Shown here piece by piece: positions 1 to 64,000 of a stretch of 64,000 nt of DNA. Numbering within the stretch: the stretch's first letter is position 1; each line of letters starts with the position of its first letter. The DNA is taken from positions 102,278 to 166,277 of the forward strand of contig JBMNPB010000001.1 in assembly GCA_050943375.1 (NCBI GenBank), given 5' to 3'. The notes beneath the pieces were generated by a model. That model made no database searches and was not told where the DNA came from. It saw nothing but the letters and a program-made list of their open reading frames with translations. The position numbers and the translations under genes were made by a program. This DNA is from a bacterium (GTDB lineage: Bacteria > Bacillota > SLNR01 > JBMNPB01).

Positions 1-884
1 AGAAGAGTCTGGCGATGCTGCGGGAGCGTTTCGCCAAACTCGAAGCGGTGGAAGACCGCCCGGTGCAGGACGGAGATTACACGGTCATTGATTTTACCGG
101 CTATATCGACGATAAACCGTTTCACGGAGGTGAGGCCAAAGATTTCAACTTGCAAATCGGTTCCGGTGCTTTTATTCCCGGTTTCGAAGAGCAGTTGATC
201 GGGGCCGCTAAGGACGAGACGAAGAAAATCACGGTAACGTTCCCGGAAGACTATCACAGCAAGGAACTGGCCGGCAAACCGGCAACCTTTGAGGTTACGG
301 TGCGGGAAATCAAGCAGCAAATTCTGCCGGAACTGGACGATGAATTTGCCAAAACGGCGAGCCGGTTCGATTCGCTGGAGGAATTAAAAAATGATATCGA
401 GAATAAGCTGAAGCAGGCGGCGGATGACAATGCCAAACGGAGACTTGAAAACGCGGTGGTCAGCCAGGCAGTCGACAACGCCGCGGTGGAAATACCGGCG
501 GCGATGATCGAGCGCCGCCTCGAACGGATGATTGCCGATCTGACGAGTGATTTGGAAAAACAGGGGGCGACGCTGGAGCAATATCTGGAATATTCGAAGA
601 AGACGCTTGAGGAACTGCGGCAGGATTTCAAGCCCGGCGTGGAGCGGGAAATCAAAACTGACCTCGTTCTGGCAAAAGTCGCCCGGGTGGAAAATCTGAC
701 GGCGGCGCCGGAAGAAGTTGACGCCGAAGTGGAGCGAGTCGCAAAAACTTATGGACAAGATCCTTTGCTGGTCAAACAGCGGTTTGCCGAACAGGGCAGT
801 TTGGCGGTCGTGGAAGAAGGGCTGGTCTTGCGCAAGGCAGTTGACTTTCTTGTTGCAAACGCCGCAGTGAAGCAAACCGATTAA
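1..884 (+). CDS. tig: trigger factor (C-terminal ~290 aa; 5' end outside window)
   Basis: Translation matches trigger-factor FKBP-PPIase and C-terminal chaperone domains (…GSGAFIPGFEEQLIGA…). The frame stays open to position 1 and stops at TAA 882-884. It is followed by the classic clpP-clpX gene order. Confidence 0.9.
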   Translation, partial: KSLAMLRERFAKLEAVEDRPVQDGDYTVIDFTGYIDDKPFHGGEAKDFNLQIGSGAFIPGFEEQLIGAAKDETKKITVTFPEDYHSKELAGKPATFEVTVREIKQQILPELDDEFAKTASRFDSLEELKNDIENKLKQAADDNAKRRLENAVVSQAVDNAAVEIPAAMIERRLERMIADLTSDLEKQGATLEQYLEYSKKTLEELRQDFKPGVEREIKTDLVLAKVARVENLTAAPEEVDAEVERVAKTYGQDPLLVKQRFAEQGSLAVVEEGLVLRKAVDFLVANAAVKQTD

Positions 885-901
885 AAGGGGCATAATATGC
901 A

Positions 902-946
902 CTGAGATTACGAATGGATAAACCTGAACGTAATCTCAGTTGATTT
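902..946 (+). terminator. tig-clpP intergenic hairpin (terminator/attenuator)
   Basis: Perfect 11-bp stem ctgagattacg/cgtaatctcag (902-912 and 929-939) followed by ttgattt. Confidence 0.45.
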
Positions 947-975
947 AGGAAATATTTGCGTGAGGTGAGTAAGGC

Positions 976-1572
976 ATGAATTTAGTTCCGATAGTTGTGG
1001 AGCAGACTAACCGGGGCGAAAGGTCGTACGATATTTATTCCCGGTTGCTTAAAGACCGGATTGTATTTATCGGCACACCGATTGATGACAACGTCGCCAG
1101 CCTTGTCATCGCCCAGTTGCTGTTCCTGGAAGGCGAAGACCCGGACAAGGAAATCAGCCTTTATATCAATTCGCCGGGCGGATTTGTCCACGCCGGATTG
1201 GCAATTTTTGATACACTCCAATATATTAAGCCGGACGTCTCGACGCTGTGCGTCGGTATGGCCGCCAGCATGGCCTCCGTGCTGTTGGCTGCCGGCACGA
1301 AAGGCAAGCGGTTTGCGTTGCCGAATTCCCGCATTATGATTCACCAGCCCTCGGGCGGAGCGCAGGGAACGGCCGCTGATATCGAGATTCACGCGCGAGA
1401 GATTCTCAAAACGCGGGAAATTATCACCCGGATTATGTCCGAACATACCGGGCAGCCGGAAGAGAGAATCGGCAAGGATATGGACCGTGATTTCTATATG
1501 TCTGCGGCCGAGGCAAAAGAGTATGGGATTGTGGACGCGATTCTTTCTTCTCGGAGTGGTTCGCGCAAGTAA
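976..1572 (+). CDS. clpP: ATP-dependent Clp protease proteolytic subunit
   Basis: 198-aa ORF with the ClpP serine-protease fold signature (…NSPGG…, …MIHQPSGG…). Confidence 0.95.
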
Positions 1573-1591
1573 AGACGCGGAGGTGTCAGGC

Positions 1592-2857
1592 ATGTTCAAG
1601 TTCAATGATGAAAAAGGGCAGTTGAAGTGTTCATTCTGCGGGAAGACCCAGGACCAAGTCAAGAAGCTGGTAGCCGGCCCGAGCGTTTATATCTGCGACG
1701 AATGCATTGAACTATGCAATGAGATTATTGAAGAAGAACTGAGTGAAGAACTGGATTTCGATATCAAGGACATCCCCAAGCCGAAAGAAATTAAGGACAT
1801 TCTGGATCAATACGTCATTGGTCAGGATCGAGCTAAACGGACCTTGGCGGTCGCAGTCTACAATCATTATAAGCGCATCAACCTGGAGACAAAAATCGAC
1901 GATATCGAACTGACTAAGAGCAATATCGTCATGCTGGGTCCGACCGGGGTGGGGAAGACGTTGCTGGCCCAGACTCTGGCGCAAATCCTGAATGTTCCTT
2001 TCGCGATTGCGGACGCTACGTCCCTCACGGAAGCCGGCTATGTGGGCGAAGACGTGGAAAACATCCTTTTGAAACTAATTCAGGCCGCTGATTACGATGT
2101 GGAGAAAGCGGAAAGAGGCATTGTCTATATTGATGAAATCGACAAAATCGCCCGGAAGGCGGAGAACCCGTCGATTACCAGGGATGTCTCCGGGGAAGGG
2201 GTTCAACAGGCCCTGCTGAAAATCCTTGAGGGCACGGTGGCGAGTGTGCCGCCGCAAGGCGGACGCAAACATCCGCATCAGGAATTCATCCAAATTGATA
2301 CGACTAATGTCCTCTTTATCTGCGGCGGTGCTTTTGAGGGTGTCGAGAAAATAATCCAGAACCGGGTCAGCAAGAAAGTGCTTGGTTTCGGCGCCGATAT
2401 GAAAGGCCGCGACAAGAAACAGCTGGGGGAAATCCTCAAGCATATTCTCCCGGAAGATTTACTGAAGTACGGCTTGATTCCCGAGATGGTCGGAAGGTTG
2501 CCGGTGATTGTGACTCTTGACGCTCTGGACGAGGAGGCGCTGATCCGCATTCTGACCGAACCGCGTAATGCTCTTGTGAAGCAGTATCGTAAGTTTTTGG
2601 AAATGGATGAGGTCGATTTGGAGTTTGCCGACGATGCCCTGCGGGAAATCGCGAAAAAAGCGATGGAGCGAAAAACCGGGGCGAGGGGGCTGCGGGCAAT
2701 CATGGAAGAGATCATGCTGGGTGTAATGTATGAAATCCCTTCCCGCGAGAATATCGCGAAATGCCTGGTTACCAAGGAGGCGGTTGTCAAAAAGCAGGAA
2801 CCATTGCTGGTGACGACCGATACCAAAAAATCGAAAAAGCGAGAAGAAACCGCATAA
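1592..2857 (+). CDS. clpX: ATP-dependent Clp protease ATP-binding subunit ClpX
   Basis: ATG 1592 preceded by ggaggtg. N-terminal zinc-binding motif (CSFCGK…YICDECI), Walker A GPTGVGKT and the ClpX IGF-loop region. The upstream in-frame extension in the ORF track is not used. Confidence 0.95.
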
Positions 2858-2885
2858 GCACGGCTGACAGCCGTGCTTTCTCGTT
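2857..2885 (+). terminator. rho-independent terminator after clpX
   Basis: 8-bp stem agcacggc/gccgtgct with a 5-nt loop, followed by a T-run (tttctcgtt). Confidence 0.55.
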
Positions 2886-3012
2886 AATATCTGGGTTTTC
2901 TGCCTCTTTTTTAGTAGCATGACGGACACAGCCCGACCGGATAAAATCGGTTCGGCAAGAAATACTAATATTGCCCGCAATAATAGAGAGAGAATAAGGA
3001 GGCAGGGAACCG

Positions 3013-4701
3013 ATGACTTCAAACCTAGGCGCATTTACGGTAATTCAGTTTCTGTTTTTGCTGATTATCATGTTTTATTTCATGAATTATTTCCGCGGCC
3101 AGCAAGGCACCCGCGTTGCTGTAGCTAAAGAATCGCGCAAGGAAATAGAAAAGCTGCAACGGCTGCGCTCGATATCTTTGACGGAACCGTTGTCCGAAAA
3201 GACCCGGCCGACCACGTTCGCGGATATTGTCGGTCAGGGGGAGGGGTTGAAGGCGTTGCGGGCCGCCCTCTGCGGACCAAATCCCCAGCATATCATCATC
3301 TACGGTCCACCCGGCGTCGGCAAAACAGCCGCGGCCAGGCTGATACTGGAAGAAGCGAAGCAGAATCCGCTGTCGCCCTTCAAAGAATGGGCCAAGTTTA
3401 TTGAGATTGACGCCACAACAGCCCGTTTCGATGAACGGGGAATTGCGGACCCGCTGATTGGTTCAGTGCACGATCCTCTTTATCAGGGGGCGGGGCCGAT
3501 GGGAATTGCCGGCATCCCCCAGCCGAAGCCGGGTGCGGTGACGCGGGCGCATGGCGGTATTCTCTTCCTGGATGAAATTGGTGAGCTCCACCCGGTGCAG
3601 ATGAACAAACTCCTGAAAGTTCTGGAGGACCGGAAAGTAATTCTGGAAAGCGCTTATTACAATCCGGAAGACCCGGGAGTGCCGTCGCATATCAAAGATA
3701 TTTTCGATAACGGTATGCCGGCCGATTTCCGTCTGGTCGGGGCAACAACGAAGACACCGCAGGATATCTCTCCGGCTATTCGTTCCCGCTGCGTAGAAAT
3801 TTTCTTCCGGGCGCTGACGCCGGAAGAGGTTGGGAGCATCGCTGCCAACGCGGTTCGTAAGATCAATTTTACCATCGAGGAGAAAGCGCTCGAAGTGATT
3901 ACGCAGTACGCGACGAACGGTCGGGAAGCGGTCAATATCGTCCAGATTGCCGCCGGCTTAGCCATGGGCAATAAGACAAGCTGCATTGACACCAAAACTG
4001 TCGAATGGGTTGTGAACTGCAGCCAATATTCACCCCGGCCGGACCGCAAAATCCATGAACAACCACTAATCGGCTATGCGAACGGTCTGGCGATGCACGG
4101 TGCCGGCCTTGGGATGCTGGTGGAAGTAGAGGTGTCGGCCATCCCCGCCGAGCCGGGTCAAGGGCAGGTAACAGTAACCGGAATCGTTGACGAGGAAGAG
4201 ATCGGCACTCCCGGAAAAACAATGCGTCGCAAGAGCGCCGTCAAAGGTTCGGTGGAAAATGTGCTAACAGTGCTGCGCCATTATTTCGACGCCAAAACGC
4301 GGGACTATGATATTCACTTGAATTTTCCCGGCGGGATTCCCCTCGACGGACCGTCAGCCGGCATCACCATTGCTGTCGCCATCTATTCCGCCTTGACAAA
4401 CACCCCCGTGGACAACACCGCGGCGATGACGGGGGAGGTGTCCATCCGCGGCTGTGTCAAACCGGTCGGCGGTGTTATCGCCAAAGTGGAAGCAGCCCGT
4501 CAGGCCGGGGCCAAGCGCGTCCTCATTCCGCGGGCTAACTGGCAGGAGGCCTTCCGGGATATGGCGGAGATTGAAGTCATCCCGGTGGAAACACTGAAAG
4601 AAGTCTTCCGGCAAGTGCTGGTTTCGGCACCGGGGGTTAGCCAGACGAGTATTATCCCTCCCCAGGGGAAAGTCATCACCGCCTCGAAAATGGGGGGATA
4701 A
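3013..4701 (+). CDS. lonB: sporulation-type Lon protease LonB (membrane-anchored AAA+ protease)
   Basis: N-terminal transmembrane helix, AAA+ Walker [11 protein letters not shown] and a Lon proteolytic domain (…DGPSAGI…). Near-collinear with B. subtilis LonB. RBS aaggagg upstream. Position between clpX and lon is as in B. subtilis. Confidence 0.9.
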   Translation: MTSNLGAFTVIQFLFLLIIMFYFMNYFRGQQGTRVAVAKESRKEIEKLQRLRSISLTEPLSEKTRPTTFADIVGQGEGLKALRAALCGPNPQHIIIYGPPGVGKTAAARLILEEAKQNPLSPFKEWAKFIEIDATTARFDERGIADPLIGSVHDPLYQGAGPMGIAGIPQPKPGAVTRAHGGILFLDEIGELHPVQMNKLLKVLEDRKVILESAYYNPEDPGVPSHIKDIFDNGMPADFRLVGATTKTPQDISPAIRSRCVEIFFRALTPEEVGSIAANAVRKINFTIEEKALEVITQYATNGREAVNIVQIAAGLAMGNKTSCIDTKTVEWVVNCSQYSPRPDRKIHEQPLIGYANGLAMHGAGLGMLVEVEVSAIPAEPGQGQVTVTGIVDEEEIGTPGKTMRRKSAVKGSVENVLTVLRHYFDAKTRDYDIHLNFPGGIPLDGPSAGITIAVAIYSALTNTPVDNTAAMTGEVSIRGCVKPVGGVIAKVEAARQAGAKRVLIPRANWQEAFRDMAEIEVIPVETLKEVFRQVLVSAPGVSQTSIIPPQGKVITASKMGG

Positions 4702-4705
4702 ACCA

Positions 4706-4742
4706 AACCCTGTTGCAGATACTGTAACAGGGTTTGACTTTC
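4706..4742 (+). terminator. hairpin after lonB
   Basis: 9-bp stem aaccctgtt/aacagggtt with a weak U tract (tgacttt). Confidence 0.35.
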
Positions 4743-4850
4743 TGGGGAGAGCATTGCCGCCAGATGGGCGGCAGGAAACGGCCGGCAGCAGCGAGAATAG
4801 TTAATGCAGAGTCTGGCGGAGGCGGCCGGAAAGCCGGAAAAGGAGGGAAA

Positions 4851-7202
4851 ATGATGGGCAAAGACGGATTGGTGCATGAAATACCGCTTCTTCCGCTGCG
4901 GGGAGTGATGGTATTCCCATATATGGTTATCCATCTGGACGTGGGACGCGATAAATCCATCAAAGCGCTCGACAAGGCGATGCTGATGGATCGGCTGATT
5001 TTGCTGGTGACTCAGAAAGATGCCAAAACGGATGAGCCGAAAGCGGGCGATCTGTACCGGGTCGGCACAATTGCCGAAATCAAGCAGTTGATTAAGATAC
5101 CTGGCGGAGCTATCAAGGTTCTGGTCGAAGGTATTGCCCGGGCAAAAATCATTGAATATCTGCCCGAAGACAGTTTACTCTTCGCCCGGGCCGAGGAAAT
5201 TCCCGACAACGAAGAGAAGACGACGGAAACCGAGGCGCTCATGCGCAGTGTCCTCAAACAGTTCGAACAGTATACGAAACTAAGCAAAAAGGTGCCGCCG
5301 GATACCCTCGTCTCCATTGCCAATATTGAGGACGGCGGCCGCCTGGCCGATATTATCGCTGCTCATATCACTCTGAAAATAGAAGACAAACAGGATGTTC
5401 TTGAGTCGTTTTCGGTCCGGGCGAGGCTGGAGAGAATCTATGGTCTTCTCCTCAGGGAAATCGAGGTTCTTGACTTGGAACGTCGCATCGGTATCCGCGT
5501 CCGCAAGCAGATGGAAAAGACGCAGAAAGAGTATTATCTGCGCGAGCAGCTCAAGGCGATCCAGAAAGAATTGGGCGAAAAGGATGAACGCTTAGCCGAG
5601 GTAGATGAAATCAGAGCTAAAGTTAAAGGTCTTGCCCTGCCGCCGGAAGTCGAAGAAAAAGTGATAAAAGAAGTGGAGCGGTTTGAGAGGATGCCGCCCA
5701 TGGCCGCGGAAGCGGTCGTGGTCCGCAATTATCTCGATTGGGTGCTGGCACTGCCCTGGACGAAGCAGACGGAGGACCGGCTCAATATTGATATCGCCGA
5801 GCAGATTCTGGATGAAGATCATTACGGGCTGAAGAAAGTAAAAGAAAGGATTCTCGAGTATCTCGCCATTCGTAGCCTCGCGAAAAAAATCAAAGGCCCC
5901 ATTCTCTGCCTCGTGGGGCCACCGGGAGTCGGCAAGACATCACTGGCCAAGTCGGTGGCCAGGGCTCTGAAGCGGAAATTTATCCGGATTTCCCTCGGGG
6001 GGGTGCGGGATGAGGCGGAAATCCGCGGGCACCGGCGGACGTATGTGGGCGCCATGCCCGGGCGAATCATTCAGGGGATGCGGCAGGCCGATTCGAAGAA
6101 TCCCGTTTTTTTGATGGATGAAATCGACAAGATGAACGCTGACTTTCGCGGCGACCCGTCCTCCGCTTTGCTGGAGGTGTTGGACCCGGAGCAGAATAAC
6201 TCTTTCAGCGACCATTATATCGAGATACCTTTTGACTTGTCAAAAGTGCTGTTTATTACCACGGCTAACGCCATGCACAATATTCCCCGGCCGCTTCTGG
6301 ACCGGATGGAAGTAATCTATCTGGCAGGTTATACGGAAGAGGAGAAAGTCCAAATCGGTGTCCGCTATCTGCTGCCCAAACAGATTGCGGAACACGGCCT
6401 GCAGAAGGAGAATCTGAAATTCGGCAAAAACGTCCTGCTGAAGATTATCCGCGAATACACCCGGGAAGCCGGAGTAAGAAACCTGGAGCGGGAGATAGCG
6501 ACGATCTGCCGTAAAACAGCCCGGAAAATCGTCCAGTCCAAGACGAAGACGGTTAGTGTGACCGTGCGTAATTTGGAAATGTATCTGGGGACGCCCCGCT
6601 ACCGTTTCGGGACGGCTGAAAAAGAAAACGAGATCGGCGTCGCCACCGGTGCCGCCTGGACGGAAACCGGTGGAGACATTCTGTCCATCGAAGCGACTTT
6701 GATGAAAGGCAAAGGCAATCTTCTGCTGACCGGAAAGCTGGGCGAGGTCATGCGGGAATCGGCCCAGGCCGGGTTTAGTTATATCCGGGCCAAGGCGTCG
6801 GAGTTAAACGTAGATGATCAGTTCCAGGATAAACATGATGTCCATATTCATATCCCGGAGGGAGCCATCCCCAAAGACGGACCTTCCGCCGGAATAACGA
6901 TGGCGACGGCGGTTATTTCGGCTTTGACCGGCCGTCCGGTCCGGCGGGATGTAGCCATGACCGGAGAAATCACTCTCCGGGGAAGAGTGCTGCCGGTGGG
7001 AGGAATTAAGGAGAAAGTGCTTGCCGCGCACCGCGGCGGAATTAAGACAATGCTGCTGCCGGTTGACAACAAGAAAGACTTGGAGGAAATTCCGGCCAAC
7101 ATCCAGCGTAAACTGGAGTTCGTCTTTGTGGAACACTTGGATGAGGTTCTTCCGGTGGCTTTGGCTCCGTCGGAAAGTGAGAAGAATGGTGCGGATAATT
7201 AA
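4851..7202 (+). CDS. lon: ATP-dependent protease La (LonA)
   Basis: ATG 4851 with RBS aggaggg. LON N-domain, Walker [10 protein letters not shown] and proteolytic Ser motif DGPSAGITM. The ORF-track start at 4734 lacks an RBS and is rejected. Confidence 0.93.
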
Positions 7203-7776
7203 GGCCGAACTGGCCATCAGCGCGGCTTCCCCGCGCCAGTTCCCGGCTGGCGGATTGCCGGAGATAGCGTTTGTCGGCCGCTCCAATGTGGGAAAATCAT
7301 CACTGCTTAATAATTTGCTGGGCCGGCGAGGATTGGCACGGACCAGTAGTCAACCGGGGAAAACCCGCCTGTTCAATTTTTATCTGATCAACGACCGCTT
7401 CTATTTCGTTGACTTGCCCGGATACGGTTATGCCCGGGTTTCCCGGGCGGAGCGGCAACGGTGGAGACAATTCATCGACCAATACCTGAAAGGCCGCGAA
7501 CCGCTCCGCTGCGTCCTGCAACTGATCGATATCAGGCATGAGCCGCAGGAGAACGACCGGAATATGATCGCCTGGCTGCGGGAGTGCAACCTGCCGGTGG
7601 TCATCGCGGCTACTAAAGCGGACAAAATTGCCCGGGGGCGCTGGCAGCAGCACCTGGCCCGAATCCGCCGCTGTCTTGCTCTGGAACCGGGAACCTCGCT
7701 CGTTCCTTTTTCGTCGGTGGCGGGGGATGGTAGAGATGAACTCTGGCAGTTGCTCGGCGGTTTCTTGGAGAATTAA
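7186..7776 (+). CDS. engB: ribosome biogenesis GTP-binding protein YsxC/EngB
   Basis: G1 motif [10 protein letters not shown] and G3 motif DLPGYG. Start ATG 7186 overlaps the lon stop. Position after lon is as in Bacillus. Confidence 0.85.
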
Positions 7777-7790
7777 ATTGGTTTTCATCA

Positions 7791-7814
7791 AAGGGTTGCG
7801 CCAGCGCAACCCTT
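7791..7814. terminator. bidirectional terminator between engB and the convergent ABC operon
   Basis: 10-bp stem aagggttgcg/cgcaaccctt with loop ccag, flanked by an A-run and a T-run. It sits between two convergent stop codons. Confidence 0.6.
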
Positions 7815-7816
7815 TT

Positions 7817-8665
7817 TCATTCATTCCACTTCAGGAAATGACTCTCCAAATGAGCAACGGCGCGGTAAAGCACTCCGGCCATAACGCAGAGGATGAGGAC
7901 GCTGGTCATAACAAGGCCGAGATTGAAGACTTGGCCGCCGTAAATTATCAGATAGCCGAGACCGGCCCGGGAAACGAGAAATTCTCCGGTGATGACCCCG
8001 ACGAAGGAGAGGCCGACGTTGACTTTCAGGGCGGCCATCATGGTCGGAACGCTGGCCGGCAGGACCACATGGCGCATAATTTGCCAGCGGGTGGCGCCGA
8101 AGGTCTGGAGGACCTTGATTTTGTTCCGATCGACGTTCTGGAAGCCGGAATAGACGACGGTGACGGTAATAATGCTGGAGATGGCGAGAGCCATGGCGAT
8201 AATTGTCCAGAGAGTACTCCCGAGCCAGACGATGAAGATGGGGCCGAAGGCAACTTTAGGGGTGCTGTTCAGGACAATCAGATAAGGGTCCAGGACGCGG
8301 GAGAGGAAATCGGACCACCAGAGAAGAACGGCGACAATAATGCCGACAATCGTCCCGATCACAAAGCCGGCAACTGTTTCCAGGCACGTGAAGCCGATGT
8401 GGCGGAAGATGCTGCCGTCAGCAGCCAGGCGCCGGAACGTCGCCCAGACGAGGCTCGGTTTGCTGGTCAGGAAATCGTTAATCATTTTTCGATCGGCGGC
8501 CCATTCCCAGAGCCAGAAAAAGAAGATAAGTAGCAGGACCTGCGCAAGGCTAACGGCGAGATTGCGTAAGCGCATCCGGCGCAGATAAGCGGCGTGATCG
8601 GGAGTGACGGCGCCGCGGGTCAGATAATGATCGAGCAGACCGAATACTGTTCGCCGTTTAGACAC
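7817..8665 (-). CDS. ABC transporter permease (NitT/TauT/SsuC-like family)
   Basis: 282-aa polytopic membrane protein with the ABC TM1-type EAA-like loop. Overlaps the ATPase gene by 8 nt in an operon arrangement. Confidence 0.85.
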   Translation of the reverse strand: MSKRRTVFGLLDHYLTRGAVTPDHAAYLRRMRLRNLAVSLAQVLLLIFFFWLWEWAADRKMINDFLTSKPSLVWATFRRLAADGSIFRHIGFTCLETVAGFVIGTIVGIIVAVLLWWSDFLSRVLDPYLIVLNSTPKVAFGPIFIVWLGSTLWTIIAMALAISSIITVTVVYSGFQNVDRNKIKVLQTFGATRWQIMRHVVLPASVPTMMAALKVNVGLSFVGVITGEFLVSRAGLGYLIIYGGQVFNLGLVMTSVLILCVMAGVLYRAVAHLESHFLKWNE

Positions 8666-9431
8666 GGACGTCCAACTCCTCCCAGATGAGATCGAAATAA
8701 GTGTTGAATTCAGGCGCCTCCCGCGCCGTGAACGGGGTGAGATGCGTGCCGGTCAGACGGATGGGATGGTCGCTTTTGATGGTGCCGGGTCGCCGGCTGA
8801 TCACAATGACCCGGTCAGACAGAGAGATGGCTTCAGAGATGTCGTGGGTGACCAGAATGACCGTTTTGCCGGCCTGACGGAGAATCTGGTGCACTTCGCC
8901 TTCCAGTGTAAGGCGCGTCTGATAATCGAGAGCGGAGAATGGTTCGTCCAGAAGGAAGATCTCCGGGTCGACCGCCATGGTTCGGATGAGCGCCGCCCGC
9001 TGCCGCATCCCGCCGGACAACTGACGAGGGTAATGGTCTTTGAACGCCCCGAGGCCATATTTATCAAGGAGGGTGCTAACGCGCCGCCGCGTCTCCGGCG
9101 TGGCTTTGCCCTGGATTTCCGGGCCGAGGAGAGCGTTGCCGAAAATGGTGCGCCATTCGAAAAGGTAATCCTGTTGGAGCATGTAACCGATTTTGCGGGA
9201 AGGTTCGCTCACTTCCGAGCCATCAATGTAAGCCCGGCCGACCGTCGGCCGCACAAGGCCGGCGATGACGGAGAGCAAAGTGCTTTTACCGCAGCCGCTG
9301 GGGCCGACGATGCTGATAAACTCCCCGTCGCGGACGACAAAGGAAATATCGGCCAAAGCGGCTGTCTCCCCGCCCGTCATTACATAATTGACCGAAACAT
9401 GTTCCAACCTGACTTTGCTGTCTACCGCCAA
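8658..9431 (-). CDS. ABC transporter ATP-binding protein (SsuB/TauB-like)
   Basis: Walker A GPSGCGKST, ABC signature LSGGMRQR, Walker B FLLDEPFSALD. Confidence 0.9.
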   Translation of the reverse strand: MAVDSKVRLEHVSVNYVMTGGETAALADISFVVRDGEFISIVGPSGCGKSTLLSVIAGLVRPTVGRAYIDGSEVSEPSRKIGYMLQQDYLFEWRTIFGNALLGPEIQGKATPETRRRVSTLLDKYGLGAFKDHYPRQLSGGMRQRAALIRTMAVDPEIFLLDEPFSALDYQTRLTLEGEVHQILRQAGKTVILVTHDISEAISLSDRVIVISRRPGTIKSDHPIRLTGTHLTPFTAREAPEFNTYFDLIWEELDVRV

Positions 9432-9494
9432 AATTTTTGCCTCCTTACGGCCGGTAGTCGGGCGGGGCCGTTATCGGTCCCGCCCAACCGGGCG

Positions 9495-10514
9495 TTATTT
9501 TACCCTCCGCAGTGTTTCTTCCGCAAATTCAGTCGTCACAATCGTTTCATAAGGGATGGGCTCGGCCAGTTCGCCGGCCTCAATCATAATCGTCTGCAGG
9601 CGGTCAAGGGATTCTTTGCTCATCACCGGATTTGGCGCCCAAGAGCCTTGCGCTTTGTACCGCTCCACCGATTTGACGATTTCCTCCCGCTCCGTATCCG
9701 GGAAATATTCAAGGATGACGTCGGTGACTTCTTCGGCCGAATGGTTTTCGACCCAGAGCTGGCCGCGGTAAACGGCGTTAGTGAATTTTTGCAGGACTTC
9801 CGGGTTCGCCGCGGCGTATTCTTTGGTGGCGTGATAGACGGTATAAGGCAGCTGGCCGCCTTCGATGCCGAAGGAAGCGACGATATGGGCGGTACCGGTC
9901 CGCTCGAAGGCGGAGGCGGTAGGTTCGAACAATTGGATGAAATCACCCATACCACCTTGGAAGGCGCCGGCGGTGGCATTGAACTGGATATTCTGGACCA
10001 TGTCCAGGTCCCCATGGGGATCAATGCCGTTCTCCCGCAGGACATATTCCATGATCATCTGCGGCACGCCGCCCGCGCGTCCCCCGATAATCGTCTTACC
10101 CCGCACGTCGTCCCAGGTGAAGTCAGGCTGCGGCTCCCGGGACAGGAAGAAGGAGCCGTCCGTAGCGGTAAGCTGGGCGAAGGCGATGAAATGGTTCTCC
10201 GCGCCCTGAGCGGCTACATAGATTCCGGCTTCGGGGCCGAACAGGGCAATATCGGCAGTGCCGGCCAGCAGGTCGGCGGCCCCTTTGTCGGCCCCCCAGG
10301 CTGTGGTGAGTTCCGTGATATCGAGGCCTTCGGCAGCAAAGAACCCTTCTTTAAGAGCGACATACTGGGGAGCGTAGAATACGGACCGGACGACCTCGGA
10401 CAGCCGGACCTCCGGCAGTGCCCCTTCCGTTCGGCCGCCGCACCCGCCGGCAGCCCCGGCCACGGCCACCAAAAGCAGGACAAGGCTGAGCTTTACCAGA
10501 TTACTTCTTATCAC
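9495..10514 (-). CDS. ABC transporter substrate-binding lipoprotein (NMT1/THI5-SsuA-like)
   Basis: Signal peptide with lipobox (…VAVAGAAGGC). Periplasmic binding-protein fold typical of the sulfonate/nitrate/HMP binding family. GTG start with RBS agggaggg. Confidence 0.8.
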   Translation of the reverse strand: MIRSNLVKLSLVLLLVAVAGAAGGCGGRTEGALPEVRLSEVVRSVFYAPQYVALKEGFFAAEGLDITELTTAWGADKGAADLLAGTADIALFGPEAGIYVAAQGAENHFIAFAQLTATDGSFFLSREPQPDFTWDDVRGKTIIGGRAGGVPQMIMEYVLRENGIDPHGDLDMVQNIQFNATAGAFQGGMGDFIQLFEPTASAFERTGTAHIVASFGIEGGQLPYTVYHATKEYAAANPEVLQKFTNAVYRGQLWVENHSAEEVTDVILEYFPDTEREEIVKSVERYKAQGSWAPNPVMSKESLDRLQTIMIEAGELAEPIPYETIVTTEFAEETLRRVK

Positions 10515-10635
10515 ACCAATCCCTCCCTGTTTCTATTCAGAAGCGGCGGCGGGACTTTATCCCGCCTTGTTTATTGTATTAAGGTCCTGGCTCATCGGTG
10601 ATTAGCGCACAAAAAAAGAAGCGGCTCGCCGAAAG

Positions 10636-10663
10636 GTTGACACGGCCACAGGTTGGTGTATAA
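10636..10663 (+). promoter_or_regulatory. sigmaA-type promoter for the valS leader (TTGACA-16-TATAAT)
   Basis: ttgaca 10636-10641 and tataat 10658-10663, positioned to start the T-box leader. Confidence 0.5.
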
Positions 10664-10669
10664 TATAAG

Positions 10670-10925
10670 AATAAACATCAATAATAATGACAACAGCAAA
10701 GAAAGGGAGAAGTAGACTGTTTTCACCGTCAGAGAAGGAGGTGTCAGGTGTAAGCCTCCCCGGTTGGAAACTCTCGAAGGTCGCCTTGGAGCTTCCGGGC
10801 TGAAGGCAGTAAGCCCGGGCGGGTACGCCCGTTACTGCGCCGAGTGTCCCGGCCCCGGTCGGGGAACTAAGGTGGTACCGCGGAAATGAACCCTTTCCGT
10901 CCTTATGGGCGGCGAGGGTTTTGTT
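10670..10925 (+). promoter_or_regulatory. T-box riboswitch leader of valS (with intrinsic terminator 10891-10925)
   Basis: AGAGA (GA/K-turn) box at ~10731. AGTA-like box (gcagtaa). Conserved T-box sequence aactaaGGTGGTACCGCGg at 10865-10883. A terminator hairpin ccctttccgtcc/gggcggcgaggg plus a U-run follows directly. Sits upstream of an aminoacyl-tRNA synthetase gene. Confidence 0.8.
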
Positions 10926-10959
10926 ATTGAGGCTAAATCTTGCGATGGGAGGACTGTGC

Positions 10960-13620
10960 ATGACTGCGCAAAAAAATTTGCCGACGGTCTATGACCCGAA
11001 GGCGGTCGAGAGCAAGTGGTATGATTATTGGCTGACCGAGAAATATTTTCACGCGGAAGTAGACAAGGACAAAAAACCGTACAGCATTGTCATTCCGCCG
11101 CCGAATGTTACCGGCTCTCTTCATATGGGCCACGCCCTGAACAATACTCTGCAGGACATCCTCATCCGCTGGCACAGGATGCTGGGCGAAAATGTCGTCT
11201 GGATTCCCGGCACGGACCACGCCGGCATCGCAACCCAGGTAGTTGTGGAGAGGGAACTGGCCAAGGAAGGGAAGACCAGGCATGATCTCGGCCGGGAAGC
11301 TTTTATCGAGCGAGTCTGGCAATGGAAGGAGCAATACGGCAACAGAATTATCGAACAGCTGCAGCGGCTGGGGACGTCCTGTGACTGGGACCGGGAAAGG
11401 TTCACTATGGATGAGCGCTGCTCCCGGGCGGTCCGGGAAGTTTTCGTCCATCTATACGAGAAAGGTCTGATTTACCAGGGCGACTTTATCATCAACTGGT
11501 GCCCCCGCTGTCTCACCGCCCTGTCGGATTTGGAGGTGGAGCATAATGAAACCGGCGGTCGTCTCCATTATGTCCGCTATTCCCTGGCAGACAGCGATGA
11601 GTCCATCATGGTGGCGACGACGCGGCCGGAGACAATTCTCGGGGATACCGGCATTGCCGTACACCCGGAAGATGAGCGGTACCGGCATCTGATCGGCCGC
11701 AATGCTCTCCTGCCGCTGCTGAATCGGGAATTGCCGATTATTGCCGACGATTATGTAGACCCGGAGTTCGGGACCGGAGCCGTCAAAGTCACTCCGGCTC
11801 ACGACCCGAACGACTTCGCCATGGGCGAGCGGCACAACTTGCCGAGCGTGGTGGTCATCGACGAGAAAGGCGGCATGAACGAAAATGCCGGTAAATACGC
11901 CGGGATGGATCGTTACGAATGCCGCCAGGCGATTCTGGCGGACCTGAAGACAATGGGATTCCTGGTGAAAGTGGAAGAACACACTCATGCCGTCGGACAT
12001 TGCTCCCGTTGCGATACAGTGGTTGAGCCAATGCTCTCCAAACAATGGTTTGTGAAAATGCAGCCTCTGGCCGAGCCGGCCATGCAGGTCGTCCGGGAAG
12101 GTAAGATCAAATTCGTCCCGGAACGGTTCGCCGATACTTATCTTTATTGGCTGGAGAATATTCACGATTGGTGCATTTCCCGCCAGCTCTGGTGGGGACA
12201 CCGAATCCCGGCGTGGTACTGCCGGGACTGCGGGGAAGTGCTTGTCGCGAAGGAAGATCCGACCCAATGCGGCAAATGCGGCGGCAAAAATCTCGTGCAG
12301 GACCCGGATGTGCTGGATACCTGGTTCAGTTCGGCCCTCTGGCCTTTCTCGACTCTCGGGTGGCCAGACGAAACACCGGAACTGGAGCATTTCTATCCAA
12401 CGTCGGTGCTCGCTACCGGCTACGATATCATCTTCTTCTGGGTTGCCCGGATGATTTTCATGGGCCTCGAGTTCCGGCAGGAAATTCCGTTCCATGAGGT
12501 GTTCATCAATGGACTGATTCGGGACGCGGAAGGGAAGAAAATGAGCAAGTCGCGGGGCAACACCATTGATCCCCTCGGCATTATCGAGCAGTACGGGACG
12601 GACACGCTGCGCTTCACTCTCGTGACCGGCAGTTCGCCCGGCAACGATATTCGCCTGTTCACGGAAAAATTCGAGGGTATCCGTAATTTCGCCAATAAAA
12701 TCTGGAACGCGTCCCGCTTCGTGCTGATGAATCAGGACGATACGGACGCCGGGCTGGCGGTCCCGGCACCGGAACAGCTGACCCTCGCCGACAAATGGAT
12801 TATCGGCCGGTACAACTTCGTCGCCGGTGAAATCACCCGCCTCCTGGCGCGCTATGATTTCAGCGAGGCGAGCAAAACATTATACGACTTCATCTGGAAC
12901 GAATATTGCGACTGGTATATTGAATTGGCCAAGCCGCGGCTCTACGGGAAGGAGAACGCCGCCGACCGGAAAACAGCCCAGGCCGTCCTCCGGTATGTCC
13001 TGAGCAATACCTTGAAGCTGCTACACCCCTTCATGCCCTTCATCACCGAGGAAATTTGGCAGGCCCTGCCGCACGACGGGGAAAGCATCATGGTCAGTCC
13101 CTGGCCGGAGCCGGAAATTGCGTCTGACCCGGCGGCGGAAGCGACGATGGAATTGTGCATGGAAGTCATCAAGTCCATCCGGAGCATTCGCGCCGAGATG
13201 GGTGTCGCTCCCGGTAAGAAAGCGGATGTTATCCTGCAGGCGGCGGAGGCGGGCGTCTACGCTGATCTGGAAGCAGGCTTGGGATACATCGAGCAGCTGG
13301 GCAGCGCGGCCGCTTTGACATTGACCCGGACGCTGGCGGAAAAACCGCGCAATGCGGCGGCTGCCATCACCCGGGGCGTGGAAATCTATCTGCCGCTGAA
13401 AGGTCTGATCGATATCGACAAGGAAATTGGTCGCCTGGAAAGCGAACTTGCGACTGCCCGGGCCGAAATCGGTCGGGCCGCGGGCAAACTCGCCAACACT
13501 GGTTTTCTGGCCAAGGCTCCGGCGGAAGTGGTGGAGAAGGAGAAAGCGAAGCAGGCGGAATATCAGGAGAAGGAAAGCAAGATCAAAGCGAGAATAAGAC
13601 AGCTCAAAGAGATGGCGTAA
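10960..13620 (+). CDS. valS: valyl-tRNA synthetase
   Basis: Class I HIGH (…SLHMGHA…) and KMSKS motifs, CP1 editing domain and C-terminal coiled coil. ATG 10960 with RBS gggagga. The ORF-track start 10921 lies inside the T-box terminator and is rejected. Confidence 0.95.
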
Positions 13621-13635
13621 GGTGAAGAGAAGCGA

Positions 13636-13677
13636 GGGAGAGACGATCGGCGCAGCCCGGCCGTCTCTCTCTTTTTG
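13636..13677 (+). terminator. rho-independent terminator after valS
   Basis: 10-bp stem gggagagacg/cgtctctctc followed by ctttttg. Confidence 0.7.
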
Positions 13678-13843
13678 TCCGCTCAAGGCTGATCGAACAT
13701 AGCTGTCTGTTTGCTGTGACACTCGGCGCTACAAAGCATCCGCACTCCGGGCGGGCAGTTGGCGAGGCTGCTAACGAGGTGCCGGGAGAAAAGAATCTCG
13801 GCTCTGTATCCGGCGGCGGAAACCCTCGAAGATTATTAATGCT

Positions 13844-13887
13844 TGTCTTACTTTTCTTGGTGCTGCACCGCTCTTCTGTGCTATAAT
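13844..13887 (+). promoter_or_regulatory. orphan extended -10 promoter (TGcTATAAT) in the valS-folC spacer
   Basis: tgctataat at 13879-13887. About 30 nt downstream are RBS aagggga and ATG 13919, which opens a 68-aa basic ORF. Confidence 0.35.
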
Positions 13888-14416
13888 AATGGCAGGGGAT
13901 TTCTAAGGGGATTGAAGAATGAAAAGCGCTGGAATTTTTTCCTTACATCAGAAGATGTCCGGGCGAAATATGGGTGGAACGGGCAAGCGGTTTGACGCTG
14001 CCGTCAATAAGATGGTGCGCTGCCTGAGCACACGTAAGACTGGGCTCGCGCTCTTGCCGCCGGTCACGAGCTGCCGAATGAAAACTTTGCCGCATTGGAA
14101 AAGGAAACAGACTTTTCGGCCGTGAAGGCAGAAGATGTAAAAGTAATTCCCCGGACAAGAGGTGAGTACCCTGGACAAAAGAGTAAGCGCCTTGGATGAG
14201 AAAGTGAGTGCTTTGGACGGTGAATTTGCAGCTACAAAACGGGCGTTTGTTACCCGGACGAGTGAATTCGAAGGTGATTATGGCGGAGTATATGCTGGGC
14301 GCCGACGCCAGGCTAAATGAGCATGAAGCCATCCTGCAACGGGTGCAGCGAGATTATTCCTGCCAGATGCTCCGGAGGTAATTCCGGGGCATTGTTGTAT
14401 AAGGGGAAAGAGGAGG

Positions 14417-15712
14417 TTGAGCATGAATTACCAGGAGGCGCTGGAATACATCCACGGTCTGCAGCAATTCGGGATCAAGCCGGGTTTGGCGCGAATGGAG
14501 GCCTTGCTTGAGCATCTCGGCAATCCGCATCTCGCTTATCCGTGCATCCACATCGCCGGGACGAACGGCAAAGGTTCAGTGACGGCAATGGTCACCTCTA
14601 TTCTCCGGGCGGCGGGGATAAAGACGGGACGCTACACGTCCCCAGCTTTGCAGAAATTCAATGAGCGCATCAATTTCGACGGAGCCGATATCCCGGACGC
14701 GGCGTTGGCCGCCCTGTTGACTGGTGTCCGGCCGGCGGTGGCAGCCGCGGCGGCAATTCCGGGCGGTGAACATCCGACGGAATTCGAAGTCGTCACGGCC
14801 GCCGCCTTCGAGTATTTCCGGGCGGTGGAGGCCGAGATTGCGGTGCTGGAAGCCGGCCTGGGCGGCCGTCTCGATTCCACCAATATCATCCCGACGCCGC
14901 TGGCGGCGGGAATCACCAATGTAGCCTTCGACCACATGAATGTCCTGGGCGACACGATCGAAGCGATTGCGGCGGAAAAAGCCGGGATTATCAAGAAGCG
15001 GGGAATGGTGGTCACCGGGGCGGAGGATCCGGCGGCCCTTGCGGTTATCCGGTGCGTCTGCCGGGAAAAAGAAGCCGGGCTGTGGGTGGTGGGCGAAGAC
15101 ATCCGGGCGGCAGCCGGGCCGGGCGGACGGCTCTCGCTGGCAACTCCGCGGCGGACGCACGAAGATTTAACCCTTTCCTTGGCCGGGGCGCATCAGCTGC
15201 GCAACGCCGCTACCGCGGTTGGGATTATCGACGCGCTTAGCCGGAGCGGAACCGATATTGACGCGGAAGCCGTTGCCAAAGGCTTGGCCGCCGTAACATG
15301 GCCCGGCCGTCTGGAAATAGTTCAGCACAATCCGACAGTTGTCCTGGACGGCGCTCATAATCCGGACGGCGCTCGCGCCTTAGGCCGGGCCTTGCGGAAT
15401 GCGTTCCGGTATGAGCGGCTCATTCTGGTCCTCGGTATTCTGCGGGACAAGGCGTACCCTGAGATGCTCGCGATTCTCGCGCCGCTGGCCGACACGCTTA
15501 TTCTGACTAAACCCGACAGCCCGCGGGCGGCAGAGCCAGAAGAACTGCAGGTGATCGCTGCCCGGTTCCAGAGCGATATCCGCTTGCAGGCAACAGTCGG
15601 GCAAGCGGTCGACGCGGCTTTGCGAATCGCCCGTCCGACCGACCTTGTGTGCATTGCCGGGTCTTTGTATACAGTCGGCGCAAGTCGCGATAGATGGCGA
15701 AAGCCATTGTAA
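14417..15712 (+). CDS. folC: folylpolyglutamate synthase / dihydrofolate synthase
   Basis: Mur-ligase family P-loop (…GTNGKGS…). valS-folC adjacency as in Bacillus. RBS gaggagg. Confidence 0.9.
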   Translation: MSMNYQEALEYIHGLQQFGIKPGLARMEALLEHLGNPHLAYPCIHIAGTNGKGSVTAMVTSILRAAGIKTGRYTSPALQKFNERINFDGADIPDAALAALLTGVRPAVAAAAAIPGGEHPTEFEVVTAAAFEYFRAVEAEIAVLEAGLGGRLDSTNIIPTPLAAGITNVAFDHMNVLGDTIEAIAAEKAGIIKKRGMVVTGAEDPAALAVIRCVCREKEAGLWVVGEDIRAAAGPGGRLSLATPRRTHEDLTLSLAGAHQLRNAATAVGIIDALSRSGTDIDAEAVAKGLAAVTWPGRLEIVQHNPTVVLDGAHNPDGARALGRALRNAFRYERLILVLGILRDKAYPEMLAILAPLADTLILTKPDSPRAAEPEELQVIAARFQSDIRLQATVGQAVDAALRIARPTDLVCIAGSLYTVGASRDRWRKPL

Positions 15713-15718
15713 CATAAT
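15383..15718. repeat. direct repeat copy 1 (native folC 3' end), paired with 22786-23125
   Basis: ~340 bp. The distal ~250 bp are >90% identical to 22870-23125. Similarity ends exactly at the folC stop codon. Confidence 0.85.
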
Positions 15719-15941
15719 AAAGAAATGGTTCTTGCTGTGTTTCTGTGTGTCTGCGGGCAATTTGCCGGCTAATGGCATCAATCACGTCCGCCGGTAACCG
15801 GCGGGGGCGGGCAAGGGAATAATGAATCTGCTATGTATCGGATTGTGGATGTGATCAGAAGCGACGGTTTGGGGGCTGATCGGGCTGCCGCCCGGATTTT
15901 TTGCATCAGAGCCGAGAATAAGCAGGAAAAAAGAAAACAAT

Positions 15942-16100
15942 GGCGAATCATAGCAATATGCATCATGAAACATATAGGTAAAATTTAATATTATTTTTTA
16001 AAATTCAATATGCATTAACAAACATAATAAAAATATATGTATTAAACATAGTTATTAAAGGTTAAGTAAATCTATCTAATACATTAGAAGATATAAAGCA
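15942..16100. repeat. ~50-bp motif (ggcgaatcatagcaatatgcatcatgaaacata … tagaagatataaagca) split by a 110-bp AT-rich insert; second uninterrupted copy at 16865-16916
   Basis: Direct comparison of the two regions. The insert 15975-16084 is ~20% GC in a ~60% GC genome. Confidence 0.6.
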
Positions 16101-16250
16101 GAATGTCCGTTTCCGATCGTATCTCACCCCTCGGTGAAAAGGACGGATACGGCATTAAGGGGCAAAATTGTGTGCTGCCAGGCCTGGGCAGCTCGCTTCC
16201 GGTAAACATGGAAGCCATCAGGTTCATAGAGACTTGTTAGGAGGATAAGC
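16100..16250 (+). promoter_or_regulatory. structured 5' leader (putative riboswitch, class not identified) of the ECF S-component gene
   Basis: A nested or pseudoknot-capable set of helices: gtccgtttc/gaaaaggac, cgtatc/gatacg, cccct/agggg, gctgcc/gggcagc and gcttcc/ggaagc. These sit immediately upstream of the RBS aggagga. ECF S-component genes are typically riboswitch-controlled. Confidence 0.35.
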
Positions 16251-16808
16251 ATGAACAAAACAGTTGCCTTTATCACTAAAACCGCGATGCTGCTGGCATT
16301 AACTGTCCTGTTCCAGTCGCTGCGGGTTATTATCCCGATGCCGGCGTCGCTCAGCCAGTTTATCGCCGGTTCTCTGGTCAATATGTCGCTGATTATTGCC
16401 GGCGTCACCATTGGCATTCGGGGCGGCTTGGCCGTCGCCGTGCTCACTCCGGTTGTTGCTTTGCTGCATGGTTTTATCGGCAACCCGGTCCTGGTTCCTT
16501 TTGTTGCTCTCGGCAATGTGATTATCGTCGTCATTGTCCCCTTGCTTTACCACTCCAATCGACACTTGGCCGTCATCGCCGGAGCCGCCGCCAAATTTGT
16601 CACGCTTTATCTGCTGATCGTGAAATTTGCTTTTCCGGTCCTGCTGGCACCATCGTTGCCGGCGCCGCAGGCATCTAAGATGATTGGCGTGCTTTCTTAT
16701 CAATTTTCCTGGCTGCAGTTCGTCACGGCTTTGCTGGGTGGGGTGCTGGCTATGATAATTCTGCCTTGGCTGGTTAGGATAAACAATCAGCCGGGTGCAA
16801 AGTTCTGA
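16251..16808 (+). CDS. ECF-transporter S-component-like small membrane protein (substrate unknown)
   Basis: 185 aa with ~5-6 TM helices and an N-terminal MNKT…TKTAMLLALTVLF signature typical of ECF S components (ThiW/QueT/RibU-like). RBS aggagga. Confidence 0.7.
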   Translation: MNKTVAFITKTAMLLALTVLFQSLRVIIPMPASLSQFIAGSLVNMSLIIAGVTIGIRGGLAVAVLTPVVALLHGFIGNPVLVPFVALGNVIIVVIVPLLYHSNRHLAVIAGAAAKFVTLYLLIVKFAFPVLLAPSLPAPQASKMIGVLSYQFSWLQFVTALLGGVLAMIILPWLVRINNQPGAKF

Positions 16809-17343
16809 CACCTTTGCCGGGCGGCTGGCTGCTACGGCAAGGCAATGCGTGCGAATAAAGGAAAGGCGAATCTCATCAATATGCATGACAAAACATAGCG
16901 GTAGAAGATAAAGCATAAAAAGAGGATATCCATGTAACTTCCCTGCTTGGTATAATGTAATCTTCCCCGGTGCGAAAACAGTTGAATGCACATCGGCGTT
17001 TCCCGACTTGGCGGCAGGCGTGGCGCCGGAGAAGCGACGGGGAGGGCCAATGTATGTCTCGGTGCGCCCAAAAGGGGGAAGACGCGCTTCCAGTTAACCG
17101 TAGCGCTGCAATATTTACAGACAACGGCCTTGAGAGATCTGTCCAACAAAATTAATTATGCTAATAAAAAATGCTGAAGGAATAGAGGATTTGCTAATTC
17201 ACAGATATCTACTGCAGTCAAATTCCTGCCGGAGTGAAGGTAACAACCGGGCGAAAGGTGGTGACGTTTAGTAAAAGTCGGACTCTTATGTTCTTGCATG
17301 AATCGGGACTGAAAATTGTTGGGACAGAAGGAGGTTATCAAGT

Positions 17344-17835
17344 ATGGCAGAGGTATGCAAATACTGCGGTGACCGGCAAGTAGAGATGTATAAGGCTTTG
17401 GACAAGGTCATCGCGGAATACAAGGGCAAGCCCGGAGCGCTGATTCCGGTATTGCACCAGGCGCAGCAAATCTTCGGCTGCCTGCCTAAGGAAGTTCAGA
17501 TCCATGTGGCTGAAGGCTTGGACGTTCCGCTGGGCGACGTGTACGGAGTAATCACCTTTTACGCCTTCTTCTCTATGAAGCCGAAAGGGAAATACCAGAT
17601 CGGCGTCTGCATGGGTACGGCCTGTTATGTCAAAGGAGCGGTCAAAGTTCTGGAAGCATTGGAACAGCAGCTGGGAATAAGGCAGGACGATACCACGGAA
17701 GACGGCAAATTTTCGCTTGAGGTGCTGCGCTGCATCGGCGCCTGCGGTCTGGCGCCGGCCATCAAAATCAACGATGAAGTCTACGGCCGGATGACGGCGG
17801 GCAAAGTGGCCGAAGTATTGGCGAAATACGCCTGA
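17344..17835 (+). CDS. hydC: NuoE-like [2Fe-2S] subunit of NADH-dependent [FeFe]-hydrogenase (HydC/HndA-type)
   Basis: Thioredoxin-like [2Fe-2S] NuoE family motifs (…GTACYVKGA…RCIGACGLAP…). RBS gaaggagg. First gene of a hydrogenase operon. Confidence 0.9.
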   Translation: MAEVCKYCGDRQVEMYKALDKVIAEYKGKPGALIPVLHQAQQIFGCLPKEVQIHVAEGLDVPLGDVYGVITFYAFFSMKPKGKYQIGVCMGTACYVKGAVKVLEALEQQLGIRQDDTTEDGKFSLEVLRCIGACGLAPAIKINDEVYGRMTAGKVAEVLAKYA

Positions 17836-17850
17836 GGTCGGAGAAAGTCG

Positions 17851-18405
17851 ATGCGCGAACTGTCCCTACATATCATTGATATCCTGGAGAATTCCCGAAC
17901 GGCGGGGGCAACGCGAATTGACTTAGCCATCCGGCTCGATTCGGCGGCCGACCGGCTGACTATCCGGGTCACGGACAACGGCAGGGGCATGGACGCCGAG
18001 ATGGTCCGGCGGGCGACCGACCCGTTTGTGACTACCCGGACGGCGCGGAAGGTCGGTTTGGGGCTGCCGCTCTTAGCGGCGGCGGCAAGCCGCTGCCACG
18101 GCGATCTGTCGATTGTCTCGGAGCCGGGCAAGGGCACAAGCGTGACGGCGTTGTTTCAGCACAGTCACATCGACCGGGCGCCGCTGGGAAATATCATCGA
18201 TACCGTAACCGTATTCATCAGCGGTAATCCCGAAATCGCATTTATTCTTCGTTACAGCGTGGACGGCCGGGAAATGCGGTTGGACACGGCGGAATTGCAG
18301 GCAGAATTAAGCGATGTATCACTGAGCCACCCTTTGGTGGCCGGTTGGATAAAGCAGTACCTGCGGAAGAAATTGATTGAATTACGCGGAGGTGAAGATT
18401 GGTGA
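17851..18405 (+). CDS. GHKL (histidine-kinase-like) ATPase-domain protein embedded in the hydrogenase operon
   Basis: HATPase_c motifs (N-box …IDLAIR…, G-boxes DNGRGM and GLGLPL, GKGTSV). No HisKA or receiver domain. Similar proteins sit between hydC and hydD in Thermoanaerobacter-type hydrogenase clusters. Confidence 0.75.
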   Translation: MRELSLHIIDILENSRTAGATRIDLAIRLDSAADRLTIRVTDNGRGMDAEMVRRATDPFVTTRTARKVGLGLPLLAAAASRCHGDLSIVSEPGKGTSVTALFQHSHIDRAPLGNIIDTVTVFISGNPEIAFILRYSVDGREMRLDTAELQAELSDVSLSHPLVAGWIKQYLRKKLIELRGGEDW

Positions 18406-18764
18406 AGTCGTTGGCGGAATTGGCGGAATTACGAAAGAAGGCGCAAGAAATGACCCGGCTGCGGGAAGGAGACGCGCCGTTGAAAGTAGTGGTCGGTATG
18501 GGCACTTGCGGTATCGCGGCCGGAGCGAGAGATACGATGGCGGCCATTCTGGACGAATTGGCCCAGCATAATAGGGATGATGTAACGGTAACCCAGACGG
18601 GATGCGCTGGGCGGTGCGAGATGGAACCGCTGGTGGAAGTGTGCGAACCGGGCCAGCCCAAAGTCACTTACGGCAAGGTGACTCCAGAGAGAGCCCGCCG
18701 CATAGTCGCCGAGCATATCGGCAGCGGCCGGATAATCGAGGAGTGGGTCGTAGCTAAGCAGTAA
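18399..18764 (+). CDS. hydD: thioredoxin-like [2Fe-2S] ferredoxin subunit (HydD/HndB-type)
   Basis: 121 aa. Cys motifs CGIAAG…C…C typical of NuoE-like/HndB ferredoxins. TTG/GTG start after RBS ggaggtg. Confidence 0.8.
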   Translation: MVKSLAELAELRKKAQEMTRLREGDAPLKVVVGMGTCGIAAGARDTMAAILDELAQHNRDDVTVTQTGCAGRCEMEPLVEVCEPGQPKVTYGKVTPERARRIVAEHIGSGRIIEEWVVAKQ

Positions 18765-18904
18765 AGCATTTTCCCCTGCAAGGGAAAGTTCGGCTTTTCA
18801 CAAGCATCTAACAATCGCTCCGTCTGGCGGATAATACCGGCGGCGGACAAGGCACGAGAACACCGGGTAGTACAGAAAAGCCCGGGCTAAAGGAGGGCAA
18901 TATT

Positions 18905-20698
18905 ATGGACAGGGTTAGGGCGCACGTTTTGGTTTGCGCCGGGGCCGGCTGCATTTCCTCCAACTGCAAGGCGGTGGAGGAGGCCCTGGTCGATGAACTG
19001 GAGAAACAGGGGCTGGCGCAGGAAGTTAAAGTAGTTGAAACCGGCTGCATCGGCACCTGCGAGCTTGGCCCCATCATGGTAATTTACCCGGAAGGGATAT
19101 TTTACTGCAAGCTTAGGCCGGAAGACGCCAGGGAAATTGTCAGCGAGCACCTGCTGAAAGGGCGCCGGGTGGAGCGGCTGATGTACCGGCGGCCGGGCAG
19201 CGATATACCCATCGAAGCTGTCGACAATATCGACTTTTTCCGCAAGCAGGTACGGATTGCCCTGCGGAACACCGGTATCATCAATCCGGAAATCATCGAG
19301 GAATATATTGCCCGGGACGGTTACGCCGCTCTCGGCAAAGTGCTCACGGAGACGACTCCGGCGGAAGTCATTGATATAATGAAGAAGTCGGGCTTGCGGG
19401 GACGCGGCGGCGCCGGTTTCCCGACCGGCCTCAAATGGGAGTTTACGGCGAAAGCGAAAGGAACTCCCAAATACATTGTCTGCAACGCGGACGAAGGCGA
19501 TCCGGGTGCTTTTATGGACCGGAGCATTCTGGAAGGCGACCCGCACAGCATTATTGAAGCGATGGCCATCGCCGCTTATGCGGTGGGGGCAAACCAGGGC
19601 TATGTCTATGTCCGGGCTGAGTATCCCCTGGCAGTGGAAAGATTGAGCCAGGCGATCGGCAAGGCAAGAGAATACGGCCTGCTGGGCAAGAATATCCTTG
19701 GCACGGGATTTGATTTCGACCTGGAAATCCGGATCGGGGCCGGCGCTTTTGTATGCGGCGAAGAAACGGCACTGCTCGCCTCCATCGAAGGCAATCGCGG
19801 CGAACCGCGGCCGAAGCCGCCGTTCCCGGCGAACGAAGGAGTCTGGGGCAAGCCGACTTTGAACAACAATGTGGAGACTTACGCTAATGTTCCGGCGATA
19901 ATTCTCAAAGGCTGGGAATGGTATTCCGGCATCGGAACGGAGAAAAGTAAAGGCACGAAGGTTTTCGCCCTCGCCGGCAAGTGCAACACGGCGGGGCTTG
20001 TGGAAGTGCCGATGGGTACGACGCTACGGGAGATTATTTACGATATTGGCGGCGGTATCCAGGGTGGCAAGAAGTTCAAGGCGGCCCAGATCGGCGGACC
20101 TTCCGGCGCCTGCCTGACGGCCGAGCATTTAGACCTGCCGATGGACTATGAAAATCTGAAGGCGGTAGGTGCCATGGTCGGCTCGGGCGGCCTGATTGTT
20201 ATCGACGAGGACAACTGCATGGTTGACGTGGCGAGATTCTTCCTCGACTTCACCCAGGATGAATCCTGCGGGAAATGCGTGCCTTGCCGGATCGGGACGA
20301 AGCGGATGCTGGAAGTCCTGAACCGGATCTGTGAAGGAAAAGGTGAAGAAGGCGATATCGATAACCTGTATGAGTTGGCCAAAGTCATCAGCGGCTCCGC
20401 CCTTTGCGCGCTCGGTCAGACGGCACCAAACCCGGTGTTGAGTACGATTAAACACTTCCGGGATGAATATGAAGCGCACATTAAAGAGAGGCATTGTCCG
20501 GCGGGTATTTGTAAACCGCTCATCACATACACCATTAATCCCGCTGTCTGCCGTGCCTGCGGACTGTGCGCCAAGGCCTGCCCGGTAGAGGCCATCAGCG
20601 GGAAAGTGAAGGACAGCTTCGCCATTGGCCAGGCGAAATGCATTAAATGCGGCACTTGCCTGGAAAAATGCCCGTTCGGAGCAATTGAGAAAAAATAA
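18905..20698 (+). CDS. hydB: NuoF-like NADH-binding flavo-FeS subunit (HydB/HndC-type)
   Basis: N-terminal thioredoxin-like domain, then a 51-kDa NADH/FMN fold (GLRGRGGAGFPTGLKW) and SLBB domain. [4Fe-4S] NuoF motif (CGKCVPCR) and two C-terminal ferredoxin-type CxxCxxCxxxCP motifs. Confidence 0.9.
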   Translation: MDRVRAHVLVCAGAGCISSNCKAVEEALVDELEKQGLAQEVKVVETGCIGTCELGPIMVIYPEGIFYCKLRPEDAREIVSEHLLKGRRVERLMYRRPGSDIPIEAVDNIDFFRKQVRIALRNTGIINPEIIEEYIARDGYAALGKVLTETTPAEVIDIMKKSGLRGRGGAGFPTGLKWEFTAKAKGTPKYIVCNADEGDPGAFMDRSILEGDPHSIIEAMAIAAYAVGANQGYVYVRAEYPLAVERLSQAIGKAREYGLLGKNILGTGFDFDLEIRIGAGAFVCGEETALLASIEGNRGEPRPKPPFPANEGVWGKPTLNNNVETYANVPAIILKGWEWYSGIGTEKSKGTKVFALAGKCNTAGLVEVPMGTTLREIIYDIGGGIQGGKKFKAAQIGGPSGACLTAEHLDLPMDYENLKAVGAMVGSGGLIVIDEDNCMVDVARFFLDFTQDESCGKCVPCRIGTKRMLEVLNRICEGKGEEGDIDNLYELAKVISGSALCALGQTAPNPVLSTIKHFRDEYEAHIKERHCPAGICKPLITYTINPAVCRACGLCAKACPVEAISGKVKDSFAIGQAKCIKCGTCLEKCPFGAIEKK

Positions 20699-20752
20699 GG
20701 ATGCCGCCAAAGGGCAACGGAAGGCATTCAAAAAGAAGGAGTGTGTAAGGCA

Positions 20753-22480
20753 ATGGTATCGCTGAACATCGACGGGCGGAACGTCAGCGTTGAACCCGGG
20801 ACGACTGTGCTGCACGCGGCAGAAAAAGCCGGGATTCACATTCCGACCCTTTGTTATCTGAAAGACATCAACTGCATCGGCGCCTGCCGGGTTTGCGTAG
20901 TGGAAGTCGAAGGCGCTCGGGCGCTGCAGACCGCCTGCACTTATCCGGTGGCGGAAGGCATGGTCGTGAAGACCAACACCCCGGCAGTGCGGGCGGCGAG
21001 GAAAGCGGTAGTCGAATTAATCTTGTCCGACCACCCCCAAGACTGTCTGACTTGTTTCCGCAATCAGAACTGCGAGCTGCAGAAACTGGCCCAAGATCTC
21101 AATGTCCGGGAAGTCCGTTTCGCCGGCGAACAGACCCATCATCCCATCGATGCCTCCAGCCTGGCAATCGTCCGTGAACCGGACAAATGCATTCTTTGCC
21201 GGCGCTGCATCAGTGTCTGCCAGCAAGTGCAGGGCGTTCACGCCATCGGAATGGCGGAGCGGGGCTTCAAAAGCCTCGTCACCCCGGTTTTCGGGGAGGA
21301 CTTGGCTGACGTCGCCTGCGCCAATTGCGGCCAATGCGTTCTCGCCTGCCCGACCGGCGCTCTGCACGAGAAAGACGATACCGATAAAGTCTGGGCGGCC
21401 TTGACCGATCCGACGAAGCATGTCATCATTCAGACGGCTCCGGCCGTCCGGGTTGCAGTGGGCGAGGAGATGGGAATGGAGCCCGGGAGCCTCGTTACCG
21501 GCAAGATGGTGGCTGCGATCCGGCGGCTTGGCTCTGACAAAGTGTTTGACACCGACTTTACGGCCGATCTGACGATAATGGAAGAAGGGCACGAATTGCT
21601 GCACCGTTTGAACAACGGCGGCAAGCTGCCGATGATCACCTCCTGCAGCCCCGGCTGGATCAAGTATATTGAGCATTTTTACCCGAATCTTCTGGAGCAT
21701 CTCTCGACGTGCAAATCACCGCAGCAGATGTTCGGGGCACTGGCCAAGACGTATTACGCGGAGAAGGAAGGCATCGACCCGAAAGATATTGTCAGCGTTT
21801 CGGTAATGCCCTGCACGGCGAAGAAGTTCGAAGCCAAGCGGCCGGAAATGGATGACAGCGGCTATCAGGATGTGGATATCGCGATTACGACCCGGGAACT
21901 GGGCAGGATGTTCCGGGAAGCTGGGTTAGATTTTGCGAATCTGCCGGAGGAAGAATACGACGCTCCGCTGGGAATCAGCACCGGCGCCGGTGTTATCTTC
22001 GGCGCGACGGGCGGCGTCATGGAAGCGGCCCTGCGCACGGTGTACGAAGTCGTGACCGGCAAGACGCTGGAAAAAGTCGAGTTCACGGCGGTCCGGGGCC
22101 TGGAAGGCATCAAAGAAGCAACGGTTCAGGCTGGTGACATACCGGTGAAGGTGGCGGTAGCGCACGGCCTTGCCAATGCCCGGAAGATAATGGATCTGAT
22201 TCAAGACGGAAAAGCCGATTATCAATTCATCGAAATCATGTGCTGCCCGGGCGGGTGTATTGGTGGCGGCGGCCAGCCAATCCCGACCAATACCAAAATA
22301 CGCGGCAAGCGGGCGATGGCCATCTACACCGCGGATGAACTCTCAGTTATCCGCAAATCCCATGAAAACCCGGCGGTGCAGACATTGTACAAAGAATTCC
22401 TGGAGAAGCCCCTCGGGGAAAAATCCCATCATCTGCTGCACACTCATTACACGAAGCGGCCAAAATACCCGAAGGTTTAG
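20753..22480 (+). CDS. hydA: [FeFe]-hydrogenase catalytic subunit with NuoG-like N-terminal FeS domains and variant H-cluster motifs
   Basis: N-terminal 2Fe-2S and 4Fe-4S domains. H-cluster motifs: L1 ITSCSPGW (21632-21658), L2 MPCTAKKFE and L3 EIMCCPGGCIGGGGQP. ATG 20753 with RBS aaggag. Confidence 0.9.
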   Translation: MVSLNIDGRNVSVEPGTTVLHAAEKAGIHIPTLCYLKDINCIGACRVCVVEVEGARALQTACTYPVAEGMVVKTNTPAVRAARKAVVELILSDHPQDCLTCFRNQNCELQKLAQDLNVREVRFAGEQTHHPIDASSLAIVREPDKCILCRRCISVCQQVQGVHAIGMAERGFKSLVTPVFGEDLADVACANCGQCVLACPTGALHEKDDTDKVWAALTDPTKHVIIQTAPAVRVAVGEEMGMEPGSLVTGKMVAAIRRLGSDKVFDTDFTADLTIMEEGHELLHRLNNGGKLPMITSCSPGWIKYIEHFYPNLLEHLSTCKSPQQMFGALAKTYYAEKEGIDPKDIVSVSVMPCTAKKFEAKRPEMDDSGYQDVDIAITTRELGRMFREAGLDFANLPEEEYDAPLGISTGAGVIFGATGGVMEAALRTVYEVVTGKTLEKVEFTAVRGLEGIKEATVQAGDIPVKVAVAHGLANARKIMDLIQDGKADYQFIEIMCCPGGCIGGGGQPIPTNTKIRGKRAMAIYTADELSVIRKSHENPAVQTLYKEFLEKPLGEKSHHLLHTHYTKRPKYPKV

Positions 22481-22600
22481 GCAGGTGGAAAGGGGAAGCG
22501 GGGAGGAGAGAAAACATTGCCTTACCTGCTCTCTGGATGGGCGACAAAGAAAAGGCCGAGGCGGCCCAATCTCCCCGGCAACACTTAAAAGCAAAGAACG

Positions 22601-22644
22601 GGACTGTTCCCTTCCGGCAAGGAGGAGGACAGTCCTTTTATTTG
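22601..22644 (+). terminator. rho-independent terminator after hydA
   Basis: Long bulged stem ggactgttccctt/aaggaggaggacagtcc followed by ttttatttg. Confidence 0.6.
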
Positions 22645-22785
22645 ATGGATATGCTTAGCCAGGGCGGAAGTAATGAGATGATATTAACTGTCTCCAAAAA
22701 ACCGCCGCCCGCAATCTGACTGCTGCCGGGAGGTAAGCGGCGCAAGCGGACCGTCATCCCCGGGCAGCCCGTAGACATAGGCAAG

Positions 22786-23125
22786 CGCATCTCTGCGCCA
22801 GGCATAGCGGGAGGCGTTCAGGTACGAGCGGCTCGTTCTGGGCCTCAATTTCCTGCGGATAAGGCGTACCCTGAGATGCTCGCGATTCTCGCGCCGTTGG
22901 CCGACACGCTTATTCTGACTAAACCCGACAGCCCGCGGGCGGCAGAGCCGGAAGAACTGCAGGTGATCGCTGCCCGGTTCCAGAGCGATATCCGCCTGCA
23001 GGCAACAGTCGGGCAAGCGGTCGACGCGGCTTTGCGCATCGCCCGTCCGGCCGACCTTGTGTGCATTGCCGGGTCTTTGTATACAGTCGGCGCAAGTCGC
23101 GATAGATGGGGAAAATCGGCTTAAA
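22786..23125 (+). pseudogene. displaced partial copy of the folC 3' end (codons ~323-431), paired with 15383-15718
   Basis: The 82-aa ORF 22876-23124 is near-identical to the FolC C-terminus (MLAILAPLADTLILTKPD…SLYTVGASRDRW). It has no 5' part of the gene and no RBS. Confidence 0.8.
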
Positions 23126-23388
23126 ACAAAGATTACCCGATAACAACTGCTTTGACTTTTCGGGCTTTTTTAGCTAAGATGAAACTTAAAGAGAGCAGTC
23201 GGAGCAGCCAAATTACACCAAAGCGGAAATTAACTGTCTGTTGCAGGGATTCCGCAAAATTTGTCTAACACATAAATAGTTCAAAACATCACAAAATATT
23301 TTGTCGTCGACGGGCGGCAATATTATGATTGCAAAATTAGTATATATTTAATATCATTGCCGGGCGGGCGATTGGGGAGGTTAGAAAT

Positions 23389-23742
23389 TTGCCTCTTGTT
23401 CTTGAAGATGTTCGTCGTATTCTGGACGCGGAAATCATCAGCGGGGAAGAGAGGCTGGAGCGCCCAGTCGCTACGGTTTGCGCCTCCGATATGATGAGCG
23501 ATGTCCTAACGGTTGCCAAGGAACACGCAATCCTGCTTACGAGTCTCGCCAATCAGTATGTCATCCGCACGGCCGAAATAACCGATCTGGATGCGATTGT
23601 GTTTGTCTGCGGCAAGCGGCCGGATGCTGCCGCTACCGCTTTGGCCCGCCGAGTCGGCATGCCCCTTATGGCGACCGGCAAAACAATGTTTGAAAGCTGC
23701 GGCCTGTTGTATGGACATGGATTTAGGAGTGTTGCGCAGTAA
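23389..23742 (+). CDS. DRTGG-domain protein
   Basis: 117 aa. DRTGG-type fold signature (…DMMSDVLT…AILLTSLAN…DLDAIVFVCG…). TTG start after RBS ggggagg. Confidence 0.7.
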   Translation: MPLVLEDVRRILDAEIISGEERLERPVATVCASDMMSDVLTVAKEHAILLTSLANQYVIRTAEITDLDAIVFVCGKRPDAAATALARRVGMPLMATGKTMFESCGLLYGHGFRSVAQ

Positions 23743-23777
23743 AGCGGGGCGGTCTGGGAGCAGTGGGAGGAAAAAGA

Positions 23778-24245
23778 ATGGCTGGCGAGGAAAGTAGCGG
23801 GAGAAAGTCCGCCCCTGTGCTGACAATGTCGTTCCCGGTCAACTACCGGAACTTCGGAGCGGTCGGGGAAGCCGCCAGCCGAATTAAGACCGCGCTTCAA
23901 AAAATCGGCGTACCGCCTCCGATTATCCGACGGGTGGCAGTTGCCGCTTATGAAACGGCAATGAATATCGCAATTCACGCCGAGCGGGGCGACCTTATCT
24001 TAATCATCAACCCCGACTGCATCGAGATTTTAGCGGAAGACACCGGAGCCGGAATTGCTGATTTGGAGATGGCCATGCAGGAGGGGTATTCGACTGCCCC
24101 CGATTATATCCGGAAAATGGGTTTCGGTGCCGGAATGGGACTGCCCAACAGCAAGCGCTGTGCCGATATATTTGAACTCCGCTCTCAACTCGGCAAAGGT
24201 ACGACAGTCTACATCCGGATTAATGTTCCGGAACAAGCCGAATAA
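23778..24245 (+). CDS. GHKL ATPase (anti-sigma-factor/RsbW-SpoIIAB-like HATPase_c) protein
   Basis: HATPase_c N-, G1- and G2-boxes (…AYETAMNIAIHA…, DTGAGI, GFGAGMGL). ATG 23778 with RBS gggagg. Confidence 0.7.
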   Translation: MAGEESSGRKSAPVLTMSFPVNYRNFGAVGEAASRIKTALQKIGVPPPIIRRVAVAAYETAMNIAIHAERGDLILIINPDCIEILAEDTGAGIADLEMAMQEGYSTAPDYIRKMGFGAGMGLPNSKRCADIFELRSQLGKGTTVYIRINVPEQAE

Positions 24246-24313
24246 CGATGAAAAGAAACAGCCGGCTCGGTAACGCCCCGGGCCGGGGAGAGAAGGCAAG
24301 CGAGGTGAGAAGA

Positions 24314-24652
24314 ATGAAACTGGGAGACCTGGCCAGGGAGCTAGGTCTGCGGGTCTGCAGCGGACAGGAGTATCTGGAGCGAGAAGTGACCGGGGGTTAT
24401 TGCTCGGACATGCTCAGTGACGTCATGGCTCATGCGCAGGAAGGCAATATTTGGCTGACTATCCAGACTCATCAGAACATCGTCGCGGTGGCTTCTCTCC
24501 TCGGGCTGTGCGCCATTGTTATTACCGGCGGTGGTGAACCGGATGCGGACACGCTGGGAAAAGCCCAAAAAGAGGAAGTCGCTATTCTTACCACTGCGTG
24601 GTTTTCATTTGAAACAGGCGGCCGGATTTATCAACTGCTGGCCAAAGGATAG
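24314..24652 (+). CDS. DRTGG-domain protein (second copy)
   Basis: Paralogous to 23389-23742 (…GYCSDMLSDVMA…IWLTIQTHQN…AIVITGG…). ATG 24314 with RBS gaggtgag. Confidence 0.7.
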   Translation: MKLGDLARELGLRVCSGQEYLEREVTGGYCSDMLSDVMAHAQEGNIWLTIQTHQNIVAVASLLGLCAIVITGGGEPDADTLGKAQKEEVAILTTAWFSFETGGRIYQLLAKG

Positions 24653-25079
24653 CCGCGGCAAAATTACGGCCGGGCATGCTGAAAGCTTTGTGGCGCCGGA
24701 GCCGAAATGCCGGCGATACGATATCGCCCAGATTGGGGCGGAAAGAGTCAGCATAATTACTGACGACCGCAAAAGAGATCTGCTCGTCAGAGTTTTCGAC
24801 GTCCGCTGACCAGAAGTTTCAGACCGGGAGCGAACGCAGATTGGAACGGCTGAATCGCTACGGTAAAATCAGCCCCGCTGTACGGACCGAGCAGAATGAA
24901 AAGGTGGTGATAGCCAGTCATATGCGCGCCAGTATCCGAAAGCCGGAGTTTTTCACCCGGCACGAAAGCTTCTCCGGGATATTTGCGGAACTGGTTCTAT
25001 CAGATTTGAGTAATACCGCCGGGTCAGGCAGCGCGAGTTGCCGGTTTTCCTGAATAACCGCCTCTGTTTGGGTCTGCAA

Positions 25080-25114
25080 TTATGGCTGAAATATGAGAGC
25101 GGCTATGGTATAAT
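25080..25114 (+). promoter_or_regulatory. extended -10 promoter (TGgTATAAT) upstream of the fdh module
   Basis: tggtataat at 25106-25114. Weak -35. Confidence 0.4.
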
Positions 25115-25158
25115 GCCAGCGTGTGTGCAATTTTTCACAAATTTTGCTCAAATCCATA

Positions 25159-25677
25159 ATGAAGCTGAGGGAGGTGTTTTCATTGGCAAAACGCAAGACG
25201 GTTGTACCGTTTCAGGGCACAGCAGAGCAGGAAGCGAAGCTTCTGGAGATTATCGAGAAGCATAAAGGGGTGCAAGGCGCATTGATGCCGGTCCTGCAGC
25301 AGGCCCAGGATCTTTACGGCTATCTTCCCATCGAGGTCCAGAGAATCATTGCCGATAAGATGGGCTTGCCGCTGTCGGAGGTCTATGGCGTAGCTACGTT
25401 CTACGCACAGTTCACTCTCAATCCGAAAGGCAAGCACCAGATTGCAGTCTGTCTGGGGACTGCTTGCTATGTAAAGGGTTCGGGCGCGGTGATTGAACGT
25501 ATCGGCCAGAAGCTCGGCATCGAACCGGGCGGGATTACCCCGGACGGCTTGTTCTCGCTGGAGGCGACACGTTGCATCGGCGCTTGCGGACTGGCGCCGG
25601 CGATGACCATCGACGGCAAGGTTTACGGCCGCCTGACTCCGGCAGATGTGGATGAAATCATTGATTCATACAAGTAG
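25159..25677 (+). CDS. NuoE-like [2Fe-2S] subunit (paralog of hydC) of the formate dehydrogenase module
   Basis: Same NuoE signature (GTACYVKGS…RCIGACGLAP). Start ambiguous: ATG 25159, or TTG 25183 after gagggagg. Confidence 0.85.
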   Translation: MKLREVFSLAKRKTVVPFQGTAEQEAKLLEIIEKHKGVQGALMPVLQQAQDLYGYLPIEVQRIIADKMGLPLSEVYGVATFYAQFTLNPKGKHQIAVCLGTACYVKGSGAVIERIGQKLGIEPGGITPDGLFSLEATRCIGACGLAPAMTIDGKVYGRLTPADVDEIIDSYK

Positions 25678-25738
25678 GACGAGTCTTGGCTTTAACGACT
25701 CGCAGCAATTGTGAAAAATCATAAGGAGGTGTATTCCT

Positions 25739-27598
25739 ATGAAATCCCTGGCGGAACTTGCCGAATACCGGGAAAAAGTGAAGGCTGAATGCAATTTGCG
25801 TCAAGACAAATCGGACGACACGCGGGTGTTGGTCGGTTATGCGACATGCGGAATTGCAGCCGGCGCTACCCCGGTGCTGGACGCCTTTATCGAAGAAGTT
25901 GGCAAACGTCGACTCCCGAAAGTGATGGTGACCCAGACCGGCTGTATCGGTATCTGTAAGCTCGAACCAGTGGTGGAAATCCTCGAGCCCGGCAAAGAAA
26001 AAGTGACCTATGTGGAATTGACTCCGGATAAGGTGGAAAAAATCGTCACAGAGCATCTGCAAAACGGCCGGGTGGTCGATGAATACACGATCGGCGCCCA
26101 TGAGGAAGGCATCCAGAGTCTGAACGACAGCAAGTTTTACAAGAAGCAGCGACGCGTGGCGCTGCGGAACTCCGGAATCATCAATCCAGAGTCAATCGAC
26201 GAATACATCGCCCGTGACGGTTATGAAGCGCTCGGGCGCGTGCTGACCAGCATGCAACCGGAAGACGTCATCGCTACCATCAAGAATTCCGGCCTGCGTG
26301 GCCGTGGCGGTGCCGGCTTCCCGACCGGCCTGAAGTGGCAGTTCGCTGCGGCCAGCCCCGGACCGGTGAAATATGTCTGCTGCAACGCCGACGAAGGCGA
26401 CCCCGGCGCGTTCATGGACAGATCGGTGCTGGAAGGCGATCCCCACGCTTTGCTGGAGGCGATGACTATCGCCGGTTACGCCATAGGTGCGCATCAAGGA
26501 TATATCTATGTCCGGGCTGAGTATCCGACCGCAATCAAGCGCCTGCAGATCGCTATCGACCAAGCGCATAAATACGGTTTCCTGGGCAAAAACATCTTTA
26601 ACACCGGTTTCGATTTTGATCTGGAACTGAGGCTTGGCTCGGGTGCGTTCGTGTGCGGCGAGGAGACGGCGCTGATGATCTCCATCGAAGGTAAGCGCGG
26701 TGAGCCCAGACCCCGGCCGCCTTTCCCGGCAGTCAAAGGTCTGTTTGACAAGCCCACTATTCTGAACAACGTTGAGACTTACGCTAATATCCCGCGCATT
26801 ATTCTGAACGGCGCCGACTGGTTCTCCGCCGTCGGAACCGAAAAATCGAAAGGCACCAAAGTGTTCTGCCTGGTCGGCAAAATCAACAACACCGGCTTGG
26901 TGGAAATCCCGATGGGTACAACTTTGCGGGAGGTAATCGAGGAAATCGGCGGCGGCATCCAGGGCGGCAAGAAATTTAAGGCAGCGCAGACCGGCGGTCC
27001 CTCGGGCGGCTGCATCCCCGCATCCTTAATCGATACACCCATCGATTACGATAACCTCGTCGCCATCGGCGCGATGATGGGCTCGGGCGGTCTCATCGTT
27101 ATGGATGAGGACACATGCATGGTGGACATCGCTAAGTTCTTCCTGGAATTCACGGCCGAGGAGTCCTGCGGTAAGTGCACACCCTGCCGCATCGGAACGA
27201 AACGTCTGCTGGAAATGCTCGAGAAGATCACCCGTGGCGAAGGCACACTGGAACTGCTTGACGACATGGAAGAGCTGTGTAACGGCATCAAAAACAACAG
27301 CCTTTGCGCCCTCGGTCAGACAGCCCCGAACCCGGTTCTGTCAACGCTGCGCTATTTCCGGGATGAATATGTTGCCCATGTGGTCGACAAAAAATGCCCG
27401 GCTGGTGTTTGTAGGGATCTGCTGTCCTATGAGATTGACGCCGACAAGTGCATCGGCTGCACGGCTTGTGCCAGAGCCTGCCCGGCGGGTGCCATCTCCG
27501 GCAAGGTTAAGGAAAAGCATGTTATCGATAAGGCCAAGTGCATCAAGTGCGGCGCTTGCCTCGAAGCTTGTAAGTTCGGCGCCGTCGCCAAGAAATAA
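25739..27598 (+). CDS. NuoF-like NAD(H)-binding flavo-FeS subunit with fused N-terminal thioredoxin-like ferredoxin domain (paralog of hydB)
   Basis: GLRGRGGAGFPTGLKW, CGKCTPCR and C-terminal 2x[4Fe-4S] motifs. Collinear with 18905-20698. Confidence 0.9.
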   Translation: MKSLAELAEYREKVKAECNLRQDKSDDTRVLVGYATCGIAAGATPVLDAFIEEVGKRRLPKVMVTQTGCIGICKLEPVVEILEPGKEKVTYVELTPDKVEKIVTEHLQNGRVVDEYTIGAHEEGIQSLNDSKFYKKQRRVALRNSGIINPESIDEYIARDGYEALGRVLTSMQPEDVIATIKNSGLRGRGGAGFPTGLKWQFAAASPGPVKYVCCNADEGDPGAFMDRSVLEGDPHALLEAMTIAGYAIGAHQGYIYVRAEYPTAIKRLQIAIDQAHKYGFLGKNIFNTGFDFDLELRLGSGAFVCGEETALMISIEGKRGEPRPRPPFPAVKGLFDKPTILNNVETYANIPRIILNGADWFSAVGTEKSKGTKVFCLVGKINNTGLVEIPMGTTLREVIEEIGGGIQGGKKFKAAQTGGPSGGCIPASLIDTPIDYDNLVAIGAMMGSGGLIVMDEDTCMVDIAKFFLEFTAEESCGKCTPCRIGTKRLLEMLEKITRGEGTLELLDDMEELCNGIKNNSLCALGQTAPNPVLSTLRYFRDEYVAHVVDKKCPAGVCRDLLSYEIDADKCIGCTACARACPAGAISGKVKEKHVIDKAKCIKCGACLEACKFGAVAKK

Positions 27599-27785
27599 GC
27601 GATATTCTTGTCTGCATCCCGTTTAAGGCGGGATCCGGCTGCGGCCGTCCTGGCGCCGCCGGCAATGAAGCCAGCGGTTTTTGTCTCGTCAGAGAAAGAA
27701 GGCGGACGGCTGACCGGGGTGCAGGTGTCGCTTCATCATCACACAACAAGGATTCACTTCAGTGAATTCACGAGGAGGGATAACC

Positions 27786-30461
27786 TTGATAAACGTCACC
27801 ATCGACGGCATTCCGGTACAGGTGGAAGAAGGCGCAACCATTCTCGATGCCGCCGAAAAGGCCGGAATTCATATTCCCACCCTCTGTCATTTAAAGGGGG
27901 TCACCGGCGAAGGCTCCTGCCGGATGTGTTTGGTCGAGGTCGAAGGTGTGCGCGGTATGCCAGCCGCCTGCTCCTTCCCGGTGGCTGAGGGCAATGTGGT
28001 TCACACCGACACCCCCAAAGTCATCGAAAGCCGCAAGTTCGTCCTGAACCTGCTGCTCTCGAACCACAGAACGGATTGCTTCTCCTGTGCCAAAAACGGC
28101 GATTGCAAGCTGCAGGAGTACTGCTATGAATATGGAATCGAGATGTCGAAATACGAAGGCGAAAAAACCGAAGCTCCCATTGACGACAGCAACGAGTTCT
28201 TCACTTACGATCCTTCCCAATGCATCATGTGCCGTCGTTGCGTAAACACTTGCCACAAGCTGCACGGCGTCGGCGCCATCTCCGTTGTCGACCGGGGTTT
28301 TTCGGCGGCAATCCGCGCCCCCTTCGACGAACTGCTGAAAAGCAGCGACTGCGTCTCCTGCGGCAATTGCGTCTCCAACTGCCCGGTCGGCGCCCTGGCT
28401 CCCAAATCGAAGCATCGTTTCCGTACTTGGGAAGTCAAACACGTTCCGACCACCTGCAGTTACTGCGGCGTCGGCTGCCAATTGGATCTGCTGGTCAAGG
28501 GTAATAAAGTGGTCGGCGTACAACCGCTTGACGGTCCCGCCAACCACGGACTGCTTTGCGTCAAAGGCAAATTCGGGTATGAGTTTATCGACCATCCCGA
28601 CCGCCTGAAGAAGCCGCTGATTCGCAAGGACGGCGAATTGGTGGAAACGAGCTGGGATGAGGCGCTTGACTATGTGGCCGACAAACTGAAGGCGATCAAG
28701 GCCGAAAGTGGCCCCGACGCCATCGCCGGCTTGACCAGCGCCCGCTGCACCAACGAAGAGAACTATGCTTTTATGAAGATGATGCGCGCAGCCGTCGGCA
28801 CTAACAATGTCGATCACTGCGCCCGCCTCTGACACTCCCCAACGGTGGCCGGTCTGGCCGCCACACTGGGGTCCGGTGCTATGACTAACTCTATCGCGGA
28901 AGTAGCTGACGCTGATCTGGTCTTTGTGACCGGTTCCAATACCACTGAAACGCATCCGGTTATCGGTTCGCTGATCCGGCAGGCCAAACGTAAGGGCGGC
29001 AAGCTCATTGTGGCTGAACCGAGGAAGATTCCGCTCTGCCGCGAGGCTGATTTGTTCCTGCAGATCAAACCGGGTACCAACGTCGCGCTGCTCAACGGGA
29101 TGATGAACGTCATCATTGCCGAAGGACTGCAGGACCAGGCATACATTGATGCCCGCACCGAAGGCTACGAGGAGCTGAAAGCGGTTGTCGCCGACTACAC
29201 TCCCGATAAAGTGGCCGAAATCTGCGGTATCGAAGCGGAAGACCTGAAGACCGCGGCCCGGATGTATGCCGAGGCCGGTGTAGCCGGTATCTTTTATGCC
29301 ATGGGTGTGACCCAGCATACAACCGGTACGGAAGGGGTCATGAGTACTGCCAACCTGGCGCTGCTGTGCGGCAATATCGGCAAATACGCCGGCGGTGTTA
29401 ACCCGCTGCGCGGACAGAACAACGTCCAGGGCGCCTGCGATATGGGCGGGCTGCCCGGTGATTTCTCCGGCTATCAGAAAGTAGCGAACCCGGCCGTTAT
29501 CGAGAAATTCGAGAAGGCCTGGGGTGTGAAGCTGTCCAATAAGCCCGGCTACACCGTCATGGAAATGATGGACGCTATCGACAAAGGCGAGGTTCGCGCT
29601 ATGTATATCATGGGTGAGAATCCCATGATTTCCGACCCCGATATCCAGCACGTCGAACACGCGCTTAAAAAATGCGAGCTCCTCGTGGTTCAGGATATCT
29701 TCCTGACCGAAACGGCTGCTCTCGCCGACGTTGTTCTCCCGGCCGCTGCTTTCGCTGAGAAGGATGGTACCTTTACTAACACCGAGCGGCGCGTGCAGCT
29801 GGTCAACAAGGCGGTGGAAGCACCCGGCGAGGCGAGAACCGACTTGGATATCATTAACGATATGACAGCGCGCCTCGGATACAAAAACAACTTCGCGACT
29901 CCGGCCGAAGTGCTGGCGGAAATCGCCGCGGTGACGCCTTCCTACGGAGGGATGTCGGTGGAGCGGCTCAAGGACGGAGGGCTGCAGTGGCCCTGCCCCG
30001 ACAAGGACCATCCCGGCACTCCTATCCTGCATGCTAAGAAGTTCTCCCGCGGCGAGCGCGCGATCTTCAAGCCGGCGAAGTACCGTTCCGGAGCGGAACA
30101 GCCCGATGCTGAATATCCTTATATCTTCACGACGGGCCGGATCCTTTATCAGTATCACACCCGCACTATGTCGGGCAAGGTCGACGGTCTTAACGCCATC
30201 GCGGGCAACTCCTATGTGGAGATTAACCCGACCGATGCCGCGAAATACGGCATTAAGCAGGGCGACGCCGTCACGGTCAGCTCCCGGCGGGGCAGCGTGA
30301 CCGTCCCGGCTCAGGTCACGGAGGCGGTCGCCGAAGGGATTATCTTCATGCCCTTCCATTTCGCCGACGGTCCGGCCAATCTGCTGACTAACGCTGTATA
30401 TGATCCTATCGCCAAGATCCCGGAATACAAGGTCTGCGCAGTCAAGATCCGAAAAGGATAA
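27786..30461 (+). CDS. fdhA: selenocysteine-containing formate dehydrogenase alpha subunit (NuoG-like N-terminus plus molybdopterin domain); in-frame UGA at 28830-28832
   Basis: The ORF-track ORFs 27762-28832 and 28845-30461 are in the same frame. The junction reads …VDHCARL-U-HSPTVAGLAA…, the canonical Sec context of Fdh-type enzymes. A SECIS-like hairpin follows. TTG 27786 after RBS gaggaggg. Confidence 0.85.
28837..28871 (+). promoter_or_regulatory. bacterial SECIS-like hairpin 5 nt downstream of the in-frame UGA
   Basis: Lower stem cccc/gggg, internal loop, upper stem gtggc(c)gg/ccgccac with a bulged C and apical loop UCUGG. Confidence 0.55.
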
Positions 30462-30522
30462 AACGATGCTTCCGGTTTGCGCCGGCTCATACCGGCGCAA
30501 ACCGGCCCCGGGAGGGAGTCCA

Positions 30523-31137
30523 ATGAAAATGTTCGGAACAGCGGCCATTCTGGCCGGCGGCAAATCATCGCGAATGGGTTTTGACAAGCAGTTGCTCACG
30601 CTTGACGGGAAACGGTTTCATGTTCAAATCATCGAACAGCTACGGCAATTGTTTGGCGATGTTCTGCTGGTGACGAACAAGCCGGAGTTTTACCGGGAAT
30701 TGCCAGTACGGGTCTGCTCCGACGTTTTTCCCGGAAGGGGTCCGCTCGGCGGCATTCACGCGGCGCTGTTCAATGCCCAAAGCCGTTATGTCTATGTGCT
30801 GGCCTGTGATATGCCGTGTGTTTGCCCCGGTTATATCCATTACCAGATGAAACTGCTTCGGCGCAACCCCTCCGGCGCCTGTGTCACCCGGAAGGAGGAC
30901 TGGCTGGAGCCTTTCAATGCCTTTTACAGTACCGACACTCTCCCGATTTTGTCCCGCCATCTGCAGGAAGGGAAAAGCTCGCTTTATTTCTTTCTGAAGG
31001 AAATCAACGCTGCTATTCTGGCGGAAGAGACAGCCCGCCGCTTTGATCCGGAGATGAATATGTTCCTCAATCTGAACACTCCGGCGGAGTATGAGGCCTT
31101 TATCAAAAGGAGAGGGCGATATGAAGCTTGCGGTTGA
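30523..31137 (+). CDS. mobA: molybdenum cofactor guanylyltransferase
   Basis: N-terminal nucleotide-binding motif AILAGGKSSRMG. ~205 aa. ATG 30523 with RBS gggaggga. Confidence 0.8.
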   Translation: MKMFGTAAILAGGKSSRMGFDKQLLTLDGKRFHVQIIEQLRQLFGDVLLVTNKPEFYRELPVRVCSDVFPGRGPLGGIHAALFNAQSRYVYVLACDMPCVCPGYIHYQMKLLRRNPSGACVTRKEDWLEPFNAFYSTDTLPILSRHLQEGKSSLYFFLKEINAAILAEETARRFDPEMNMFLNLNTPAEYEAFIKRRGRYEACG

Positions 31138-31900
31138 TGCGCCGATTTTGCGCTATGAAGATGGGCAAACCAGGTTGCTCGACGATCCCGTCGTTGTCGA
31201 ATACCGACTGGCTGTCTGGCTGAACGGAGCGCCTTGGGTCAATCTCCTGTGCTCACCGCAGGATCTGGATGTACTGGTGCTGGGTTATCTGTACGGCGAA
31301 GGCATTATCAAGACGCCGGACGATATCCTGTCGATTGCCCTCGCGCCGGAAGACGGCATCGCCCGGGTAACGGTCCGGGGTGTGCCGGAGATGCCGGCCC
31401 AGGCCGGTCCGATCACGGCCCCCCGCGGCGCCGGGCGGCAGCACGCAATGGGCGGCGCCGGCCCGGGCCGCCCGGCTGAGCCTCTTTCGGGCAGTCTAAA
31501 CTTTGCCGGTGGTGCGCTGCTTAGGAATCTGCGGCAGTTCTACGCCGACTCGGGCTTGCACCGATTGACGGCAGGGGTGCACCGTGCCGCTCTCTGTGAC
31601 GACAACGGCATCCTTCTGACCGCCATTGATATCAGCCGGCATAATGCTTTCGACAAGGTGCTCGGCATGGCCTTGCGGCAAAACATCCCGCTGGAATGCC
31701 ACTATCTGATCACCAGCGGCCGTGTTCCCAGCGACATGGTCAACAAAGCGATTACCGCCCGTTTGCCTATGCTGGTATCCCGGGCGGCGCCTACAGATTG
31801 GGCAATCAGACTCGCCCGGGAAGCGAACATGACGCTGCTGGGATTCTCCCGTGAGAATCGCTTCAACATTTATACCGGAGCACACCGGGTTAATATGTAG
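31121..31900 (+). CDS. fdhD: FdhD-family formate dehydrogenase accessory sulfurtransferase homolog (cysteine loop not evident)
   Basis: FdhD-like N- and C-terminal blocks (…LTAGVHRAAL…DISRHNAFDKVLG…VSRAAPTDWAIRLAREANMTLLGFSR…). ATG 31121 with RBS aggaga. Overlaps the mobA end. Confidence 0.8.
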   Translation: MKLAVDAPILRYEDGQTRLLDDPVVVEYRLAVWLNGAPWVNLLCSPQDLDVLVLGYLYGEGIIKTPDDILSIALAPEDGIARVTVRGVPEMPAQAGPITAPRGAGRQHAMGGAGPGRPAEPLSGSLNFAGGALLRNLRQFYADSGLHRLTAGVHRAALCDDNGILLTAIDISRHNAFDKVLGMALRQNIPLECHYLITSGRVPSDMVNKAITARLPMLVSRAAPTDWAIRLAREANMTLLGFSRENRFNIYTGAHRVNM

Positions 31901-32517
31901 CATCTCATTGTAATATCTTATACGGGGAGAATAGAGTATCTTTTCAGCAAAATTGCCCCAAAAAATGACCGGAATTGGAAAGAAAAGCCTCAACTCCAGT
32001 AAAGAGTTGTTCGCTATGTCCGGCGGCAGCCTGATTGTCATCGCGGTGCCGGAAATGAATACTTACTGGCTGATGTGATGCACATCCGGAAATTATCTGT
32101 CTTGGGAACTCCGCCGGGGTGCTTCTAAGTGCCCGGCTGGCAGTGACTTCCGGACATCTGAAACTTCGCGGCAATACTCCGGCGCTGACCACCGGCAAGA
32201 CCGCTGCGGCTGAATGCTCAACCGTATCCGGATAACTGTTTTCATCAGTATCTTAACTAACTTACTCGTTTTCCGTATGGATAAGCTTTGCAGCTAAGGA
32301 CATCGCCGGCAAGATGGCCAATTACTATCTGCCGCTGTTCGTACTCTGCGGTTTCGAGTACAGCAGTCAGCAGATATTCCAAACCGGCGGCAGCGGAACC
32401 CGGTCATATTCTCGGCAAATGAGCGGAAGGACTGGACAAAGGCATCCGAAGCAAAGCGAGAATAGCGGGAAAACCAAAATCATCTTCTTGACAAAAAGGA
32501 AGTGAGGGGAGGACATT

Positions 32518-33501
32518 ATGTTTATTCCCGTAATTGGATTTTTAACGTTGTTTGCGATGACATGTACATTGGTTGGTTTAGGCCTGACGGAAACATTTAA
32601 TCAACCCGGTTTCGGCAGTACTGCCGTTATTGTTGCGGTGCTGGCGGCGCTGCTGTATGGAGCCAGGCTGGAATGGGCCCTGAGTCTGACCAAAGAGAAA
32701 ACCCAGAATGCCAAGATCGGCGGAAACGATTTGGCGAATTTTGTCGCCGTGGTTATTGGAGCGATTATCGCCTATTTTATCAATGTTACTTTGGGACTGG
32801 GCGGGGTGGTGGCCGTCGGATTGGTGGGTGTAACCACCAACCTGGTTGCCCCGAAACACGATGTCCCGGTCTACTGTGGCGGTATTATGGGCATGGCCAG
32901 CGGGGCATTGCTGCCGACCTATGCGTATGTACTGCTGGCGGCAATAATTGCCGGGATTGTGTTTGTGATTAGTAAATTCACCTTTAACGGTTTTGGGGGC
33001 AAGCTGGGCACTACCGCTATTACCGGCTGTGTGCTTACGGCCTTGATTACCGGCCAGCCGTTCGGCAGCTCTCCCGTCCCGGCCGGGGATGTGATTCTGC
33101 TCTATGTTATCTATTGTGCTATGGGAGCGGTTCTGAGCTTTGGTGTGAAGGAGTATTTTAAGCACAACGCAGTAATGAGTTCAGCGCTGATCGCGCTTCT
33201 TGCCGGGCTGTTGCTGCCGGCTCTCAATCCGCAAATGGGCGGAGCGCTCGCAGTTGTGGCATCCGTCGGCGCTTTTGCCGGCATGAGCGCGCCGGCCCGG
33301 ATTCCCAACCTGGCGTATATGTTCGTGGCCGGAATAATCGGCGGTGTGATTTACTCTTACACTTCCCCATATTTGGGCGGCGCCGGCGGAAAATTGGGAA
33401 CTACCGCTTTTAGTTCGGTTGTAGCCCTGAATGCAATGATTAGCCTGGCCAAGAATTTCAGCGGAAAGAGCCAGGTGCAGCAGGCAAAGACGCCGCACTG
33501 A
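32518..33501 (+). CDS. polytopic membrane protein with internal tandem duplication (unknown family; possible YedE/YeeE-like transporter)
   Basis: 327 aa, ~10 TM. Two homologous halves, each ending in G(F/A)GGKLGTTA(I/F). RBS gaggggagg. Confidence 0.7.
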   Translation: MFIPVIGFLTLFAMTCTLVGLGLTETFNQPGFGSTAVIVAVLAALLYGARLEWALSLTKEKTQNAKIGGNDLANFVAVVIGAIIAYFINVTLGLGGVVAVGLVGVTTNLVAPKHDVPVYCGGIMGMASGALLPTYAYVLLAAIIAGIVFVISKFTFNGFGGKLGTTAITGCVLTALITGQPFGSSPVPAGDVILLYVIYCAMGAVLSFGVKEYFKHNAVMSSALIALLAGLLLPALNPQMGGALAVVASVGAFAGMSAPARIPNLAYMFVAGIIGGVIYSYTSPYLGGAGGKLGTTAFSSVVALNAMISLAKNFSGKSQVQQAKTPH

Positions 33502-33651
33502 GCCGGAACGGCGATAAACAACCGCGCCGGATGCCGCAAGAATGGCTTGCATTATCGGGCGCAAGGCTGGGAAAGTACTTGTGACTCTGGGGAAGAAAGG
33601 CGGCCGGCAAGCGGTTAACAGAATAAACCCGGGCGTAATTGACGCTGGGCA

Positions 33652-33696
33652 GCCAAGCGGGCAGGTGAAATCACCTGCCCGCTTGGCGTTTAGTAT
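33652..33696 (+). terminator. very stable hairpin terminator upstream of the AT-rich rnf promoter region
   Basis: 17-bp perfect stem gccaagcgggcaggtga/tcacctgcccgcttggc with a 2-nt loop, followed by guuuagu. Confidence 0.6.
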
Positions 33697-33908
33697 GAAA
33701 AATCCAACAATTAGGCATTGCGAAATATATTGGTAGTAACAATAGATATATCAAAGAATATAAATAGCTATCATAATCTAAGCTTTTAATAATTAAAATA
33801 GGTAAGAACAGTATATACCTATTTCCCTATTGTCACCAAAGGCGAAATGTAGTAAGATAAAAGACGAAATTTTATTTTGTGGTTGAGAATATGAGGTGAA
33901 ACTGCCAG

Positions 33909-35135
33909 ATGAGCAAACGGGTTTTCTTGGAAGGAGCCGACCTGCGGCAATTGCGGGGGACGACCGCCGAAAAAACGATTGTCGCTGTCCCCGCTCCGGC
34001 GAGCGTCGTGCTGTTTGTCGGCGATCTGGAAATGCTTGTCAAAGCCGGAGACACGGTGCTGGCCGGTCAGATGCTGGCGCACAGTAAAGCGCTTTTATCT
34101 GTCCCGGTCCACGCCAGTATCGCCGGCAAGATCAAGCAGGTGGAAGACTTGCCCAATCCGAACGGCGGTCTGGCCCGGGCGGTAGTGATTGAGAATGACG
34201 GCTCGGGAGCGGTGCACGAGACGGTGCAGAAGCCGGGCAATTGGGAGTCCATGCCGGCCGATGCTTTGCGGGACGCAATTTTCAACGCCGGTATTTATCT
34301 TCCTCCCTTCGGCGGCGACCGGCCAGGCCAGGTATTGGTAAACTGCGCGGTAAGTGAGCCTTCGATTACCGCCGATTATCGCCTGATGCTGGAGCGGGCG
34401 GCCGATATTGTCAGCGGCCTTGCGGCCGCAATTAAGGCGGTCGGCGCCAAACAAGGGATAATTGTCGTGGACAAGAGAGAACTCGAAGCGGTGCAGGCGA
34501 TGCGGAAAGCTTTGCCGGCGGACGGCACCATCGGTCTTGTCGCCCCGGACAATCGTTATCCGCCGCTGGCGGAAAAGCTGCTGTTCAGGGATGTGACCGG
34601 GGGTAAGATGCCCAGCGTCATCATGACTGCGGGCGAAGCAGTGGCGATCAGTGAATTTCTGCAGACTGGCAAACCGTATATCGAAAAGACGGTGACCGTT
34701 ACCGGATCCGGCGTGCGGGAACCTGGCAATTATCAGATGCCGTTGGGGATGCGCTGCCGCGACGCGCTTGCGGCCGCGGCGAAGATCGAAGGAGAAATCG
34801 GCCAGATTATTCTGGGCGGTCCTCTGGCGGGAACACTGGCGGCTTCGGCGGATGTACCGCTCACGAAAAAAATGGACGGTATTCTGGTCTTGGCCGCCGC
34901 CGATGTGCGGCGGGATAAGCCGGGGAAATGCGTCCGCTGCGGGGCTTGTATTCAGGTCTGTCCCATCGGGCTGATGCCGCTGTATCTGGGGGATGTGGCC
35001 GAGGCCGGCCGGGCCGGTGAAGCTGCCGCTTACCACGTTGACGAATGTGTTGAGTGCGGCGCCTGTGCTTACGAATGTCCGGCGAAGCGGCCGCTGCTGC
35101 AGTATATCAGGCTGGCCAAAGGCGAGGGGAAATAA
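33909..35135 (+). CDS. rnfC: Rnf complex subunit C (divergent nucleotide-binding loop)
   Basis: RnfC_N, SLBB-like region (…LVNCAVSEPSITADYRLMLE…) and two C-terminal [4Fe-4S] motifs (CVRCGACIQVCP, CVECGACAYECP). First gene of rnfCDGEAB. Confidence 0.8.
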   Translation: MSKRVFLEGADLRQLRGTTAEKTIVAVPAPASVVLFVGDLEMLVKAGDTVLAGQMLAHSKALLSVPVHASIAGKIKQVEDLPNPNGGLARAVVIENDGSGAVHETVQKPGNWESMPADALRDAIFNAGIYLPPFGGDRPGQVLVNCAVSEPSITADYRLMLERAADIVSGLAAAIKAVGAKQGIIVVDKRELEAVQAMRKALPADGTIGLVAPDNRYPPLAEKLLFRDVTGGKMPSVIMTAGEAVAISEFLQTGKPYIEKTVTVTGSGVREPGNYQMPLGMRCRDALAAAAKIEGEIGQIILGGPLAGTLAASADVPLTKKMDGILVLAAADVRRDKPGKCVRCGACIQVCPIGLMPLYLGDVAEAGRAGEAAAYHVDECVECGACAYECPAKRPLLQYIRLAKGEGK

Positions 35136-35170
35136 CGGTGTGAGCCGTCGGACAAAAGGGAGGAAAAGAA

Positions 35171-36190
35171 ATGCGGGAATATCATTTCATTGGTTCCGCC
35201 CCGCCGTATCTGAAATGTAATGATACAGTCCGGGGCATAATGCGCCACGCGCTCATCGCCTTTGCGCCGGCGGCGCTGGCGGCGGTATATTTCTTCGGCT
35301 TTGCCGCCATTACGGTTATGATGACGAGTGTTTTGACGGCAGTGGCGACCGAGGCGATTATCCAGAAACTACGGGGGATGCCAATTACGATTAACGACGG
35401 CAGTGCTGTGATAACCGGATTGCTCTTGTCTTTCACATTGCCGCCCGGTTTCCCACTGCTGCTGACGGCGCTGGGTGCGGTGTTTGCTATTGCGATTGTG
35501 AAGCATACTTTCGGGGGTCTCGGTCACAATGTCTTCAATCCGGCCCTGGCGGCCTGGGTTTTTCTGGCGGTTTCCTGGCCGGAAGAAGCGGCTGCTTTCA
35601 TCTGGCCGGAAAAACTGGCCTGGGCGGCCAAGGCGGCCGGCGGCTTTGACGCCGCGACTACCGCGACTCCGCGGGCTTTGGAGAAAGCTGGCGCTATTGC
35701 AGCCAATTTTAACTTGTTTAGCGGCAGCGGACTTATTTCTAATCTTTCCATGTACGCCGATCTGTTTGTGGGCCGTGTCGCCGGTTCTCTCGGCGAGACA
35801 TCCGCTCTGGCTATTCTGATCGGGGGAGCGTATCTTCTCCTGACCTGCCGTAAATATGTGGGCTGGAGGGTTACGGCGAGTTTTATCGGCACGGTAGCCG
35901 TCCTCGCTTGGCTGCTGGGCGGCCCGGGGGAACTCGCGACCGGCGACCCGATTTATGCGGTTCTTTCCGGCGGCGTGCTGCTGGGCGCCTTCTTCTATGC
36001 GACGGATATTGTCACTTCGCCGGTGACGCACCGGGGACAATTGATTGCAGGTATCGGCTGCGGCATCCTGACGTTTGTGATCCGGGCTTACGGGAAATGG
36101 CCGGAAGGCGTCGTTTTCGCCATTCTGATCATGAATGCCCTGACCCCGCTGATTGATCGTCTGGTGCTGCCAAAACCTTTAGGGAGGTGA
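35171..36190 (+). CDS. rnfD: Rnf complex subunit D (NqrB-like membrane flavoprotein)
   Basis: Conserved N-terminus …SAPPYLKCNDTVRGIM…, polytopic, FMN-attachment region …TTATPRAL…. RBS aaagggagg. Confidence 0.9.
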   Translation: MREYHFIGSAPPYLKCNDTVRGIMRHALIAFAPAALAAVYFFGFAAITVMMTSVLTAVATEAIIQKLRGMPITINDGSAVITGLLLSFTLPPGFPLLLTALGAVFAIAIVKHTFGGLGHNVFNPALAAWVFLAVSWPEEAAAFIWPEKLAWAAKAAGGFDAATTATPRALEKAGAIAANFNLFSGSGLISNLSMYADLFVGRVAGSLGETSALAILIGGAYLLLTCRKYVGWRVTASFIGTVAVLAWLLGGPGELATGDPIYAVLSGGVLLGAFFYATDIVTSPVTHRGQLIAGIGCGILTFVIRAYGKWPEGVVFAILIMNALTPLIDRLVLPKPLGR

Positions 36191-36197
36191 GGGTGCA

Positions 36198-37028
36198 GTG
36201 AAAGACATCATAAGATTGGCAGTAATCCTGATGGTAATTTGCGCCGTTGCGGCGACGGCTTTGGCCGGGACGCACGGTTTTACGACAACTGTTATCTCGG
36301 AGCGACAGGCGGCGGAGCGGCGCGCTCTTCTGAGCGCGTTCATCCCTGACGCCGATACGTTTGAGGAGCCGGTCGAGGAAGACGGCTACACCTTCTACAT
36401 CGGCCGTAAAGCGGGTGAGCTGGCCGGGATAGCTGCCGCCTTTACCGAGCCTGGCTTCAAAGGCGGCATCCAAATGATGCTCGGGGTGGATACCCAAGGC
36501 AAAATCACTGCCCTGGAGATAATGAGTCAGAGTGAAACGCCGGGTCTCGGGGCACTGATTGCCGAGGATAACTTCAAGAGCCAATACGCCGGCAAGAAGC
36601 AGACGGATCCCATCGAACTCGGGGAAGATATCACTGCAATCAGTGGAGCGACCGTTTCTTCCCGGGCGGTGACGACCGGAGTGCGCAAAGCGGTGGACAA
36701 AATCGGCGCCAAATATCTTGGCATTGCCGAGCCGGCGGAAGAGCCGATCGTCCTGACTGAAATCGCGGACGGGACATATCGAGGTACCGGCAGAGGGTTG
36801 CTGGGCGATATTGTAGTCGATGTCACAGTGGAAGATCATGCCATCACGGACATCAAGATCGTCTCCGAGCAGGAAACACCGGAAATATCCGGACCGGCCA
36901 AAAAGAGTGTTCCGGCGCGAATCATCGGGCAGCAAACGGTTGAAGTCGACGTTGAGAGCGGGGCGACGTTCACCAGTAAAGGCATCATCGAAGCTGTGGA
37001 AAACGCCCTGCAGGAATTGAAGCAGTAA
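36198..37028 (+). CDS. rnfG: Rnf complex subunit G with two FMN_bind domains
   Basis: N-terminal TM helix. FMN_bind domain 1 (…ISGATVSSRAV…) plus an additional C-terminal FMN_bind domain (…VESGATFTSKGI…). 276 aa versus ~200 aa typical. Confidence 0.85.
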   Translation: MKDIIRLAVILMVICAVAATALAGTHGFTTTVISERQAAERRALLSAFIPDADTFEEPVEEDGYTFYIGRKAGELAGIAAAFTEPGFKGGIQMMLGVDTQGKITALEIMSQSETPGLGALIAEDNFKSQYAGKKQTDPIELGEDITAISGATVSSRAVTTGVRKAVDKIGAKYLGIAEPAEEPIVLTEIADGTYRGTGRGLLGDIVVDVTVEDHAITDIKIVSEQETPEISGPAKKSVPARIIGQQTVEVDVESGATFTSKGIIEAVENALQELKQ

Positions 37029-37044
37029 GCGTAAAGGAGGTAAA

Positions 37045-37659
37045 TTGATGAACTTGCGCCGGGTATTCATGAACGGTATCGTAACGGAAAACCCCATGTT
37101 CCGGCTACTGCTGGGCAATTGCCCGACTCTCGCCGTTTCCACGGCGGCCGTTAATGGGCTGGGAATGGGGGCGGGCGTTATCTTCGTGCTGGTCGGCTCG
37201 AACATGGTGGTGTCGCTGATTAGGAATTTCGTCCCTGACAAGATCAGGATTCCCAGCTATATCGTGGTGGTGGCGACGTTTGTCAGTATCACCGATATGG
37301 TGATGGCGGCATATGCCAAGGAATTGTACAGCGCGCTGGGAATCTTTATTCCTCTGATCGTTGTCAATTGTTTAATCTTTGCCAGAGCGGAGGCGTTTGC
37401 CTCTAAGAATCCGCCGCTGCCTTCGATGGTCGACGGCTTCGGCATGGGTGTCGGTTATCTGCTCTCCCTGACCGGGCTGGCGGCCATCCGGGAGATGGTT
37501 GGCGCCGGTACTCTGTTCGGCCGGCAGCTGTTTGGGGCTGGTTTCAGCCCGGCCAGAATGTTCGCGACCCCGCAGGGCGGCTTTATTACCCTGGCTCTGT
37601 TGATTGCATTTATCAACGTGCTGAGCCGAAAGAAATCCGCCAATGCGGTGCGGGGTTAA
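37045..37659 (+). CDS. rnfE: Rnf complex subunit E
   Basis: RnfE/NqrD-family membrane protein. RBS aaaggagg. Confidence 0.9.
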   Translation: MMNLRRVFMNGIVTENPMFRLLLGNCPTLAVSTAAVNGLGMGAGVIFVLVGSNMVVSLIRNFVPDKIRIPSYIVVVATFVSITDMVMAAYAKELYSALGIFIPLIVVNCLIFARAEAFASKNPPLPSMVDGFGMGVGYLLSLTGLAAIREMVGAGTLFGRQLFGAGFSPARMFATPQGGFITLALLIAFINVLSRKKSANAVRG

Positions 37660-37671
37660 GGGGGAGTATTG

Positions 37672-38247
37672 ATGGAAAGTTTGCTGTTTTTGCTGTTGAG
37701 CGCCGTTCTGGTCAATAACGTCGTCCTTATTCAGACCCTTGGTATCTGCCCTTTCGTCGGTGTATCGCGTAAATTGGAGACGGCGATGGGTATGGGACTG
37801 GCAGTTATTTTCACCATCACCATGGTATCAATTGTGGCCTGGTTTGTTGACCACGGCATTCTGATGCGTTACGAATTGGGCTATCTCAGGACCATCGCGT
37901 TCATCCTGGTCATCGCCGGGTTCGTGCAACTGGTGGAGATGATTATTCTCAAAGTCAGCCCGACTTTGTACAGCGCCTTGGGCATCTATCTGCCGCTGAT
38001 TACGACGAACTGCGCCGTGCTCGGTGTGGCATTGCTGAATGTTACCAAGAATCACGCCTTGATTGAAAGTACAGTCTACGGCTTCGGGATTTCCCTCGGT
38101 TTTACTCTGGCGTTGCTGGTGATGGCCGGTATTCGCGAGCGGCTGGAATTCTCAGCCATTCCGGAGCCGCTGCAGGGCTTTCCGATTGCCCTGATTAACG
38201 CCGGTTTACTGTCGATGGCTTTCCTGGGTTTCTCCGGGATGATGTAG
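37672..38247 (+). CDS. rnfA: Rnf complex subunit A
   Basis: RnfA/NqrE-family membrane protein. ATG 37672 after RBS aagggggag. Confidence 0.9.
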   Translation: MESLLFLLLSAVLVNNVVLIQTLGICPFVGVSRKLETAMGMGLAVIFTITMVSIVAWFVDHGILMRYELGYLRTIAFILVIAGFVQLVEMIILKVSPTLYSALGIYLPLITTNCAVLGVALLNVTKNHALIESTVYGFGISLGFTLALLVMAGIRERLEFSAIPEPLQGFPIALINAGLLSMAFLGFSGMM

Positions 38248-38262
38248 AGGGGGTGAAAACTG

Positions 38263-39081
38263 ATGCTGCATGCAATAGCCAGTCTGGGCGGGATTGGTCT
38301 CGTTATCGGGGCGATTCTGGCGTACGCGGCGAAAATCTTTGCCGTGGAAAGTGATCCGCGGCTCGAAGCGATAGTCGGGGTGTTGCCGGGAGCGAACTGC
38401 GGCGCCTGCGGCTATGCCGGCTGTGCGGCTCTGGCCGGGGCGATTGCCGCCGGGCAGGCGCCCGTTGACGCCTGTCCCGTCGGGCGGGCGCCGGTTGCTG
38501 AGAAAGTGGCCGAAATTATGGGCATTAATGCGGGAGGCCCGGCTGTGAAAAAGCAGGCGCAAGTGCTTTGCCAAGGCGGAAAAGATATCGCCAAGACAAA
38601 GTATGAATATGCCGGCATTGATGATTGCCAGGCGGCGGCTCAGGTCGCCGGTGGGCCGAAAAGCTGCGAATATGCCTGTATCGGTCTCGGTAGCTGCGCC
38701 GAAGCTTGTCCTTTCGGTGCCATCAGCGTGAGCGCGGATGGTCTTCCGGTGATTGACGGGGAAATCTGCACCGGCTGCGGTGTTTGTGTTAAGACATGCC
38801 CGAAGCAAGTGCTGGACTTGGTGCCGCAAAACAGCCGGGTTCAAGTCAGGTGTAATTCGAATGCCAAAGGTGCCGCCGTGCGGCCGGTCTGCCAGAAAGG
38901 CTGCATCGGCTGCGGGATTTGCGCTAAAAATTGTCCGGCCGAGGCGATAAGAGTCGAGGACAATCTGGCAAAAATCGACTATGACAAATGCACCGGCTGC
39001 GGAATATGCGCCGCCAAATGTCCGACTAAGGCGATTACGGCCGGCGGGGAAGAGGCGGAGTCAAAACGGGCGGCTGGATAG
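38263..39081 (+). CDS. rnfB: Rnf complex subunit B (polyferredoxin)
   Basis: N-terminal membrane anchor, CGACGYAGC motif and multiple CxxCxxCxxxCP ferredoxin motifs. Confidence 0.9.
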   Translation: MLHAIASLGGIGLVIGAILAYAAKIFAVESDPRLEAIVGVLPGANCGACGYAGCAALAGAIAAGQAPVDACPVGRAPVAEKVAEIMGINAGGPAVKKQAQVLCQGGKDIAKTKYEYAGIDDCQAAAQVAGGPKSCEYACIGLGSCAEACPFGAISVSADGLPVIDGEICTGCGVCVKTCPKQVLDLVPQNSRVQVRCNSNAKGAAVRPVCQKGCIGCGICAKNCPAEAIRVEDNLAKIDYDKCTGCGICAAKCPTKAITAGGEEAESKRAAG

Positions 39082-39092
39082 GGTTAACGGAA

Positions 39093-39122
39093 AGGCCGGA
39101 TAATAATCTGGCCTTTTTCTTT
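39093..39122 (+). terminator. rho-independent terminator after rnfB
   Basis: 8-bp stem aggccgga/tctggcct with loop taataa, followed by ttttcttt. Confidence 0.65.
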
Positions 39123-39257
39123 AGCAAAAAAAGGATAAAGATTATTTCCGGCTGATAACAGAGGATTTTCCGCATTTATGTTATAATTATGAGAGTATGG
39201 ACAAGCAGAGCCAAAAACAGGCGTGACAGGTATCCTGATCTCCAAAGGAGAAGAGAT

Positions 39258-40316
39258 ATGGACAGTCGACGTCGAAGAAAGGGGTATCTTGTTGGAGTAA
39301 TCCTGCTGGCGCTCCTGGCCGGCTGCCGGGGTCGGGATCATGGAGCGGACAAACCGCAGGCAGTGGCGCGGACCGGCTTCATGATGGATACCATCTTCGA
39401 GATTACTGCCTACGGTCCGGCCGGCGAAGCGCTTCAGGCCGCCACGGCCGCTCTGGATGAAGTGAGGCGGCTGGAGGATTTATTGAGTGCGCACATTGCA
39501 ATGAGTGATGTGGCCAGGATTAACGCGGCGGCCGGCCAAGATGCCGTTCCGGTAAGCCCGGAGACGATTTGGCTGCTTGAACAGTCCCTTGCTTTCTCGG
39601 CCCGGACGGAAGGTGCTTTCGATGTGACGGTCAAACCGCTTATCGATGTTTGGGGCATCGGCAAAAAAGAAGATTATATCCCGACCCCGGATGAGGTCGC
39701 AGCGGCGCTGGCATTAATCGGTTATCACCGGGTGGAAATCGACTCGGCGGCAAAAACTGTTTTTCTGCCGGAGGCGGGAATGGGAATCGATTTAGGAGCG
39801 GTAGCCAAGGGCTATGCCGTCGACCGGGCCGCCGCCGTCCTGCAGGAAAAGGGCGTCAGCGCCGGCATTGTCAACGGCGGCGGGAATATCCGGGTTCTCG
39901 GCCAAAAACCGGACGGGAGCGACTGGCGTATCGCGGTCAGGGACCCCCGCATTGAGGGCGGCACGGCCGTGGTACTCAGCCTCGCCGACAAGGCGATCGC
40001 GACGTCCGGCGACTATGAACGGTATTTTATCAAGGATAATCAGCGCTATCATCACCTTTTCGATCCGGCGACTGGAGAGCCGGCCGCCGGCGGCATTATC
40101 AGCGCTACGGTGGTGGCAGACAGCGCGATGGAAGCCGATATTCTGTCCACGGCCGTATTCGTGCTCGGCCCGGATGATGGATTGGCAGCAGTTGGACAGA
40201 TGGAGGCGGCTGATGCATTTATCATCCGCTCTGACGGCAGTACCGTTGAATCACCCGGGTTGGCTGATAAACTGCAAAGGGTTGAGAACAGTTCCAGCGG
40301 GAATAATAGCAATTAA
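39258..40316 (+). CDS. apbE: FAD:protein FMN transferase (ApbE/Ftp) lipoprotein
   Basis: Lipobox …LLALLAGC. ApbE-family motifs (…AFDVTVKPL…, …GVAKGYAVD…, …ATSGDYERYF…). ATG 39258 with RBS aaggag. The ORF-track start 39189 lacks an RBS. Confidence 0.85.
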   Translation: MDSRRRRKGYLVGVILLALLAGCRGRDHGADKPQAVARTGFMMDTIFEITAYGPAGEALQAATAALDEVRRLEDLLSAHIAMSDVARINAAAGQDAVPVSPETIWLLEQSLAFSARTEGAFDVTVKPLIDVWGIGKKEDYIPTPDEVAAALALIGYHRVEIDSAAKTVFLPEAGMGIDLGAVAKGYAVDRAAAVLQEKGVSAGIVNGGGNIRVLGQKPDGSDWRIAVRDPRIEGGTAVVLSLADKAIATSGDYERYFIKDNQRYHHLFDPATGEPAAGGIISATVVADSAMEADILSTAVFVLGPDDGLAAVGQMEAADAFIIRSDGSTVESPGLADKLQRVENSSSGNNSN

Positions 40317-40350
40317 TGGCATCTTAAGACAAGCCAAGGGGGTTGGAAAG

Positions 40351-40599
40351 ATGCGACATAATCAAAGTGTACTGACCTTGCTTCTTTTGCTGCTTTCCGG
40401 CGCTCTTATCGGCGGGGTGCTCGGGGAAGCGCTGAGCGTCTTTGCCCCAATTCTGACGAAAGGTTTTACGCTCGGGCTGAACCCGCCGGCGCAAATCGAT
40501 TTGTGGGTCTTGGGAATCGTTCTCGGTTTTACCTTGAAAATAAATTTGGCTGCGGCGGTGGGAATGCTGCTGGCGGCTCTGTTGTACCGCCGGTTATAA
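40351..40599 (+). CDS. small two-TM membrane protein (DUF4321-like) hidden in the 3' end of a long spurious ORF
   Basis: 82 aa: MRHNQSVLTLLLLLLSGALIGGVLGEAL… . Its stop overlaps the maf start (TAATG). RBS aagggggttgg. Confidence 0.55.
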   Translation: MRHNQSVLTLLLLLLSGALIGGVLGEALSVFAPILTKGFTLGLNPPAQIDLWVLGIVLGFTLKINLAAAVGMLLAALLYRRL

Positions 40600-41204
40600 T
40601 GGAAAGATACGGCCGAGAAATTATTTTGGCCTCAGCCTCACCCCGCCGGCGCGAATTGCTGGAGCAAATCGGGATTAGCGATTATCGGGTTGTCCCGAGC
40701 GAGGTGGAGGAAACCGTCGTCTGCGGCATGAGTCCGGCAGCGACGGCGATGCATCTAGCCCGGGCCAAGGCAAGAGCTGTGGCGGAGACCGCGCCCGCGG
40801 CGGTAGTGATTGCTGCCGACACACTTGTCGTCCTGGATGATGTTGTCCTCGGCAAGCCGGCCGACCGAAGAGAAGCGGCGGCGATGCTGACTGCCCTGAG
40901 TGGAAGGGAGCACGCTGTGATTACCGGGTTTACCATCCGGCAGGGCAGTCAGCGGGAAGTCTGTGACCATGTCCGGACGAAGGTGATTTTTCGTCCGCTT
41001 ACTTCGGCGGAGATCGTGGCTTATCTCGCCACGGGCGAAGCTGACGATAAGGCCGGGGCGTATGGAATACAAGGACGGGCAGCAGTTTTTGTGGAAAGGA
41101 TCGAGGGCTGTTATTTCAATGTGGTCGGACTGCCGGTGAGCGCTCTCGCCCGGGCGCTGGCCGGTTTCGGGGTTCGATTGTGGCCGGAGCCTAATGCGCT
41201 TTAA
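40599..41204 (+). CDS. maf: Maf-family nucleoside triphosphate pyrophosphatase (septum-formation protein)
   Basis: N-terminal ILASASPRRRELL motif. maf-radC-mreBCD order as in Bacillus. Confidence 0.9.
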   Translation: MERYGREIILASASPRRRELLEQIGISDYRVVPSEVEETVVCGMSPAATAMHLARAKARAVAETAPAAVVIAADTLVVLDDVVLGKPADRREAAAMLTALSGREHAVITGFTIRQGSQREVCDHVRTKVIFRPLTSAEIVAYLATGEADDKAGAYGIQGRAAVFVERIEGCYFNVVGLPVSALARALAGFGVRLWPEPNAL

Positions 41205-41217
41205 GGTGGGGATAATC

Positions 41218-41937
41218 TTGAGCAACATCGATTACCACCTGACCATCAAGGAGATGAATGAGGAGGATCGGCCGCGGGAACGACTCGCCAAATACGGCCC
41301 CGAGACGCTGTCCAACGTTGAATTGCTCGCGATTATTATTCGGACCGGCACCCGGGACGAAACGGCAGTCGACTTAGCCAATCAACTGCTCAGCGGCAAG
41401 GGTCTGTCTGCCCCGGGCGCCGGTGGCCTGACGGGTCTTGCCGCGGCCAAGACGGAAGATCTTTGCCAGATGCGGGGGATTGGTCCGGCCAAGGCGGTGC
41501 AAATTCAGGCGGCTCTGGAACTGGGACGCCGACTGTCCGGGGCGGCATCTGACCGTCGTTCGGCAGTCAGCACTCCGGCGCAGGCCAGTTCTCTGGTGAT
41601 GAACGAAATGCGCTTTCTGGACCGGGAGCATTTCCGAATTATCATTCTGAATACTAAAAACATGGTATTGGGGGTCGAATTGGTCTCGGTGGGGAGTCTG
41701 AATTCCACTGTCGTCCATCCCCGGGAAGTTTTCAAGACACCGCTCAAACGAAGTGCGGCCGCGGTTATTCTGGTTCATAATCATCCCAGCGGGGATCCGA
41801 CACCGAGTCAGGAAGATATCGATCTGACCTGCCGTCTCGTCGAAGCCGGGAAAGTTCTGGGGATTAATGTTCTCGATCACCTGATCATCGGTGATGGCAG
41901 TTATATCAGCCTGAAGGAGCGGGGATTGGTATTTTAA
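41218..41937 (+). CDS. radC: RadC-family JAB/MPN-domain protein (UPF0758)
   Basis: HhH region …RPRERL… plus JAMM motif HNHPSGDPTPS. TTG 41218 after RBS aaggtgggg. Confidence 0.85.
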   Translation: MSNIDYHLTIKEMNEEDRPRERLAKYGPETLSNVELLAIIIRTGTRDETAVDLANQLLSGKGLSAPGAGGLTGLAAAKTEDLCQMRGIGPAKAVQIQAALELGRRLSGAASDRRSAVSTPAQASSLVMNEMRFLDREHFRIIILNTKNMVLGVELVSVGSLNSTVVHPREVFKTPLKRSAAAVILVHNHPSGDPTPSQEDIDLTCRLVEAGKVLGINVLDHLIIGDGSYISLKERGLVF

Positions 41938-41976
41938 AGCCGCGCCTGAGTTTAAGACGATAAAGGAGGAAGACCC

Positions 41977-43011
41977 GTGAGTTTCTTTTTTAACCAATTG
42001 TCCCGTGACCTCGGGGTTGATCTGGGAACGGCCAACACATTAGTCTACGTCAAAGGGCGGGGGATTGTTCTGCAGGAACCCTCGGTAGTGGCGATTCAGC
42101 GCGATACCAAGGCTGTATTGGCTGTCGGCGAAGAAGCGAAAAAAATGATTGGAAGGACCCCGGGGAATATCGTCGCCATCCGGCCAATGAAAGACGGGGT
42201 TATTGCCGACTTCGACATCACTCAGGCCATGCTTAAGCATTTCATCGGCCGGACCATCAAAACCCGTTCCATTGTCAAACCGAGAGTTGTCGTCTGCGTT
42301 CCTTCCGGGGTGACGGAGGTGGAAAAACGTGCCGTCATTGACGCGACTCTGCAGGCCGGGGCCCGGGAGGCTTATCTGCTGGAAGAGCCGATGGCTGCTG
42401 CCATCGGGGCCGGTCTGCCGGTCGAGGAACCGACGGGAAGCATGATTGTCGATGTCGGCGGCGGGACGACCGAAGTGGCGATAATTTCTCTGGGGGGGAT
42501 TGTGACGAGCCGTTCCATCCGAATTGGCGGCGATGAAATGGATGAGGCGATCATCCAGAATATCAAGCGGACATATAATTTAATGATTGGGGAGAGGACG
42601 GCGGAGAACGTCAAAATTAATCTCGGAAATGCTCTGCCTAAGCAAGCCGTGGGCGAAATGGAAATCCGGGGCCGTGATCTGATGACCGGGCTGCCGAAGA
42701 CGATCACTGTAAAGTCAGAGGAAATTGCCAAAGCTCTCGCCGAGCCGATAGCAAATATCGTTGACGCAATCAAGGTTACACTGGAGAAAACACCGCCGGA
42801 ACTGGCGGCGGATATCATGGACAAGGGGATAATCATGGCCGGCGGCGGTTCACTTCTGTGCGGCCTGGATGATCTGATCAGCGAGGAAACGGGGATGCCG
42901 ATCTATCCGGCGGACGAACCGATACTTTGCGTTGTGCGCGGGGCCGGCCTTGTTCTGGATGGCCTGAATAAATGGCGCCGGGCCCTGACAGTTTCGAAAC
43001 GGCTCGGTTAG
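41977..43011 (+). CDS. mreB: rod-shape-determining protein MreB
   Basis: Actin-like ATPase motifs (DLGTANT…, …DVGGGTTE…). GTG start after RBS aaggagga. Confidence 0.95.
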
Positions 43012-43026
43012 CAGCGGACAAAGGGC

Positions 43027-43869
43027 GTGGTTTTTTTGGGCCGACAGTTTTGGCAACGTAAATATTGGGCGGCTTTGCTGTTGCTTGTCGTTCTGCTTGG
43101 TGTCATCGGTGCCACTGCCGGTCGGCATTCTCTTTCCGGAGCAGCGGCGCTGGCGGCAAGGGTTTTTTCTTTTGCCCAAAAACCGGTGGAGACGGCCGGC
43201 AATACATTGCATGGCTTTGTTGTGTCGCTCGGGGAGATCCGCAACCTGCGGGTGGAAAACGAGGAACTTCGCCGGGAGTTGGCGGCTTTGACGGGTAAAT
43301 ACACCGATCTCGTGGAACGGGAAATTGAAAATCAGCGTCTGAGAGAGCTGTTGGATTTCAAAAAGGGTAATCCTTTCGATACTGTGACAGCCCAAGTTAT
43401 CGGACGTAGCACCAGTCATTGGTTCAGCACCGCGACTTTGAACCGGGGGACCGGCGACGGAGTACAGAAAGATATGGTGGTCGTGACCGGAAAAGGACTT
43501 GTGGGTAAAATCATCTCGACCACGGTCGATACCGCAGTGGTGCTTTTGTTTGTCGACCCGGACTGCGGGGTTGGCGCTTATATCCAGAGAACGCGGGATT
43601 ACGGCGTCGTACTCGGTCAGGTCGGGACGAGTGGTAGCGTCGATATGCGTCTCTTCGTCCAGGAATGCGGGGTATCGGTTGGTGATGTGGTGCTGACTTC
43701 CGGTCTGGGCGATGTCTTCCCGCCAGAACTGCCCGTCGGAGTAGTAACGGCTGTGGGGAAAGGGGAATACGGGCTGACCACTTACGCCAAGGTTGCTCCT
43801 TATGTTGATTTCGATCGCCTGGAAGATGTTCTGATTATTGTGGGGACGGAGGTGACGGCAATTGAGTAG
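43027..43869 (+). CDS. mreC: rod-shape-determining protein MreC
   Basis: N-terminal TM, coiled coil (…LRVENEELRRELAAL…) and beta-rich C-domain. Confidence 0.9.
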   Translation: MVFLGRQFWQRKYWAALLLLVVLLGVIGATAGRHSLSGAAALAARVFSFAQKPVETAGNTLHGFVVSLGEIRNLRVENEELRRELAALTGKYTDLVEREIENQRLRELLDFKKGNPFDTVTAQVIGRSTSHWFSTATLNRGTGDGVQKDMVVVTGKGLVGKIISTTVDTAVVLLFVDPDCGVGAYIQRTRDYGVVLGQVGTSGSVDMRLFVQECGVSVGDVVLTSGLGDVFPPELPVGVVTAVGKGEYGLTTYAKVAPYVDFDRLEDVLIIVGTEVTAIE

Positions 43870-44362
43870 CGCGGCAGCCGGTTTCTGGCTCTTTGTCAGC
43901 TTGCTTCTCCAGTCTACTGTGCTGCACCGTCTCGCCATTGCCGGCACTCGCCCTGATCTGCTTCTCGTGCTGACGATCATCACCGGATTACTGCAGGGAA
44001 CCCGCTATGGGGCGGCAGTCGGATTTATCGGCGGTCTGATGCAGGATATCCTGATCGGCCGCTTTCTCGGCATGAATGCCTTGGTTAAGATGATTATCGG
44101 TTATTTGGTCGGGATGACCGAAGAAAAGGTATTCAAGGAGAATTTCCTGACACCATTTGCGGCAGTTCTGCTCGGTACGTTGTTGAGTGAATTGCTACTC
44201 TGGTTCTTATTCCGTGTTTATGGACGCGCCATTCCGTTTTCAGACGCGTTGCTCCGGATTATTCTGCCCGGGATTGGCTACAATTGTCTCGTAGCCGTCT
44301 TGTGCATCGCCAGACTGAACCGGGTGAAATTAACGGCGCTGACCTATGACCGCAGCGCATAA
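43862..44362 (+). CDS. mreD: rod-shape-determining protein MreD
   Basis: 166-aa polytopic membrane protein directly after mreC. TTG start overlaps the mreC stop. Confidence 0.8.
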   Translation: MSSAAAGFWLFVSLLLQSTVLHRLAIAGTRPDLLLVLTIITGLLQGTRYGAAVGFIGGLMQDILIGRFLGMNALVKMIIGYLVGMTEEKVFKENFLTPFAAVLLGTLLSELLLWFLFRVYGRAIPFSDALLRIILPGIGYNCLVAVLCIARLNRVKLTALTYDRSA

Positions 44363-44382
44363 TCTTACGGCAGGAGGCTCCG

Positions 44383-46215
44383 GTGATGGTGGAAAAAACC
44401 GTCAACAAACGGATGAATGTTTATCAGACGGTGATTATGCTGTTGCTGGCCGTTCTGCTGGTCCGCCTCGGGCTGCTGCAGCTTTGGCTGGGGGAGACTT
44501 ATGCCGGTCTGGCCGAGGGGAACCGAATTCGGATTGTCCCAGTCGTTGCCGCCCGCGGGTCGATGTATGACCGGGACGGGGAAATTCTGGTAACGAGCCG
44601 CCCGGCCTATACGGTCTCCATCATGCTGATGGACCTGGAGAATACCGAGCAGGTGGTAGGCGAGCTAAGCGAATTGCTGCAAATCAATAAACAGACGATA
44701 ATGGATGAGATTGCCAAGCGTCAAAAGCAGCAGCGTCTCTATGAGCCGATTCGGCTGAAGGTCGACATCGACGAAGTGACGCATACCAGACTGGAAGAGC
44801 GGCGTTCCGATCTGCCGGGAGTTGTCATCGAGGTGGAGCCGGTCCGTAATTATCCGCTGGGGGAAGCGATCGCCCATGTGGTCGGCTATGTGGGTGCTTC
44901 CGAGACATCAAACCGGATTGAAGGCAAGAAAGGTCTGGAAAAACAATACGATACTTATCTGCAGGGGGAGGACGGTGGGAAGCAGGTGGAGGTCAACGCC
45001 CGGGGAACATGGGCCAAAGTCATCGGCCAACAGGATCCGGTTCCTGGCAGCAATCTCACCTTGACTATCGACGCTGACCTGCAGGCAGTGGCGGCCGAGG
45101 CTCTTGCCACCACGATGGAAAAAGTCCGGAACAACCCCGGCGAAGCTTTTCCGAATGCAAAGACGGGTGCCGTTGTCGCCATCGACCCGCGTACTGGTGA
45201 AGTTCTGGCAATGGTGAGTCTGCCTGCCTATGACCCGAACAAATTCGCCGTAGGACTCTCTCATGCGGAATGGAACGCCCTGAATGACCCGGTGCTGCGG
45301 CCGCTCATTAACCGGGCCGCGGCCGCGGCATATCCCCCCGGCTCGGTGTTCAAGCCGGTCACGGCAACGGCCGCACTGGAGGAAGGCGTCACTACACCGG
45401 CGGAAAAAATCTATGATACGGGAACGTTTCGGATTGCCGGCGCCAGATGTTGGGTCCGAAGCGGGCACGGCTGGGTGGATCTGAACCGGGCTATCGCCGT
45501 CTCGTGCAATTTTTATTTCTATGAAATGGGTACGCGCCTCGGGGTCGACAAAATTGCCGAGTACGCCCGGCAATTCGGCTTGGGTCGTCCGACCGGCATT
45601 GACCTGGACGACGACCGGGCCGGGACGCTGCCGACAGTGGAGTGGAAAGCCGACCGGTTCGATCAGCCTTGGTGGCCCGGTGAGACAATCTATGCCGCCA
45701 TCGGTCAGGGATATCACGCATATACGCCGCTGCAGCTGGCCAATTACGCTGCCACTCTGGCTAACGGCGGGATATTGTATCGGCCTTATCTCGTCAAATC
45801 AATCACAGATTCTGCCGGCGCCGTAGTCAAATCCTTCGGTCCGGAGATTGTCGGAAGGGTGGATGCCACACCGGAAACGCTGGCGCATGTCCAGCAGGGG
45901 ATGGTTACCGTAACTCAGCCGGGAGGTACTGCCTATTGGGCTTTCCATGGCCTGCCGTATCAGGTCGCCGCAAAGACGGGGACGGCTCAGAACAGCTCGG
46001 GCGATGACCACGGCGTCTTTATCGCTTACGCCCCCGCCGAAAATCCGCAGATTGCGGTGGCCGTGCTGGTGGAACAGGGCGGGCACGGCAGCACGACCGG
46101 CGGGCCGGTAGCCCGGGCGATTTTTGATGAGTATTTCGCCGCTCAACTGGATGAGGCGAACGCCGAAAAGCTGGATCTGGATAATCTGAACCTGCCGGTC
46201 GGTGGGGAAGAGTAA
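44383..46215 (+). CDS. mrdA: penicillin-binding protein 2 (elongasome transpeptidase)
   Basis: N-terminal TM and PBP dimerisation domain. Transpeptidase motifs SVFK, SCN (AVSCN) and KTG(T). Confidence 0.9.
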   Translation: MMVEKTVNKRMNVYQTVIMLLLAVLLVRLGLLQLWLGETYAGLAEGNRIRIVPVVAARGSMYDRDGEILVTSRPAYTVSIMLMDLENTEQVVGELSELLQINKQTIMDEIAKRQKQQRLYEPIRLKVDIDEVTHTRLEERRSDLPGVVIEVEPVRNYPLGEAIAHVVGYVGASETSNRIEGKKGLEKQYDTYLQGEDGGKQVEVNARGTWAKVIGQQDPVPGSNLTLTIDADLQAVAAEALATTMEKVRNNPGEAFPNAKTGAVVAIDPRTGEVLAMVSLPAYDPNKFAVGLSHAEWNALNDPVLRPLINRAAAAAYPPGSVFKPVTATAALEEGVTTPAEKIYDTGTFRIAGARCWVRSGHGWVDLNRAIAVSCNFYFYEMGTRLGVDKIAEYARQFGLGRPTGIDLDDDRAGTLPTVEWKADRFDQPWWPGETIYAAIGQGYHAYTPLQLANYAATLANGGILYRPYLVKSITDSAGAVVKSFGPEIVGRVDATPETLAHVQQGMVTVTQPGGTAYWAFHGLPYQVAAKTGTAQNSSGDDHGVFIAYAPAENPQIAVAVLVEQGGHGSTTGGPVARAIFDEYFAAQLDEANAEKLDLDNLNLPVGGEE

Positions 46216-46363
46216 ACCTAAACTTGTCTGATATTGTCCGTTTGGCCAGAATTACGGGGGATGAATTTTCCTCCGTAATTTATTGATTAAGCAGGATTTG
46301 CAAGCAGTTTGCCGAAATTTAACAGAGCATTTCATGCATTCGATACAGGAGGAAGTCGGACAG

Positions 46364-47110
46364 ATGAAGCGCGATACAGTAATATTCAAAGGAACGAAAG
46401 GCGGCCTGGTAATTATCTTGGACGGCAGTGAGGAGTTTGCCGTTCTGACCGCCAAATTACGGGAGAAACTGAAATCGGCTACGGCATTTTTCAAGGACGC
46501 CAGAGTAATTGTCAATATTGCGGCGCGCCCCTTTGATGACACGGAAATTAAAGCCTTGCAGGAAATCATCGGCGTTGAGTACGGCCTGAAGCTGCTGGAA
46601 ATTATTAACGAACCGGAAGCCAATGAAGAAACGGAAGACTTCGACCTGTTTTCCGACGGCAACGAAGTCTTTTTAATACCTGACGGCAGCTCCGTCGCCG
46701 GACCGGAGCGAACCCGCGGCGGCGAAAGCAGACTGCCGGAGCGGAAGCCGGAAGATAAAGAAGCGGGCGACAGCAATACTTTACTCGTCAAGCGGACACT
46801 ACGCTCCGGCCAGCACATTCGTTACGACGGAAGTGTAGCGGTGTTGGGTGACGTCAACCCGGGGGCTGAGGTCATCGCCAGCGGCGACATTGTCGTTTTG
46901 GGTTCATTCCGGGGGGTGGCTCATGCCGGGGCAACCGGCAACCCCAAGGCTATCGTCGCGGCCTTTCGTCTTAACCCAACCCAGCTGAGAATTGCGAATA
47001 TCATCACGCGGTCGCCGGACGGGGACAGCACTGGCCCTGCCACCCCGGAAATAGCCCGGGTCAAGGACGGCAAAGTTATAATCGAAGCTTTTTGGATGCA
47101 CGGCAACTGA
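46364..47110 (+). CDS. minC: septum site-determining protein MinC
   Basis: MinC N-domain (…VIFKGTKGGLVIIL…) and C-terminal beta-helix (…GDVNPGAEVIASGDIVVLG…). ATG 46364 with RBS aggagga. Confidence 0.85.
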   Translation: MKRDTVIFKGTKGGLVIILDGSEEFAVLTAKLREKLKSATAFFKDARVIVNIAARPFDDTEIKALQEIIGVEYGLKLLEIINEPEANEETEDFDLFSDGNEVFLIPDGSSVAGPERTRGGESRLPERKPEDKEAGDSNTLLVKRTLRSGQHIRYDGSVAVLGDVNPGAEVIASGDIVVLGSFRGVAHAGATGNPKAIVAAFRLNPTQLRIANIITRSPDGDSTGPATPEIARVKDGKVIIEAFWMHGN

Positions 47111-47169
47111 TACAGTGACAATGGCGGCCGGATTTGGGATTTTCAGTTACATCAAAGGAGGGAAATGAT

Positions 47170-47970
47170 TTGGGTACAGTCTATGTAATCACTTCGGGCA
47201 AAGGCGGGGTGGGAAAAACAACGACCGTTGCCAATCTGGGGACCGGACTCGCGGCTTTGGGCAAGAAAGTAGTGATGGTGGATACTGACATCGGATTGCG
47301 CAATTTGGATGTCGTGCTGGGTCTGGAGAACCGGATTGTCTATGATATTGTGGACGCGGTGGAGGGGACATGCCGTCTGAAGCAGGCGATGATCAAAGAC
47401 AAGCGCTTCGATGACAGTCTTTTTTTGCTGCCGGCGGCCCAAACCAGGGAAAAGAACGCGGTCAGCCCGGAGCAGATGCAGGAGATCTGCAATACGCTCA
47501 AAGAAGAGTTCGATTATATCCTGGTTGACTGCCCGGCCGGAATCGAGCAAGGATTCCGGAATGCGGTCGCCGGCGCGGAAGAAGCGATTATTGTTACGAA
47601 TCCGGAGGTTTCGGCCGTGCGGGATGCCGACCGGATTATCGGGTTGCTGGAAGCGGCGGAGCTCCACAATCCGAAGCTCCTGGTGAACCGCCTGCGGCCC
47701 CAGATGGTTAAGAAAGGCGATATGATGGATATCAATGACATGCTGGATATCCTGGCAATTGAACTCCTCGGCGTTGTCCCGGAAGACGACGCGATTGTAG
47801 TTTCGACTAACCGGGGCGAGCCGGCCGTTCTTGACCGTACTTCCAAAGCGGGGCAGGCTTACAGGAACGTCGTGCGGCGGATGGAAGGACAGAATGTGCC
47901 TTTCATGTCTATGGAGACGAGTTCGGGATTGATGAGCCGTCTGCGGAAGCTGATGGGCTTGGATAAATAA
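47170..47970 (+). CDS. minD: septum site-determining ATPase MinD
   Basis: Deviant Walker A GKGGVGKTT. TTG 47170 after RBS aaaggaggg. Confidence 0.9.
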   Translation: MGTVYVITSGKGGVGKTTTVANLGTGLAALGKKVVMVDTDIGLRNLDVVLGLENRIVYDIVDAVEGTCRLKQAMIKDKRFDDSLFLLPAAQTREKNAVSPEQMQEICNTLKEEFDYILVDCPAGIEQGFRNAVAGAEEAIIVTNPEVSAVRDADRIIGLLEAAELHNPKLLVNRLRPQMVKKGDMMDINDMLDILAIELLGVVPEDDAIVVSTNRGEPAVLDRTSKAGQAYRNVVRRMEGQNVPFMSMETSSGLMSRLRKLMGLDK

Positions 47971-47990
47971 ACGCAGAGGAGGCAGAAATT

Positions 47991-48275
47991 GTGTTTGATT
48001 TTATCGCCAGGCTGTTCGGCCGGGAAGAGAATAAAAGCAAGGATGTTGCCAAAGAAAGGCTGCGGCTTGTGCTGGTACATGACCGGTCGTCGGTGTCGCC
48101 GCAGTTTCTGGAGATGATCAAGGAGGAATTGATCCGGGTGATATCCGAATATATGGAGATTGATCAGCAGGCGCTGGATGTGCAACTATCCAGCGAGGAC
48201 AACTCTGTCGCCTTGATCGCGAATATCCCGGTCAAGAAAGTCAAAAGAGCGTATCAGTCGGGAGCGAAAGGATAA
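47991..48275 (+). CDS. minE: cell division topological specificity factor MinE
   Basis: 94 aa, N-terminal amphipathic MFDFIARLFG. GTG start after RBS agaggagg. Confidence 0.85.
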   Translation: MFDFIARLFGREENKSKDVAKERLRLVLVHDRSSVSPQFLEMIKEELIRVISEYMEIDQQALDVQLSSEDNSVALIANIPVKKVKRAYQSGAKG

Positions 48276-48406
48276 AACATATCCGAATTTGGCAGGAAGA
48301 CGGTTTGACCGTTTTCCTTTTGTTTTGTCTGGTAATATTCCCCGGGCTGGACGGTAAGTGTGTTTACGCGTATAATTAAAACAGCGGAGTATACGGAGGC
48401 GGAAGA

Positions 48407-49525
48407 ATGCCATTGCCACGGCGGTTGCTGAAAAACATTGATTATACCATGATTGTCGCGGTGCTGCTGCTCCTCGGGCTTGGCCTGCTCGCCATTGCCA
48501 GCGCCACCCAGGCGAATGCGGTCGGGAACGGCGGCACGGTCACTTACGTCAAAAAACAGGCGCTGGGCATCATTATCGGTCTGGTTGCGGCCGTTGTCGT
48601 TATGAGCATCGATTATAGTAATTACAGTCGTTTCGCCAATTATCTTTATTTCGGCAGTCTGGCAATGCTGCTCTTGGTTCTTTTGCCTGGCCTGGGGAAG
48701 GAAAATTTCGGGGCACAGCGTTGGTTCAGCATCGGTTCTTTCGAATTCCAGCCGTCTGAGTTTGCCAAGCTGGCCATTATTATCACTTTTGCTGATCTTT
48801 TAAGTAAAAAGAATGGGAAAATCGAAACCTGGCAGGAACTTTTGCCGTTGCTGGTGCACGTAGGAATCCCCCTTCTGTTGATACTGCGCCAGCCCGACTT
48901 GGGGACGACGCTGATTATTCTGGCGGCTGCCTTCGCAATGCTGTATGTTTCCGGCCTGAAAGCCAAGTTTCTGAACACAATACTGGGGGCGGGGCTCGCC
49001 ATTTCGCCGGTGCTGTGGCATTTGCTGAAGCCTTACCAAAAAAGACGACTGCTTGTTTTCATTAACCCGCAGGCGGATCCCCTTGGCGATGGTTATCATA
49101 TTATCCAGTCCAAAATTGCAATCGGCTCCGGTCAGCTGTTTGGAAAAGGACTGTTTGCCGGCACGCAGAATCAATTGAAATTTCTCCCGATTCGGCATAC
49201 CGACTTCATCTTTTCCGTGATCGGGGAAGAATTCGGTTTTATCGGCAGTATTGTCTTATTGGCTCTGCTCTGGGTCTTCCTGTGGCGGGGCACCCGGGTG
49301 GTCATGGAAGCGAAGGATACTTTCGGCAGTCTGATCGCCGTCGGGATTGTCGCGGCAATGGGTTTTCAGTCCTTTATCAATATCGGTATGACGATGGGGA
49401 TTATGCCGGTGACGGGCAAGACATTGCCTTTTGTCAGTTACGGCGGCACTTCCATCGTGGCCAATTTGCTGGCGCTGGGCGTCTTGCTCAGCGTCTATAT
49501 CCGGCGGCAGAAAATTATGTTCTGA
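48407..49525 (+). CDS. rodA: SEDS-family peptidoglycan glycosyltransferase RodA
   Basis: FtsW/RodA/SpoVE-family 10-TM protein (…RWFSIGSFEFQPSEFAKL…). Follows minCDE. Confidence 0.9.
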   Translation: MPLPRRLLKNIDYTMIVAVLLLLGLGLLAIASATQANAVGNGGTVTYVKKQALGIIIGLVAAVVVMSIDYSNYSRFANYLYFGSLAMLLLVLLPGLGKENFGAQRWFSIGSFEFQPSEFAKLAIIITFADLLSKKNGKIETWQELLPLLVHVGIPLLLILRQPDLGTTLIILAAAFAMLYVSGLKAKFLNTILGAGLAISPVLWHLLKPYQKRRLLVFINPQADPLGDGYHIIQSKIAIGSGQLFGKGLFAGTQNQLKFLPIRHTDFIFSVIGEEFGFIGSIVLLALLWVFLWRGTRVVMEAKDTFGSLIAVGIVAAMGFQSFINIGMTMGIMPVTGKTLPFVSYGGTSIVANLLALGVLLSVYIRRQKIMF

Positions 49526-49658
49526 GTCAGGCAGCGAAGAAATCGCTGCCTCCTTTTTCTCCCGCCGGGGCGCCGCGCCGGGCGGCGGCAATTGTAATAA
49601 TCCCCTGCCGCCGGCAATATACATAGACAAGGAGGTACTAAGCAGGGGGGAATCAGGC

Positions 49659-50429
49659 GTGAAGGCAAAGTTCTACCGGAAAAATTTCCGTCTGCCGCGG
49701 CGGCCGGAGTGGGGGAAGGCAAAATTCATTCCGATCCGGGAATGGGCCGGAGCGGAACCGACCCGGAAAGTTATTGTCTCGGCGCTTCTTCTTCTCTTCG
49801 TCGTTCTGGTCCAAAGAGCCGATTTTAGCGCGGCGCGGCGCCTCGAGGCTGGAATCCGTTATGTGATAACGGCCAGAATCGATTATGCGCCGGTGCTGCA
49901 ACGACTGCAATCAGTGGGCAGTTTAACTGACCGGCTGCGCTGGCCGCTGCTGCCCGCCGGCCCGGACATCGTGCCGGAGGATGCCGCTGCCGACCCGGCC
50001 GCGGGTGCGAGCCCGGCGGAATTGGAAGCCAGAGTCAGGGAGCGCGGGCTGACCGCGCCGCTGGCAGCGGAAGTGACTTCCGGTTACGGCCCCAGACTGC
50101 ATCCGGTCGATCTGGAAGAAAGGCTGCACACCGGAATTGATTTGGGTGCTGCGACCGGGGCGCCGGTTGCCGCCGCTTTGGATGGAATTGTGAGCGAAGT
50201 CAGTGAAGATGAAATATTGGGGAAGACGATCGTGATCAATCACGGTGACGGGATTGAAACAGTCTACGCTCATTGCTCGGAAACAACGGCCGGCGCCGGA
50301 CAATATGTCCGCAGCGGCGACACCATTGCCTATGTCGGTGAAACCGGACAGACGGATGGCCCGCATTTGCATTTTGAGGTCAGGGTGGACGGCACGCCCA
50401 TCGACCCGTCCCGGGTATTGGACGGCTGA
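49659..50429 (+). CDS. spoIVFA: SpoIVFA-like membrane-anchored M23 (LytM) peptidase
   Basis: N-terminal TM, C-terminal M23 domain with intact HxxxD (HTGIDLGA) and HxH (GPHLHFEV) motifs. Position between rodA/minCDE and spoIVFB is as in B. subtilis. GTG 49659 after RBS agcagggggg. Confidence 0.75.
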   Translation: MKAKFYRKNFRLPRRPEWGKAKFIPIREWAGAEPTRKVIVSALLLLFVVLVQRADFSAARRLEAGIRYVITARIDYAPVLQRLQSVGSLTDRLRWPLLPAGPDIVPEDAAADPAAGASPAELEARVRERGLTAPLAAEVTSGYGPRLHPVDLEERLHTGIDLGAATGAPVAAALDGIVSEVSEDEILGKTIVINHGDGIETVYAHCSETTAGAGQYVRSGDTIAYVGETGQTDGPHLHFEVRVDGTPIDPSRVLDG

Positions 50430-50465
50430 CTGTATTGGCGGCGGGGAGGAGATGTGGGTGACTAG

Positions 50466-51350
50466 ATGTATGCTGGCAAGATTGCCGGAATCCCTCTCCG
50501 GCTGAATATTTATTTCCTGCTCGCGGCAGCTCTTTATGCCATCTTGGGATTGCTGCCGGAAATGGCACTCGTCTTCGCCATTGTCTGTCTGCATGAAATA
50601 GGGCATATCCTTTGTGCACAAAGCAAAGGTATCAAAGTAAAAGAGATTGAATTGCTCCCGTTTGGCGGCGTGGCCAAGCTGGACAATTTTTTTTCCATCG
50701 ACCCGGGATGCGAGACGGCTCTGGCTCTGGCCGGGCCTCTTACCAATCTGATACTGGTCGCTTTCGTCCTTTTGCTGCGGATGCATCCTTTGTGGCGGTG
50801 GCCGTTTAGCGATCTCTTTATCCGCTGCAATCTGGCGATGGCCGCCTTCAATTTCCTGCCGGCTCTCCCACTGGACGGCGGGCGCATTTATCGGGCTCAG
50901 CTTTCCCGGAAAGCAGGTCACCGAGCCGCAACGGAAAAAACGGCCAGACTGGGGAAAGCTATTTCTGTTGCGCTGGTGCTGGCGGGGTTGTACACATTGT
51001 ACGCCGGTCTCTTCACCCCAAGCCTTTTTCTCCTTGCTTTTTTTCTGTTCAACGGAGCGGACCGGGAGCAGGGGATGGCCGTTTACATTTTCATGCGGAC
51101 CCTGGCGGCAAAGAAGGAAGAGCTTTCTCGCAGCGGAGTGCTGCCAGCCGAGCATCTGGCTGCTGAAGGCGATACTCCTGTCAAGCAGGTGCTGCGTTAT
51201 ATCCTGCCGCAGAAATATCATCTGATTGTTCTCCTAAATAAAAACGGCTCAGCCCGGACCGTTCTGACCGAGACCGAACTTTTGGACGGTCTTCTGGAAT
51301 ACGGGATTGATGTATCGGTGCAAACAGTGGCTGACTTGGTAAATAAATAA
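50466..51350 (+). CDS. spoIVFB: pro-sigmaK processing site-2 metalloprotease SpoIVFB (M50 family, CBS domain)
   Basis: HEIGH zinc motif in a TM helix, NFLPALPLDGG (LDG motif) and C-terminal CBS-like region. Confidence 0.85.
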   Translation: MYAGKIAGIPLRLNIYFLLAAALYAILGLLPEMALVFAIVCLHEIGHILCAQSKGIKVKEIELLPFGGVAKLDNFFSIDPGCETALALAGPLTNLILVAFVLLLRMHPLWRWPFSDLFIRCNLAMAAFNFLPALPLDGGRIYRAQLSRKAGHRAATEKTARLGKAISVALVLAGLYTLYAGLFTPSLFLLAFFLFNGADREQGMAVYIFMRTLAAKKEELSRSGVLPAEHLAAEGDTPVKQVLRYILPQKYHLIVLLNKNGSARTVLTETELLDGLLEYGIDVSVQTVADLVNK

Positions 51351-51476
51351 TATTCCGTCCGATTTGTGGAAGAATATTACCAGCAAGTAAAGCTTAGCTG
51401 CAAAGAGCTAAGCTTTTTGCAAGGATTTGTCCGGGGAAATGTAGAAATAGAAAACGGAGGAACGGGGGGCGCAGCG

Positions 51477-53360
51477 ATGATGACTGAAGAAAAATTGGCG
51501 GCAATTCTGGCGAAAGTGGAGAAGCCGGCGCGATATATCGGGACGGAATGGAATTCGGTGCACAAAGAGCACAGGCAAATGGCGATAAAATTTGCACTGG
51601 CGTTCCCGGATATTTATGAAGTGGGTATGTCGCATCTGGGATCGAAGATTCTTTATCATGAATTGAACCGCCGGAAGGATACGGCGGGGGAAAGAGTCTT
51701 TGCTCCCTGGGTGGACATGGAGGCGGCGATGCGCCGGGAAGGCATACCTCTCTATGCGTTGGAATCGCGGGTGCCAATCCGGGAATTTGATTTTGTCGGG
51801 TTTACCCTGCAGTACGAAATGAGCTATACGAATATCCTGAACATGCTGGATCTGGCGGGGATACCTTTGACCGCGGCGTCCAGAGGCCTTGACGATCCTT
51901 TCGTACTGGCGGGCGGGCCGTGCGCTTTTAACGTGGAACCTCTGGCCGATTTTTTTGATTTTGTTGTGCTCGGCGAAGGGGAAGTAGTTATCCATGCCGT
52001 CCTGGATGAGTATCTTGCTTGGAAAAACGACCCGGAAAGGACGCGGGCGGGACTGCTTGAGCGTCTGGCCCGAATTGACGGTGTCTATGTTCCTTCTTTT
52101 TACCAGTTGATGTACAATAGTGATGGTACAGTTCGTTCCGTCGCCCCGGCGGACGGAGACATCCCTTTGCCGGTCCGCAAAAGAGCAGTAGCCGACCTGG
52201 ATACTCTGGATTATCCGACCAAGCCGATTGTTCCTTTTCTGGAAATTGTCCATGACCGGGCGATGCTGGAAGTCTTTCGTGGTTGTTCGCGGGGCTGCCG
52301 TTTTTGCCAGGCGGGGATGATTTACCGCCCGGTGCGGGAGCGTTCCCGGGCCAGGCTGGAAGAGCAGGCACAAGCATTGATTTGCCAGACCGGCTACAAC
52401 GAAATTTCTCTTTCCTCATTGAACACGAGCGATTATTCCCAAGTCCAGGAATTGGTCGGGGCCTTGGTCGACCAGCACCGGGAGACGGGAGTCGGGGTAT
52501 CGTTGCCGTCTTCCCGCGTCGATTCTTTCTCGGTAGCCTTGTTGGAGAAAATCCAGCAAGTCAGAAAAACGGGCCTGACCCTCGCCCCGGAAGCCGGAAC
52601 GCAGCGTCTCCGCGATGTCATTAACAAGAATGTGACGGAGGAAGATTTTACGGCTGCTGTCACCGACGCTTTTCAGGCCGGCTGGAGCAGCCTGAAATTC
52701 TATTTTATGCTCGGTTTGCCGACGGAGACGGAAGCCGACCTGGATGGTATTGCCGAACTGGCCAAAAAGGCAATATCCTTGCACCGGGAAGTGACCCGGG
52801 CAGGCTCGGTCCGGCGCCGGGCGCCCCGGATTACGGTCAGCGTCGCTTCCTTCGTTCCGAAGCCGCACACGCCTTTCCAATGGGAGCCACAGATGACAGT
52901 GGAGGAATTGAAAGAGCGCCAACGCTATCTCGCCCGAGCGCTTCGGCACGGTAACATCGTTTACAATTGGCATGACGCGGAAGTCAGTTTTCTGGAGGCG
53001 GTCTTTTCCCGCGGCGATCGGCGACTTGGGGCGGTCCTTGTCGCAGCCTGGCGGGCGGGGTGCCGTTTCGACGGCTGGTCGGAGCATTTCCGGTACGAGA
53101 CATGGCTTAAGGCGTTCGCGGACTGCGGACTTGATCCGGCTTTCTATGCCAACCGGCGCCGCCCGTACACAGAAATCCTGCCGTGGGAGCATCTGGATGC
53201 GGGAGTCAGCAAGGATTATCTGATGAGCGAGCACCGGAAGGCGCTGCTGGGGCAGACGACGACGGACTGCCGGTTTGACCGGTGTCTCGACTGCGGCGTT
53301 TGCCCGGGGCTCGGAGTGGCCTTGGACGTGAAAGGCGGTGACCGCGGTGGAGCGCTTTAG
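51477..53360 (+). CDS. B12-binding-domain radical SAM protein (TIGR03960-like, function unknown)
   Basis: CxxxCxxC radical SAM motif (CSRGCRFCQAG) and an N-terminal B12-binding-like fold. Adjacent DUF2344 partner and rng are a conserved neighbourhood. ATG 51477. Confidence 0.8.
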   Translation: MMTEEKLAAILAKVEKPARYIGTEWNSVHKEHRQMAIKFALAFPDIYEVGMSHLGSKILYHELNRRKDTAGERVFAPWVDMEAAMRREGIPLYALESRVPIREFDFVGFTLQYEMSYTNILNMLDLAGIPLTAASRGLDDPFVLAGGPCAFNVEPLADFFDFVVLGEGEVVIHAVLDEYLAWKNDPERTRAGLLERLARIDGVYVPSFYQLMYNSDGTVRSVAPADGDIPLPVRKRAVADLDTLDYPTKPIVPFLEIVHDRAMLEVFRGCSRGCRFCQAGMIYRPVRERSRARLEEQAQALICQTGYNEISLSSLNTSDYSQVQELVGALVDQHRETGVGVSLPSSRVDSFSVALLEKIQQVRKTGLTLAPEAGTQRLRDVINKNVTEEDFTAAVTDAFQAGWSSLKFYFMLGLPTETEADLDGIAELAKKAISLHREVTRAGSVRRRAPRITVSVASFVPKPHTPFQWEPQMTVEELKERQRYLARALRHGNIVYNWHDAEVSFLEAVFSRGDRRLGAVLVAAWRAGCRFDGWSEHFRYETWLKAFADCGLDPAFYANRRRPYTEILPWEHLDAGVSKDYLMSEHRKALLGQTTTDCRFDRCLDCGVCPGLGVALDVKGGDRGGAL

Positions 53361-54048
53361 GGTTCAGTTCAGCAAGGAGGAAGCGGTCAAATATATTTCT
53401 CACCTCGACCTGATCCGGGTTTGGGAGCGGTCGCTGCGGCGGGCAAAAATGCCGGTTGCTTTCTCGGAAGGGTTCAACCCGCATCCGAAGCTGTCGCTGG
53501 CTTCCGCGCTACGGGTCGGGACGACGAGCGAAGCGGAGATTCTGGATATTGAGCTTTCCCGTCCGGTACCGGCCGCCGTTTTCGCTACAGCTGTACAGAA
53601 AGTGCTTCCGGAAGGAATCACAATCCGCGCCGTCAAAAACATCAGTTCATCGGCGCCGGCCGCTATGGCCGTCGCAAATCTCGCCGGCTACCGGATTGCG
53701 GCGGCGATGACGACGGGTTGCGCGGAAGAGGCAGTGCAGGCCGCGCTCGCCGCTTTTCTGGCCGCTACGGTGGTCATGACGGAAAGGATGACCAGCAAAG
53801 GGCGGAAAGAGATTAATATCCGTCCTCTGACGCCGCATCTCGCTTTGCTTGGTTTGGACGAGAATTATTTGTATCTGGCGGCCGATATGACCATGGGAAC
53901 GGCCGGAACCGGACGCCCGGAAGAAATCGTCCGGGTGCTGCGGGATGATTATGGGCTGCCGCTGGCGGCGGAAGGCCATATGATCCACCGCACCGGACTT
54001 TATCACCGGCGGGCGGATGGGACAAGGTTATCGCTGCTGGAAATCTAA
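53338..54048 (+). CDS. DUF2344 (TIGR03936-like) protein, partner of the upstream radical SAM protein
   Basis: 236 aa. Overlapping, likely translationally coupled GTG start. Conserved block …YISHLDLIRVWERSLRRA…. Confidence 0.75.
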   Translation: MTAVERFRVQFSKEEAVKYISHLDLIRVWERSLRRAKMPVAFSEGFNPHPKLSLASALRVGTTSEAEILDIELSRPVPAAVFATAVQKVLPEGITIRAVKNISSSAPAAMAVANLAGYRIAAAMTTGCAEEAVQAALAAFLAATVVMTERMTSKGRKEINIRPLTPHLALLGLDENYLYLAADMTMGTAGTGRPEEIVRVLRDDYGLPLAAEGHMIHRTGLYHRRADGTRLSLLEI

Positions 54049-54086
54049 TAGCTTCGGGCGGTGTTCGTTCCGGAGCAGGGAGTGAA

Positions 54087-55790
54087 TTGTTGTTGACAAA
54101 AGAAATAATTATGAATGCCGAAAATGACGAAACCCGGGTCGCCGTTTTGGAAGATGGGGTTCTCGTTGAGTTCTACATCGAAAGGCCGGTAGCCCACCGG
54201 CTGGCCGGCAATATTTATAAAGGGCGAGTGGAAAATGTCCTGCCGGGAATGCAGGCGGCTTTTGTGAATATCGGATTGGAAAAGAACGCTTTTTTATATG
54301 TGACAGACGCTATCGCCGCCCGCAGCAATGGGGAAGACGTAGAGATTTTCGGTGATAGTAAACGGTTGTCGATCAAGGATGTCCTGCGGCGGGGGCAGAA
54401 TATCACCGTTCAGATCACTAAAGATCCAATGGGGACAAAAGGCGCCCGGGTAACGACCCACATAACCCTGCCAGGCCGGTACCTTGTGCTGATGCCGACA
54501 GTCGACTATCTCGGAGTATCCCGGCGGATTGGGAACGACCGAGAGCGGGAACGACTGAAGAACCTGGCCGAGAAGCTGAAGCCGCGCCGGATGGGACTGA
54601 TTGTGAGGACGGTAGCGGAAGGGAAAGAAGAAGAAGAACTCCGGCACGATGTGAATTTCCTGACGAAACTGTGGAGCAAAATTCGGGGCAAAGGCCGCGG
54701 CGCGGGCGCCCCGGCCCTGCTGCACAAAGATCTGGGACTTATTGAGCGCGTCATTCGCGATATCCTGTCGCTGGATATCGACAATCTCATCATCGATTCT
54801 AAACATGAATACGAAAAGATTATTGATTATCTGGATATTATTTCCCCGGACCTGAAGGGGAAGGTGAAACTGTTTAATTACCGGGAAGGAGCTATTTTTG
54901 ACGTCTATGGAATCGAGGCAGAGATTGAGAAGGCTCTGAAGCGGAAAGTCTGGCTGAAGAGCGGTGGTTATCTCGTCATCGACCATACTGAGGCATTGAC
55001 GGTGATTGATGTCAATACCGGGAAGTTCGTGGGAAGCGAGAACCTCTCCGACACGGTATTGAAGACCAATCTGGAGGCGGCCGGCGAAATCGCCCGCCAA
55101 ATCAGGCTGCGCAACACTGGCGGCATTATTGTCATCGATTTTATTGATATGGAAATCTCCGAGCACCGGGAAAAAGTTGTCAAGGCGTTGGAAGAAGCGC
55201 TGAAAAAAGATCGGACGAAGGCCAATGTTCTGGGCCTCACCCAGCTTGGCCTGGTGGAAATGACGCGGAAAAAGATTTCTCAGGGGCTGGAGGATGTCCT
55301 GCAAAAGCAATGCCCTTATTGCGAAGGGAAAGGGCAGGTGCTTTCGGAGGAAACCATGAGCCGCAAAGTGGAGCGGGAAATCAAGAAGCTGCTCAAACAT
55401 TCGGTTATCGAGGCGATTTTGGTCGAAGTCCACCCAACCGTCGCCGCCCTGATTATCGGCTCCGGCGGCAGTCATCTGCGGGAACTGGAAAGAGCGACGG
55501 GCAAGCATATCTATATCCGCGGCTCGGCGGAGGCCAAGATTGAAGAAATTCGCATCTGTGTAGCCGGGACGAAAGAGGAAGTGGAAAGCAAAGCCCTGCC
55601 GGTCAAGGCGGGGCAAATCCTGGATGTGAAAATTGAGGAGCCCCATGTAGCTAACCCGTGGAATGGCATCGCCCGGCTGGAAGGCTATGTCATTGATGTT
55701 GAAGGGGCGGGAGAACTGATGGGAGAGAAGGTGCGGACGGAAATTACCCGGGTTTACCGGACATACGCGAAAGGAAAGCTCGTGAATTGA
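54087..55790 (+). CDS. rng: ribonuclease G/E-family endoribonuclease (Rng)
   Basis: S1 domain (…GNIYKGRVENVLPGMQAAFVNIG…), DNase-I-like and RNase E/G catalytic core, and a Zn-link CPxCxGxG (CPYCEGKG). Start ambiguous: TTG 54087 or ATG 54111. Confidence 0.85.
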   Translation: MLLTKEIIMNAENDETRVAVLEDGVLVEFYIERPVAHRLAGNIYKGRVENVLPGMQAAFVNIGLEKNAFLYVTDAIAARSNGEDVEIFGDSKRLSIKDVLRRGQNITVQITKDPMGTKGARVTTHITLPGRYLVLMPTVDYLGVSRRIGNDRERERLKNLAEKLKPRRMGLIVRTVAEGKEEEELRHDVNFLTKLWSKIRGKGRGAGAPALLHKDLGLIERVIRDILSLDIDNLIIDSKHEYEKIIDYLDIISPDLKGKVKLFNYREGAIFDVYGIEAEIEKALKRKVWLKSGGYLVIDHTEALTVIDVNTGKFVGSENLSDTVLKTNLEAAGEIARQIRLRNTGGIIVIDFIDMEISEHREKVVKALEEALKKDRTKANVLGLTQLGLVEMTRKKISQGLEDVLQKQCPYCEGKGQVLSEETMSRKVEREIKKLLKHSVIEAILVEVHPTVAALIIGSGGSHLRELERATGKHIYIRGSAEAKIEEIRICVAGTKEEVESKALPVKAGQILDVKIEEPHVANPWNGIARLEGYVIDVEGAGELMGEKVRTEITRVYRTYAKGKLVN

Positions 55791-55834
55791 CCGGCTGGCC
55801 GATACCAGATGCGTCGCCGTGGCAATGTGCACGA

Positions 55835-55863
55835 TTGACAAAAAAATGGAGTTATGTTAAAAT
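55835..55863 (+). promoter_or_regulatory. consensus sigmaA promoter (TTGACA-17-TAAAAT) of the rplU operon
   Basis: ttgaca 55835-55840 and taaaat 55858-55863. Confidence 0.6.
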
Positions 55864-55869
55864 TGAAGT

Positions 55870-55965
55870 CTGTTGACGGCATTAGCCGTCTCTGCCGCAC
55901 AAAGCAGGTTGTAAAATACTCCGGTATTACCTGATTTTGGCGAGTCTGAAGCAGGAGGTGCAGAG
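55870..55965 (+). promoter_or_regulatory. structured 5' leader of rplU-prp-rpmA (L21-leader-like)
   Basis: Hairpin gacggcattagccgtc and further pairing before RBS ggaggtg. Firmicute rplU operons carry a conserved autoregulatory leader. Confidence 0.45.
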
Positions 55966-56277
55966 ATGTACGCGATTATTGAAACCGGCGGCAAGCAATA
56001 CAAGGTTGCGGAAGGCGATAAAATCAAAGTGGAAAAATTGGCTGCCAATCCGGGTGAAACGGTTGTCCTGGACAGAGTCCTCCTTGTCAGCAAAGAGGAT
56101 GGAGTCGTGGCCGGAACTCCGGTCGTAGAGGGCGCCAAAGCGGTGGCGAAAGTGCTGGAGCAAGGCAAGAGTAAGAAGATTATTGTTTTTAAGTACAAAG
56201 CGAAAGCCAACTATCGCCGCAAACGTGGCCACCGTCAGCCGTATACCGAGCTGGCAATTGAAAAAATCGAGCTTTAG
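55966..56277 (+). CDS. rplU: 50S ribosomal protein L21
   Basis: [14 protein letters not shown]… canonical L21. Confidence 0.95.
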
Positions 56278-56290
56278 ATAATCGGCCGCC

Positions 56291-56614
56291 ATGATTGAGA
56301 TAACAGTCGAGCGGGATGCCCAGGGAGAAATCAGTGCTTTCACCGTTACCGGCCATGCCGGTTTCGCTCCGCACGGCAGCGATATCGTATGTGCCGCCGT
56401 GTCCGTCCTGACGCAGACTGCGGTAATTGCGGTTAACCGGCTGGCTGCAATGGAACCGGCCGTACAAATGTCATCCGGCTTAATTACCTTTCGCTTGCCG
56501 AAAGGCAGAGCCGGGCCGGCAAAGGAAAAGGCGGACGTCATTCTGGCGGCGATGCTGATTGGCCTTAAGGAAGTCGCCGCTTCTTATCCGAACAGGGTCA
56601 AAGTGAAAGATTAA
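56291..56614 (+). CDS. prp: ribosomal-processing cysteine protease Prp (YsxB)
   Basis: 107 aa with Prp His/Cys dyad context (…[18 protein letters not shown]…). Sits between rplU and rpmA. Confidence 0.9.
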
Positions 56615-56628
56615 AGGAGGTGGAGTCG

Positions 56629-56925
56629 ATGCAGTTCAAAATCAATTTGCAATTATTTGCACATAAAAAAGGGATGGGCAGTTCCCGCAACGGGCGCGAC
56701 AGCGCCGCGCAACGTCTGGGGATTAAATGCCATGACGGCAATCTCGTGCCTGCCGGCAGTATTCTGGTCCGGCAGCGGGGAACGCGGATTTACCCGGGAA
56801 CAAATGTCGGCCTGGGCAAAGACGATACCCTCTTTGCGAAGGTTGCCGGGATCGTGAGTTACAAACGCGTAGGCAAAGATAAAAAGAGCGTCAGTGTCCA
56901 CCCGGTCCAGGAAGTCACGGCGTAA
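56629..56925 (+). CDS. rpmA: 50S ribosomal protein L27 with Prp-cleaved N-terminal extension
   Basis: [10 protein letters not shown]|AHKKG… extension typical of Firmicutes. ATG 56629 after RBS aaggagg. Confidence 0.95.
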
Positions 56926-56933
56926 GATTGTGA

Positions 56934-56966
56934 AGCCAGTGGGATTATGCACTGGCTTTTTCTTTT
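56934..56966 (+). terminator. rho-independent terminator after rpmA
   Basis: 8-bp stem agccagtg/cactggct followed by tttttctttt. Confidence 0.6.
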
Positions 56967-57060
56967 GCCGGAAGACGGGGATATTACCACGGCAGGTGTT
57001 TTTGGAAAGCCGTCGAAATTAGGAGCGGAATGTATTAAGCATCTGAAACGAGGGGGAGCC

Positions 57061-57858
57061 GTGCAGAAGAGGTATTGGCTGCTGCAGACGTTCGCGTTAC
57101 TGTTATTGGCCGGGTTGATTGCGCTGGGCGCCTTGATTATATGCCGGATACCGGCGGCGATGGGAGGGTGCTCCGCCCGTCTGCTGCTCGCAGTTTGTCT
57201 CGTTTGCGGCCTCGTTTTCCTGCTTTGTCTCCGCCGGGCGGGGAATGATGCGGAGATTGAAGCGGCGCTGCAGGCAGCCAGACGGGAGGAGCAGTCCGCT
57301 TTAGTGCAGGCGCTGCGGATGCAAAAGCATGATTTCGCCAACCACTTACAGGTAATTGCTGGCCTGGCTCAACTGGGGAAATCGGAACGATTGCTGCCGT
57401 ATATTCAGGAAATCGCCGCGGCCGGAGCCGGCTTAAATGCGTACTCGGCCATCTGTCAGCCGGAAATCAAAACGGTTCTGTTGGCCAAAGCTTATATCGC
57501 CGCAGCTCGCCGTCGCCAGCTTGATCTGGTGGCGGAGACGGATCTGGCTGTTTTTGCCCTTGATGCGGAAAAATTTGCTTCTTATCTCGGCAGTGTCCTG
57601 GATATTCTGCTGGAAGAGACCAGCGAAAGCAGCGGAGAGACGGACCGGTTTATCCTTTATATCAGTGAGGGACACGGGTTTTATGAAGTAACAATGAGCG
57701 GGGAACGGGAAACCATTGACCGCCTGGCCCGGCATCAAGCGGTCGGTGCGGCAATCCGCCGCGAATTTGGCGGTACTTACGAGTTTGTCCCGCTGGCCGG
57801 AGGGGAAGCGAAGATTGTTTTGCGTTTTCCCAAATTGCGGCGCCGGGGCAGGGAATAA
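57061..57858 (+). CDS. membrane-anchored Spo0B-like phosphotransferase-domain protein
   Basis: Two N-terminal TM helices, then a Spo0B-type helical hairpin with conserved His (…LRMQKHDFANHLQVIAGLAQLG…) and a C-terminal ATPase-like alpha/beta domain. Occupies the B. subtilis spo0B slot between rpmA and obg. GTG 57061 after RBS agggggag. The ORF-track start 56947 lies inside the rpmA terminator. Confidence 0.6.
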   Translation: MQKRYWLLQTFALLLLAGLIALGALIICRIPAAMGGCSARLLLAVCLVCGLVFLLCLRRAGNDAEIEAALQAARREEQSALVQALRMQKHDFANHLQVIAGLAQLGKSERLLPYIQEIAAAGAGLNAYSAICQPEIKTVLLAKAYIAAARRRQLDLVAETDLAVFALDAEKFASYLGSVLDILLEETSESSGETDRFILYISEGHGFYEVTMSGERETIDRLARHQAVGAAIRREFGGTYEFVPLAGGEAKIVLRFPKLRRRGRE

Positions 57859-57925
57859 ATCAGAGCGGTAAGGGCAGAATTGACAGAAAAGGACTGCGTA
57901 ATTTCCAGGATGATAGGGTGAGATT

Positions 57926-59203
57926 ATGTTTATTGATAAGGTCAAAATATTTGTCAGAGGCGGGGACGGCGGCAATGGATGCGTCGCTTTCCGGCGGGAA
58001 AAGTATGTGCCGGAGGGAGGCCCGAATGGCGGCGATGGCGGCAAGGGGGGCGATGTTATTTTTTTTGTTGACCCCGGGGCGAGGACTTTACTCGACTTCC
58101 GTTATCAAGGCCATTATAAGGCGGGGCGGGGCGAGCATGGAATGGGCAAAGGGATGCACGGCCGTGCCGGTGACAGTCTCCGGGTGGCGGTGCCGCCGGG
58201 AACGTTGGTATATGATGCGGAGAGCGGAGAGTTGATCGCCGACTTGATCCGCCCGGAAGAGGAAGCAGTTGCAGCCCGGGGCGGCCGGGGCGGCCGCGGT
58301 AATCCTCATTTTGTCTCGGCGGTGAACCGGGCGCCGCGGATGGCCGAAAAAGGCGAGCCGGGGGAGGAGCGCTGGTTGCGCCTGGAATTGAAGCTCCTGG
58401 CCGACGTCGGATTGGTGGGATTGCCCAATGCCGGCAAATCCATGCTTCTCAGCACCGTCTCGGAAGCGAAGCCGAAAATAGCTGATTATCCCTTCACGAC
58501 TCTTTCTCCCAATCTGGGCGTCGTCAAGGCGGGCGATGGGCGCAGCTTTGTGATGGCCGATATCCCCGGTTTGATCGAAGGGGCACACGCCGGAGCGGGG
58601 CTCGGGCATGAGTTCCTCCGGCATATCGAGAGGACCAAGGTTCTCGTCCACGTGGTGGATGCCTCCGGGTTTGCCGGCCAGGATCCTCTGGCGGATTATG
58701 CCGCGGTCGATCAGGAGCTTAAGCTATACGACCCGGCTCTGGCTGAGCGGCCGCAAATTGTCGCTCTGAACAAAATTGATCTTACCGAGGCGCGGGACAT
58801 TGCCGTCCGCCTGGCCGGGGTTTTCCGGGACCGCGGTCTGGAAGTGTTCCTGATATCCGCCGCTACCGGGGAAGGGGTCCGGGAGATGATTTACCGGGTG
58901 GCTGATCTTTTGGCGGCGGTGCAGGCCGAGGCTGTCCCGCCGGCGGAAAAAGATCGGCCGGAAAAAATATACCGGGCCAGGCCAAGCGGCTTTAGCGTCC
59001 GCCGCGCCGACGGCATATATGTGATAGAAGGGGAGGATATCGAGAGAATTGTGGCGATGACCGATTTTGAAAACGAGGAGGCGGTCCGGCGCTTTCAGAA
59101 TATCCTGCGGAAGATGGGGATAAGCGCTGCTTTGCGGGAAAAAGGTCTGAAAGATGGTGATGCTGTCAGCATCAGGGGGATTGAATTTGCTTATACTGAG
59201 TAG
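57926..59203 (+). CDS. obg: GTPase Obg/CgtA
   Basis: Gly-rich Obg fold (…GGDGGNGC…GGDGGKGG…), G-domain GLPNAGKS and C-terminal TGS-like domain. Confidence 0.95.
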   Translation: MFIDKVKIFVRGGDGGNGCVAFRREKYVPEGGPNGGDGGKGGDVIFFVDPGARTLLDFRYQGHYKAGRGEHGMGKGMHGRAGDSLRVAVPPGTLVYDAESGELIADLIRPEEEAVAARGGRGGRGNPHFVSAVNRAPRMAEKGEPGEERWLRLELKLLADVGLVGLPNAGKSMLLSTVSEAKPKIADYPFTTLSPNLGVVKAGDGRSFVMADIPGLIEGAHAGAGLGHEFLRHIERTKVLVHVVDASGFAGQDPLADYAAVDQELKLYDPALAERPQIVALNKIDLTEARDIAVRLAGVFRDRGLEVFLISAATGEGVREMIYRVADLLAAVQAEAVPPAEKDRPEKIYRARPSGFSVRRADGIYVIEGEDIERIVAMTDFENEEAVRRFQNILRKMGISAALREKGLKDGDAVSIRGIEFAYTE

Positions 59204-59340
59204 ATATCAGCAGAAAAATTAAACGAAGCCGGACCCTGCTTATTAAGTTGCGGCTGGGGAAAAGGCCGGCCGGGTGGTGAAACCCAGCGAAGGCGATTCC
59301 GGAAAGAACGGGAAGATATCCGGAAAGTTATCTGAGAAAA

Positions 59341-59368
59341 GGCACATGGAAAGCCATGTGCCTTTTGC
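59341..59368 (+). terminator. rho-independent terminator after obg
   Basis: ggcacatgg-aaag-ccatgtgcc followed by ttttg. Confidence 0.65.
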
Positions 59369-59381
59369 CGCGGCAAACCGG

Positions 59382-59410
59382 TTGTCGGCGGCCGGGGAAG
59401 ATGTTATAAT
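59382..59410 (+). promoter_or_regulatory. sigmaA promoter (TTGTCG-17-TGtTATAAT) for nadD
   Basis: ttgtcg 59382-59387 and extended -10 tgttataat 59402-59410. Confidence 0.5.
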
Positions 59411-59453
59411 CGACTTATATTCGGCGCGGACAGGCAGAATACAGGAGGTTGGT

Positions 59454-60086
59454 GTGTTGCAGGCAAAAAAGCGCATTGGGATCATCGGCGGAACTTTTGA
59501 CCCGATCCATTACGGGCACTTGGTAAATGCGGAAGGAGCCAGAGTGGAGTTCGGGCTTGACAAAGTAATTTTTGTTCCCAGTGGTAAACCGCCGCATAAA
59601 AAAGATTATCACATTACCGACCCTGAAGACAGATATCTGATGACTCTGCTGGCAACGATCACTAACCCGCATTTCGAGTTGTCCCGGGCGGAGATCGACC
59701 GGACCGGTCTTTCGTATACAGTGGACACGATCCGGGAGTTCAAAACGGCCTATGGTGGCGTAGCCGATTTATTTTTTATCACCGGCGCCGATGCGATTCT
59801 GGAAATCCTGACTTGGAAGAATGTCGGCGAACTGATCACCCTATGCCAGTTTGTCGCGGCGACCCGGCCGGGCTATTCGCTGACTGGACTGCAGAATATC
59901 GTTTCCACCGTCCGCCAGAAAGAGCGGGCTGATTTCACTGTACACAGCATTGAGGTGCCGGCACTGATGATCTCTTCGACCGATATCCGTCACCGGGTCG
60001 CGGGGGGGCGGCCGATAAAATATCTGTTGCCGGAAGCGGTGGAAAATTATATTTTCAAGGAAAAACTGTATGTCGGCGGCCGTTAA
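59454..60086 (+). CDS. nadD: nicotinate-nucleotide adenylyltransferase
   Basis: [11 protein letters not shown] (HxGH) motif. GTG 59454 after RBS aggagg. The ORF-track upstream extension is rejected. Confidence 0.9.
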
Positions 60087-60312
60087 AAAAAGAGCCGTTT
60101 GACAAGGCAGGATGTTTATGGTATTCTGTTTTTATTATATTGGGGAATGACGCCATTATTAGGCAGGATTTTTCTTCTTGCGCCAGGAGATAATAGATTT
60201 GCAGTGGAGTTGTTTTATTGTTGAATCGGACAGGGCGGGGGTGCCTGGCGCTGAAAACCTGGGGATCCCCGTGCAAATGATTGGCAATTTCTCCGAAAGT
60301 GAGGTGACGAGA

Positions 60313-60564
60313 ATGGCAAAAACGTTGTATGTCGGTAATTTACCCTGGACAACAACGGAAGAAGAATTGACAGAAGCTTTTGGCGCTTATGTAACTGTTG
60401 AAAGCGTCAGAATTATCAAAGACCGGGAAACCGGCCGTTCCAAGGGATTTGGGTTTGTTGAAGTAACGGAGGACGATCTGGAAGACGTTATTGCCAAGAT
60501 GAATGGTTCGACCATGGGCGGAAGAACGTTGGTCGTGAATGAGGCGAAACCCCGCCTTGCCTAA
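60313..60564 (+). CDS. RRM-type RNA-binding protein
   Basis: 83 aa. RNP2 LYVGNL and RNP1 KGFGFVEV. ATG 60313 after RBS gaggtga. Confidence 0.85.
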   Translation: MAKTLYVGNLPWTTTEEELTEAFGAYVTVESVRIIKDRETGRSKGFGFVEVTEDDLEDVIAKMNGSTMGGRTLVVNEAKPRLA

Positions 60565-60739
60565 GCAGTCAAATTTTGTTTGCATTCTGGGTCCCCCTCG
60601 GCTGCAGTGCGGTCCGGCGACCGCGCCAACTGCCCGCGTTACGGGAGGGGCCTTTGTTTTGCCTAATTGTCGAAGGAACAATTCCGGCAGGTTTTTCGTC
60701 TAATAATGGCGAATAAATATATTTTGAGGTGTTGATTCC

Positions 60740-61351
60740 ATGCTGGCGGAAGCAGAAATCGAGCAAAAGTTAAGGGAAAAGCTTTCCGCTGCGCGCTGGG
60801 CGCATTCCCGCCGGGTACAGGCGACCGCCGGTCGCTTAGCGCTGAAGTATGGCGCCGACGTCGGCCGGGCCAGACTGGCCGGCTTGGTGCATGACTGTGC
60901 CAAAGGGATGACGGCAGCGGAATTGATGAATGCCGCCAGCCTTTTCGGACTCAAGCCGGATCGGGTCGAAATTGAGCAGCCGGACTTATTGCACGGACCG
61001 GTAGGAGCTGGACTCTGCCGCAGGGAATTTGGCATCACCGATGAAGCTGTCCTAAGCGCGGTCAGCAAGCATACAACCGGCGACGGGAAAATGGCTGTCC
61101 TCGAAAAAATTATCTATATCGCCGATTACACCGAACCGGGCCGCGTTTTTCCCGGTGTCGGGCGACTGCGGGCGGCGGCGGAGCGGGATCTGGACTGCGC
61201 CGTATTGCTGGCGGCAGATCAGACGATCCGTTATGTGACGGTGCGGGGCTGGCTTTTACACCCCCGGACGCTGGCAGCACGCGAAGCCGCCCGGCAGAAA
61301 GTCGTCAGAAAAGGAGTAAACTGTCATGACGATGCAAACAAGATTGAATAA
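60740..61351 (+). CDS. yqeK: HD-domain bis(5'-nucleosyl)-tetraphosphatase YqeK
   Basis: HD motif (…HSRRV…LVHDCAK…). Conserved nadD-yqeK neighbourhood. Confidence 0.85.
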   Translation: MLAEAEIEQKLREKLSAARWAHSRRVQATAGRLALKYGADVGRARLAGLVHDCAKGMTAAELMNAASLFGLKPDRVEIEQPDLLHGPVGAGLCRREFGITDEAVLSAVSKHTTGDGKMAVLEKIIYIADYTEPGRVFPGVGRLRAAAERDLDCAVLLAADQTIRYVTVRGWLLHPRTLAAREAARQKVVRKGVNCHDDANKIE

Positions 61352-62585
61352 AAGACATCCCAAACGCCGTATTACCTGGCGCTTTGTTCTGAGCGTCGCC
61401 GTGCTGGTCTTAGCTGGCTTTCTGCTGACAGCCGGTTCGGCCCTGTACGAGTTTCTCGGTAATCTGAACAATGATCCGGCTTTTGCCGGGGAAGCCCTGC
61501 CGAAGCCGCAGCCCGGGGAGAATATCAATATACTTATCCTCGGCATCGACGTCCCGGTTGACGGAAAAGGCAATGTTATCAAGGGAGTAGCGGCAAGGTC
61601 GGATACCATAATGCTGGCGACGGTAGACATGGAGGAAAAAGAGGTTAGTCTGCTTTCGATTCCGCGGGACACGAAAGTACGGATTCCGGGCCGGAGCGGC
61701 CACGATAAAATGAACGCGGCCCATGCTTACGGCGGCCCGATGCTTGCACTGCAGACGGCGGAGGAACTTTTCGATATCCCGGTTCATTATTACATTCGGA
61801 CGAATGTGGCCGGTTTCAGTGAGATCATTGATATTCTCGGCGGAGTTAATATCTATGTTGAGAAAGATATGTACTATCCCGATCCTTGGCAGGATCTGGT
61901 GATTGATCTGAAGAAAGGGCAGCAGACGTTGGACGGGGATAAAGCGATGCAATATGTCCGTTATCGGAGCGACGGCGACGATCTGACGCGGATTCACCGG
62001 CAGCAGAAGTTCATGACCGCTTTGGCTGACAAAATGCTTAAGCCCGCTACCCTGCTCCGAATCCCGAACCTGATGAATGAGATTACCAAATATATCACCA
62101 CCAATATGGAGCCGGCTGATATGCTACGGCTGGCTAATCTGGCTGTCGGCATGAACAAAGAGAATATCCAGATGGAAGTCATGCCCGGTTATCCGAATAA
62201 TTATGCCGCTGGCGAAGATGGCGGGATCAGCTATTGGATCCCGGACAAGACTAAAGTTACCCGACTGATGGATAAGGTATACCGGGATATCGACGCAGAA
62301 GCGAACAGCGCTATCAAAATCGAAATCCTTAACGGTACGAATCGCTCCGGTCTTGCCGCTAATTTGTCCGAATATCTTGTGAGCAAGGGATTTACAGTCA
62401 TAAATACGGGCAACGCAGACAACAATAAATATGAATTGACTAAAGTTATCGACCGTACCGGGGATAACGGGAAAATTGAGGCTCTCGCCAAAGTATTCGG
62501 CCAGGGAAGGCTCTTCCATGAGGAAGCAGCGGAGAGCGGCGCCGATATCACGATTATCATTGGTTCCGATTATGAGGGCAATTAG
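61326..62585 (+). CDS. LytR-CpsA-Psr (LCP) family cell-wall polymer transferase with C-terminal LytR_C domain
   Basis: N-terminal TM, LCP catalytic domain (…ILILGID…RSDTIMLATVD…SIPRDT…) and C-terminal LytR_C-like domain. Confidence 0.85.
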   Translation: MTMQTRLNKRHPKRRITWRFVLSVAVLVLAGFLLTAGSALYEFLGNLNNDPAFAGEALPKPQPGENINILILGIDVPVDGKGNVIKGVAARSDTIMLATVDMEEKEVSLLSIPRDTKVRIPGRSGHDKMNAAHAYGGPMLALQTAEELFDIPVHYYIRTNVAGFSEIIDILGGVNIYVEKDMYYPDPWQDLVIDLKKGQQTLDGDKAMQYVRYRSDGDDLTRIHRQQKFMTALADKMLKPATLLRIPNLMNEITKYITTNMEPADMLRLANLAVGMNKENIQMEVMPGYPNNYAAGEDGGISYWIPDKTKVTRLMDKVYRDIDAEANSAIKIEILNGTNRSGLAANLSEYLVSKGFTVINTGNADNNKYELTKVIDRTGDNGKIEALAKVFGQGRLFHEEAAESGADITIIIGSDYEGN

Positions 62586-62612
62586 AAGAGCAGGCAAGCA
62601 GGAGGTGCATTA

Positions 62613-62981
62613 ATGCAGGACAAGGCAAGGGAACTGGCCTATCTGGTCGCGGCAGCCGCTGACGATAAACGGGCAAAAGATATCAGGATTCTGAAAGTGG
62701 AAGGCATCACTCTGGTAACCGATTATTTCGTTATTTGCAGCGGTAATTCTACGACCCAGGTGCAGGCAATTGCCGACGGGATAGGGGAGAAGTTGAAAGA
62801 AGCGGGGCAACGGGCCGGTCATATCGAAGGTTACCGGGAAGCAAAATGGGTTTTGCTCGATCTCGGCTCGGTGGTCGTCCATATTTTCACTGACGCGGAA
62901 CGGGACTTCTATGACCTAGAGCGGCTCTGGGGCGATGCTGAGTCGATTGGTTTTACGCCGGCAACAACGGTGAACAACTGA
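62613..62981 (+). CDS. rsfS: ribosomal silencing factor RsfS (Iojap)
   Basis: 122 aa Iojap-family (…DYFVICSGNSTTQVQAIADGI…HIF…). Confidence 0.9.
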   Translation: MQDKARELAYLVAAAADDKRAKDIRILKVEGITLVTDYFVICSGNSTTQVQAIADGIGEKLKEAGQRAGHIEGYREAKWVLLDLGSVVVHIFTDAERDFYDLERLWGDAESIGFTPATTVNN

Positions 62982-63076
62982 ATGTGGTGATTTCAGCAGA
63001 AAATTAGCGTTGCCAGAATAAACCCTTTGACAATTGCGGCGTTTTATACTAAAATATTTATTGCGATTGAAAATTT

Positions 63077-63152
<76 letters not shown>

Positions 63153-63211
63153 ACGAAATATTATCCGAACCTTTTTGTTTTACCAGATTGTTTCGGGATA
63201 GTAATAAAGAT

Positions 63212-63250
63212 AGCAGACCTGGATTGATTCCGGTCTGCTGTTTTTATTTT
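63212..63250 (+). terminator. rho-independent terminator after tRNA-Ala
   Basis: 8-bp stem agcagacc/ggtctgct followed by gtttttatttt. Confidence 0.65.
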
Positions 63251-63318
63251 GCTATAGGCATAATTGAATACATGAGATAATAACCCTCCCCACCATGCGA
63301 TCGCCGAAGGCGAAGCGC

Positions 63319-63369
63319 GTTGGATTGGATTCGGATTCGGATTGGATTCGGATTGGATTGGATTGGATT
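63319..63369. repeat. imperfect tandem (C)GGATT penta/hexanucleotide repeat, ~9 units
   Basis: ggatt ggatt cggatt cggatt ggatt cggatt ggatt ggatt ggatt read directly from the sequence. Confidence 0.75.
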
Positions 63370-63621
63370 ACGGGGACATTTGCTATCATTTGATTTCAAA
63401 TGATATTTTGAGGAAAAATAAGCACTTTATTTCAAATGTTTTCCGTTGTAAGTATTTGCTATCACATGATTTCCGGTGTTCCGAAGTCGGTTCCATCTGT
63501 AATCAATAGAAAGCGCCTGGAATCAGCCCAGGGCGCTTTATTTTTTGCCCTCCGGCGGTCAATTAGCTTGTTCCCCTTGAAGCGTCTAAGCTGTAAACAG
63601 GCGATTGAAGGGGGGCTGTGT

Positions 63622-64000
63622 ATGATCGTTATAAATCGCTATGCCATAGAATACGACGAAGCCAGGGCGGCTTATAGGATCATAAGCGCCAGGCCTTCTA
63701 TATGCCCGGATTGCGGCCAGGTCCTATCCGGATATGATACCAGGAAGCGACACGCGATCGACGGTTCAGGGGCCGTCAGGTGGTTCCTGTTGCGCCGGCT
63801 TCGGTGTTCTGGCTGTGGAAAGATACACCTTGAACTTCCGGACTTCATTCAGCCACAGAAGCACTATGAATCCCAGGTGATCCGCGAAACATTGACAGGC
63901 CTTTCCGATCATTGTCCGGCCGACGATTCAACGATCTGGCGCTGGCGTAACCAGAATAACCCACCTGGTTTGCATTCAGCTTTTGATCCTGGCGCGGTAA
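63622..64000 (+). CDS. partial ORF (runs off the window) encoding a Cys-rich zinc-ribbon protein resembling IS-associated DUF6431-type proteins
   Basis: ATG 63622 after RBS gaagggggg. CPDCG…(28 aa)…CSGCGK zinc-ribbon pattern with …LPDFIQPQKHY… . Recognition of the family is from memory only. Confidence 0.4.
   Translation, partial: MIVINRYAIEYDEARAAYRIISARPSICPDCGQVLSGYDTRKRHAIDGSGAVRWFLLRRLRCSGCGKIHLELPDFIQPQKHYESQVIRETLTGLSDHCPADDSTIWRWRNQNNPPGLHSAFDPGAV

Follow-up and report, generated by a model that had tools for sequence, protein, structure and literature searches.

The 3′ end of folC occurs twice, in direct orientation, in the window (the whole 64,000-nucleotide stretch of DNA that was analysed), and the second copy (copy B, folC′) is probably the original gene end, stranded when genes native to the lineage were rearranged long ago. 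A duplication of this end had been reported by a first-pass annotation at 15383-15718 and 22786-23125, and repeat search and BLAST found it almost exactly there. The alignment of 15384-15702 with 22797-23114 lay far above chance in the window. It consists of a main part of 258 nt with 97% identity (15445-15702 vs 22857-23114) and a 5′ part of 62 nt with 79% identity (15384-15445 vs 22797-22858), and copy B lacks 1 nt near 22857, which shifts the two parts against each other; BLAST merged both into 319 nt with 93.4% identity. Identity had been said to stop precisely at the folC stop codon, but near-identity ended at 15697/23109, i.e. 15 nt (four sense codons and the stop) short of the frame end. 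The stop itself is at the homologous position in both copies, copy A ending with ..TGG CGA AAG CCA TTG TAA and copy B with ..TGG GGA AAA TCG GCT TAA. Coordinates of all features are collected in Table 1.

Table 1. Features of the folC-hyd region, with positions in the window
Feature	Position	Strand	Basis
Functional folC (FolC/dihydrofolate synthase)	14417..15712	+	Pfam Mur_ligase_M + Mur_ligase_C
Repeat copy A, native folC 3′ region	15384..15702	+	Repeat search, BLAST, alignment
Novel folC 3′ end, R-K-P-L-stop	15698..15712	+	Three-way alignment with relative
Segment E, novel DNA, no counterpart here in relative	15713..17343	+	No homology except ECF-S CDS
58-nt direct repeat, copy 1	15931..15988	+	Partner 16854-16911, 74%; pair flanks ECF-S gene
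ECF transporter S-component (ECF-S) gene	16251..16808	+	Pfam PF12822
hydC (NuoE-like)-GHKL ATPase-hydD-hydB (NuoF-like)-hydA	17344..22480	+	Pfam; orthology to relative's L005/L006
Intrinsic terminator of hyd operon	22600..22644	+	Hairpin 22600-22636, then UUUUAUUU
Repeat copy B, folC′ pseudogene	22797..23124	+	Repeat search, alignment with relative
82-codon open frame inside folC′	22876..23124	+	ORF list; Pfam
Ancestral folC-DRTGG intergenic region	23125..23388	+	Colinear with relative's folC-DRTGG spacer
DRTGG-GHKL-DRTGG regulator genes	23389..24652	+	Pfam; orthology to relative

Copy A belongs to a folC gene whose product scored 378.9 bits against TIGR01499 (cutoff 162.65) and matched P0001 at 100%; databases place its start at 14423, giving 429 aa. 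In a three-way alignment with a near relative, the FolC of which is 73% identical, copy A was derived at 15698, 15703 and 15707-15709, and copy B agreed with the relative at these positions. Over the last 10 nt, copy B matched the relative at 8/10 positions and copy A at 5/10; the spacer behind copy B also shares promoter-like blocks with the relative. The fragment keeps the ancestral final codons G-K-S-A-stop; in the working gene, judged from this alignment, R-K-P-L-stop stands where the ancestral gene had G-K-S/T-A-stop, and the left rearrangement junction lies at this new end. The first-pass annotation had postulated a replacement 3′ end, and the intervening DNA does provide the working folC with its four final codons and its stop.

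In the relative, folC is directly followed by DRTGG-GHKL-HydS-DRTGG-PHP-hydC-GHKL-hydD-hydB-hydA (locus assembled from L005, L006 and L007, chained by 100% overlaps). Its folC 3′ end, spacer, DRTGG and GHKL genes are colinear with window positions 22811-24242, so that copy B and its downstream flank represent the ancestral junction; the synteny comparison proposed earlier thus found folC adjoining the homolog of the 23.1-kb region. Relatives with the same duplication and the hyd genes elsewhere had been named as evidence against an insertion. The relative does have its hyd orthologs in this very locus, ~3.5 kb farther downstream, but it lacks the duplication. Among the outgroups, at least 10 distant loci had the regulator block directly upstream of hydC..hydA and in the same orientation; it followed hydA in 0 of 80 loci, and an ECF-S gene stood beside hydC in none of the 80. 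The searched collections contain one near relative, and the polarity, with the window order as the derived one, was therefore set by this relative together with the distant outgroups.

The rearranged genes are native. HydA scored 949.8 bits against NF040763 (FeFe_hydrog_A6, cutoff 765), which identifies the predicted operon as that of an NADH-dependent group A6 [FeFe]-hydrogenase. Nucleotide identity to the relative was 72-82.5% for the hyd genes and 70.5-81.8% for valS, folC and the regulator genes; at the protein level, HydA (88%), HydB (86%) and ValS (86%) were similarly conserved. GC3 (0.67-0.70) and codon usage (r 0.91-0.92) of hydB and hydA were like those of the flanking genes, and the comparison of GC and codon usage proposed earlier gave no foreign composition. 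By orthology, the hyd genes are the lineage's own, moved from downstream of the DRTGG/PHP regulator genes. They are followed by a terminator hairpin (dG -26.4 kcal/mol, z -3.1) with a U-tract.

Downstream of copy B, the folC-DRTGG spacer contains a promoter-like TTGACT-17-TAAGAT (23152-23180) and the conserved block TAGTTCAAAAnATCACAAA. The products of the three genes behind it were 66%, 70% and 81% identical (aa) to those of the relative. HydS and PHP are missing from the entire window, and the DRTGG-GHKL-DRTGG genes, now upstream of NuoE′-NuoF′-FdhA, are, as their homology indicates, the remains of a hydrogenase sensory/regulatory module.

Segment E comprises a terminator-like hairpin (15880-15902), a stretch of 20% GC (15930-16090), the ECF-S gene and a 535-nt region upstream of hydC. 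The motif CAATATGCATnAnnAAACATA was found at 15954, 16006 and 16877, associated with the 58-nt repeat pair, i.e. three times in 64 kb against 0 expected. The ECF-S ortholog of the relative (P0122, 69% aa) lies elsewhere in its chromosome, flanked by a PAS-protein gene on one side and a MacB-type ABC system on the other (contig Ga0228535_1000079), and homology is confined to the coding sequence (16239-16765). On these grounds the ECF-S gene is native to the lineage and relocated from another locus. The annotated genes of the enclosed segment were all accounted for by Pfam, and the gene content given earlier was correct apart from a "riboswitch-like leader", which gave no Rfam match at E<=1 and folded unremarkably (z -1.2). 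No integrase had been recognised before, and none was detected here: the annotated genes include no mobility gene, the small spacer ORFs tested had no Pfam domain at all, hence no integrase or transposase domain, and the novel spacer showed no plasmid or phage similarity.

The uneven identity of the repeat points to a later exchange between its copies. Mismatches numbered 13/62 in the 5′ part vs 8/257 in the remaining tract (Fisher p=1e-5). Within copy A, 15384-15448 corresponds to the old diverged part and 15449-15697 to the tract. Four changes in the 5′ part were derived in copy A and eight in copy B, including an in-frame TAG (22805-22807). The fragment occurs in at least three datasets or strains (window, L093 and L089), and L093, a second strain from a biogas metagenome, has the 5′ derived sites of copy B, with the TAG, and a tail of the ancestral type. 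Within the tract the pattern changes: copies A and B of the window have five derived states in common, at which L093 retains the state of the relative. Because the shared derived sites differ between the regions, the trees conflict: the tract itself gives ((A,B),L093), the sequence around it ((B,L093),A). Three sites inside it, 15538, 15584 and 15638, at which A differs from B and L093, must be explained by later changes in A or by patchy conversion.

We propose that gene conversion with the intact folC later overwrote about 250 nt (15449-15697, 22861-23109). This would account for the 97% identity and the open 82-codon frame of the tract, and the 5′ part, lying outside, would have stayed at 79% with its stop codon. 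The direction was probably from folC to the fragment. Since L093 and L089 contribute copy B without their copy A, recombination between strains, which may have acted in place of conversion within one genome, is only partly separable from it. The 82-codon frame had been correctly described as open, and it sits almost wholly inside the tract. A decayed extension of folC′ upstream to about 22645 is possible, as suggested by a colinear 17-mer with 15/17 matches (22653-22669 vs 15235-15251, z 5.5) and by the 160-nt stretch (z 3.8).

The ancestral order was valS-folC-[DRTGG-GHKL-HydS-DRTGG-PHP]-[hydC-GHKL-hydD-hydB-hydA]; the only near relative has kept it, and it is typical for many remote lineages. 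The window lineage has the bracketed blocks in exchanged positions, and a folC 3′ fragment goes along with the regulator block. How many duplications, deletions and insertions led there, and in what sequence, is inferred here. By the simplest route, a stretch reaching from mid or late folC as far as the hydA terminator would have been duplicated in tandem, and the two copies would then have undergone complementary losses. From the first of them the regulator block would have been removed by a deletion that clipped the final four folC codons, the gap now being filled by 1.6 kb with the relocated native ECF-S gene; the second copy would have lost HydS and PHP-hydCDBA, and the folC fragment at the duplication junction would have turned into a pseudogene. 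Against this route, no genome with the postulated intermediate, in which both copies are complete, was found, and nothing recognisable of the lost genes is left in the spacers at the postulated loss sites (15713-17343 and 24653-25122). Several events are needed: one duplication and three or more losses, and the ECF-S gene with its AT-rich flanks must have arrived as well, for which the scenario offers no mechanism.

Rearrangements that leave an orphaned gene end are a known kind of event, and folC′ would be an ordinary relic of one. As a side effect, the hyd operon would have been uncoupled from its sensory module, with the regulators now ahead of the NuoE′F′-FdhA formate dehydrogenase genes. 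Flanked by 258 nt of near-identical direct repeat, the 7.4-kb segment could be lost or amplified by RecA-mediated recombination.

A Campbell-type single crossover within the folC 3′ region, with circular or incoming DNA of the same or a very close lineage, is an unlikely alternative to the rearrangement of resident genes. The donor would have carried folC-3′ (with the RKPL end)-ECF-S-hydCDBA-terminator and the recipient folC-DRTGG-GHKL-DRTGG-NuoE′.., its resident hyd genes being absent or lost. Such a crossover leaves the insert flanked by direct repeats of just the homologous stretch and predicts the chromosomal, ancestral 3′ end in the right copy and the insert-derived one in the left, as observed; the donor could then have been the source of the 79% part of copy B. 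However, because a donor with folC-E-hyd adjacency and a recipient already lacking hyd are presupposed, as many events are required plus a transfer, and the donor arrangement was seen in 0 of 80 HydA loci. Furthermore, the divergence of the hyd genes from the relative equals that of the flanks, so the donor must be of the same lineage, and homologous crossover would be inefficient where identity was then no more than about 79%.

Selection might maintain folC′, either because its 82-aa Mur-ligase C-terminal mini-protein is expressed or because it serves recombination as a substrate; this would be compatible with the rearrangement origin and appears improbable. The ORF is intact in two strains, a variant being present in another metagenome (P0168/L093); differences between A and B within it are 5 synonymous and 2 non-synonymous, and 13 nt differences from P0168 in the folC-derived stretch go with differences at only 3 residues. 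The same synonymous bias, however, results from conversion by a selected gene without selection on B. The ORF matches only the distal half of Mur_ligase_C in Pfam and thus encodes half a domain, and the 5′ part of folC′ has the TAG and the indel. The second copy had been called promoter-less, in agreement with our promoter scan, which gave no sigma-70-like site between hydA and the ORF; a strong terminator lies upstream, and the ORF has no well-spaced Shine-Dalgarno sequence.

Even less probable is the decayed or domesticated island suggested in the first-pass annotation, integrated site-specifically into the folC 3′ end with a replacement gene end and foreign cargo. A 7.4-kb segment does lie between the repaired and the original folC end, and the direct repeats, the 'empty site' of the relative, the insert-derived end and the 20% GC stretch fit this topology. 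Nevertheless, a foreign mobile island is largely refuted by native composition, the lack of a recombinase and a cargo orthologous to genes that the relative keeps nearby, with divergence and codon usage as in the flanks. The repeat, about 320 nt with uneven identity, does not resemble a short exact core, and a literature search did not find folC as an island target.

Although the source is a metagenome-assembled genome and short-read unitigs stop at the repeat, an assembly artefact (chimeric join or collapsed repeat, previously named as a possible refutation) can practically be dismissed, since each copy is spanned by its own contig with unique flanks: JGI contig L004 covers all of copy A (window 13369-16331, 99.97%) and L092, which reaches from within hydA into the DRTGG gene, all of copy B (21917-23428, 100%). 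Two independently assembled Logan k=31 contigs (run SRR31066179) both start 30 nt before the first 3′-end difference and then follow, at 100% identity, branch A (L090, 15668-21636) or branch B (L088, 23080-26404). The 5′ boundary of copy B lies in 79%-identical sequence, which offers no k-mer overlap for a false join, and the fragment was seen again in other projects (L093, L089).

Prophages, ICEs and genomic islands insert at the 3′ end of tRNA or protein genes and restore it with an element-borne copy. Like these integrative elements, the folC locus shows direct repeats of a gene 3′ end around an insert, a working gene with its extreme 3′ end from the inserted side and a relative with an uninterrupted junction. 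Unlike them, it has no recombinase, a mosaic repeat (~320 nt, 79%/97%) in place of a short exact core, a cargo of genes native to the lineage, drawn partly from close by and partly from elsewhere in the chromosome, and native composition. Duplicated tuf genes and silent pilS cassettes exemplify concerted evolution in which gene conversion links a gene with a silent, truncated copy. As there, a near-identical tract is sharply bounded against diverged flanks, and paralogs of the same genome share derived states absent from the ortholog of another strain; here, folC′ is most simply a passive recipient, with no sign of a role as a donor for variation.

Tandem duplication-random loss as a model of gene-order change was established for animal mitochondrial genomes (PMC5745709, PMC4223735). 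In common with it, two adjacent gene blocks exchanged order here, and the sites where copies were lost retain a pseudogene or partial duplicate together with non-coding spacers that have no explanation. The present case differs in concerning a bacterial chromosome with no observed intermediate, in that one loss site is filled by an unrelated relocated gene (ECF-S) and in that the relic was later homogenised by gene conversion. Genes for a HydS-type sensory [FeFe]-hydrogenase and a kinase-like regulator are known upstream of the trimeric bifurcating HydABC (PMC8163306). This layout is exact in the relative and in many outgroup loci, and the window HydA passes the NCBIfam A6 model; the window, however, lacks HydS and PHP, and its DRTGG-GHKL-DRTGG genes are parted from hydCDBA by folC′ and now stand before NuoE′-NuoF′-FdhA.

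The 3' region of folC occurred twice in the window as a direct repeat, once in the working gene (copy A) and once in a pseudogene, folC' (copy B), with a segment of ~7.4 kb in between. The first-pass annotation had located this repeat almost exactly, and the open 82-codon frame that it had reported for the second copy was recovered as well. The repeat consists of a 97% identical main part and a shorter, 79% identical 5' part, which together formed one BLAST match of 319 nt with 93.4% identity. Near-identity stopped at 15697/23109, which is 15 nt before the frame ends; the earlier annotation had placed this limit precisely at the stop codon. The final codons were CGA AAG CCA TTG TAA in copy A and GGA AAA TCG GCT TAA in copy B, with the stops at homologous positions; the tail of copy B reads GGAAAATCGGCTTAA and is followed by the flank from 23125 onwards. 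Markers specific to copy A were found within the main part at 15538 (A), 15584 (T) and 15638 (A). Upstream of 22797, neither BLAST nor local alignment gave a significant extension of copy B; a colinear test was suggestive at most, and the extension is noted as possible, with nothing else resting on it.

Coordinates of the repeat and of neighbouring features (window positions)
Feature	Position	Basis or remark
folC	14417-15712	Pfam/NCBIfam
Repeat, 5' part	15384-15445 / 22797-22858	62 nt, 79%; 1-nt deletion in copy B shifts the register
Repeat, main part	15445-15702 / 22857-23114	258 nt, 97%; repeat search of the window
82-codon ORF in folC'	22876-23124	Pfam: distal half of Mur_ligase_C only
In-frame TAG, copy B	22805-22807
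FolC tails	15680-15712 / 23092-23124	window A ASRDRW+RKPL; window B ASRDRW+GKSA; L093 ATRARWGKSA; L089 AARARWGKSA; relative EARAKWGKTA
ECF S-component gene	16251-16808	Pfam
21-nt motif CAATATGCATnAnnAAACATA	15954-15974, 16006-16026, 16877-16897
58-nt direct repeats, diverged	15931-15988, 16854-16911	flank the ECF-S gene
hydC-GHKL-hydD-hydB-hydA	17344-22480	Pfam/NCBIfam
hydA terminator	22600-22636	hairpin, followed by U-tract
TTGACT-17-TAAGAT	23152-23180	conserved in the relative
DRTGG-GHKL-DRTGG	23389-24652	downstream of copy B, then NuoE'-NuoF'-FdhA cluster
NuoE'-NuoF'-FdhA cluster	25123-31900
fdhA	27762-30461	TGA codon at 28830-28832
T-box leader	10690-10907	upstream of valS; Rfam RF00230, 126.8 bits
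L21 leader	55886-55957
tRNA-Ala(GGC)	63077-63152

Between the two copies, Pfam and NCBIfam supported the ECF-S gene and the hyd genes of the first-pass annotation. The riboswitch-like leader that it had assigned to the ECF-S gene did not hold: an Rfam search of 15650-17400, which includes this leader, gave no match at E<=1, and its fold was not unusual. HydA passed the model for NADH-dependent group A6 enzymes (NF040763, 949.8 bits at a cutoff of 765), and the NuoE-like hydC (PF01257) and NuoF-like hydB (PF01512/PF10589) adjoining hydA place the cluster with the HydABC type.

When the window FolC (P0001), which stems from an uncultured metagenome-assembled genome, was searched against a collection of 5.8 billion proteins, P0002 was the sole near relative, with 73% identity; among species-representative genomes no near relative was found by FolC, the best match being 47%. 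Three contigs of this relative (L005, L006 and L007, from JGI 3300022181) were joined via 100% overlaps and gave the order valS-orf-folC-DRTGG-GHKL-HydS-DRTGG-PHP-hydC-GHKL-hydD-hydB-hydA-spacer-hydD'-hydC'-hydB'-hydA'-rnfC-like. The relative's folC 3' end, spacer, DRTGG and GHKL genes were colinear with copy B and the DNA downstream of it (window 22811-24242). In a three-way alignment the end of copy B (W-G-K-S-A-stop) matched that of the relative (W-G-K-T-A-stop), as did the downstream blocks, whereas the last four codons of copy A (R-K-P-L) and the DNA behind them were new. This alignment identifies copy B as the original folC end and copy A as the one whose end was repaired. Within the folC-DRTGG spacer, which was otherwise only 61% identical between window and relative, TTGACT-17-TAAGAT and a block TAGTTCAAAAnATCACAAA (~23266-23290) were conserved; in the relative this region is L005 ~11340-11500. 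The block is a candidate operator that may correspond to one half of a Rex box.

In a comparison with 80 other HydA loci, the regulator block was found directly upstream of hydC..hydA in many distant lineages (at least 10 outgroup loci), and the HydS literature (PMC8163306) agrees with this arrangement. In none of the 80 other HydA loci did the regulator block follow hydA, and in none was an ECF-S gene located beside hydC. The gene order of the window is thus the derived one.

Some further differences between window and relative were seen in this region. In the relative, a second hydrogenase cluster (hydD'-hydC'-hydB'-hydA') takes the place of folC'-regulators-NuoE'F'-FdhA-mobA-fdhD-membrane protein in the window. 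The hydD and hydD' genes of the relative were 97% identical over 343 nt, a further local duplication or conversion, at which its assembly is broken. The locus has the appearance of a hotspot where NuoE/F-type modules are reshuffled. A repeat of ~330 nt (74% identity), present in the relative downstream of hydA (L006:4167-4494) and between ABC-ATPase and NMT1 genes (L005:4108-4431), possibly represents a small repetitive or mobile element; the corresponding stretch of 556 nt is absent from the window (9452-9466).

Compared with the ancestral order, the derived order amounts to a swap of two adjacent blocks, regulator and hyd, one of which now carries the partial folC copy. This copy, folC', follows directly on the hydA terminator and a spacer, and its in-frame TAG and indel fit a pseudogene at the junction of a duplication. 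The simplest and most likely route would be a tandem duplication followed by complementary losses. The duplicated stretch would have begun late in folC and ended at the hydA terminator. The first copy would then have lost the regulator block together with the four final codons of folC, and 1.6 kb that include the relocated ECF-S gene would now occupy the gap; HydS and PHP-hydCDBA would have been lost from the second copy. A search of 15703-17343, 22481-22800 and 24653-25122 for traces of HydS, PHP, DRTGG and hyd genes was negative, no intermediate genome with both copies was found in the genome and protein collections searched, and look-ups with small ORFs adjacent to the junctions returned no contigs beyond those already known. 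The missing intermediate and remnants are weaknesses of the scenario, and so is the unexplained arrival of the ECF-S segment. Campbell-type homologous integration of DNA from the same lineage would give an identical end product; it is rated lower than duplication and loss, as it requires a donor that was already rearranged.

Subsequent gene conversion between the two copies is indicated by the distribution of their differences. Copies A and B differed at 13 of 62 positions in the 5' part and at only 8 of 257 thereafter (Fisher p=1e-5); polarised by the relative, four of the mismatches in the 5' part were derived in A and eight in B. Variants of the folC' fragment were present in two more datasets, a biogas-fermenter assembly (L093) and SRR24902075 (L089), and the strain comparison comprised both window copies, these two copy B fragments and the relative. 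L093 has the derived 5' sites of copy B, the TAG and the ancestral tail, although not the 1-nt deletion of the window, and hence carries the same old duplication. Outside the near-identical tract (15449-15697 in copy A), seven sites grouped copy B with L093, i.e. ((B,L093),A), whereas inside (15472-15690) five derived states were common to both window copies while L093 kept the state of the relative, i.e. ((A,B),L093). Such conflicting trees are the signature of gene conversion, which on these site patterns would have taken place in the window lineage after the strains had split. Between strains, the folC-derived part showed 13 differences in 252 positions and the adjoining spacer 1 in 234 (p=0.002), and in L089 six of 13 mismatches were packed within 13 nt at the end of the fragment. 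Both observations are compatible with a mosaic history, shaped by conversion as well as recombination. L089 was rejected as proof of an un-rearranged allele, as the contig starts inside folC'. Among close strains FolC has a hypervariable C-terminus, while the adjoining spacer is ~99.6% identical.

The 82-codon ORF was intact in at least two strains with mostly synonymous differences, and 5 of 7 coding differences between copies A and B were synonymous. It could be asked if folC' is not passive, the ORF being expressed as a Mur-ligase C-terminal mini-protein or the 258-nt repeats being kept as a RecA-driven switch. With such a switch, the cassette of ECF-S gene and hydrogenase would be reversibly deleted or amplified, and deletion would restore an intact folC with the ancestral tail. 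Conversion from the selected folC accounts for both the open frame and the mostly synonymous differences without selection on the fragment. An active folC' is considered very improbable.

The first-pass annotation had read the feature as a possible island integrated into the end of folC. The topology that it had inferred is right: the segment interrupts the ancestral folC-DRTGG junction, the side of the insert supplies the new folC end, and the relative, with folC directly followed by the DRTGG gene, shows the uninterrupted target site. It is nevertheless not an integrative element. No recombinase or remnant of one was recognised in the segment, for which that annotation had already noted the lack of an integrase, the ORFs being the ECF-S gene, the hyd genes and small spacer ORFs without Pfam domains. 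A short exact att core was missing at the segment ends, where the repeat is ~319 nt in parts of 79% and 97% identity, and no plasmid or phage similarity was found for the new DNA behind copy A (15713-17343). Nor was the cargo foreign. The hyd genes are orthologs of those that the relative has in this locus, ~3.5 kb 3' of its folC, and they have diverged like the flanks (72-82.5% nucleotide identity, compared with 70.5-81.8% for valS, folC and regulator genes; protein identities of 88% for HydA and 86% for both HydB and ValS). For the ECF-S gene, too, the relative has an ortholog (69%), which lies at an unrelated locus and is homologous in the coding sequence only. GC3 and codon usage, proposed earlier as a check, were native, those of hydB and hydA being like the flanking genes; the sole compositional oddity was a 160-nt stretch of 20% GC ahead of the ECF-S gene. 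The literature was also searched for islands that integrate at folC, and nothing relevant emerged. Most probably, the feature is what remained after native genes had been rearranged by internal duplication and loss, followed by gene conversion; it is not a mobile element.

Misassembly or repeat collapse, also raised in the first-pass annotation, does not explain the two copies, each of which was fully crossed by its own JGI contig: copy A by L004 (window 13369-16331, 99.97%) and copy B by L092 (21917-23428, 100%, from hydA into the DRTGG gene). Additionally, Logan contigs from run SRR31066179 (source sample, JGI 3300061563) begin 30 nt before the first 3' difference between A and B, where a k=31 assembly is expected to branch, and each continues into one of the branches with 100% identity (L090, 15668-21636; L088, 23080-26404). 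The adjacency of ECF-S gene and hydC was also found in a contig from ERR10905743 (L091).

The ECF-S gene is now located immediately 3' of folC, where a FolT-like function for folate would be plausible; an NCBIfam match and a THF riboswitch were lacking. The ortholog in the relative has a different leader with a terminator-like hairpin, for which Rfam gave no credible match. The 21-nt motif in the diverged 58-nt repeats occurred three times in the 64 kb, all around the ECF-S gene (0 expected), and was absent from the ECF-S locus of the relative. The CAATATGCAT motif regions lie upstream of hydC and in the ECF-S promoter region. The 21-nt motif is a candidate for a duplicated promoter or operator common to the ECF-S gene and the relocated hyd operon.

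As to the consequences, folC would still be intact, with a four-residue change in a tail that is variable among strains anyway. The hyd operon appears to have lost its upstream sensory and regulatory genes and to have gained a new upstream region of 535 nt, which has the 21-nt motif in common with the ECF-S promoter region. Between the direct repeats (258 nt, 97% identical), RecA could delete or amplify the 7.4-kb segment; no deletion-type FolC variant is on record, the P0001 cluster consisting of a single member sequence. Orthologs of HydS (sensory [FeFe]-hydrogenase-like, 461 aa) and of the PHP-domain protein were found nowhere in the 64-kb window, whereas both genes are present in the relative and many outgroups. 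The DRTGG-GHKL-DRTGG genes, now located ahead of the NuoE'-NuoF'-FdhA cluster, have probably retained their ancestral promoter-like region. In this cluster, fdhA follows NuoE'- and NuoF'-like genes, precedes mobA-like and fdhD genes and consists of one frame with an internal TGA (HCARL-U-HSPTVA), pointing to a putative selenocysteine formate dehydrogenase alpha subunit (TIGR01591). At this locus a bifurcating-type [FeFe]-hydrogenase operon would thus have become uncoupled, by a natural event, from the HydS/DRTGG/PHP sensory module that belongs to it, and altered regulation of H2 and formate metabolism is predicted for this uncultured Bacillota-like lineage from anaerobic digesters.

Altogether, the feature is a new example of known processes. 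It removes a false lead, as a gene-end duplication alone is not evidence of a mobile island, and it is chiefly useful as a clean case study and for the hint it gives of rewired regulation of hydrogenase and formate dehydrogenase. As a bacterial case of gene-order change by duplication and loss it is unusually clean: the relic, folC', is still present and evolves in concert with its parent gene across strains. The logic of duplication and random loss is established in mitochondrial genomes (PMC5745709, PMC4223735), and the history proposed for the window would follow the same logic on a bacterial chromosome.

Follow-up and report, generated by a model that had tools for sequence, protein, structure and literature searches.

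A complete [FeFe]-hydrogenase and a selenium-containing formate dehydrogenase in an uncultured anaerobe, probably brought together by lineage-specific gene rearrangement

The window is a stretch of 64,000 nucleotides from an uncultured anaerobe. It encodes a complete iron-only hydrogenase and, neighbouring it, a selenium-containing formate dehydrogenase (FDH), each with its own NADH/ferredoxin-handling subunits. Module 1 has the order hydC-GHKL-hydD-hydB-hydA and module 2 the order nuoE2-nuoF2-fdhA-mobA-fdhD, and all named genes are intact open reading frames on the plus strand (Table 1). An earlier note had described the hydrogenase as a multimeric [FeFe] enzyme and the FDH as Sec-type, both on NuoE/NuoF-like subunits, with an rnf operon downstream; domains and family scores bear out both enzyme assignments, domain matches confirm rnfCDGEAB and apbE, and the NuoE/NuoF paralogs are intact in both modules. 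The modules are neighbours as had been described, but they are not contiguous, 2.7 kb lying between them. The NuoE-like gene of module 2, earlier placed at 25159, is present, but in a reading frame that opens at 25123 its likeliest start is the TTG at 25183, behind the ribosome-binding site GAGGGAGG.

Table 1. Features of the hydrogenase-formate dehydrogenase region (positions in the window)
Feature	Position	Strand	Basis or remark
folC (complete), left anchor of rearranged region	14417..15712	+	73% identity to L174 FolC
ECF-transporter S-component gene, inserted in this lineage between folC and hydC	16251..16808	+	PF12822, 38 bits
hydC / BfuC module 1 (NuoE-like, [2Fe-2S])	17344..17835	+	2Fe-2S_thioredx PF01257, 179 bits
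GHKL/histidine-kinase-like ATPase inside hyd operon	17851..18405	+	HATPase_c, 61 bits
hydD, small thioredoxin-like protein (three-Cys type)	18399..18764	+	weak PF01257 match
hydB / BfuB module 1 (NuoF-like, FMN)	18905..20698	+	Complex1_51K, SLBB, NADH_4Fe-4S, 2x Fer4
hydA / BfuA module 1, [FeFe]-hydrogenase catalytic subunit	20753..22480	+	ORF opens GTG 20741
Intrinsic terminator after hydA	22600..22643	+	15-bp stem then UUUUAUUU, -26.4 kcal/mol
folC 3' pseudo-fragment, rearrangement scar	22797..23114	+	repeats last 319 nt of folC
DRTGG-domain gene 1, former hydrogenase-operon regulator	23389..23742	+	PF07085; 66% identity to L174 DRTGG_a
Anti-sigma-type HATPase gene	23763..24245	+	HATPase_c, HATPase_c_2; 72% identity to L174 ortholog
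DRTGG-domain gene 2	24248..24652	+	PF07085; 81% identity to L174 DRTGG_b
Promoter-like site before module 2	25086..25114	+	CTGAAA-17-TATAAT, extended TG, 10/12 matches; consensus match only
nuoE2 / BfuC module 2	25183..25677	+	PF01257, 179 bits
nuoF2 / BfuB module 2	25739..27598	+	Pfam domains; all B1-B4 motifs
fdhA / BfuA module 2, N-terminal Fe-S and Mo/W-bisPGD domains	27786..30461	+	Molybdopterin, Molydop_binding domains
SECIS element	28827..28885	+	Rfam SECIS_3 RF01989, 54.8 bits, below the gathering score of 63; E 3e-12, full model length
mobA	30523..31137	+	ORF opens 30400; NCBIfam MobA models E 1e-33 to 1e-40, below curated cut-offs
fdhD, formate dehydrogenase sulfurtransferase	31091..31900	+	TIGR00129, 171 bits (cut-off 141)
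rnfCDGEAB and apbE	33909..40316	+	RnfC_N, NQR2_RnfD_RnfE, FMN_bind, Rnf-Nqr (x2), FeS+Fer4, ApbE

In module 1, HydC (NuoE1) contains the Cx4C...Cx3C motif, and HydB (NuoF1) contains an FMN motif, the B1 and B2 (H-x5-C-x4-C) sites and two CxxCxxCxxxC clusters; at its N-terminus it too has a thioredoxin-like domain, here of the Cx4C four-Cys type. HydA scored 346 bits with Fe_hyd_lg_C and 950 bits with NCBIfam NF040763 (cut-off 765), and carries the H-cluster motifs TSCSPGW, MPCTAKKFE and EIMCCPGGCIGGGGQP. Its best solved relative is 7q4v_A (733 bits), with which it shares TSCSPGW; the solved chains 7q4v and 7p5h we take to be HydABC of Acetobacterium woodii and Thermotoga maritima. The hydC-hisK-hydD-hydB-hydA operon type occurs in Caldanaerobacter/Thermoanaerobacter. 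A GHKL gene of the present type was found in many hyd operons among the sampled genome loci, and hisK-like and hydD genes inside the hyd operon have been described (PMC9304861), as in module 1. Subunits, gene order and cofactor motifs are the same as in the electron-bifurcating HydABC [FeFe]-hydrogenase, with no essential difference from that type, and by these features module 1 is a HydABC or "FeFe-Bfu" hydrogenase. It would couple H2 with NAD(H) and ferredoxin, bifurcating or confurcating, the predicted reaction being 2 H2 + NAD+ + 2 Fd(ox) <-> NADH + 2 Fd(red) + 3 H+.

In module 2, NuoE2 also has the Cx4C...Cx3C motif, and NuoF2 begins with a single thioredoxin-like domain of the HydD-like three-Cys-plus-Glu type, 45% identical to HydD. 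The fusion of a thioredoxin-like ferredoxin to the NuoF-like protein, noted earlier for this module, holds for that domain; since HydB has an N-terminal one as well, calling it fused only in module 2 is imprecise. The read-through translation of fdhA is 891 residues long and matches FdsA (6tg9_A) over its full length with 802 bits. An in-frame TGA (28830-28832, in the motif HCARL-U-HSPTV) takes the catalytic Cys position as a Sec codon, and directly 3' of it lies a hairpin with a GGUCU loop; all 120 of the best full-length homologs have Cys there. No sel genes were found within the window. The maturation genes of the module, mobA and fdhD, come after fdhA.

Gene and domain content assign module 2 to the formate dehydrogenases called "Type 1 Fdh-Bfu", a predicted type exemplified by Carboxydothermus hydrogenoformans, with BfuC, BfuB and a BfuA that carries the pterin FDH domain at its C-terminal end (Schut et al. 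2022, PMC9304861). Collinear nuoE-nuoF-fdhA-mobA-fdhD clusters were frequent in metagenomes among the sampled loci. Module 2 differs from this type in the Sec of FdhA, where the 120 closest full-length homologs have Cys, in the three-Cys-plus-Glu N-terminal domain of NuoF2, and in a core that falls among hydrogenase-linked BfuB, 84% identical to a HydB beside HydA. HylABC-FdhF2 of Gottschalkia (Clostridium) acidurici, a Type 3 Fdh-Bfu, is likewise linked to formate, NAD and ferredoxin, with selenium and a NuoE/NuoF-like core, but its pterin subunit FdhF2 is separate from the HydA-like HylA, whereas module 2 has the NuoG-like Fe-S and pterin domains in one polypeptide. In the NAD-dependent FdsABG of Rhodobacter capsulatus and Cupriavidus necator, FdsA aligns with FdhA over its full length, including the N-terminal NuoG-like domain; FdsB, however, has neither the B2 site nor the two-cluster ferredoxin domain at the C-terminus (PMC9304861), both of which are present in NuoF2. 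The functions of both modules are thus far predictions from sequence: with its Sec Mo/W-bisPGD FdhA, which has its own NuoG-like Fe-S domain, and its NuoE/NuoF-like core, module 2 would couple formate/CO2 with NAD(H) and ferredoxin as module 1 would H2.

None of the cofactor sites that distinguish bifurcating enzymes from plain NADH-dependent relatives is missing from either NuoF-like protein: both have the FMN motif, the B1 cluster, the B2 H-x5-C-x4-C site plus DExxCMV, and two C-terminal CxxCxxCxxxC clusters, and these motifs uphold the bifurcating (Bfu/HydABC-type) features earlier proposed for the two modules. Non-bifurcating homologs lack B2-B5, and nearly all BfuB conserve the His (Schut et al. 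2022, PMC9304861); B3 and B4 are needed for bifurcation, and three-Cys-plus-Glu B5 sites bind Zn (PMC11829005). A plain NADH-dependent, non-bifurcating mode of one or both enzymes, as in Syntrophomonas wolfei Hyd1ABC or Rhodobacter FdsABG, is unlikely. In its favour, FdhA has its best solved match in FdsA, from the R. capsulatus enzyme that does not bifurcate, and bifurcation has so far been demonstrated for no Type 1 Fdh-Bfu. None had been characterised as of 2022 (Schut et al., PMC9304861), and a literature and structure search found no later report or solved structure of one. Set against that reading, the two NuoF-like proteins retain the B2 His/Cys site and the pair of C-terminal [4Fe-4S] motifs, lacking in the non-bifurcating homologs, and the best solved relative of NuoF2 is the bifurcating HydB 7q4v_B, at 876 bits compared with only 389-443 bits for FdsB chains. 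Bifurcation by both enzymes, and its physiological direction, we infer from their sequences.

The hydA terminator is strong (z = -3.9; none of 200 shuffles folds as well), and the 2.7 kb behind module 1 further hold a folC pseudo-fragment and three regulator genes, followed by the promoter-like site, the best in the interval 15-34 kb. By these signals, modules 1 and 2 are separate transcription units. A single physical hydrogenase-FDH supercomplex acting as formate-hydrogen lyase, on the model of HDCR or of the Clostridium autoethanogenum enzyme HytA-E/FdhA, is very unlikely here. Such complexes are known (PMC9304861), the hydrogenase and FDH genes are adjacent, and both FdhA and HydA have HDCR chains among their solved relatives; HytA-E/FdhA (FdhFeFe-Bfu) also has hydrogenase and FDH chemistry on a Bfu core, as does the locus. 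That enzyme, however, is a single complex whose activities share one core (PMC9304861) and which has additional Fe-S subunits, whereas here each module has a full BfuA, BfuB and BfuC set in its own transcription unit, with the terminator, regulators, pseudogene fragment and promoter-like site in between. Among the window's reading frames a domain search found no HytD/E-like or HycB-like connector genes, and the adjacency itself appears to be an accident of the rearrangement set out below.

The two flavoprotein sets are homologous and collinear far above chance, with 54% identity between NuoE1 and NuoE2 (E 1e-56), 61% over 595 residues between NuoF1 and NuoF2, and 45% between the N-terminal domains of HydA and FdhA. 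The earlier description of clearly paralogous pairs stands to that extent, but phylogeny shows that they are not local duplicates. In neighbour-joining trees with 200 bootstraps, NuoF1 and NuoF2 were sisters in none, and NuoF2 was sister in all 200 to a hydA-linked HydB from another genome (L083; 84% identity). The alternative raised in the earlier note, a local tandem duplication of one NuoE/NuoF set whose copies then adapted to separate catalytic partners, could draw on the collinear homology and on the duplicated folC 3' end flanking module 1, which shows that duplicative events did happen at the locus. It fails this phylogenetic test, which had been proposed in the earlier note, and is highly improbable: about 100 sequences from other genomes are closer to NuoF2 than NuoF1 is, NuoE1 is 82% and NuoE2 only 56% identical to HydC of the closest relative (contig L174), the N-terminal domains of NuoF1 and NuoF2 differ in type, and in L174 the interval from folC to the regulators holds no second copy.

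Rather, the module 2 core belongs, as judged from its relatives, to a hydrogenase-linked branch and is not a local copy of the module 1 core. Its best matches among 5.8 billion proteins are 73-84% identical, and of the four with informative contexts three have hydA downstream, one Nfn-like genes and none an FDH. The best relatives of NuoE2 (66-71% identity) adjoin NuoF2-like genes, and one of them (L178, 66%) is confirmed as hydA-linked. Among the matches listed, all 80 genome loci similar to NuoF2 are hydA-linked; in a set where similarity to NuoF2 decided the choice of hydrogenase-linked loci and similarity to FdhA that of FDH-linked ones, the 35 NuoF homologs linked to an FDH are all less similar to NuoF2 than 76 non-FDH-linked ones, almost all hydA-linked. 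The closest FdhA relatives (73-74%) are paired with NuoF proteins only 60-62% identical to NuoF2, and an unsampled FDH-linked sister of NuoF2 may exist. The core would therefore have been either acquired or re-partnered. Composition gives no hint of recent transfer, since module 2 does not differ in codon usage or GC3 from the remainder of the window.

Comparison with L174 (ValS 86%, FolC 73% identity) suggests how the modules became neighbours. In both, folC follows valS; in L174 it precedes DRTGG-HATPase-HydS-DRTGG-PHP-hydC-GHKL-hydD, whereas the window has its hyd genes upstream of the DRTGG-HATPase-DRTGG regulators, with the folC 3' fragment at the junction. The ECF-transporter gene is missing at the corresponding L174 position, and HydS, in L174 between HATPase and DRTGG_b, and PHP are missing from the window's regulator block. 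Module 1 is detached from the DRTGG-HATPase-HydS-DRTGG-PHP genes that usually precede such an operon. DNA collinearity joins L174 10988-12423 to window 22811-24242 and L174 14977-16203 to window 17323-18547. Over the genes compared, namely hydC (82% identity), GHKL (68%, both 184 residues) and the start of hydD (88%), module 1 is by this orthology the ancestral hydrogenase operon of the lineage; the L174 contig breaks off within hydD, which makes the orthology of hydB and hydA an extrapolation. The folC fragment is collinear with the folC-DRTGG junction of L174; 258 nt of it are 97% identical to 15445-15702, an identity that may come from gene conversion, and another 60 nt match at about 75% identity, with a frameshift and a stop.

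The window derives from a metagenome-assembled contig and contains this 258-nt repeat at 97% identity, at which a chimeric contig might have been joined. An assembly artefact is hardly credible, however: the junctions are confirmed by independent contigs, a Logan contig from a different sequencing run (L001) being identical (100%) to window 15668-21636 and a JGI contig (L175), which spans hydA, the folC fragment and the start of the first DRTGG gene, to 21917-23428. The two repeat copies also differ by SNPs, and the decayed 5' extension of the second could not be created by an assembler.

In summary, the region probably encodes two separate soluble Bfu (HydABC-type) enzymes that are neighbours through a lineage-specific rearrangement. 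The FDH module lies behind the former hydrogenase regulators and would now take the place that hydC...hydA has in the closest relative, an order of evolutionary steps that we infer from the comparison; an FDH module adjoining a HydABC module was found at one of about 165 other loci in the samples. The idea that side-by-side placement marks a co-evolved unit found no support, given the folC scar and the separate transcription units. With the rnf operon downstream, metabolic coupling is reasonable, and coupling of module 1, module 2 and Rnf by way of shared NAD(H) and ferredoxin pools is plausible; any interaction among the three would be limited to those pools. Both enzyme types are already known, and they would have become neighbours here by local gene reshuffling, not by duplication.

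All of the open reading frames named in the earlier note are intact and lie on the plus strand between 17.3 and 31.9 kb, and its description of a hydrogenase and a selenocysteine (Sec)-containing formate dehydrogenase (FDH), both carried on NuoE/NuoF-like subunits, was borne out by domain content, family scores, cofactor motifs and an in-frame UGA. The genes fall into module 1 (hydC-GHKL-hydD-hydB-hydA, with HydC and HydB designated NuoE1 and NuoF1) and module 2 (nuoE2-nuoF2-fdhA-mobA-fdhD). Their collinear homology holds as proposed, but at 2.7 kb apart they are not contiguous as a tandem adjacent pair would be. HydA scores 950 bits against NCBIfam NF040763 ('NADH-dependent [FeFe] hydrogenase', 'group A6'; cut-off 765), and its H-cluster motifs read TSCSPGW (L1), MPCTAKKFE (L2) and EIMCCPGGCIGGGGQP (L3). 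The textbook form of L1 is TSCCPxW, in place of which HydA has TSCSPGW at 21638-21658 (residues 296-302). The same unusual variant occurs in the solved HydA1 chain 7q4v_A, which HydA matches at 733 bits, and it is therefore compatible with an assembled HydABC enzyme.

Features of the window and identity of their counterparts in L174, the contig of the closest relative
Feature	Position	Strand	Characteristics	L174 counterpart
T-box leader	10690-10907		before valS	
hydC (NuoE1)	17344-17835	+	thioredoxin-like [2Fe-2S] domain, PF01257 179 bits; Cx4C + Cx3C	hydC, 82%
GHKL ATPase	17851-18405	+	184 aa	GHKL, 68%
hydD	18399-18764	+		hydD fragment, 88%
hydB (NuoF1)	18905-20698	+	Complex1_51K (NuoF FMN domain), SLBB, NADH_4Fe-4S, 2x Fer4	
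hydA	20753-22480	+	H-cluster domain 346 bits	
DRTGG	23389			DRTGG_a, 66%
HATPase	23778			HATPase, 72%
DRTGG	24314			DRTGG_b, 81%
nuoE2	probable start TTG 25183	+	RBS GAGGGAGG ahead of start; PF01257 179 bits; [2Fe-2S] motif Cx4C + Cx3C	
nuoF2	25739-27598	+	619 aa; Complex1_51K, SLBB, NADH_4Fe-4S, 2x Fer4	
fdhA	27786-30461	+	directly after nuoE2-nuoF2; mobA + fdhD next	
L21 leader	55886-55957		before rplU	
tRNA-Ala(GGC)	63077-63152		only tRNA in window	

The HydABC-type (Bfu) family is built on a conserved FMN-containing BfuB/BfuC core and a variable BfuA subunit for the third substrate (Schut et al. 2022, PMC9304861). Of the BfuB cofactor sites, B2 to B5 are missing in non-bifurcating relatives such as the Rhodobacter FDH, complex I and the S. 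wolfei hydrogenase (PMC9304861); B2 has conserved His and Cys ligands, likewise missing in non-bifurcating homologs (Schut et al. 2022, PMC9304861), and B3/B4 are needed for bifurcation (PMC11829005). The FMN motif and the B1 cluster are present in both NuoF1 and NuoF2. The B2 site (H-x5-C-x4-C) reads HIKERHCPAGIC in NuoF1 and HVVDKKCPAGVC in NuoF2, with the upstream DExxCMV element as DEDNCMV and DEDTCMV, respectively, and each protein carries two C-terminal CxxCxxCxxxC motifs for B3 and B4. At B5, NuoF1 has a thioredoxin-like N-terminal domain of the four-Cys type (Cx4C...CxxxC), and NuoF2 has a HydD-like one with three Cys and a Glu (C37, C69, C73, then xxEP); the three-Cys-plus-Glu site of NfnB and StnB binds Zn (PMC11829005). 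The fusion of a thioredoxin-like domain claimed for module 2 thus exists in NuoF2, but HydB of module 1 has one of its own besides HydD. The NuoF2 N-terminal domain spans residues 1-132 (25739-26134; TCGIAAGA...GCIGICKLEP), and in the retrieved loci a separate hydD goes with Cx4C-type HydB, the HydD-like N-terminus occurring without a detected separate hydD in 18 of 20. NuoF2 aligns with the HydB chain 7q4v_B at 876 bits, and with FdsB chains at only 389-443 bits. Judged by these motifs and scores, both modules fit the Bfu family of Schut et al. 2022, and module 1 is a standard HydABC-family member, a 'Type 1 FeFe-Bfu'.

The catalytic subunit of module 2 joins elements of both enzyme types. 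Residues 1-222 of FdhA are 45% identical to the N-terminal Fe-S domain of HydA and are followed by Molybdopterin and Molydop_binding domains, and FdsA (6tg9_A) is matched along the entire protein at 802 bits. A pterin (Mo/W-bisPGD) domain and a NuoG-like Fe-S domain are thereby placed on one polypeptide encoded with BfuB and BfuC, and module 2 is accordingly classed as a 'Type 1 Fdh-Bfu', with the pterin domain within BfuA. That class was predicted, and called uncharacterised, by Schut et al. 2022 (PMC9304861); a later biochemical report or solved structure of a member was looked for and none was found. The arrangement differs from that of G. acidurici HylABC-FdhF2, in which the pterin subunit is separate, from C. 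autoethanogenum HytA-E/FdhA, which has a single shared core where two cores are present here, and from FdsABG, which lacks the B2-B5 sites that NuoF2 has. The single in-frame TGA of fdhA, at 28830, lies in the motif HCARL-U-HSPTV, with His next after U; Cys occupies this position (HCARL-C-HA) in all 120 of the best full-length homologs (P0125-P0244), among which Sec forms are probably too rarely represented, since gene callers break open reading frames at UGA. Directly 3' of the UGA is a hairpin with a GGUCU loop (fold z-score only -1.6), and the Rfam SECIS_3 model is matched over its full length there at 54.8 bits (E 3e-12), below its gathering score of 63. Module 2 is unusual in three points only, namely its hydrogenase-branch core, its predicted Sec catalytic residue and its three-Cys-plus-Glu N-terminal domain. 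Riboswitch and leader searches of the 187-nt nuoF2-fdhA gap, and a search for similarity to other loci, returned nothing. A 902-aa minus-strand open reading frame at 27891-30599, antisense to fdhA, is most likely a shadow of the GC-rich gene and no gene of its own.

That the two flavoprotein sets are homologous is clear from their identities (54% for NuoE1/NuoE2, 61% for NuoF1/NuoF2), and it had been suggested that one set was duplicated and adapted to two catalytic partners. Local duplication of one NuoE/NuoF set is made very unlikely by phylogeny and by orthology to L174. In a neighbour-joining tree of NuoF proteins (114 sequences, 564 columns, 200 bootstraps), NuoF1 and NuoF2 were sisters in 0 of 200 bootstraps; NuoF2 and a hydA-linked protein of the comparison locus L083 were sisters in 200 of 200, and a group of about 100 sequences includes NuoF2 but excludes NuoF1. 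Furthermore, HydC of L174 is 82% identical to NuoE1 but only 56% to NuoE2. The best non-self matches of NuoF2 in a search of 5.8 billion proteins are 73-84% identical, and the gene that follows is hydA for the homologs P0057 (84%), P0008 (74%) and P0018 (73%) and an Nfn-like pair for P0031 (79%), so that FDH was found downstream in none of these readable contexts. A genome-contig search with NuoF2 gave relatives 63-73% identical among the matches listed; hydA lies downstream in all of the at least 80 loci so retrieved, many of which, again among the matches listed, show the order DRTGG-HATPase-(HydS)-DRTGG-nuoE-GHKL-hydD-nuoF-hydA in full, HydS being a sensory hydrogenase. NuoE2 parallels NuoF2, with best matches of 66-71% beside NuoF2-like genes, downstream hydA being confirmed only at L178 (66%), as L176 and L177 (71%) end before the next gene.

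The same question was approached from the formate side. The closest FdhA relatives, 73-74% identical in the pterin part, adjoin divergently transcribed nuoE-nuoF genes whose NuoF shares only 60-62% identity with NuoF2, and a metagenome search with FdhA found collinear nuoE-nuoF-fdhA-mobA-fdhD clusters to be common. None of 35 FDH-linked NuoF homologs is near NuoF2: the best (73%, over the C-terminal 300 residues) ranks below 76 non-FDH-linked sequences, almost all hydA-linked. Each of the locus sets compared was picked by its similarity to a query of its own, and a sister of NuoF2 linked to an FDH could possibly lie outside the sampled loci. On sequence grounds the core of module 2 is assigned to the hydrogenase-linked branch, a placement that agrees with the scattering of Fdh-Bfu enzymes over the BfuB tree and their several origins (PMC9304861). 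An FDH-NuoEF module adjoining a HydABC module was seen at one other locus (L138) of about 165 among the matches listed. In that termite-gut metagenome contig (8084-18800) nuoE-nuoF-fdhA-fdhD and hydA-nuoF-nuoE clusters converge on each other; the former has an FdsB-like core, its NuoF sharing only 40% identity with NuoF1. In L087 (4307-8612) and L088, a BfuB 79% identical to NuoF2 has DRTGG-HATPase-HydS-DRTGG-PHP-GHKL-hydD upstream and an NfnAB-like pair (DHODB_Fe-S_bind and a GltD-like protein) downstream in place of the BfuA gene, possibly a further case in which this core type has changed partner.

The neighbourhood of the two modules is a REARRANGEMENT. The hyd, FDH, rnf and apbE genes are wedged between folC and maf of a conserved block (valS-folC ... 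maf-radC-mreBC-minCD-rodA ... rplU). In the protein collection FolC has a single close relative (73%), the next matches being at most 50% identical (Moorellaceae, Thermosediminibacter, Ca. Contubernalis and similar), and the window therefore represents a deep Bacillota lineage. L174, from JGI 3300022181 and reached through the FolC search only, encodes a ValS 86% identical to that of the window and has the order valS-folC-DRTGG-HATPase-HydS-DRTGG-PHP-hydC-GHKL-hydD before the contig ends. Its DNA is collinear with the window in two segments, 10988-12423 (folC end, spacer, DRTGG, HATPase) with 22811-24242 and 14977-16203 with 17323-18547; together with the orthology of the genes, this identifies module 1 as the ancestral hydrogenase operon. 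Module 1 is now upstream of its former regulators, behind a lineage-specific ECF S-component gene, and module 2 sits in place of hydC...hydA. Right after module 1 lies a folC 3' pseudo-fragment (22797-23114, versus 15384-15702), in which 22857-23114 (258 nt) is 97% identical to the folC 3' end at 15445-15702. In the preceding 60 nt identity is about 75%, and these also contain a stop and a frameshift; identity in two tiers suggests that the copies have undergone gene conversion or that the fragment is composite in origin. An assembly artefact is made very unlikely by the independent contigs L001 (15668-21636; a different sequencing run) and L175 (21917-23428), in which both junctions are seen at 100% identity. 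This order could have arisen by a tandem duplication that began within folC, after which complementary deletions occurred and module 2 was inserted; translocation is another possible route. Because gene conversion may maintain the 97% identity, the rearrangement is datable only as more recent than the divergence from the L174 lineage.

No HydS or PHP remnants were found at 22.4-25.3 kb, nor did L174 HydS and PHP match anywhere in the window. Module 2 showed no compositional sign of horizontal transfer when tested by GC, GC3 and codon distance. The 470 nt between the second DRTGG gene and nuoE2 (24653-25122) have no recognisable gene and no HydS/PHP similarity; NCBI protein numbering leaves room there for one extra gene call. 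Besides the ECF-transporter S-component gene (16251-16808), the stretch at 15713-17343 contains long untranslated flanks and is AT-rich at about 15930-16100; it had no Rfam match at the gathering threshold, and L174 has nothing of it where folC adjoins the regulators.

As to how the enzymes might work together, a supercomplex of the FdhFeFe-Bfu or formate-hydrogen-lyase type would have one shared core that serves both catalytic subunits, with connector Fe-S subunits, all in a single operon; here there are two complete cores and no connector genes, and the modules are separated by a terminator and a promoter-like site. The terminator after hydA (22600-22643, -26.4 kcal/mol, z = -3.9) is a strong intrinsic one, the best promoter-like site of the region is just ahead of nuoE2 (25086-25114), and each module has a complete BfuA/BfuB/BfuC set. 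Two independent soluble complexes are most likely encoded. By homology, the hydrogenase would couple H2, and the FDH formate/CO2, with NAD(H) and ferredoxin, the latter via Sec and Mo- or W-bisPGD, a cofactor that MobA and FdhD would mature. The rnf operon (rnfCDGEAB with apbE, 33.9-40.3 kb) is indeed downstream, and Rnf would connect the membrane potential with ferredoxin and NADH. Use and release of H2 and formate could then both run through the same pair of electron pools, which is the substance of the earlier note's proposal; we infer this sharing, its direction and co-regulation being unmarked in the sequence. In hyd operons of the retrieved loci the DRTGG/HATPase genes normally go with HydS; here they may control module 2, act in trans on module 1, or be without a function. 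Between fdhD and rnfC, 32518-33501 encodes a 327-aa polytopic membrane protein without a Pfam match; that this protein is a transporter, perhaps of formate, is only a guess. Behind it, at 33652-33687, lies a 16-bp GC-rich hairpin that lacks a clear T-tract.

In summary, the finding of the earlier note is correct, but the enzymes are of known kinds, and the gene content is ordinary for a strict anaerobe with Rnf because both belong to the described Bfu/HydABC family, whose FDH versions have several known origins. The added value is modest and consists of a documented operon reshuffle and a close core pair. The locus is a scar-bearing example of module shuffling later than the L174 split, in which an ancestral hydrogenase operon was displaced from its regulators and an FDH on a hydrogenase-type core stands in its place. 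The core pair, 84% identical with different catalytic partners, could inform the design of bifurcating enzymes that reduce CO2, and module 2 is a candidate with which a Type 1 Fdh-Bfu could be tested biochemically for the first time. A bolder and rather doubtful reading is that module 2 is a young natural 'catalytic-subunit swap', in which a hydrogenase-clade BfuBC core (84% to a HydA-adjacent HydB) now serves a Sec-FdhA and was dropped into the ancestral hyd slot behind the DRTGG-HATPase-DRTGG regulators, which lack the HydS sensor and PHP partner they once had. If so, hydrogenase-type cores would accept an FDH partner with little change, and a hydrogenase regulatory cassette could be re-used, or left stranded, ahead of an FDH.

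Follow-up and report, generated by a model that had tools for sequence, protein, structure and literature searches.

Serine in place of a cysteine ligand of the [4Fe-4S]H cubane has been described in both natural and engineered [FeFe]-hydrogenases. The HydABC complex of A. woodii is an active, bifurcating enzyme that has been solved by cryo-EM, and in its catalytic subunit HydA1 (7Q4V/7Q4W) Ser301 is a ligand of cluster A1 (Katsyv et al. 2023, PMC10021017). The infrared signature of the H-cluster in this protein is normal, the serine being without effect (PMC10021017), and a serine at the ligand position of the L1 motif had also been noted earlier (PMC3787301, PMC11011570). The engineered C170S variant of CrHydA1 retains its cubane, can take up the [2Fe] subsite and has the highest activity among the ligand variants (Kertess et al. 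2017, PMC5855289); its [2Fe] insertion is slow, its [3Fe-4S] content is raised and its bias is shifted (PMC5855289). The canonical arrangement is found in T. kivui HydA1 (8A6T), which belongs to a HydABC of bifurcating architecture and has TSCCPSW at L1, with Cys299 as the ligand, and VMACPGGC at L3. The reference group A enzyme, CpI of Clostridium pasteurianum (e.g. 4XDC), is monomeric and ferredoxin-dependent, and has Cys300 and Ala498 at the corresponding positions. A GGPSG motif in the beta subunit is a hallmark of bifurcating enzymes (Losey et al. 2020, PMC7311640).

The window analysed here is a 64,000-nucleotide stretch of a bacterial contig and contains a hydrogenase operon of five genes in the order HydC-HATPase-2Fe2S-HydB-HydA, which is the order of the A. 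woodii operon (Table 1). The A. woodii operon contains a 189-aa HATPase_c gene in the position matching that of the window ATPase gene. The small ferredoxin, which gave weak matches to NCBIfam 2Fe-2S ferredoxin models, has a 132-aa A. woodii counterpart in the same position. HydB could be aligned over its whole length with that of A. woodii (7q4v_B, E=2.4e-271); it reads ...AAQIGGPSGACL..., and GGPSG, the one of three hallmark positions that was read, is present in the SLBB region. The catalytic subunit is co-encoded with a NuoF-like HydB and a NuoE-like HydC, the gene set by which a HydABC enzyme is recognised.

Table 1. Coordinates of the hyd genes and of the H-cluster motifs of HydA within the window.
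Feature	Position (nt)	Residues	Strand	Evidence and remarks
hydC, NuoE-like thioredoxin-type [2Fe-2S] subunit	17344..17835	163 aa	+	Pfam PF01257, E=5.6e-53; also the first gene in A. woodii
Histidine-kinase-like ATPase gene within the hyd operon	17851..18405	184 aa	+	Pfam HATPase_c, E=1.8e-16
Small thioredoxin-like [2Fe-2S] ferredoxin, HydD-like	18399..18764	121 aa as listed	+	Pfam PF01257, E=5.3e-05, just under the gathering score
hydB, NuoF-like FMN/NAD(H) subunit, N-terminal [2Fe-2S] and C-terminal 2x[4Fe-4S]	18905..20698	597 aa	+	Pfam Complex1_51K, NADH_4Fe-4S, SLBB, Fer4
hydA, catalytic [FeFe]-hydrogenase subunit, M3 architecture	20753..22480		+	Pfam, NCBIfam, structure matches
L1 TSCSPGW	21638..21658	aa 300-306	+	Translation, alignment
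L2 MPCTAKKFE	21806..21832	aa 356-364	+	Cys358 cubane ligand, Lys361, Met356
L3 EIMCCPGGCIGGGGQP	22232..22279	aa 498-513	+	Translation, alignment

The open reading frame of hydA as listed spans 20741..22480 (+) and encodes 579 aa from a GTG at 20741. The true start is likely the ATG at 20753, which has a GAAGGAG Shine-Dalgarno sequence 11 nt upstream and gives a protein of 575 aa, in agreement with the length of the database protein (P0001, 575 aa). Residue numbers given here are those of the 579-aa frame, and subtraction of 4 converts them to the 575-aa protein. The reading frame is intact and all domains were detected by Pfam, namely Fer2_4, NADH-G_4Fe-4S_3, Fer4, Fe_hyd_lg_C (PF02906, E=2.2e-103) and Fe_hyd_SSU. 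An AF2 model of HydA with a pLDDT of 89.4 superimposed on the A. woodii (7q4w_A) and T. kivui (8a6t_A) structures with TM scores of 0.94 and 0.96, at sequence identities of 57 and 54% respectively, and the match to 7q4v_A had an E-value of 1.8e-219. Identity to CpI was 43% over the full length.

Family assignment gave the same picture. HydA scored 949.8 bits against a cutoff of 765 for NCBIfam NF040763, 'NADH-dependent [FeFe] hydrogenase, group A6', covering model positions 1-571 of 571, and 548 bits against a cutoff of 406 for TIGR02512. The NCBI names of the identical protein and of A. woodii HydA1 are those of this same NF040763 family, and we take group A6 of NCBIfam to correspond to HydDB group A3. 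The features of a catalytic group A enzyme are present in HydA, including the H-domain, the L2 and L3 ligands, the relay cysteine and the proton pathway, with serine at the L1 ligand position. The two unusual motifs, TSCSP and MCC, are part of the normal signature of a large NADH-dependent electron-bifurcating family that has already been characterised, so HydA is neither atypical nor sensory but an ordinary member. Very probably hydA encodes the catalytic subunit of an NADH- and ferredoxin-linked, flavin-based electron-bifurcating HydABC in which one cubane ligand is naturally serine, and in which Cys501 is most likely no replacement ligand. From its sequence this HydABC would be expected to have H2-dependent bifurcating activity.

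The motifs of the H-cluster were compared residue by residue with those of the solved enzymes. The initial annotation had read L1 as TSCSPGW with a serine encoded by AGC at 21647-21649, which proved exact, and ungapped alignments place this Ser303 on CpI Cys300, T. kivui Cys299 and A. woodii Ser301, at the cluster-binding position as had been assumed. The preceding Cys302 (TGC, 21644-21646) is the proton relay. Alignment with CpI showed one-to-one correspondence of the relay cysteine and proton pathway (CpI C299, E279, S319, E282 and R286 to HydA C302, E282, S322, E285 and R289) and of the second-sphere residues (K358, M353 and M497 to K361, M356 and M500). L2 is intact, as annotated. The extra cysteine reported in L3 is also real, although the span given for its motif (~22240-22266) was a few bases off with the residues themselves right: Cys501 (TGC, 22241-22243) occupies the position of CpI Ala498, followed by the cubane ligand Cys502 (TGC, 22244-22246) and the bridging ligand Cys506 (TGT, 22256-22258). 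A. woodii HydA1 shares the M3 architecture and TSCSPGW, and differs from window HydA at L3, where it has LMACPGGC rather than IMCCPGGC; none of the three solved enzymes compared pairs TSCSP with MCC. The AF2 model places Cys501 in a loop that joins strand 492-496 to helix 501-504 (575-aa numbering).

The serine of L1 is a family trait. TSCSP was found in 117 of the 120 protein clusters closest to HydA and, around A. woodii HydA1, in 116/117 relatives; by these counts group A6 of NCBIfam has TSCSP as its consensus. In 111 related genes the serine is written with six different codons (TCN in 76, AGY in 35), so the annotation was right to discount a single sequencing error. On a rough NJ/parsimony tree, too rough for counting the origins of the serine, the serine clade of the window lies apart from that of A. 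woodii, as if there had been two Cys-to-Ser events. The suggestion of altered H-cluster ligation survives in a formal sense, since a cubane-ligating cysteine of L1 is replaced by serine, but the same replacement in the active A. woodii enzyme leaves the infrared signature normal. The engineered CrHydA1 C170S variant likewise remains active with this replacement; it is, however, artificial, slow to mature and of lower activity, whereas the serine of window HydA is an evolved family consensus.

By homology, Ser303 would bind one iron of [4Fe-4S]H through its oxygen; the analogy is to the 57%-identical A. woodii protein, whose structure is at about 3.5 Å and which has alanine at L3(-1), the residue before the first ligand cysteine of L3. 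The remaining three ligands would be Cys358, Cys502 and the bridging Cys506. Proton transfer along the conserved pathway of E282, S322, E285 and R289 would use Cys302 as the relay to the bridgehead amine at the di-iron site. For electrons, the route would run from the F-clusters of HydA to HydB (FMN, NAD+) and ferredoxin, in the manner of the A. woodii and T. kivui complexes whose structures are solved.

The initial annotation regarded the loss of the L1 cysteine and the gain of the L3 cysteine as a coordinated, compensating pair. This was not borne out, as each change occurs without the other. Among the 116 serine-bearing relatives of A. woodii HydA1, L3(-1) is alanine in 93, glycine in 22 and valine in 1, and no cysteine was present at this position among all 117 relatives of this Acetobacterium/Eubacterium clade. 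Conversely, 52 of 120 relatives of P0258, a Desulfovibrionales-type clade, combine MCC with TSCCP. These are M2-type group A hydrogenases of ~460 aa (Maridesulfovibrio, Pseudodesulfovibrio, Halodesulfovibrio) which share the Cys-Cys of L3 (EVMCCxGGC) with window HydA, but have the canonical L1, are without the N-terminal [2Fe-2S]/NuoG-like domains and form a separate clade. MCC is the majority state of the subclade of the window (86 of the 120 closest clusters), and the nearest relative of HydA, 88% identical, has MAC. Across homologs L3(-1) is occupied by A, G, S, T, C or V, and in these alignments it is a variable small-residue, second-sphere site beside the ligand Cys502.

A statistical association between the two residues was nevertheless detectable. 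Among 50%-identity representatives cysteine at L3(-1) was found in 3/12 on the serine background vs 2/92 (OR 15, Fisher P=0.0105), and parsimony placed 6 gains on the serine background vs 2 elsewhere, despite less branch length (binomial P=0.018), with at least 5 losses on the serine background. Cysteine at L3(-1) is thus weakly enriched on the serine background (P about 0.01-0.02), an enrichment based on about 8 inferred events and a rough NJ/parsimony tree. Three of four L1 Ser-to-Cys reversions carry alanine at L3(-1), among them one pair nested within an MCC subclade. A genome scan gave TSCSP in 105 of 107 loci with an MCC-type L3 among the matches listed, a figure that reflects clade abundance. 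It was dropped as proof of tight coupling because the TSCCP and MCC clade exists among the P0258 relatives and because the count covers the matches listed only.

The most likely reading of Cys501 is that of a substitution which is tolerated or has a mild tuning effect, and it would not be a replacement ligand. It might instead have been selected, as a non-ligand, together with Ser303, filling the volume of a shorter Fe-O(Ser) bond, hydrogen bonding, or tuning the potential, the maturation rate or the catalytic bias. The weak enrichment and the MCC majority in the subclade of the window fit such co-adaptation, and the defects of CrHydA1 C170S in [2Fe] insertion, [3Fe-4S] content and bias (PMC5855289) make improvement by a second site plausible. 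The small number of events behind the enrichment, the A. woodii and Eubacterium enzymes with serine and no cysteine, the toggling of L3(-1) to G, S, T and V as well, and the MAC of the nearest relative nevertheless make it unlikely. It is quite unlikely, too, that the extra cysteine of Ser-type (A6) enzymes is in general an adaptive partner of the serine, whether as a hemilabile or alternative fourth ligand or as a thiol that tunes the potential of [4Fe-4S]H, its maturation or its robustness to oxidation.

Another proposal is a swap of ligands, in which the neighbouring Cys501 and Cys502 would both bind the cubane, restoring all-thiolate ligation and leaving Ser303 as a bystander. Tandem Cys-Cys ligation of this kind has a precedent in cluster N2 of complex I. 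The co-occurrence of TSCSP with MCC in the genome scan, the enrichment on the serine background, the coincidence of L1 reversions with a residue other than cysteine at L3(-1) and the loop position of Cys501, which leaves some freedom, are all compatible with a swap. A bystander would, however, be expected to drift, and the MCC enzymes strictly keep the serine, in both codon families; its retention in nearly all MCC loci among the matches listed would be unexpected had Cys501 taken over ligation. The co-occurrence itself mirrors clade abundance, the A. woodii clade functions with serine and Ala/Gly, a clade with all four cysteine ligands in place is fixed for MCC, and the extra cysteine has been lost repeatedly on the serine background. 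Ligation by Cys501 is on these grounds very improbable.

The likeness to sensory or atypical hydrogenases drawn in the initial annotation was not upheld. A non-catalytic, regulatory enzyme of group C/D type with an altered H-cluster would account for the changed ligand and for the HATPase/DRTGG regulator-like genes inside and beside the operon. HydA, however, retains the relay cysteine, the whole proton pathway and the second-sphere residues, has the M3 architecture with a small-subunit-like tail, passes the group A6 cutoff, and has HydB and HydC as operon partners in precisely the arrangement of A. woodii, whose operon also has an HATPase gene; no PAS domain or extra C-terminal domain was found in HydA by Pfam. 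A sensory role is extremely improbable and was rejected. An error of sequencing or assembly was rejected as having practically no likelihood, and so was a pseudogene: one substitution separates AGC from TGC and the sequence comes from a metagenome-assembled genome, but the frame is intact with all domains, the serine is conserved in both sets of relatives, in the scanned loci among the matches listed and through six codons, and an identical protein has been deposited separately in NCBI and JGI.

The serine ligand is a trait of the family, with an already published precedent in an active bifurcating hydrogenase (PMC10021017). The Cys-Cys of L3 is common, occurring in more than 120 species-level genomes at the least among the matches listed, and is weakly associated with the serine ligand; no mention of it was found in the searchable literature, in which Di Rienzi 2013 and Katsyv 2023 are the relevant papers on the motif and the serine ligand. 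Screens that require a literal TSCCPxW or MAC would be mistaken in marking out or rejecting functional bifurcating hydrogenases that make up a very large clade, with members in syntrophs, acetogens and gut Clostridia.

The hydA reading frame was translated in full and the coordinates of its H-cluster motifs are listed with the neighbouring features below. Translation confirmed the Ser codon in L1, and the residues initially assigned to L3 were also correct, although their coordinates were a few bases off. A GAAGGAG Shine-Dalgarno sequence lies 11 nt 5' of ATG 20753, which is most likely the real start, and a database protein identical to HydA (P0001) is 575 aa long. Residues are numbered on the 579-aa reading frame; subtracting 4 gives the numbering of the 575-aa protein.

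Features of the hyd operon and its surroundings (window coordinates)
Feature	Position	Strand	Remarks
T-box leader	10690-10907	+	126.8 bits; directly 5' of valS (10921-13620)
HydC	17344-17835		operon gene 1
HATPase_c protein	17851-18405	+	operon gene 2
Small [2Fe-2S] protein	18399-18764		operon gene 3
HydB	18905-20698		operon gene 4
hydA ORF	20741..22480	+	translation, 579 aa
L1 TSCSPGW	21638-21658		Ser303 = AGC 21647-21649
L2 MPCTAKKFE	21806-21832		
L3 EIMCCPGGCIGGGGQP	22232-22279		Cys501 / Cys502 / Cys506
Small-gene trio	23389-24652	+	117-aa protein (no family match); 160-aa HATPase_c / anti-sigma-kinase-like; 134-aa DRTGG protein
NuoE-like	25123-25677	+	
NuoF-like	25739-27598	+	
Formate dehydrogenase alpha subunit (FdhA)	27762-30461	+	
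RnfC-like gene	33909-35135	+	RnfC_N, Complex1_51K, Fer4
Ribosomal protein L21 leader	55886-55957	+	just at gathering score
tRNA-Ala(GGC)	63077-63152	+	

Global alignment of HydA with CpI matched the proton relay C299 to C302, the cubane ligands C300, C355 and C499 to S303, C358 and C502, the bridging ligand C503 to C506, and A498, the residue preceding the first L3 ligand (L3(-1)), to C501. The phmmer alignments with solved structures contained no gaps around L1 or L3, placing the Ser at the cluster-binding position as proposed. The proton-transfer pathway is intact (CpI E279/S319/E282/R286 correspond to E282/S322/E285/R289), and CpI K358, M353, M497, P231 and F417 are also kept, as K361, M356, M500, P234 and F420. 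The best solved relative was Acetobacterium woodii HydA1 (7q4v_A; E=1.8e-219, 57% identity), which has the same L1 motif, TSCSPGW. An AF2 model of HydA (pLDDT 89.4) gave TM scores of 0.94 to 7q4w_A and 0.96 to 8a6t_A, with the L3(-1) Cys in the loop that joins strand 492-496 to helix 501-504 (575-aa numbering).

A Ser ligand at this cubane position was already known. In A. woodii HydABC, Ser301 takes the place of a Cys that ligates cluster A1 (Cys299 in T. kivui; Katsyv et al. 2023, PMC10021017), TSCSPGW was noted in trimeric hydrogenases of Melainabacteria (Di Rienzi et al. 2013, PMC3787301), and in older signature patterns the second Cys of P1 "is not always present" (2024 paper, PMC11011570). 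The engineered Cys-to-Ser change at the same ligand, CrHydA1 C170S, retained its [4Fe-4S] cluster, accepted the [2Fe] subsite more slowly and was the most active ligand variant, with a bias toward H2 evolution (Kertess et al. 2017, PMC5855289). No characterised enzyme carrying both the L1 Ser and the L3(-1) Cys was found.

HydA scored 949.8 bits against NCBIfam NF040763 "NADH-dependent [FeFe] hydrogenase, group A6" (curated cutoff 765), and the NCBI name of group A6 hydrogenase is shared by the identical MAG protein and A. woodii HydA1. Pfam gave an M3 architecture with a small-subunit-like tail and detected no PAS domain. hydA is the last gene of a five-gene operon whose gene order is exactly that of the hyd genes on the A. 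woodii chromosome; the A. woodii HydB aligns end to end with the window HydB (E=2.4e-271), which contains GGPSG, one of the hallmarks given for bifurcating beta subunits by Losey et al. 2020 (PMC7311640). The A. woodii locus also has an in-operon HATPase; upstream lie genes for a HydS-like and a PHP protein. The initial annotation had interpreted the H-cluster ligation as atypical or sensory, which is partly right because one cubane ligand really is Ser; the sensory or atypical character was not borne out, as the relay Cys and proton-transfer pathway are kept, Pfam detected no PAS domain and the A6 cutoff is passed. Judged by its sequence, HydA belongs to the bifurcating HydABC hydrogenases of Ser-type group A6 as an ordinary member that had been deposited before, and Cys501 is a second-sphere Cys often seen at this variable position.

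Among the best 120 90%-identity clusters (67-100% identity to HydA), L1 was TSCSP in 117, and L3(-1) was C in 86, A in 23, S in 7 and G in 3, with L3 unreadable in one. TSCSP was likewise found in 116 of 117 relatives of A. woodii HydA1, where L3(-1) was A (93), G (22) or V (1) and never C. The 120 relatives of P0258, proteins of about 460 aa from Maridesulfovibrio, Pseudodesulfovibrio, Halodesulfovibrio and others, all had canonical TSCCP, with L3(-1) C in 52, T in 62, A in 5 and G in 1. P0258 and P0391-P0509 form a mostly Desulfovibrionales group A clade in which MCC and MTC alternate under TSCCP, a clade well suited to gauging what the second-sphere Cys does. In 50%-identity representatives from 1.84 billion proteins TSCSP occurred with MAC, MGC, MTC and MCC, and TSCCP with MCC in P0245 and P0258. 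The top match in the representative library, P0121 (4122 aa), had seven matched H-domain stretches and as many L3-like motifs (EIMMCEGGCMNG six times, EIMMCNGGCSGG once), together with a single, odd L1-like match, TSEGPRW; it represents either a giant protein with several H-domains or an artefact of assembly.

Species-representative genomes were scanned at the DNA level with a degenerate pattern for M-C-C-x-x-G-C-x-x-G-x-G-Q-P, which gave at least 120 loci in many phyla. Among the matches listed, 105 of the 107 MCC loci with a readable L1 had TSCSP. Named organisms in which both changes occur include Pelotomaculum isophthalicicum, Desulfofundulus thermobenzoicus, D. thermocisternus, D. thermosubterraneus, Desulfotruncus alcoholivorax, Clostridium cuniculi and Merdimmobilis hominis. 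The L1 Ser was encoded by six codons of both families (TCN 76, AGY 35) and has therefore long been maintained by selection. Across L001-L120 and the window the L3(-1) Cys was TGC in 107 of 121 cases (TGT 14), compared with TGC 78 / TGT 43 for the adjacent ligand and TGC 79 / TGT 32 for the L1 relay Cys; the TGC excess may mean that this Cys arose recently from GGC or AGC, or may be chance.

The two changes had been regarded as a coordinated pair, a view contradicted by the fixation of Ser without the L3 Cys among the A. woodii relatives and of the L3 Cys without Ser among those of P0258. The changes do not depend on each other, and Ser combined with Ala is functional in the A. woodii enzyme. 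In a rough parsimony mapping on an NJ tree built from 351 H-domains, the L3(-1) Cys was gained six times on a Ser background (branch length 18.9) and twice on a Cys background (38.7; binomial P=0.018), and was lost at least five times on the Ser background. Four L1 Ser-to-Cys reversions had Ala (three) or Thr (one) at L3(-1), and the 50%-identity representatives gave an odds ratio of 15 (L1 Ser/Cys against L3(-1) Cys, [[3,9],[2,90]]; Fisher P=0.0105). The enrichment of L3(-1) Cys on the Ser background is thus weak and suggestive, without obligatory pairing. A functional link between the two residues is improbable. HydA itself appears to have gained its Cys recently: P0002 (88% identical) is MAC and P0003 to P0005 (76%) are MGC. 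Ala to Cys takes two nucleotide changes via Gly or Ser, the other states seen at L3(-1). A swap in which Cys501 ligates the cubane in place of Ser303 is retained as a low-probability alternative because tandem Cys-Cys ligation occurs in cluster N2 of complex I; the continued conservation of Ser in MCC-bearing genes argues against it.

A second Bfu-type module lies 3' of the hyd operon (25123-30461, +). Its FdhA has an in-frame TGA (28830-28832) within HCARL-U-HSPTVAGL, a predicted selenocysteine, and the 60 nt from this codon onward form a predicted SECIS-like hairpin (-24.9 kcal/mol). The RnfC gene suggests a putative Rnf complex close to both bifurcating modules; together, the NuoE/NuoF/FdhA module and RnfC fit an anaerobic syntroph- or acetogen-like Bacillota, to which the T-box leader also points. 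The small-gene trio separates the hydrogenase module from the formate dehydrogenase module, and with the in-operon HATPase_c gene may encode regulators. A 619-aa ORF (8742-10601, +) had no Pfam match even at E=1e-3 and is overlapped by sizeable minus-strand ORFs at 7817-8665, 8658-9431 and 9495-10514.
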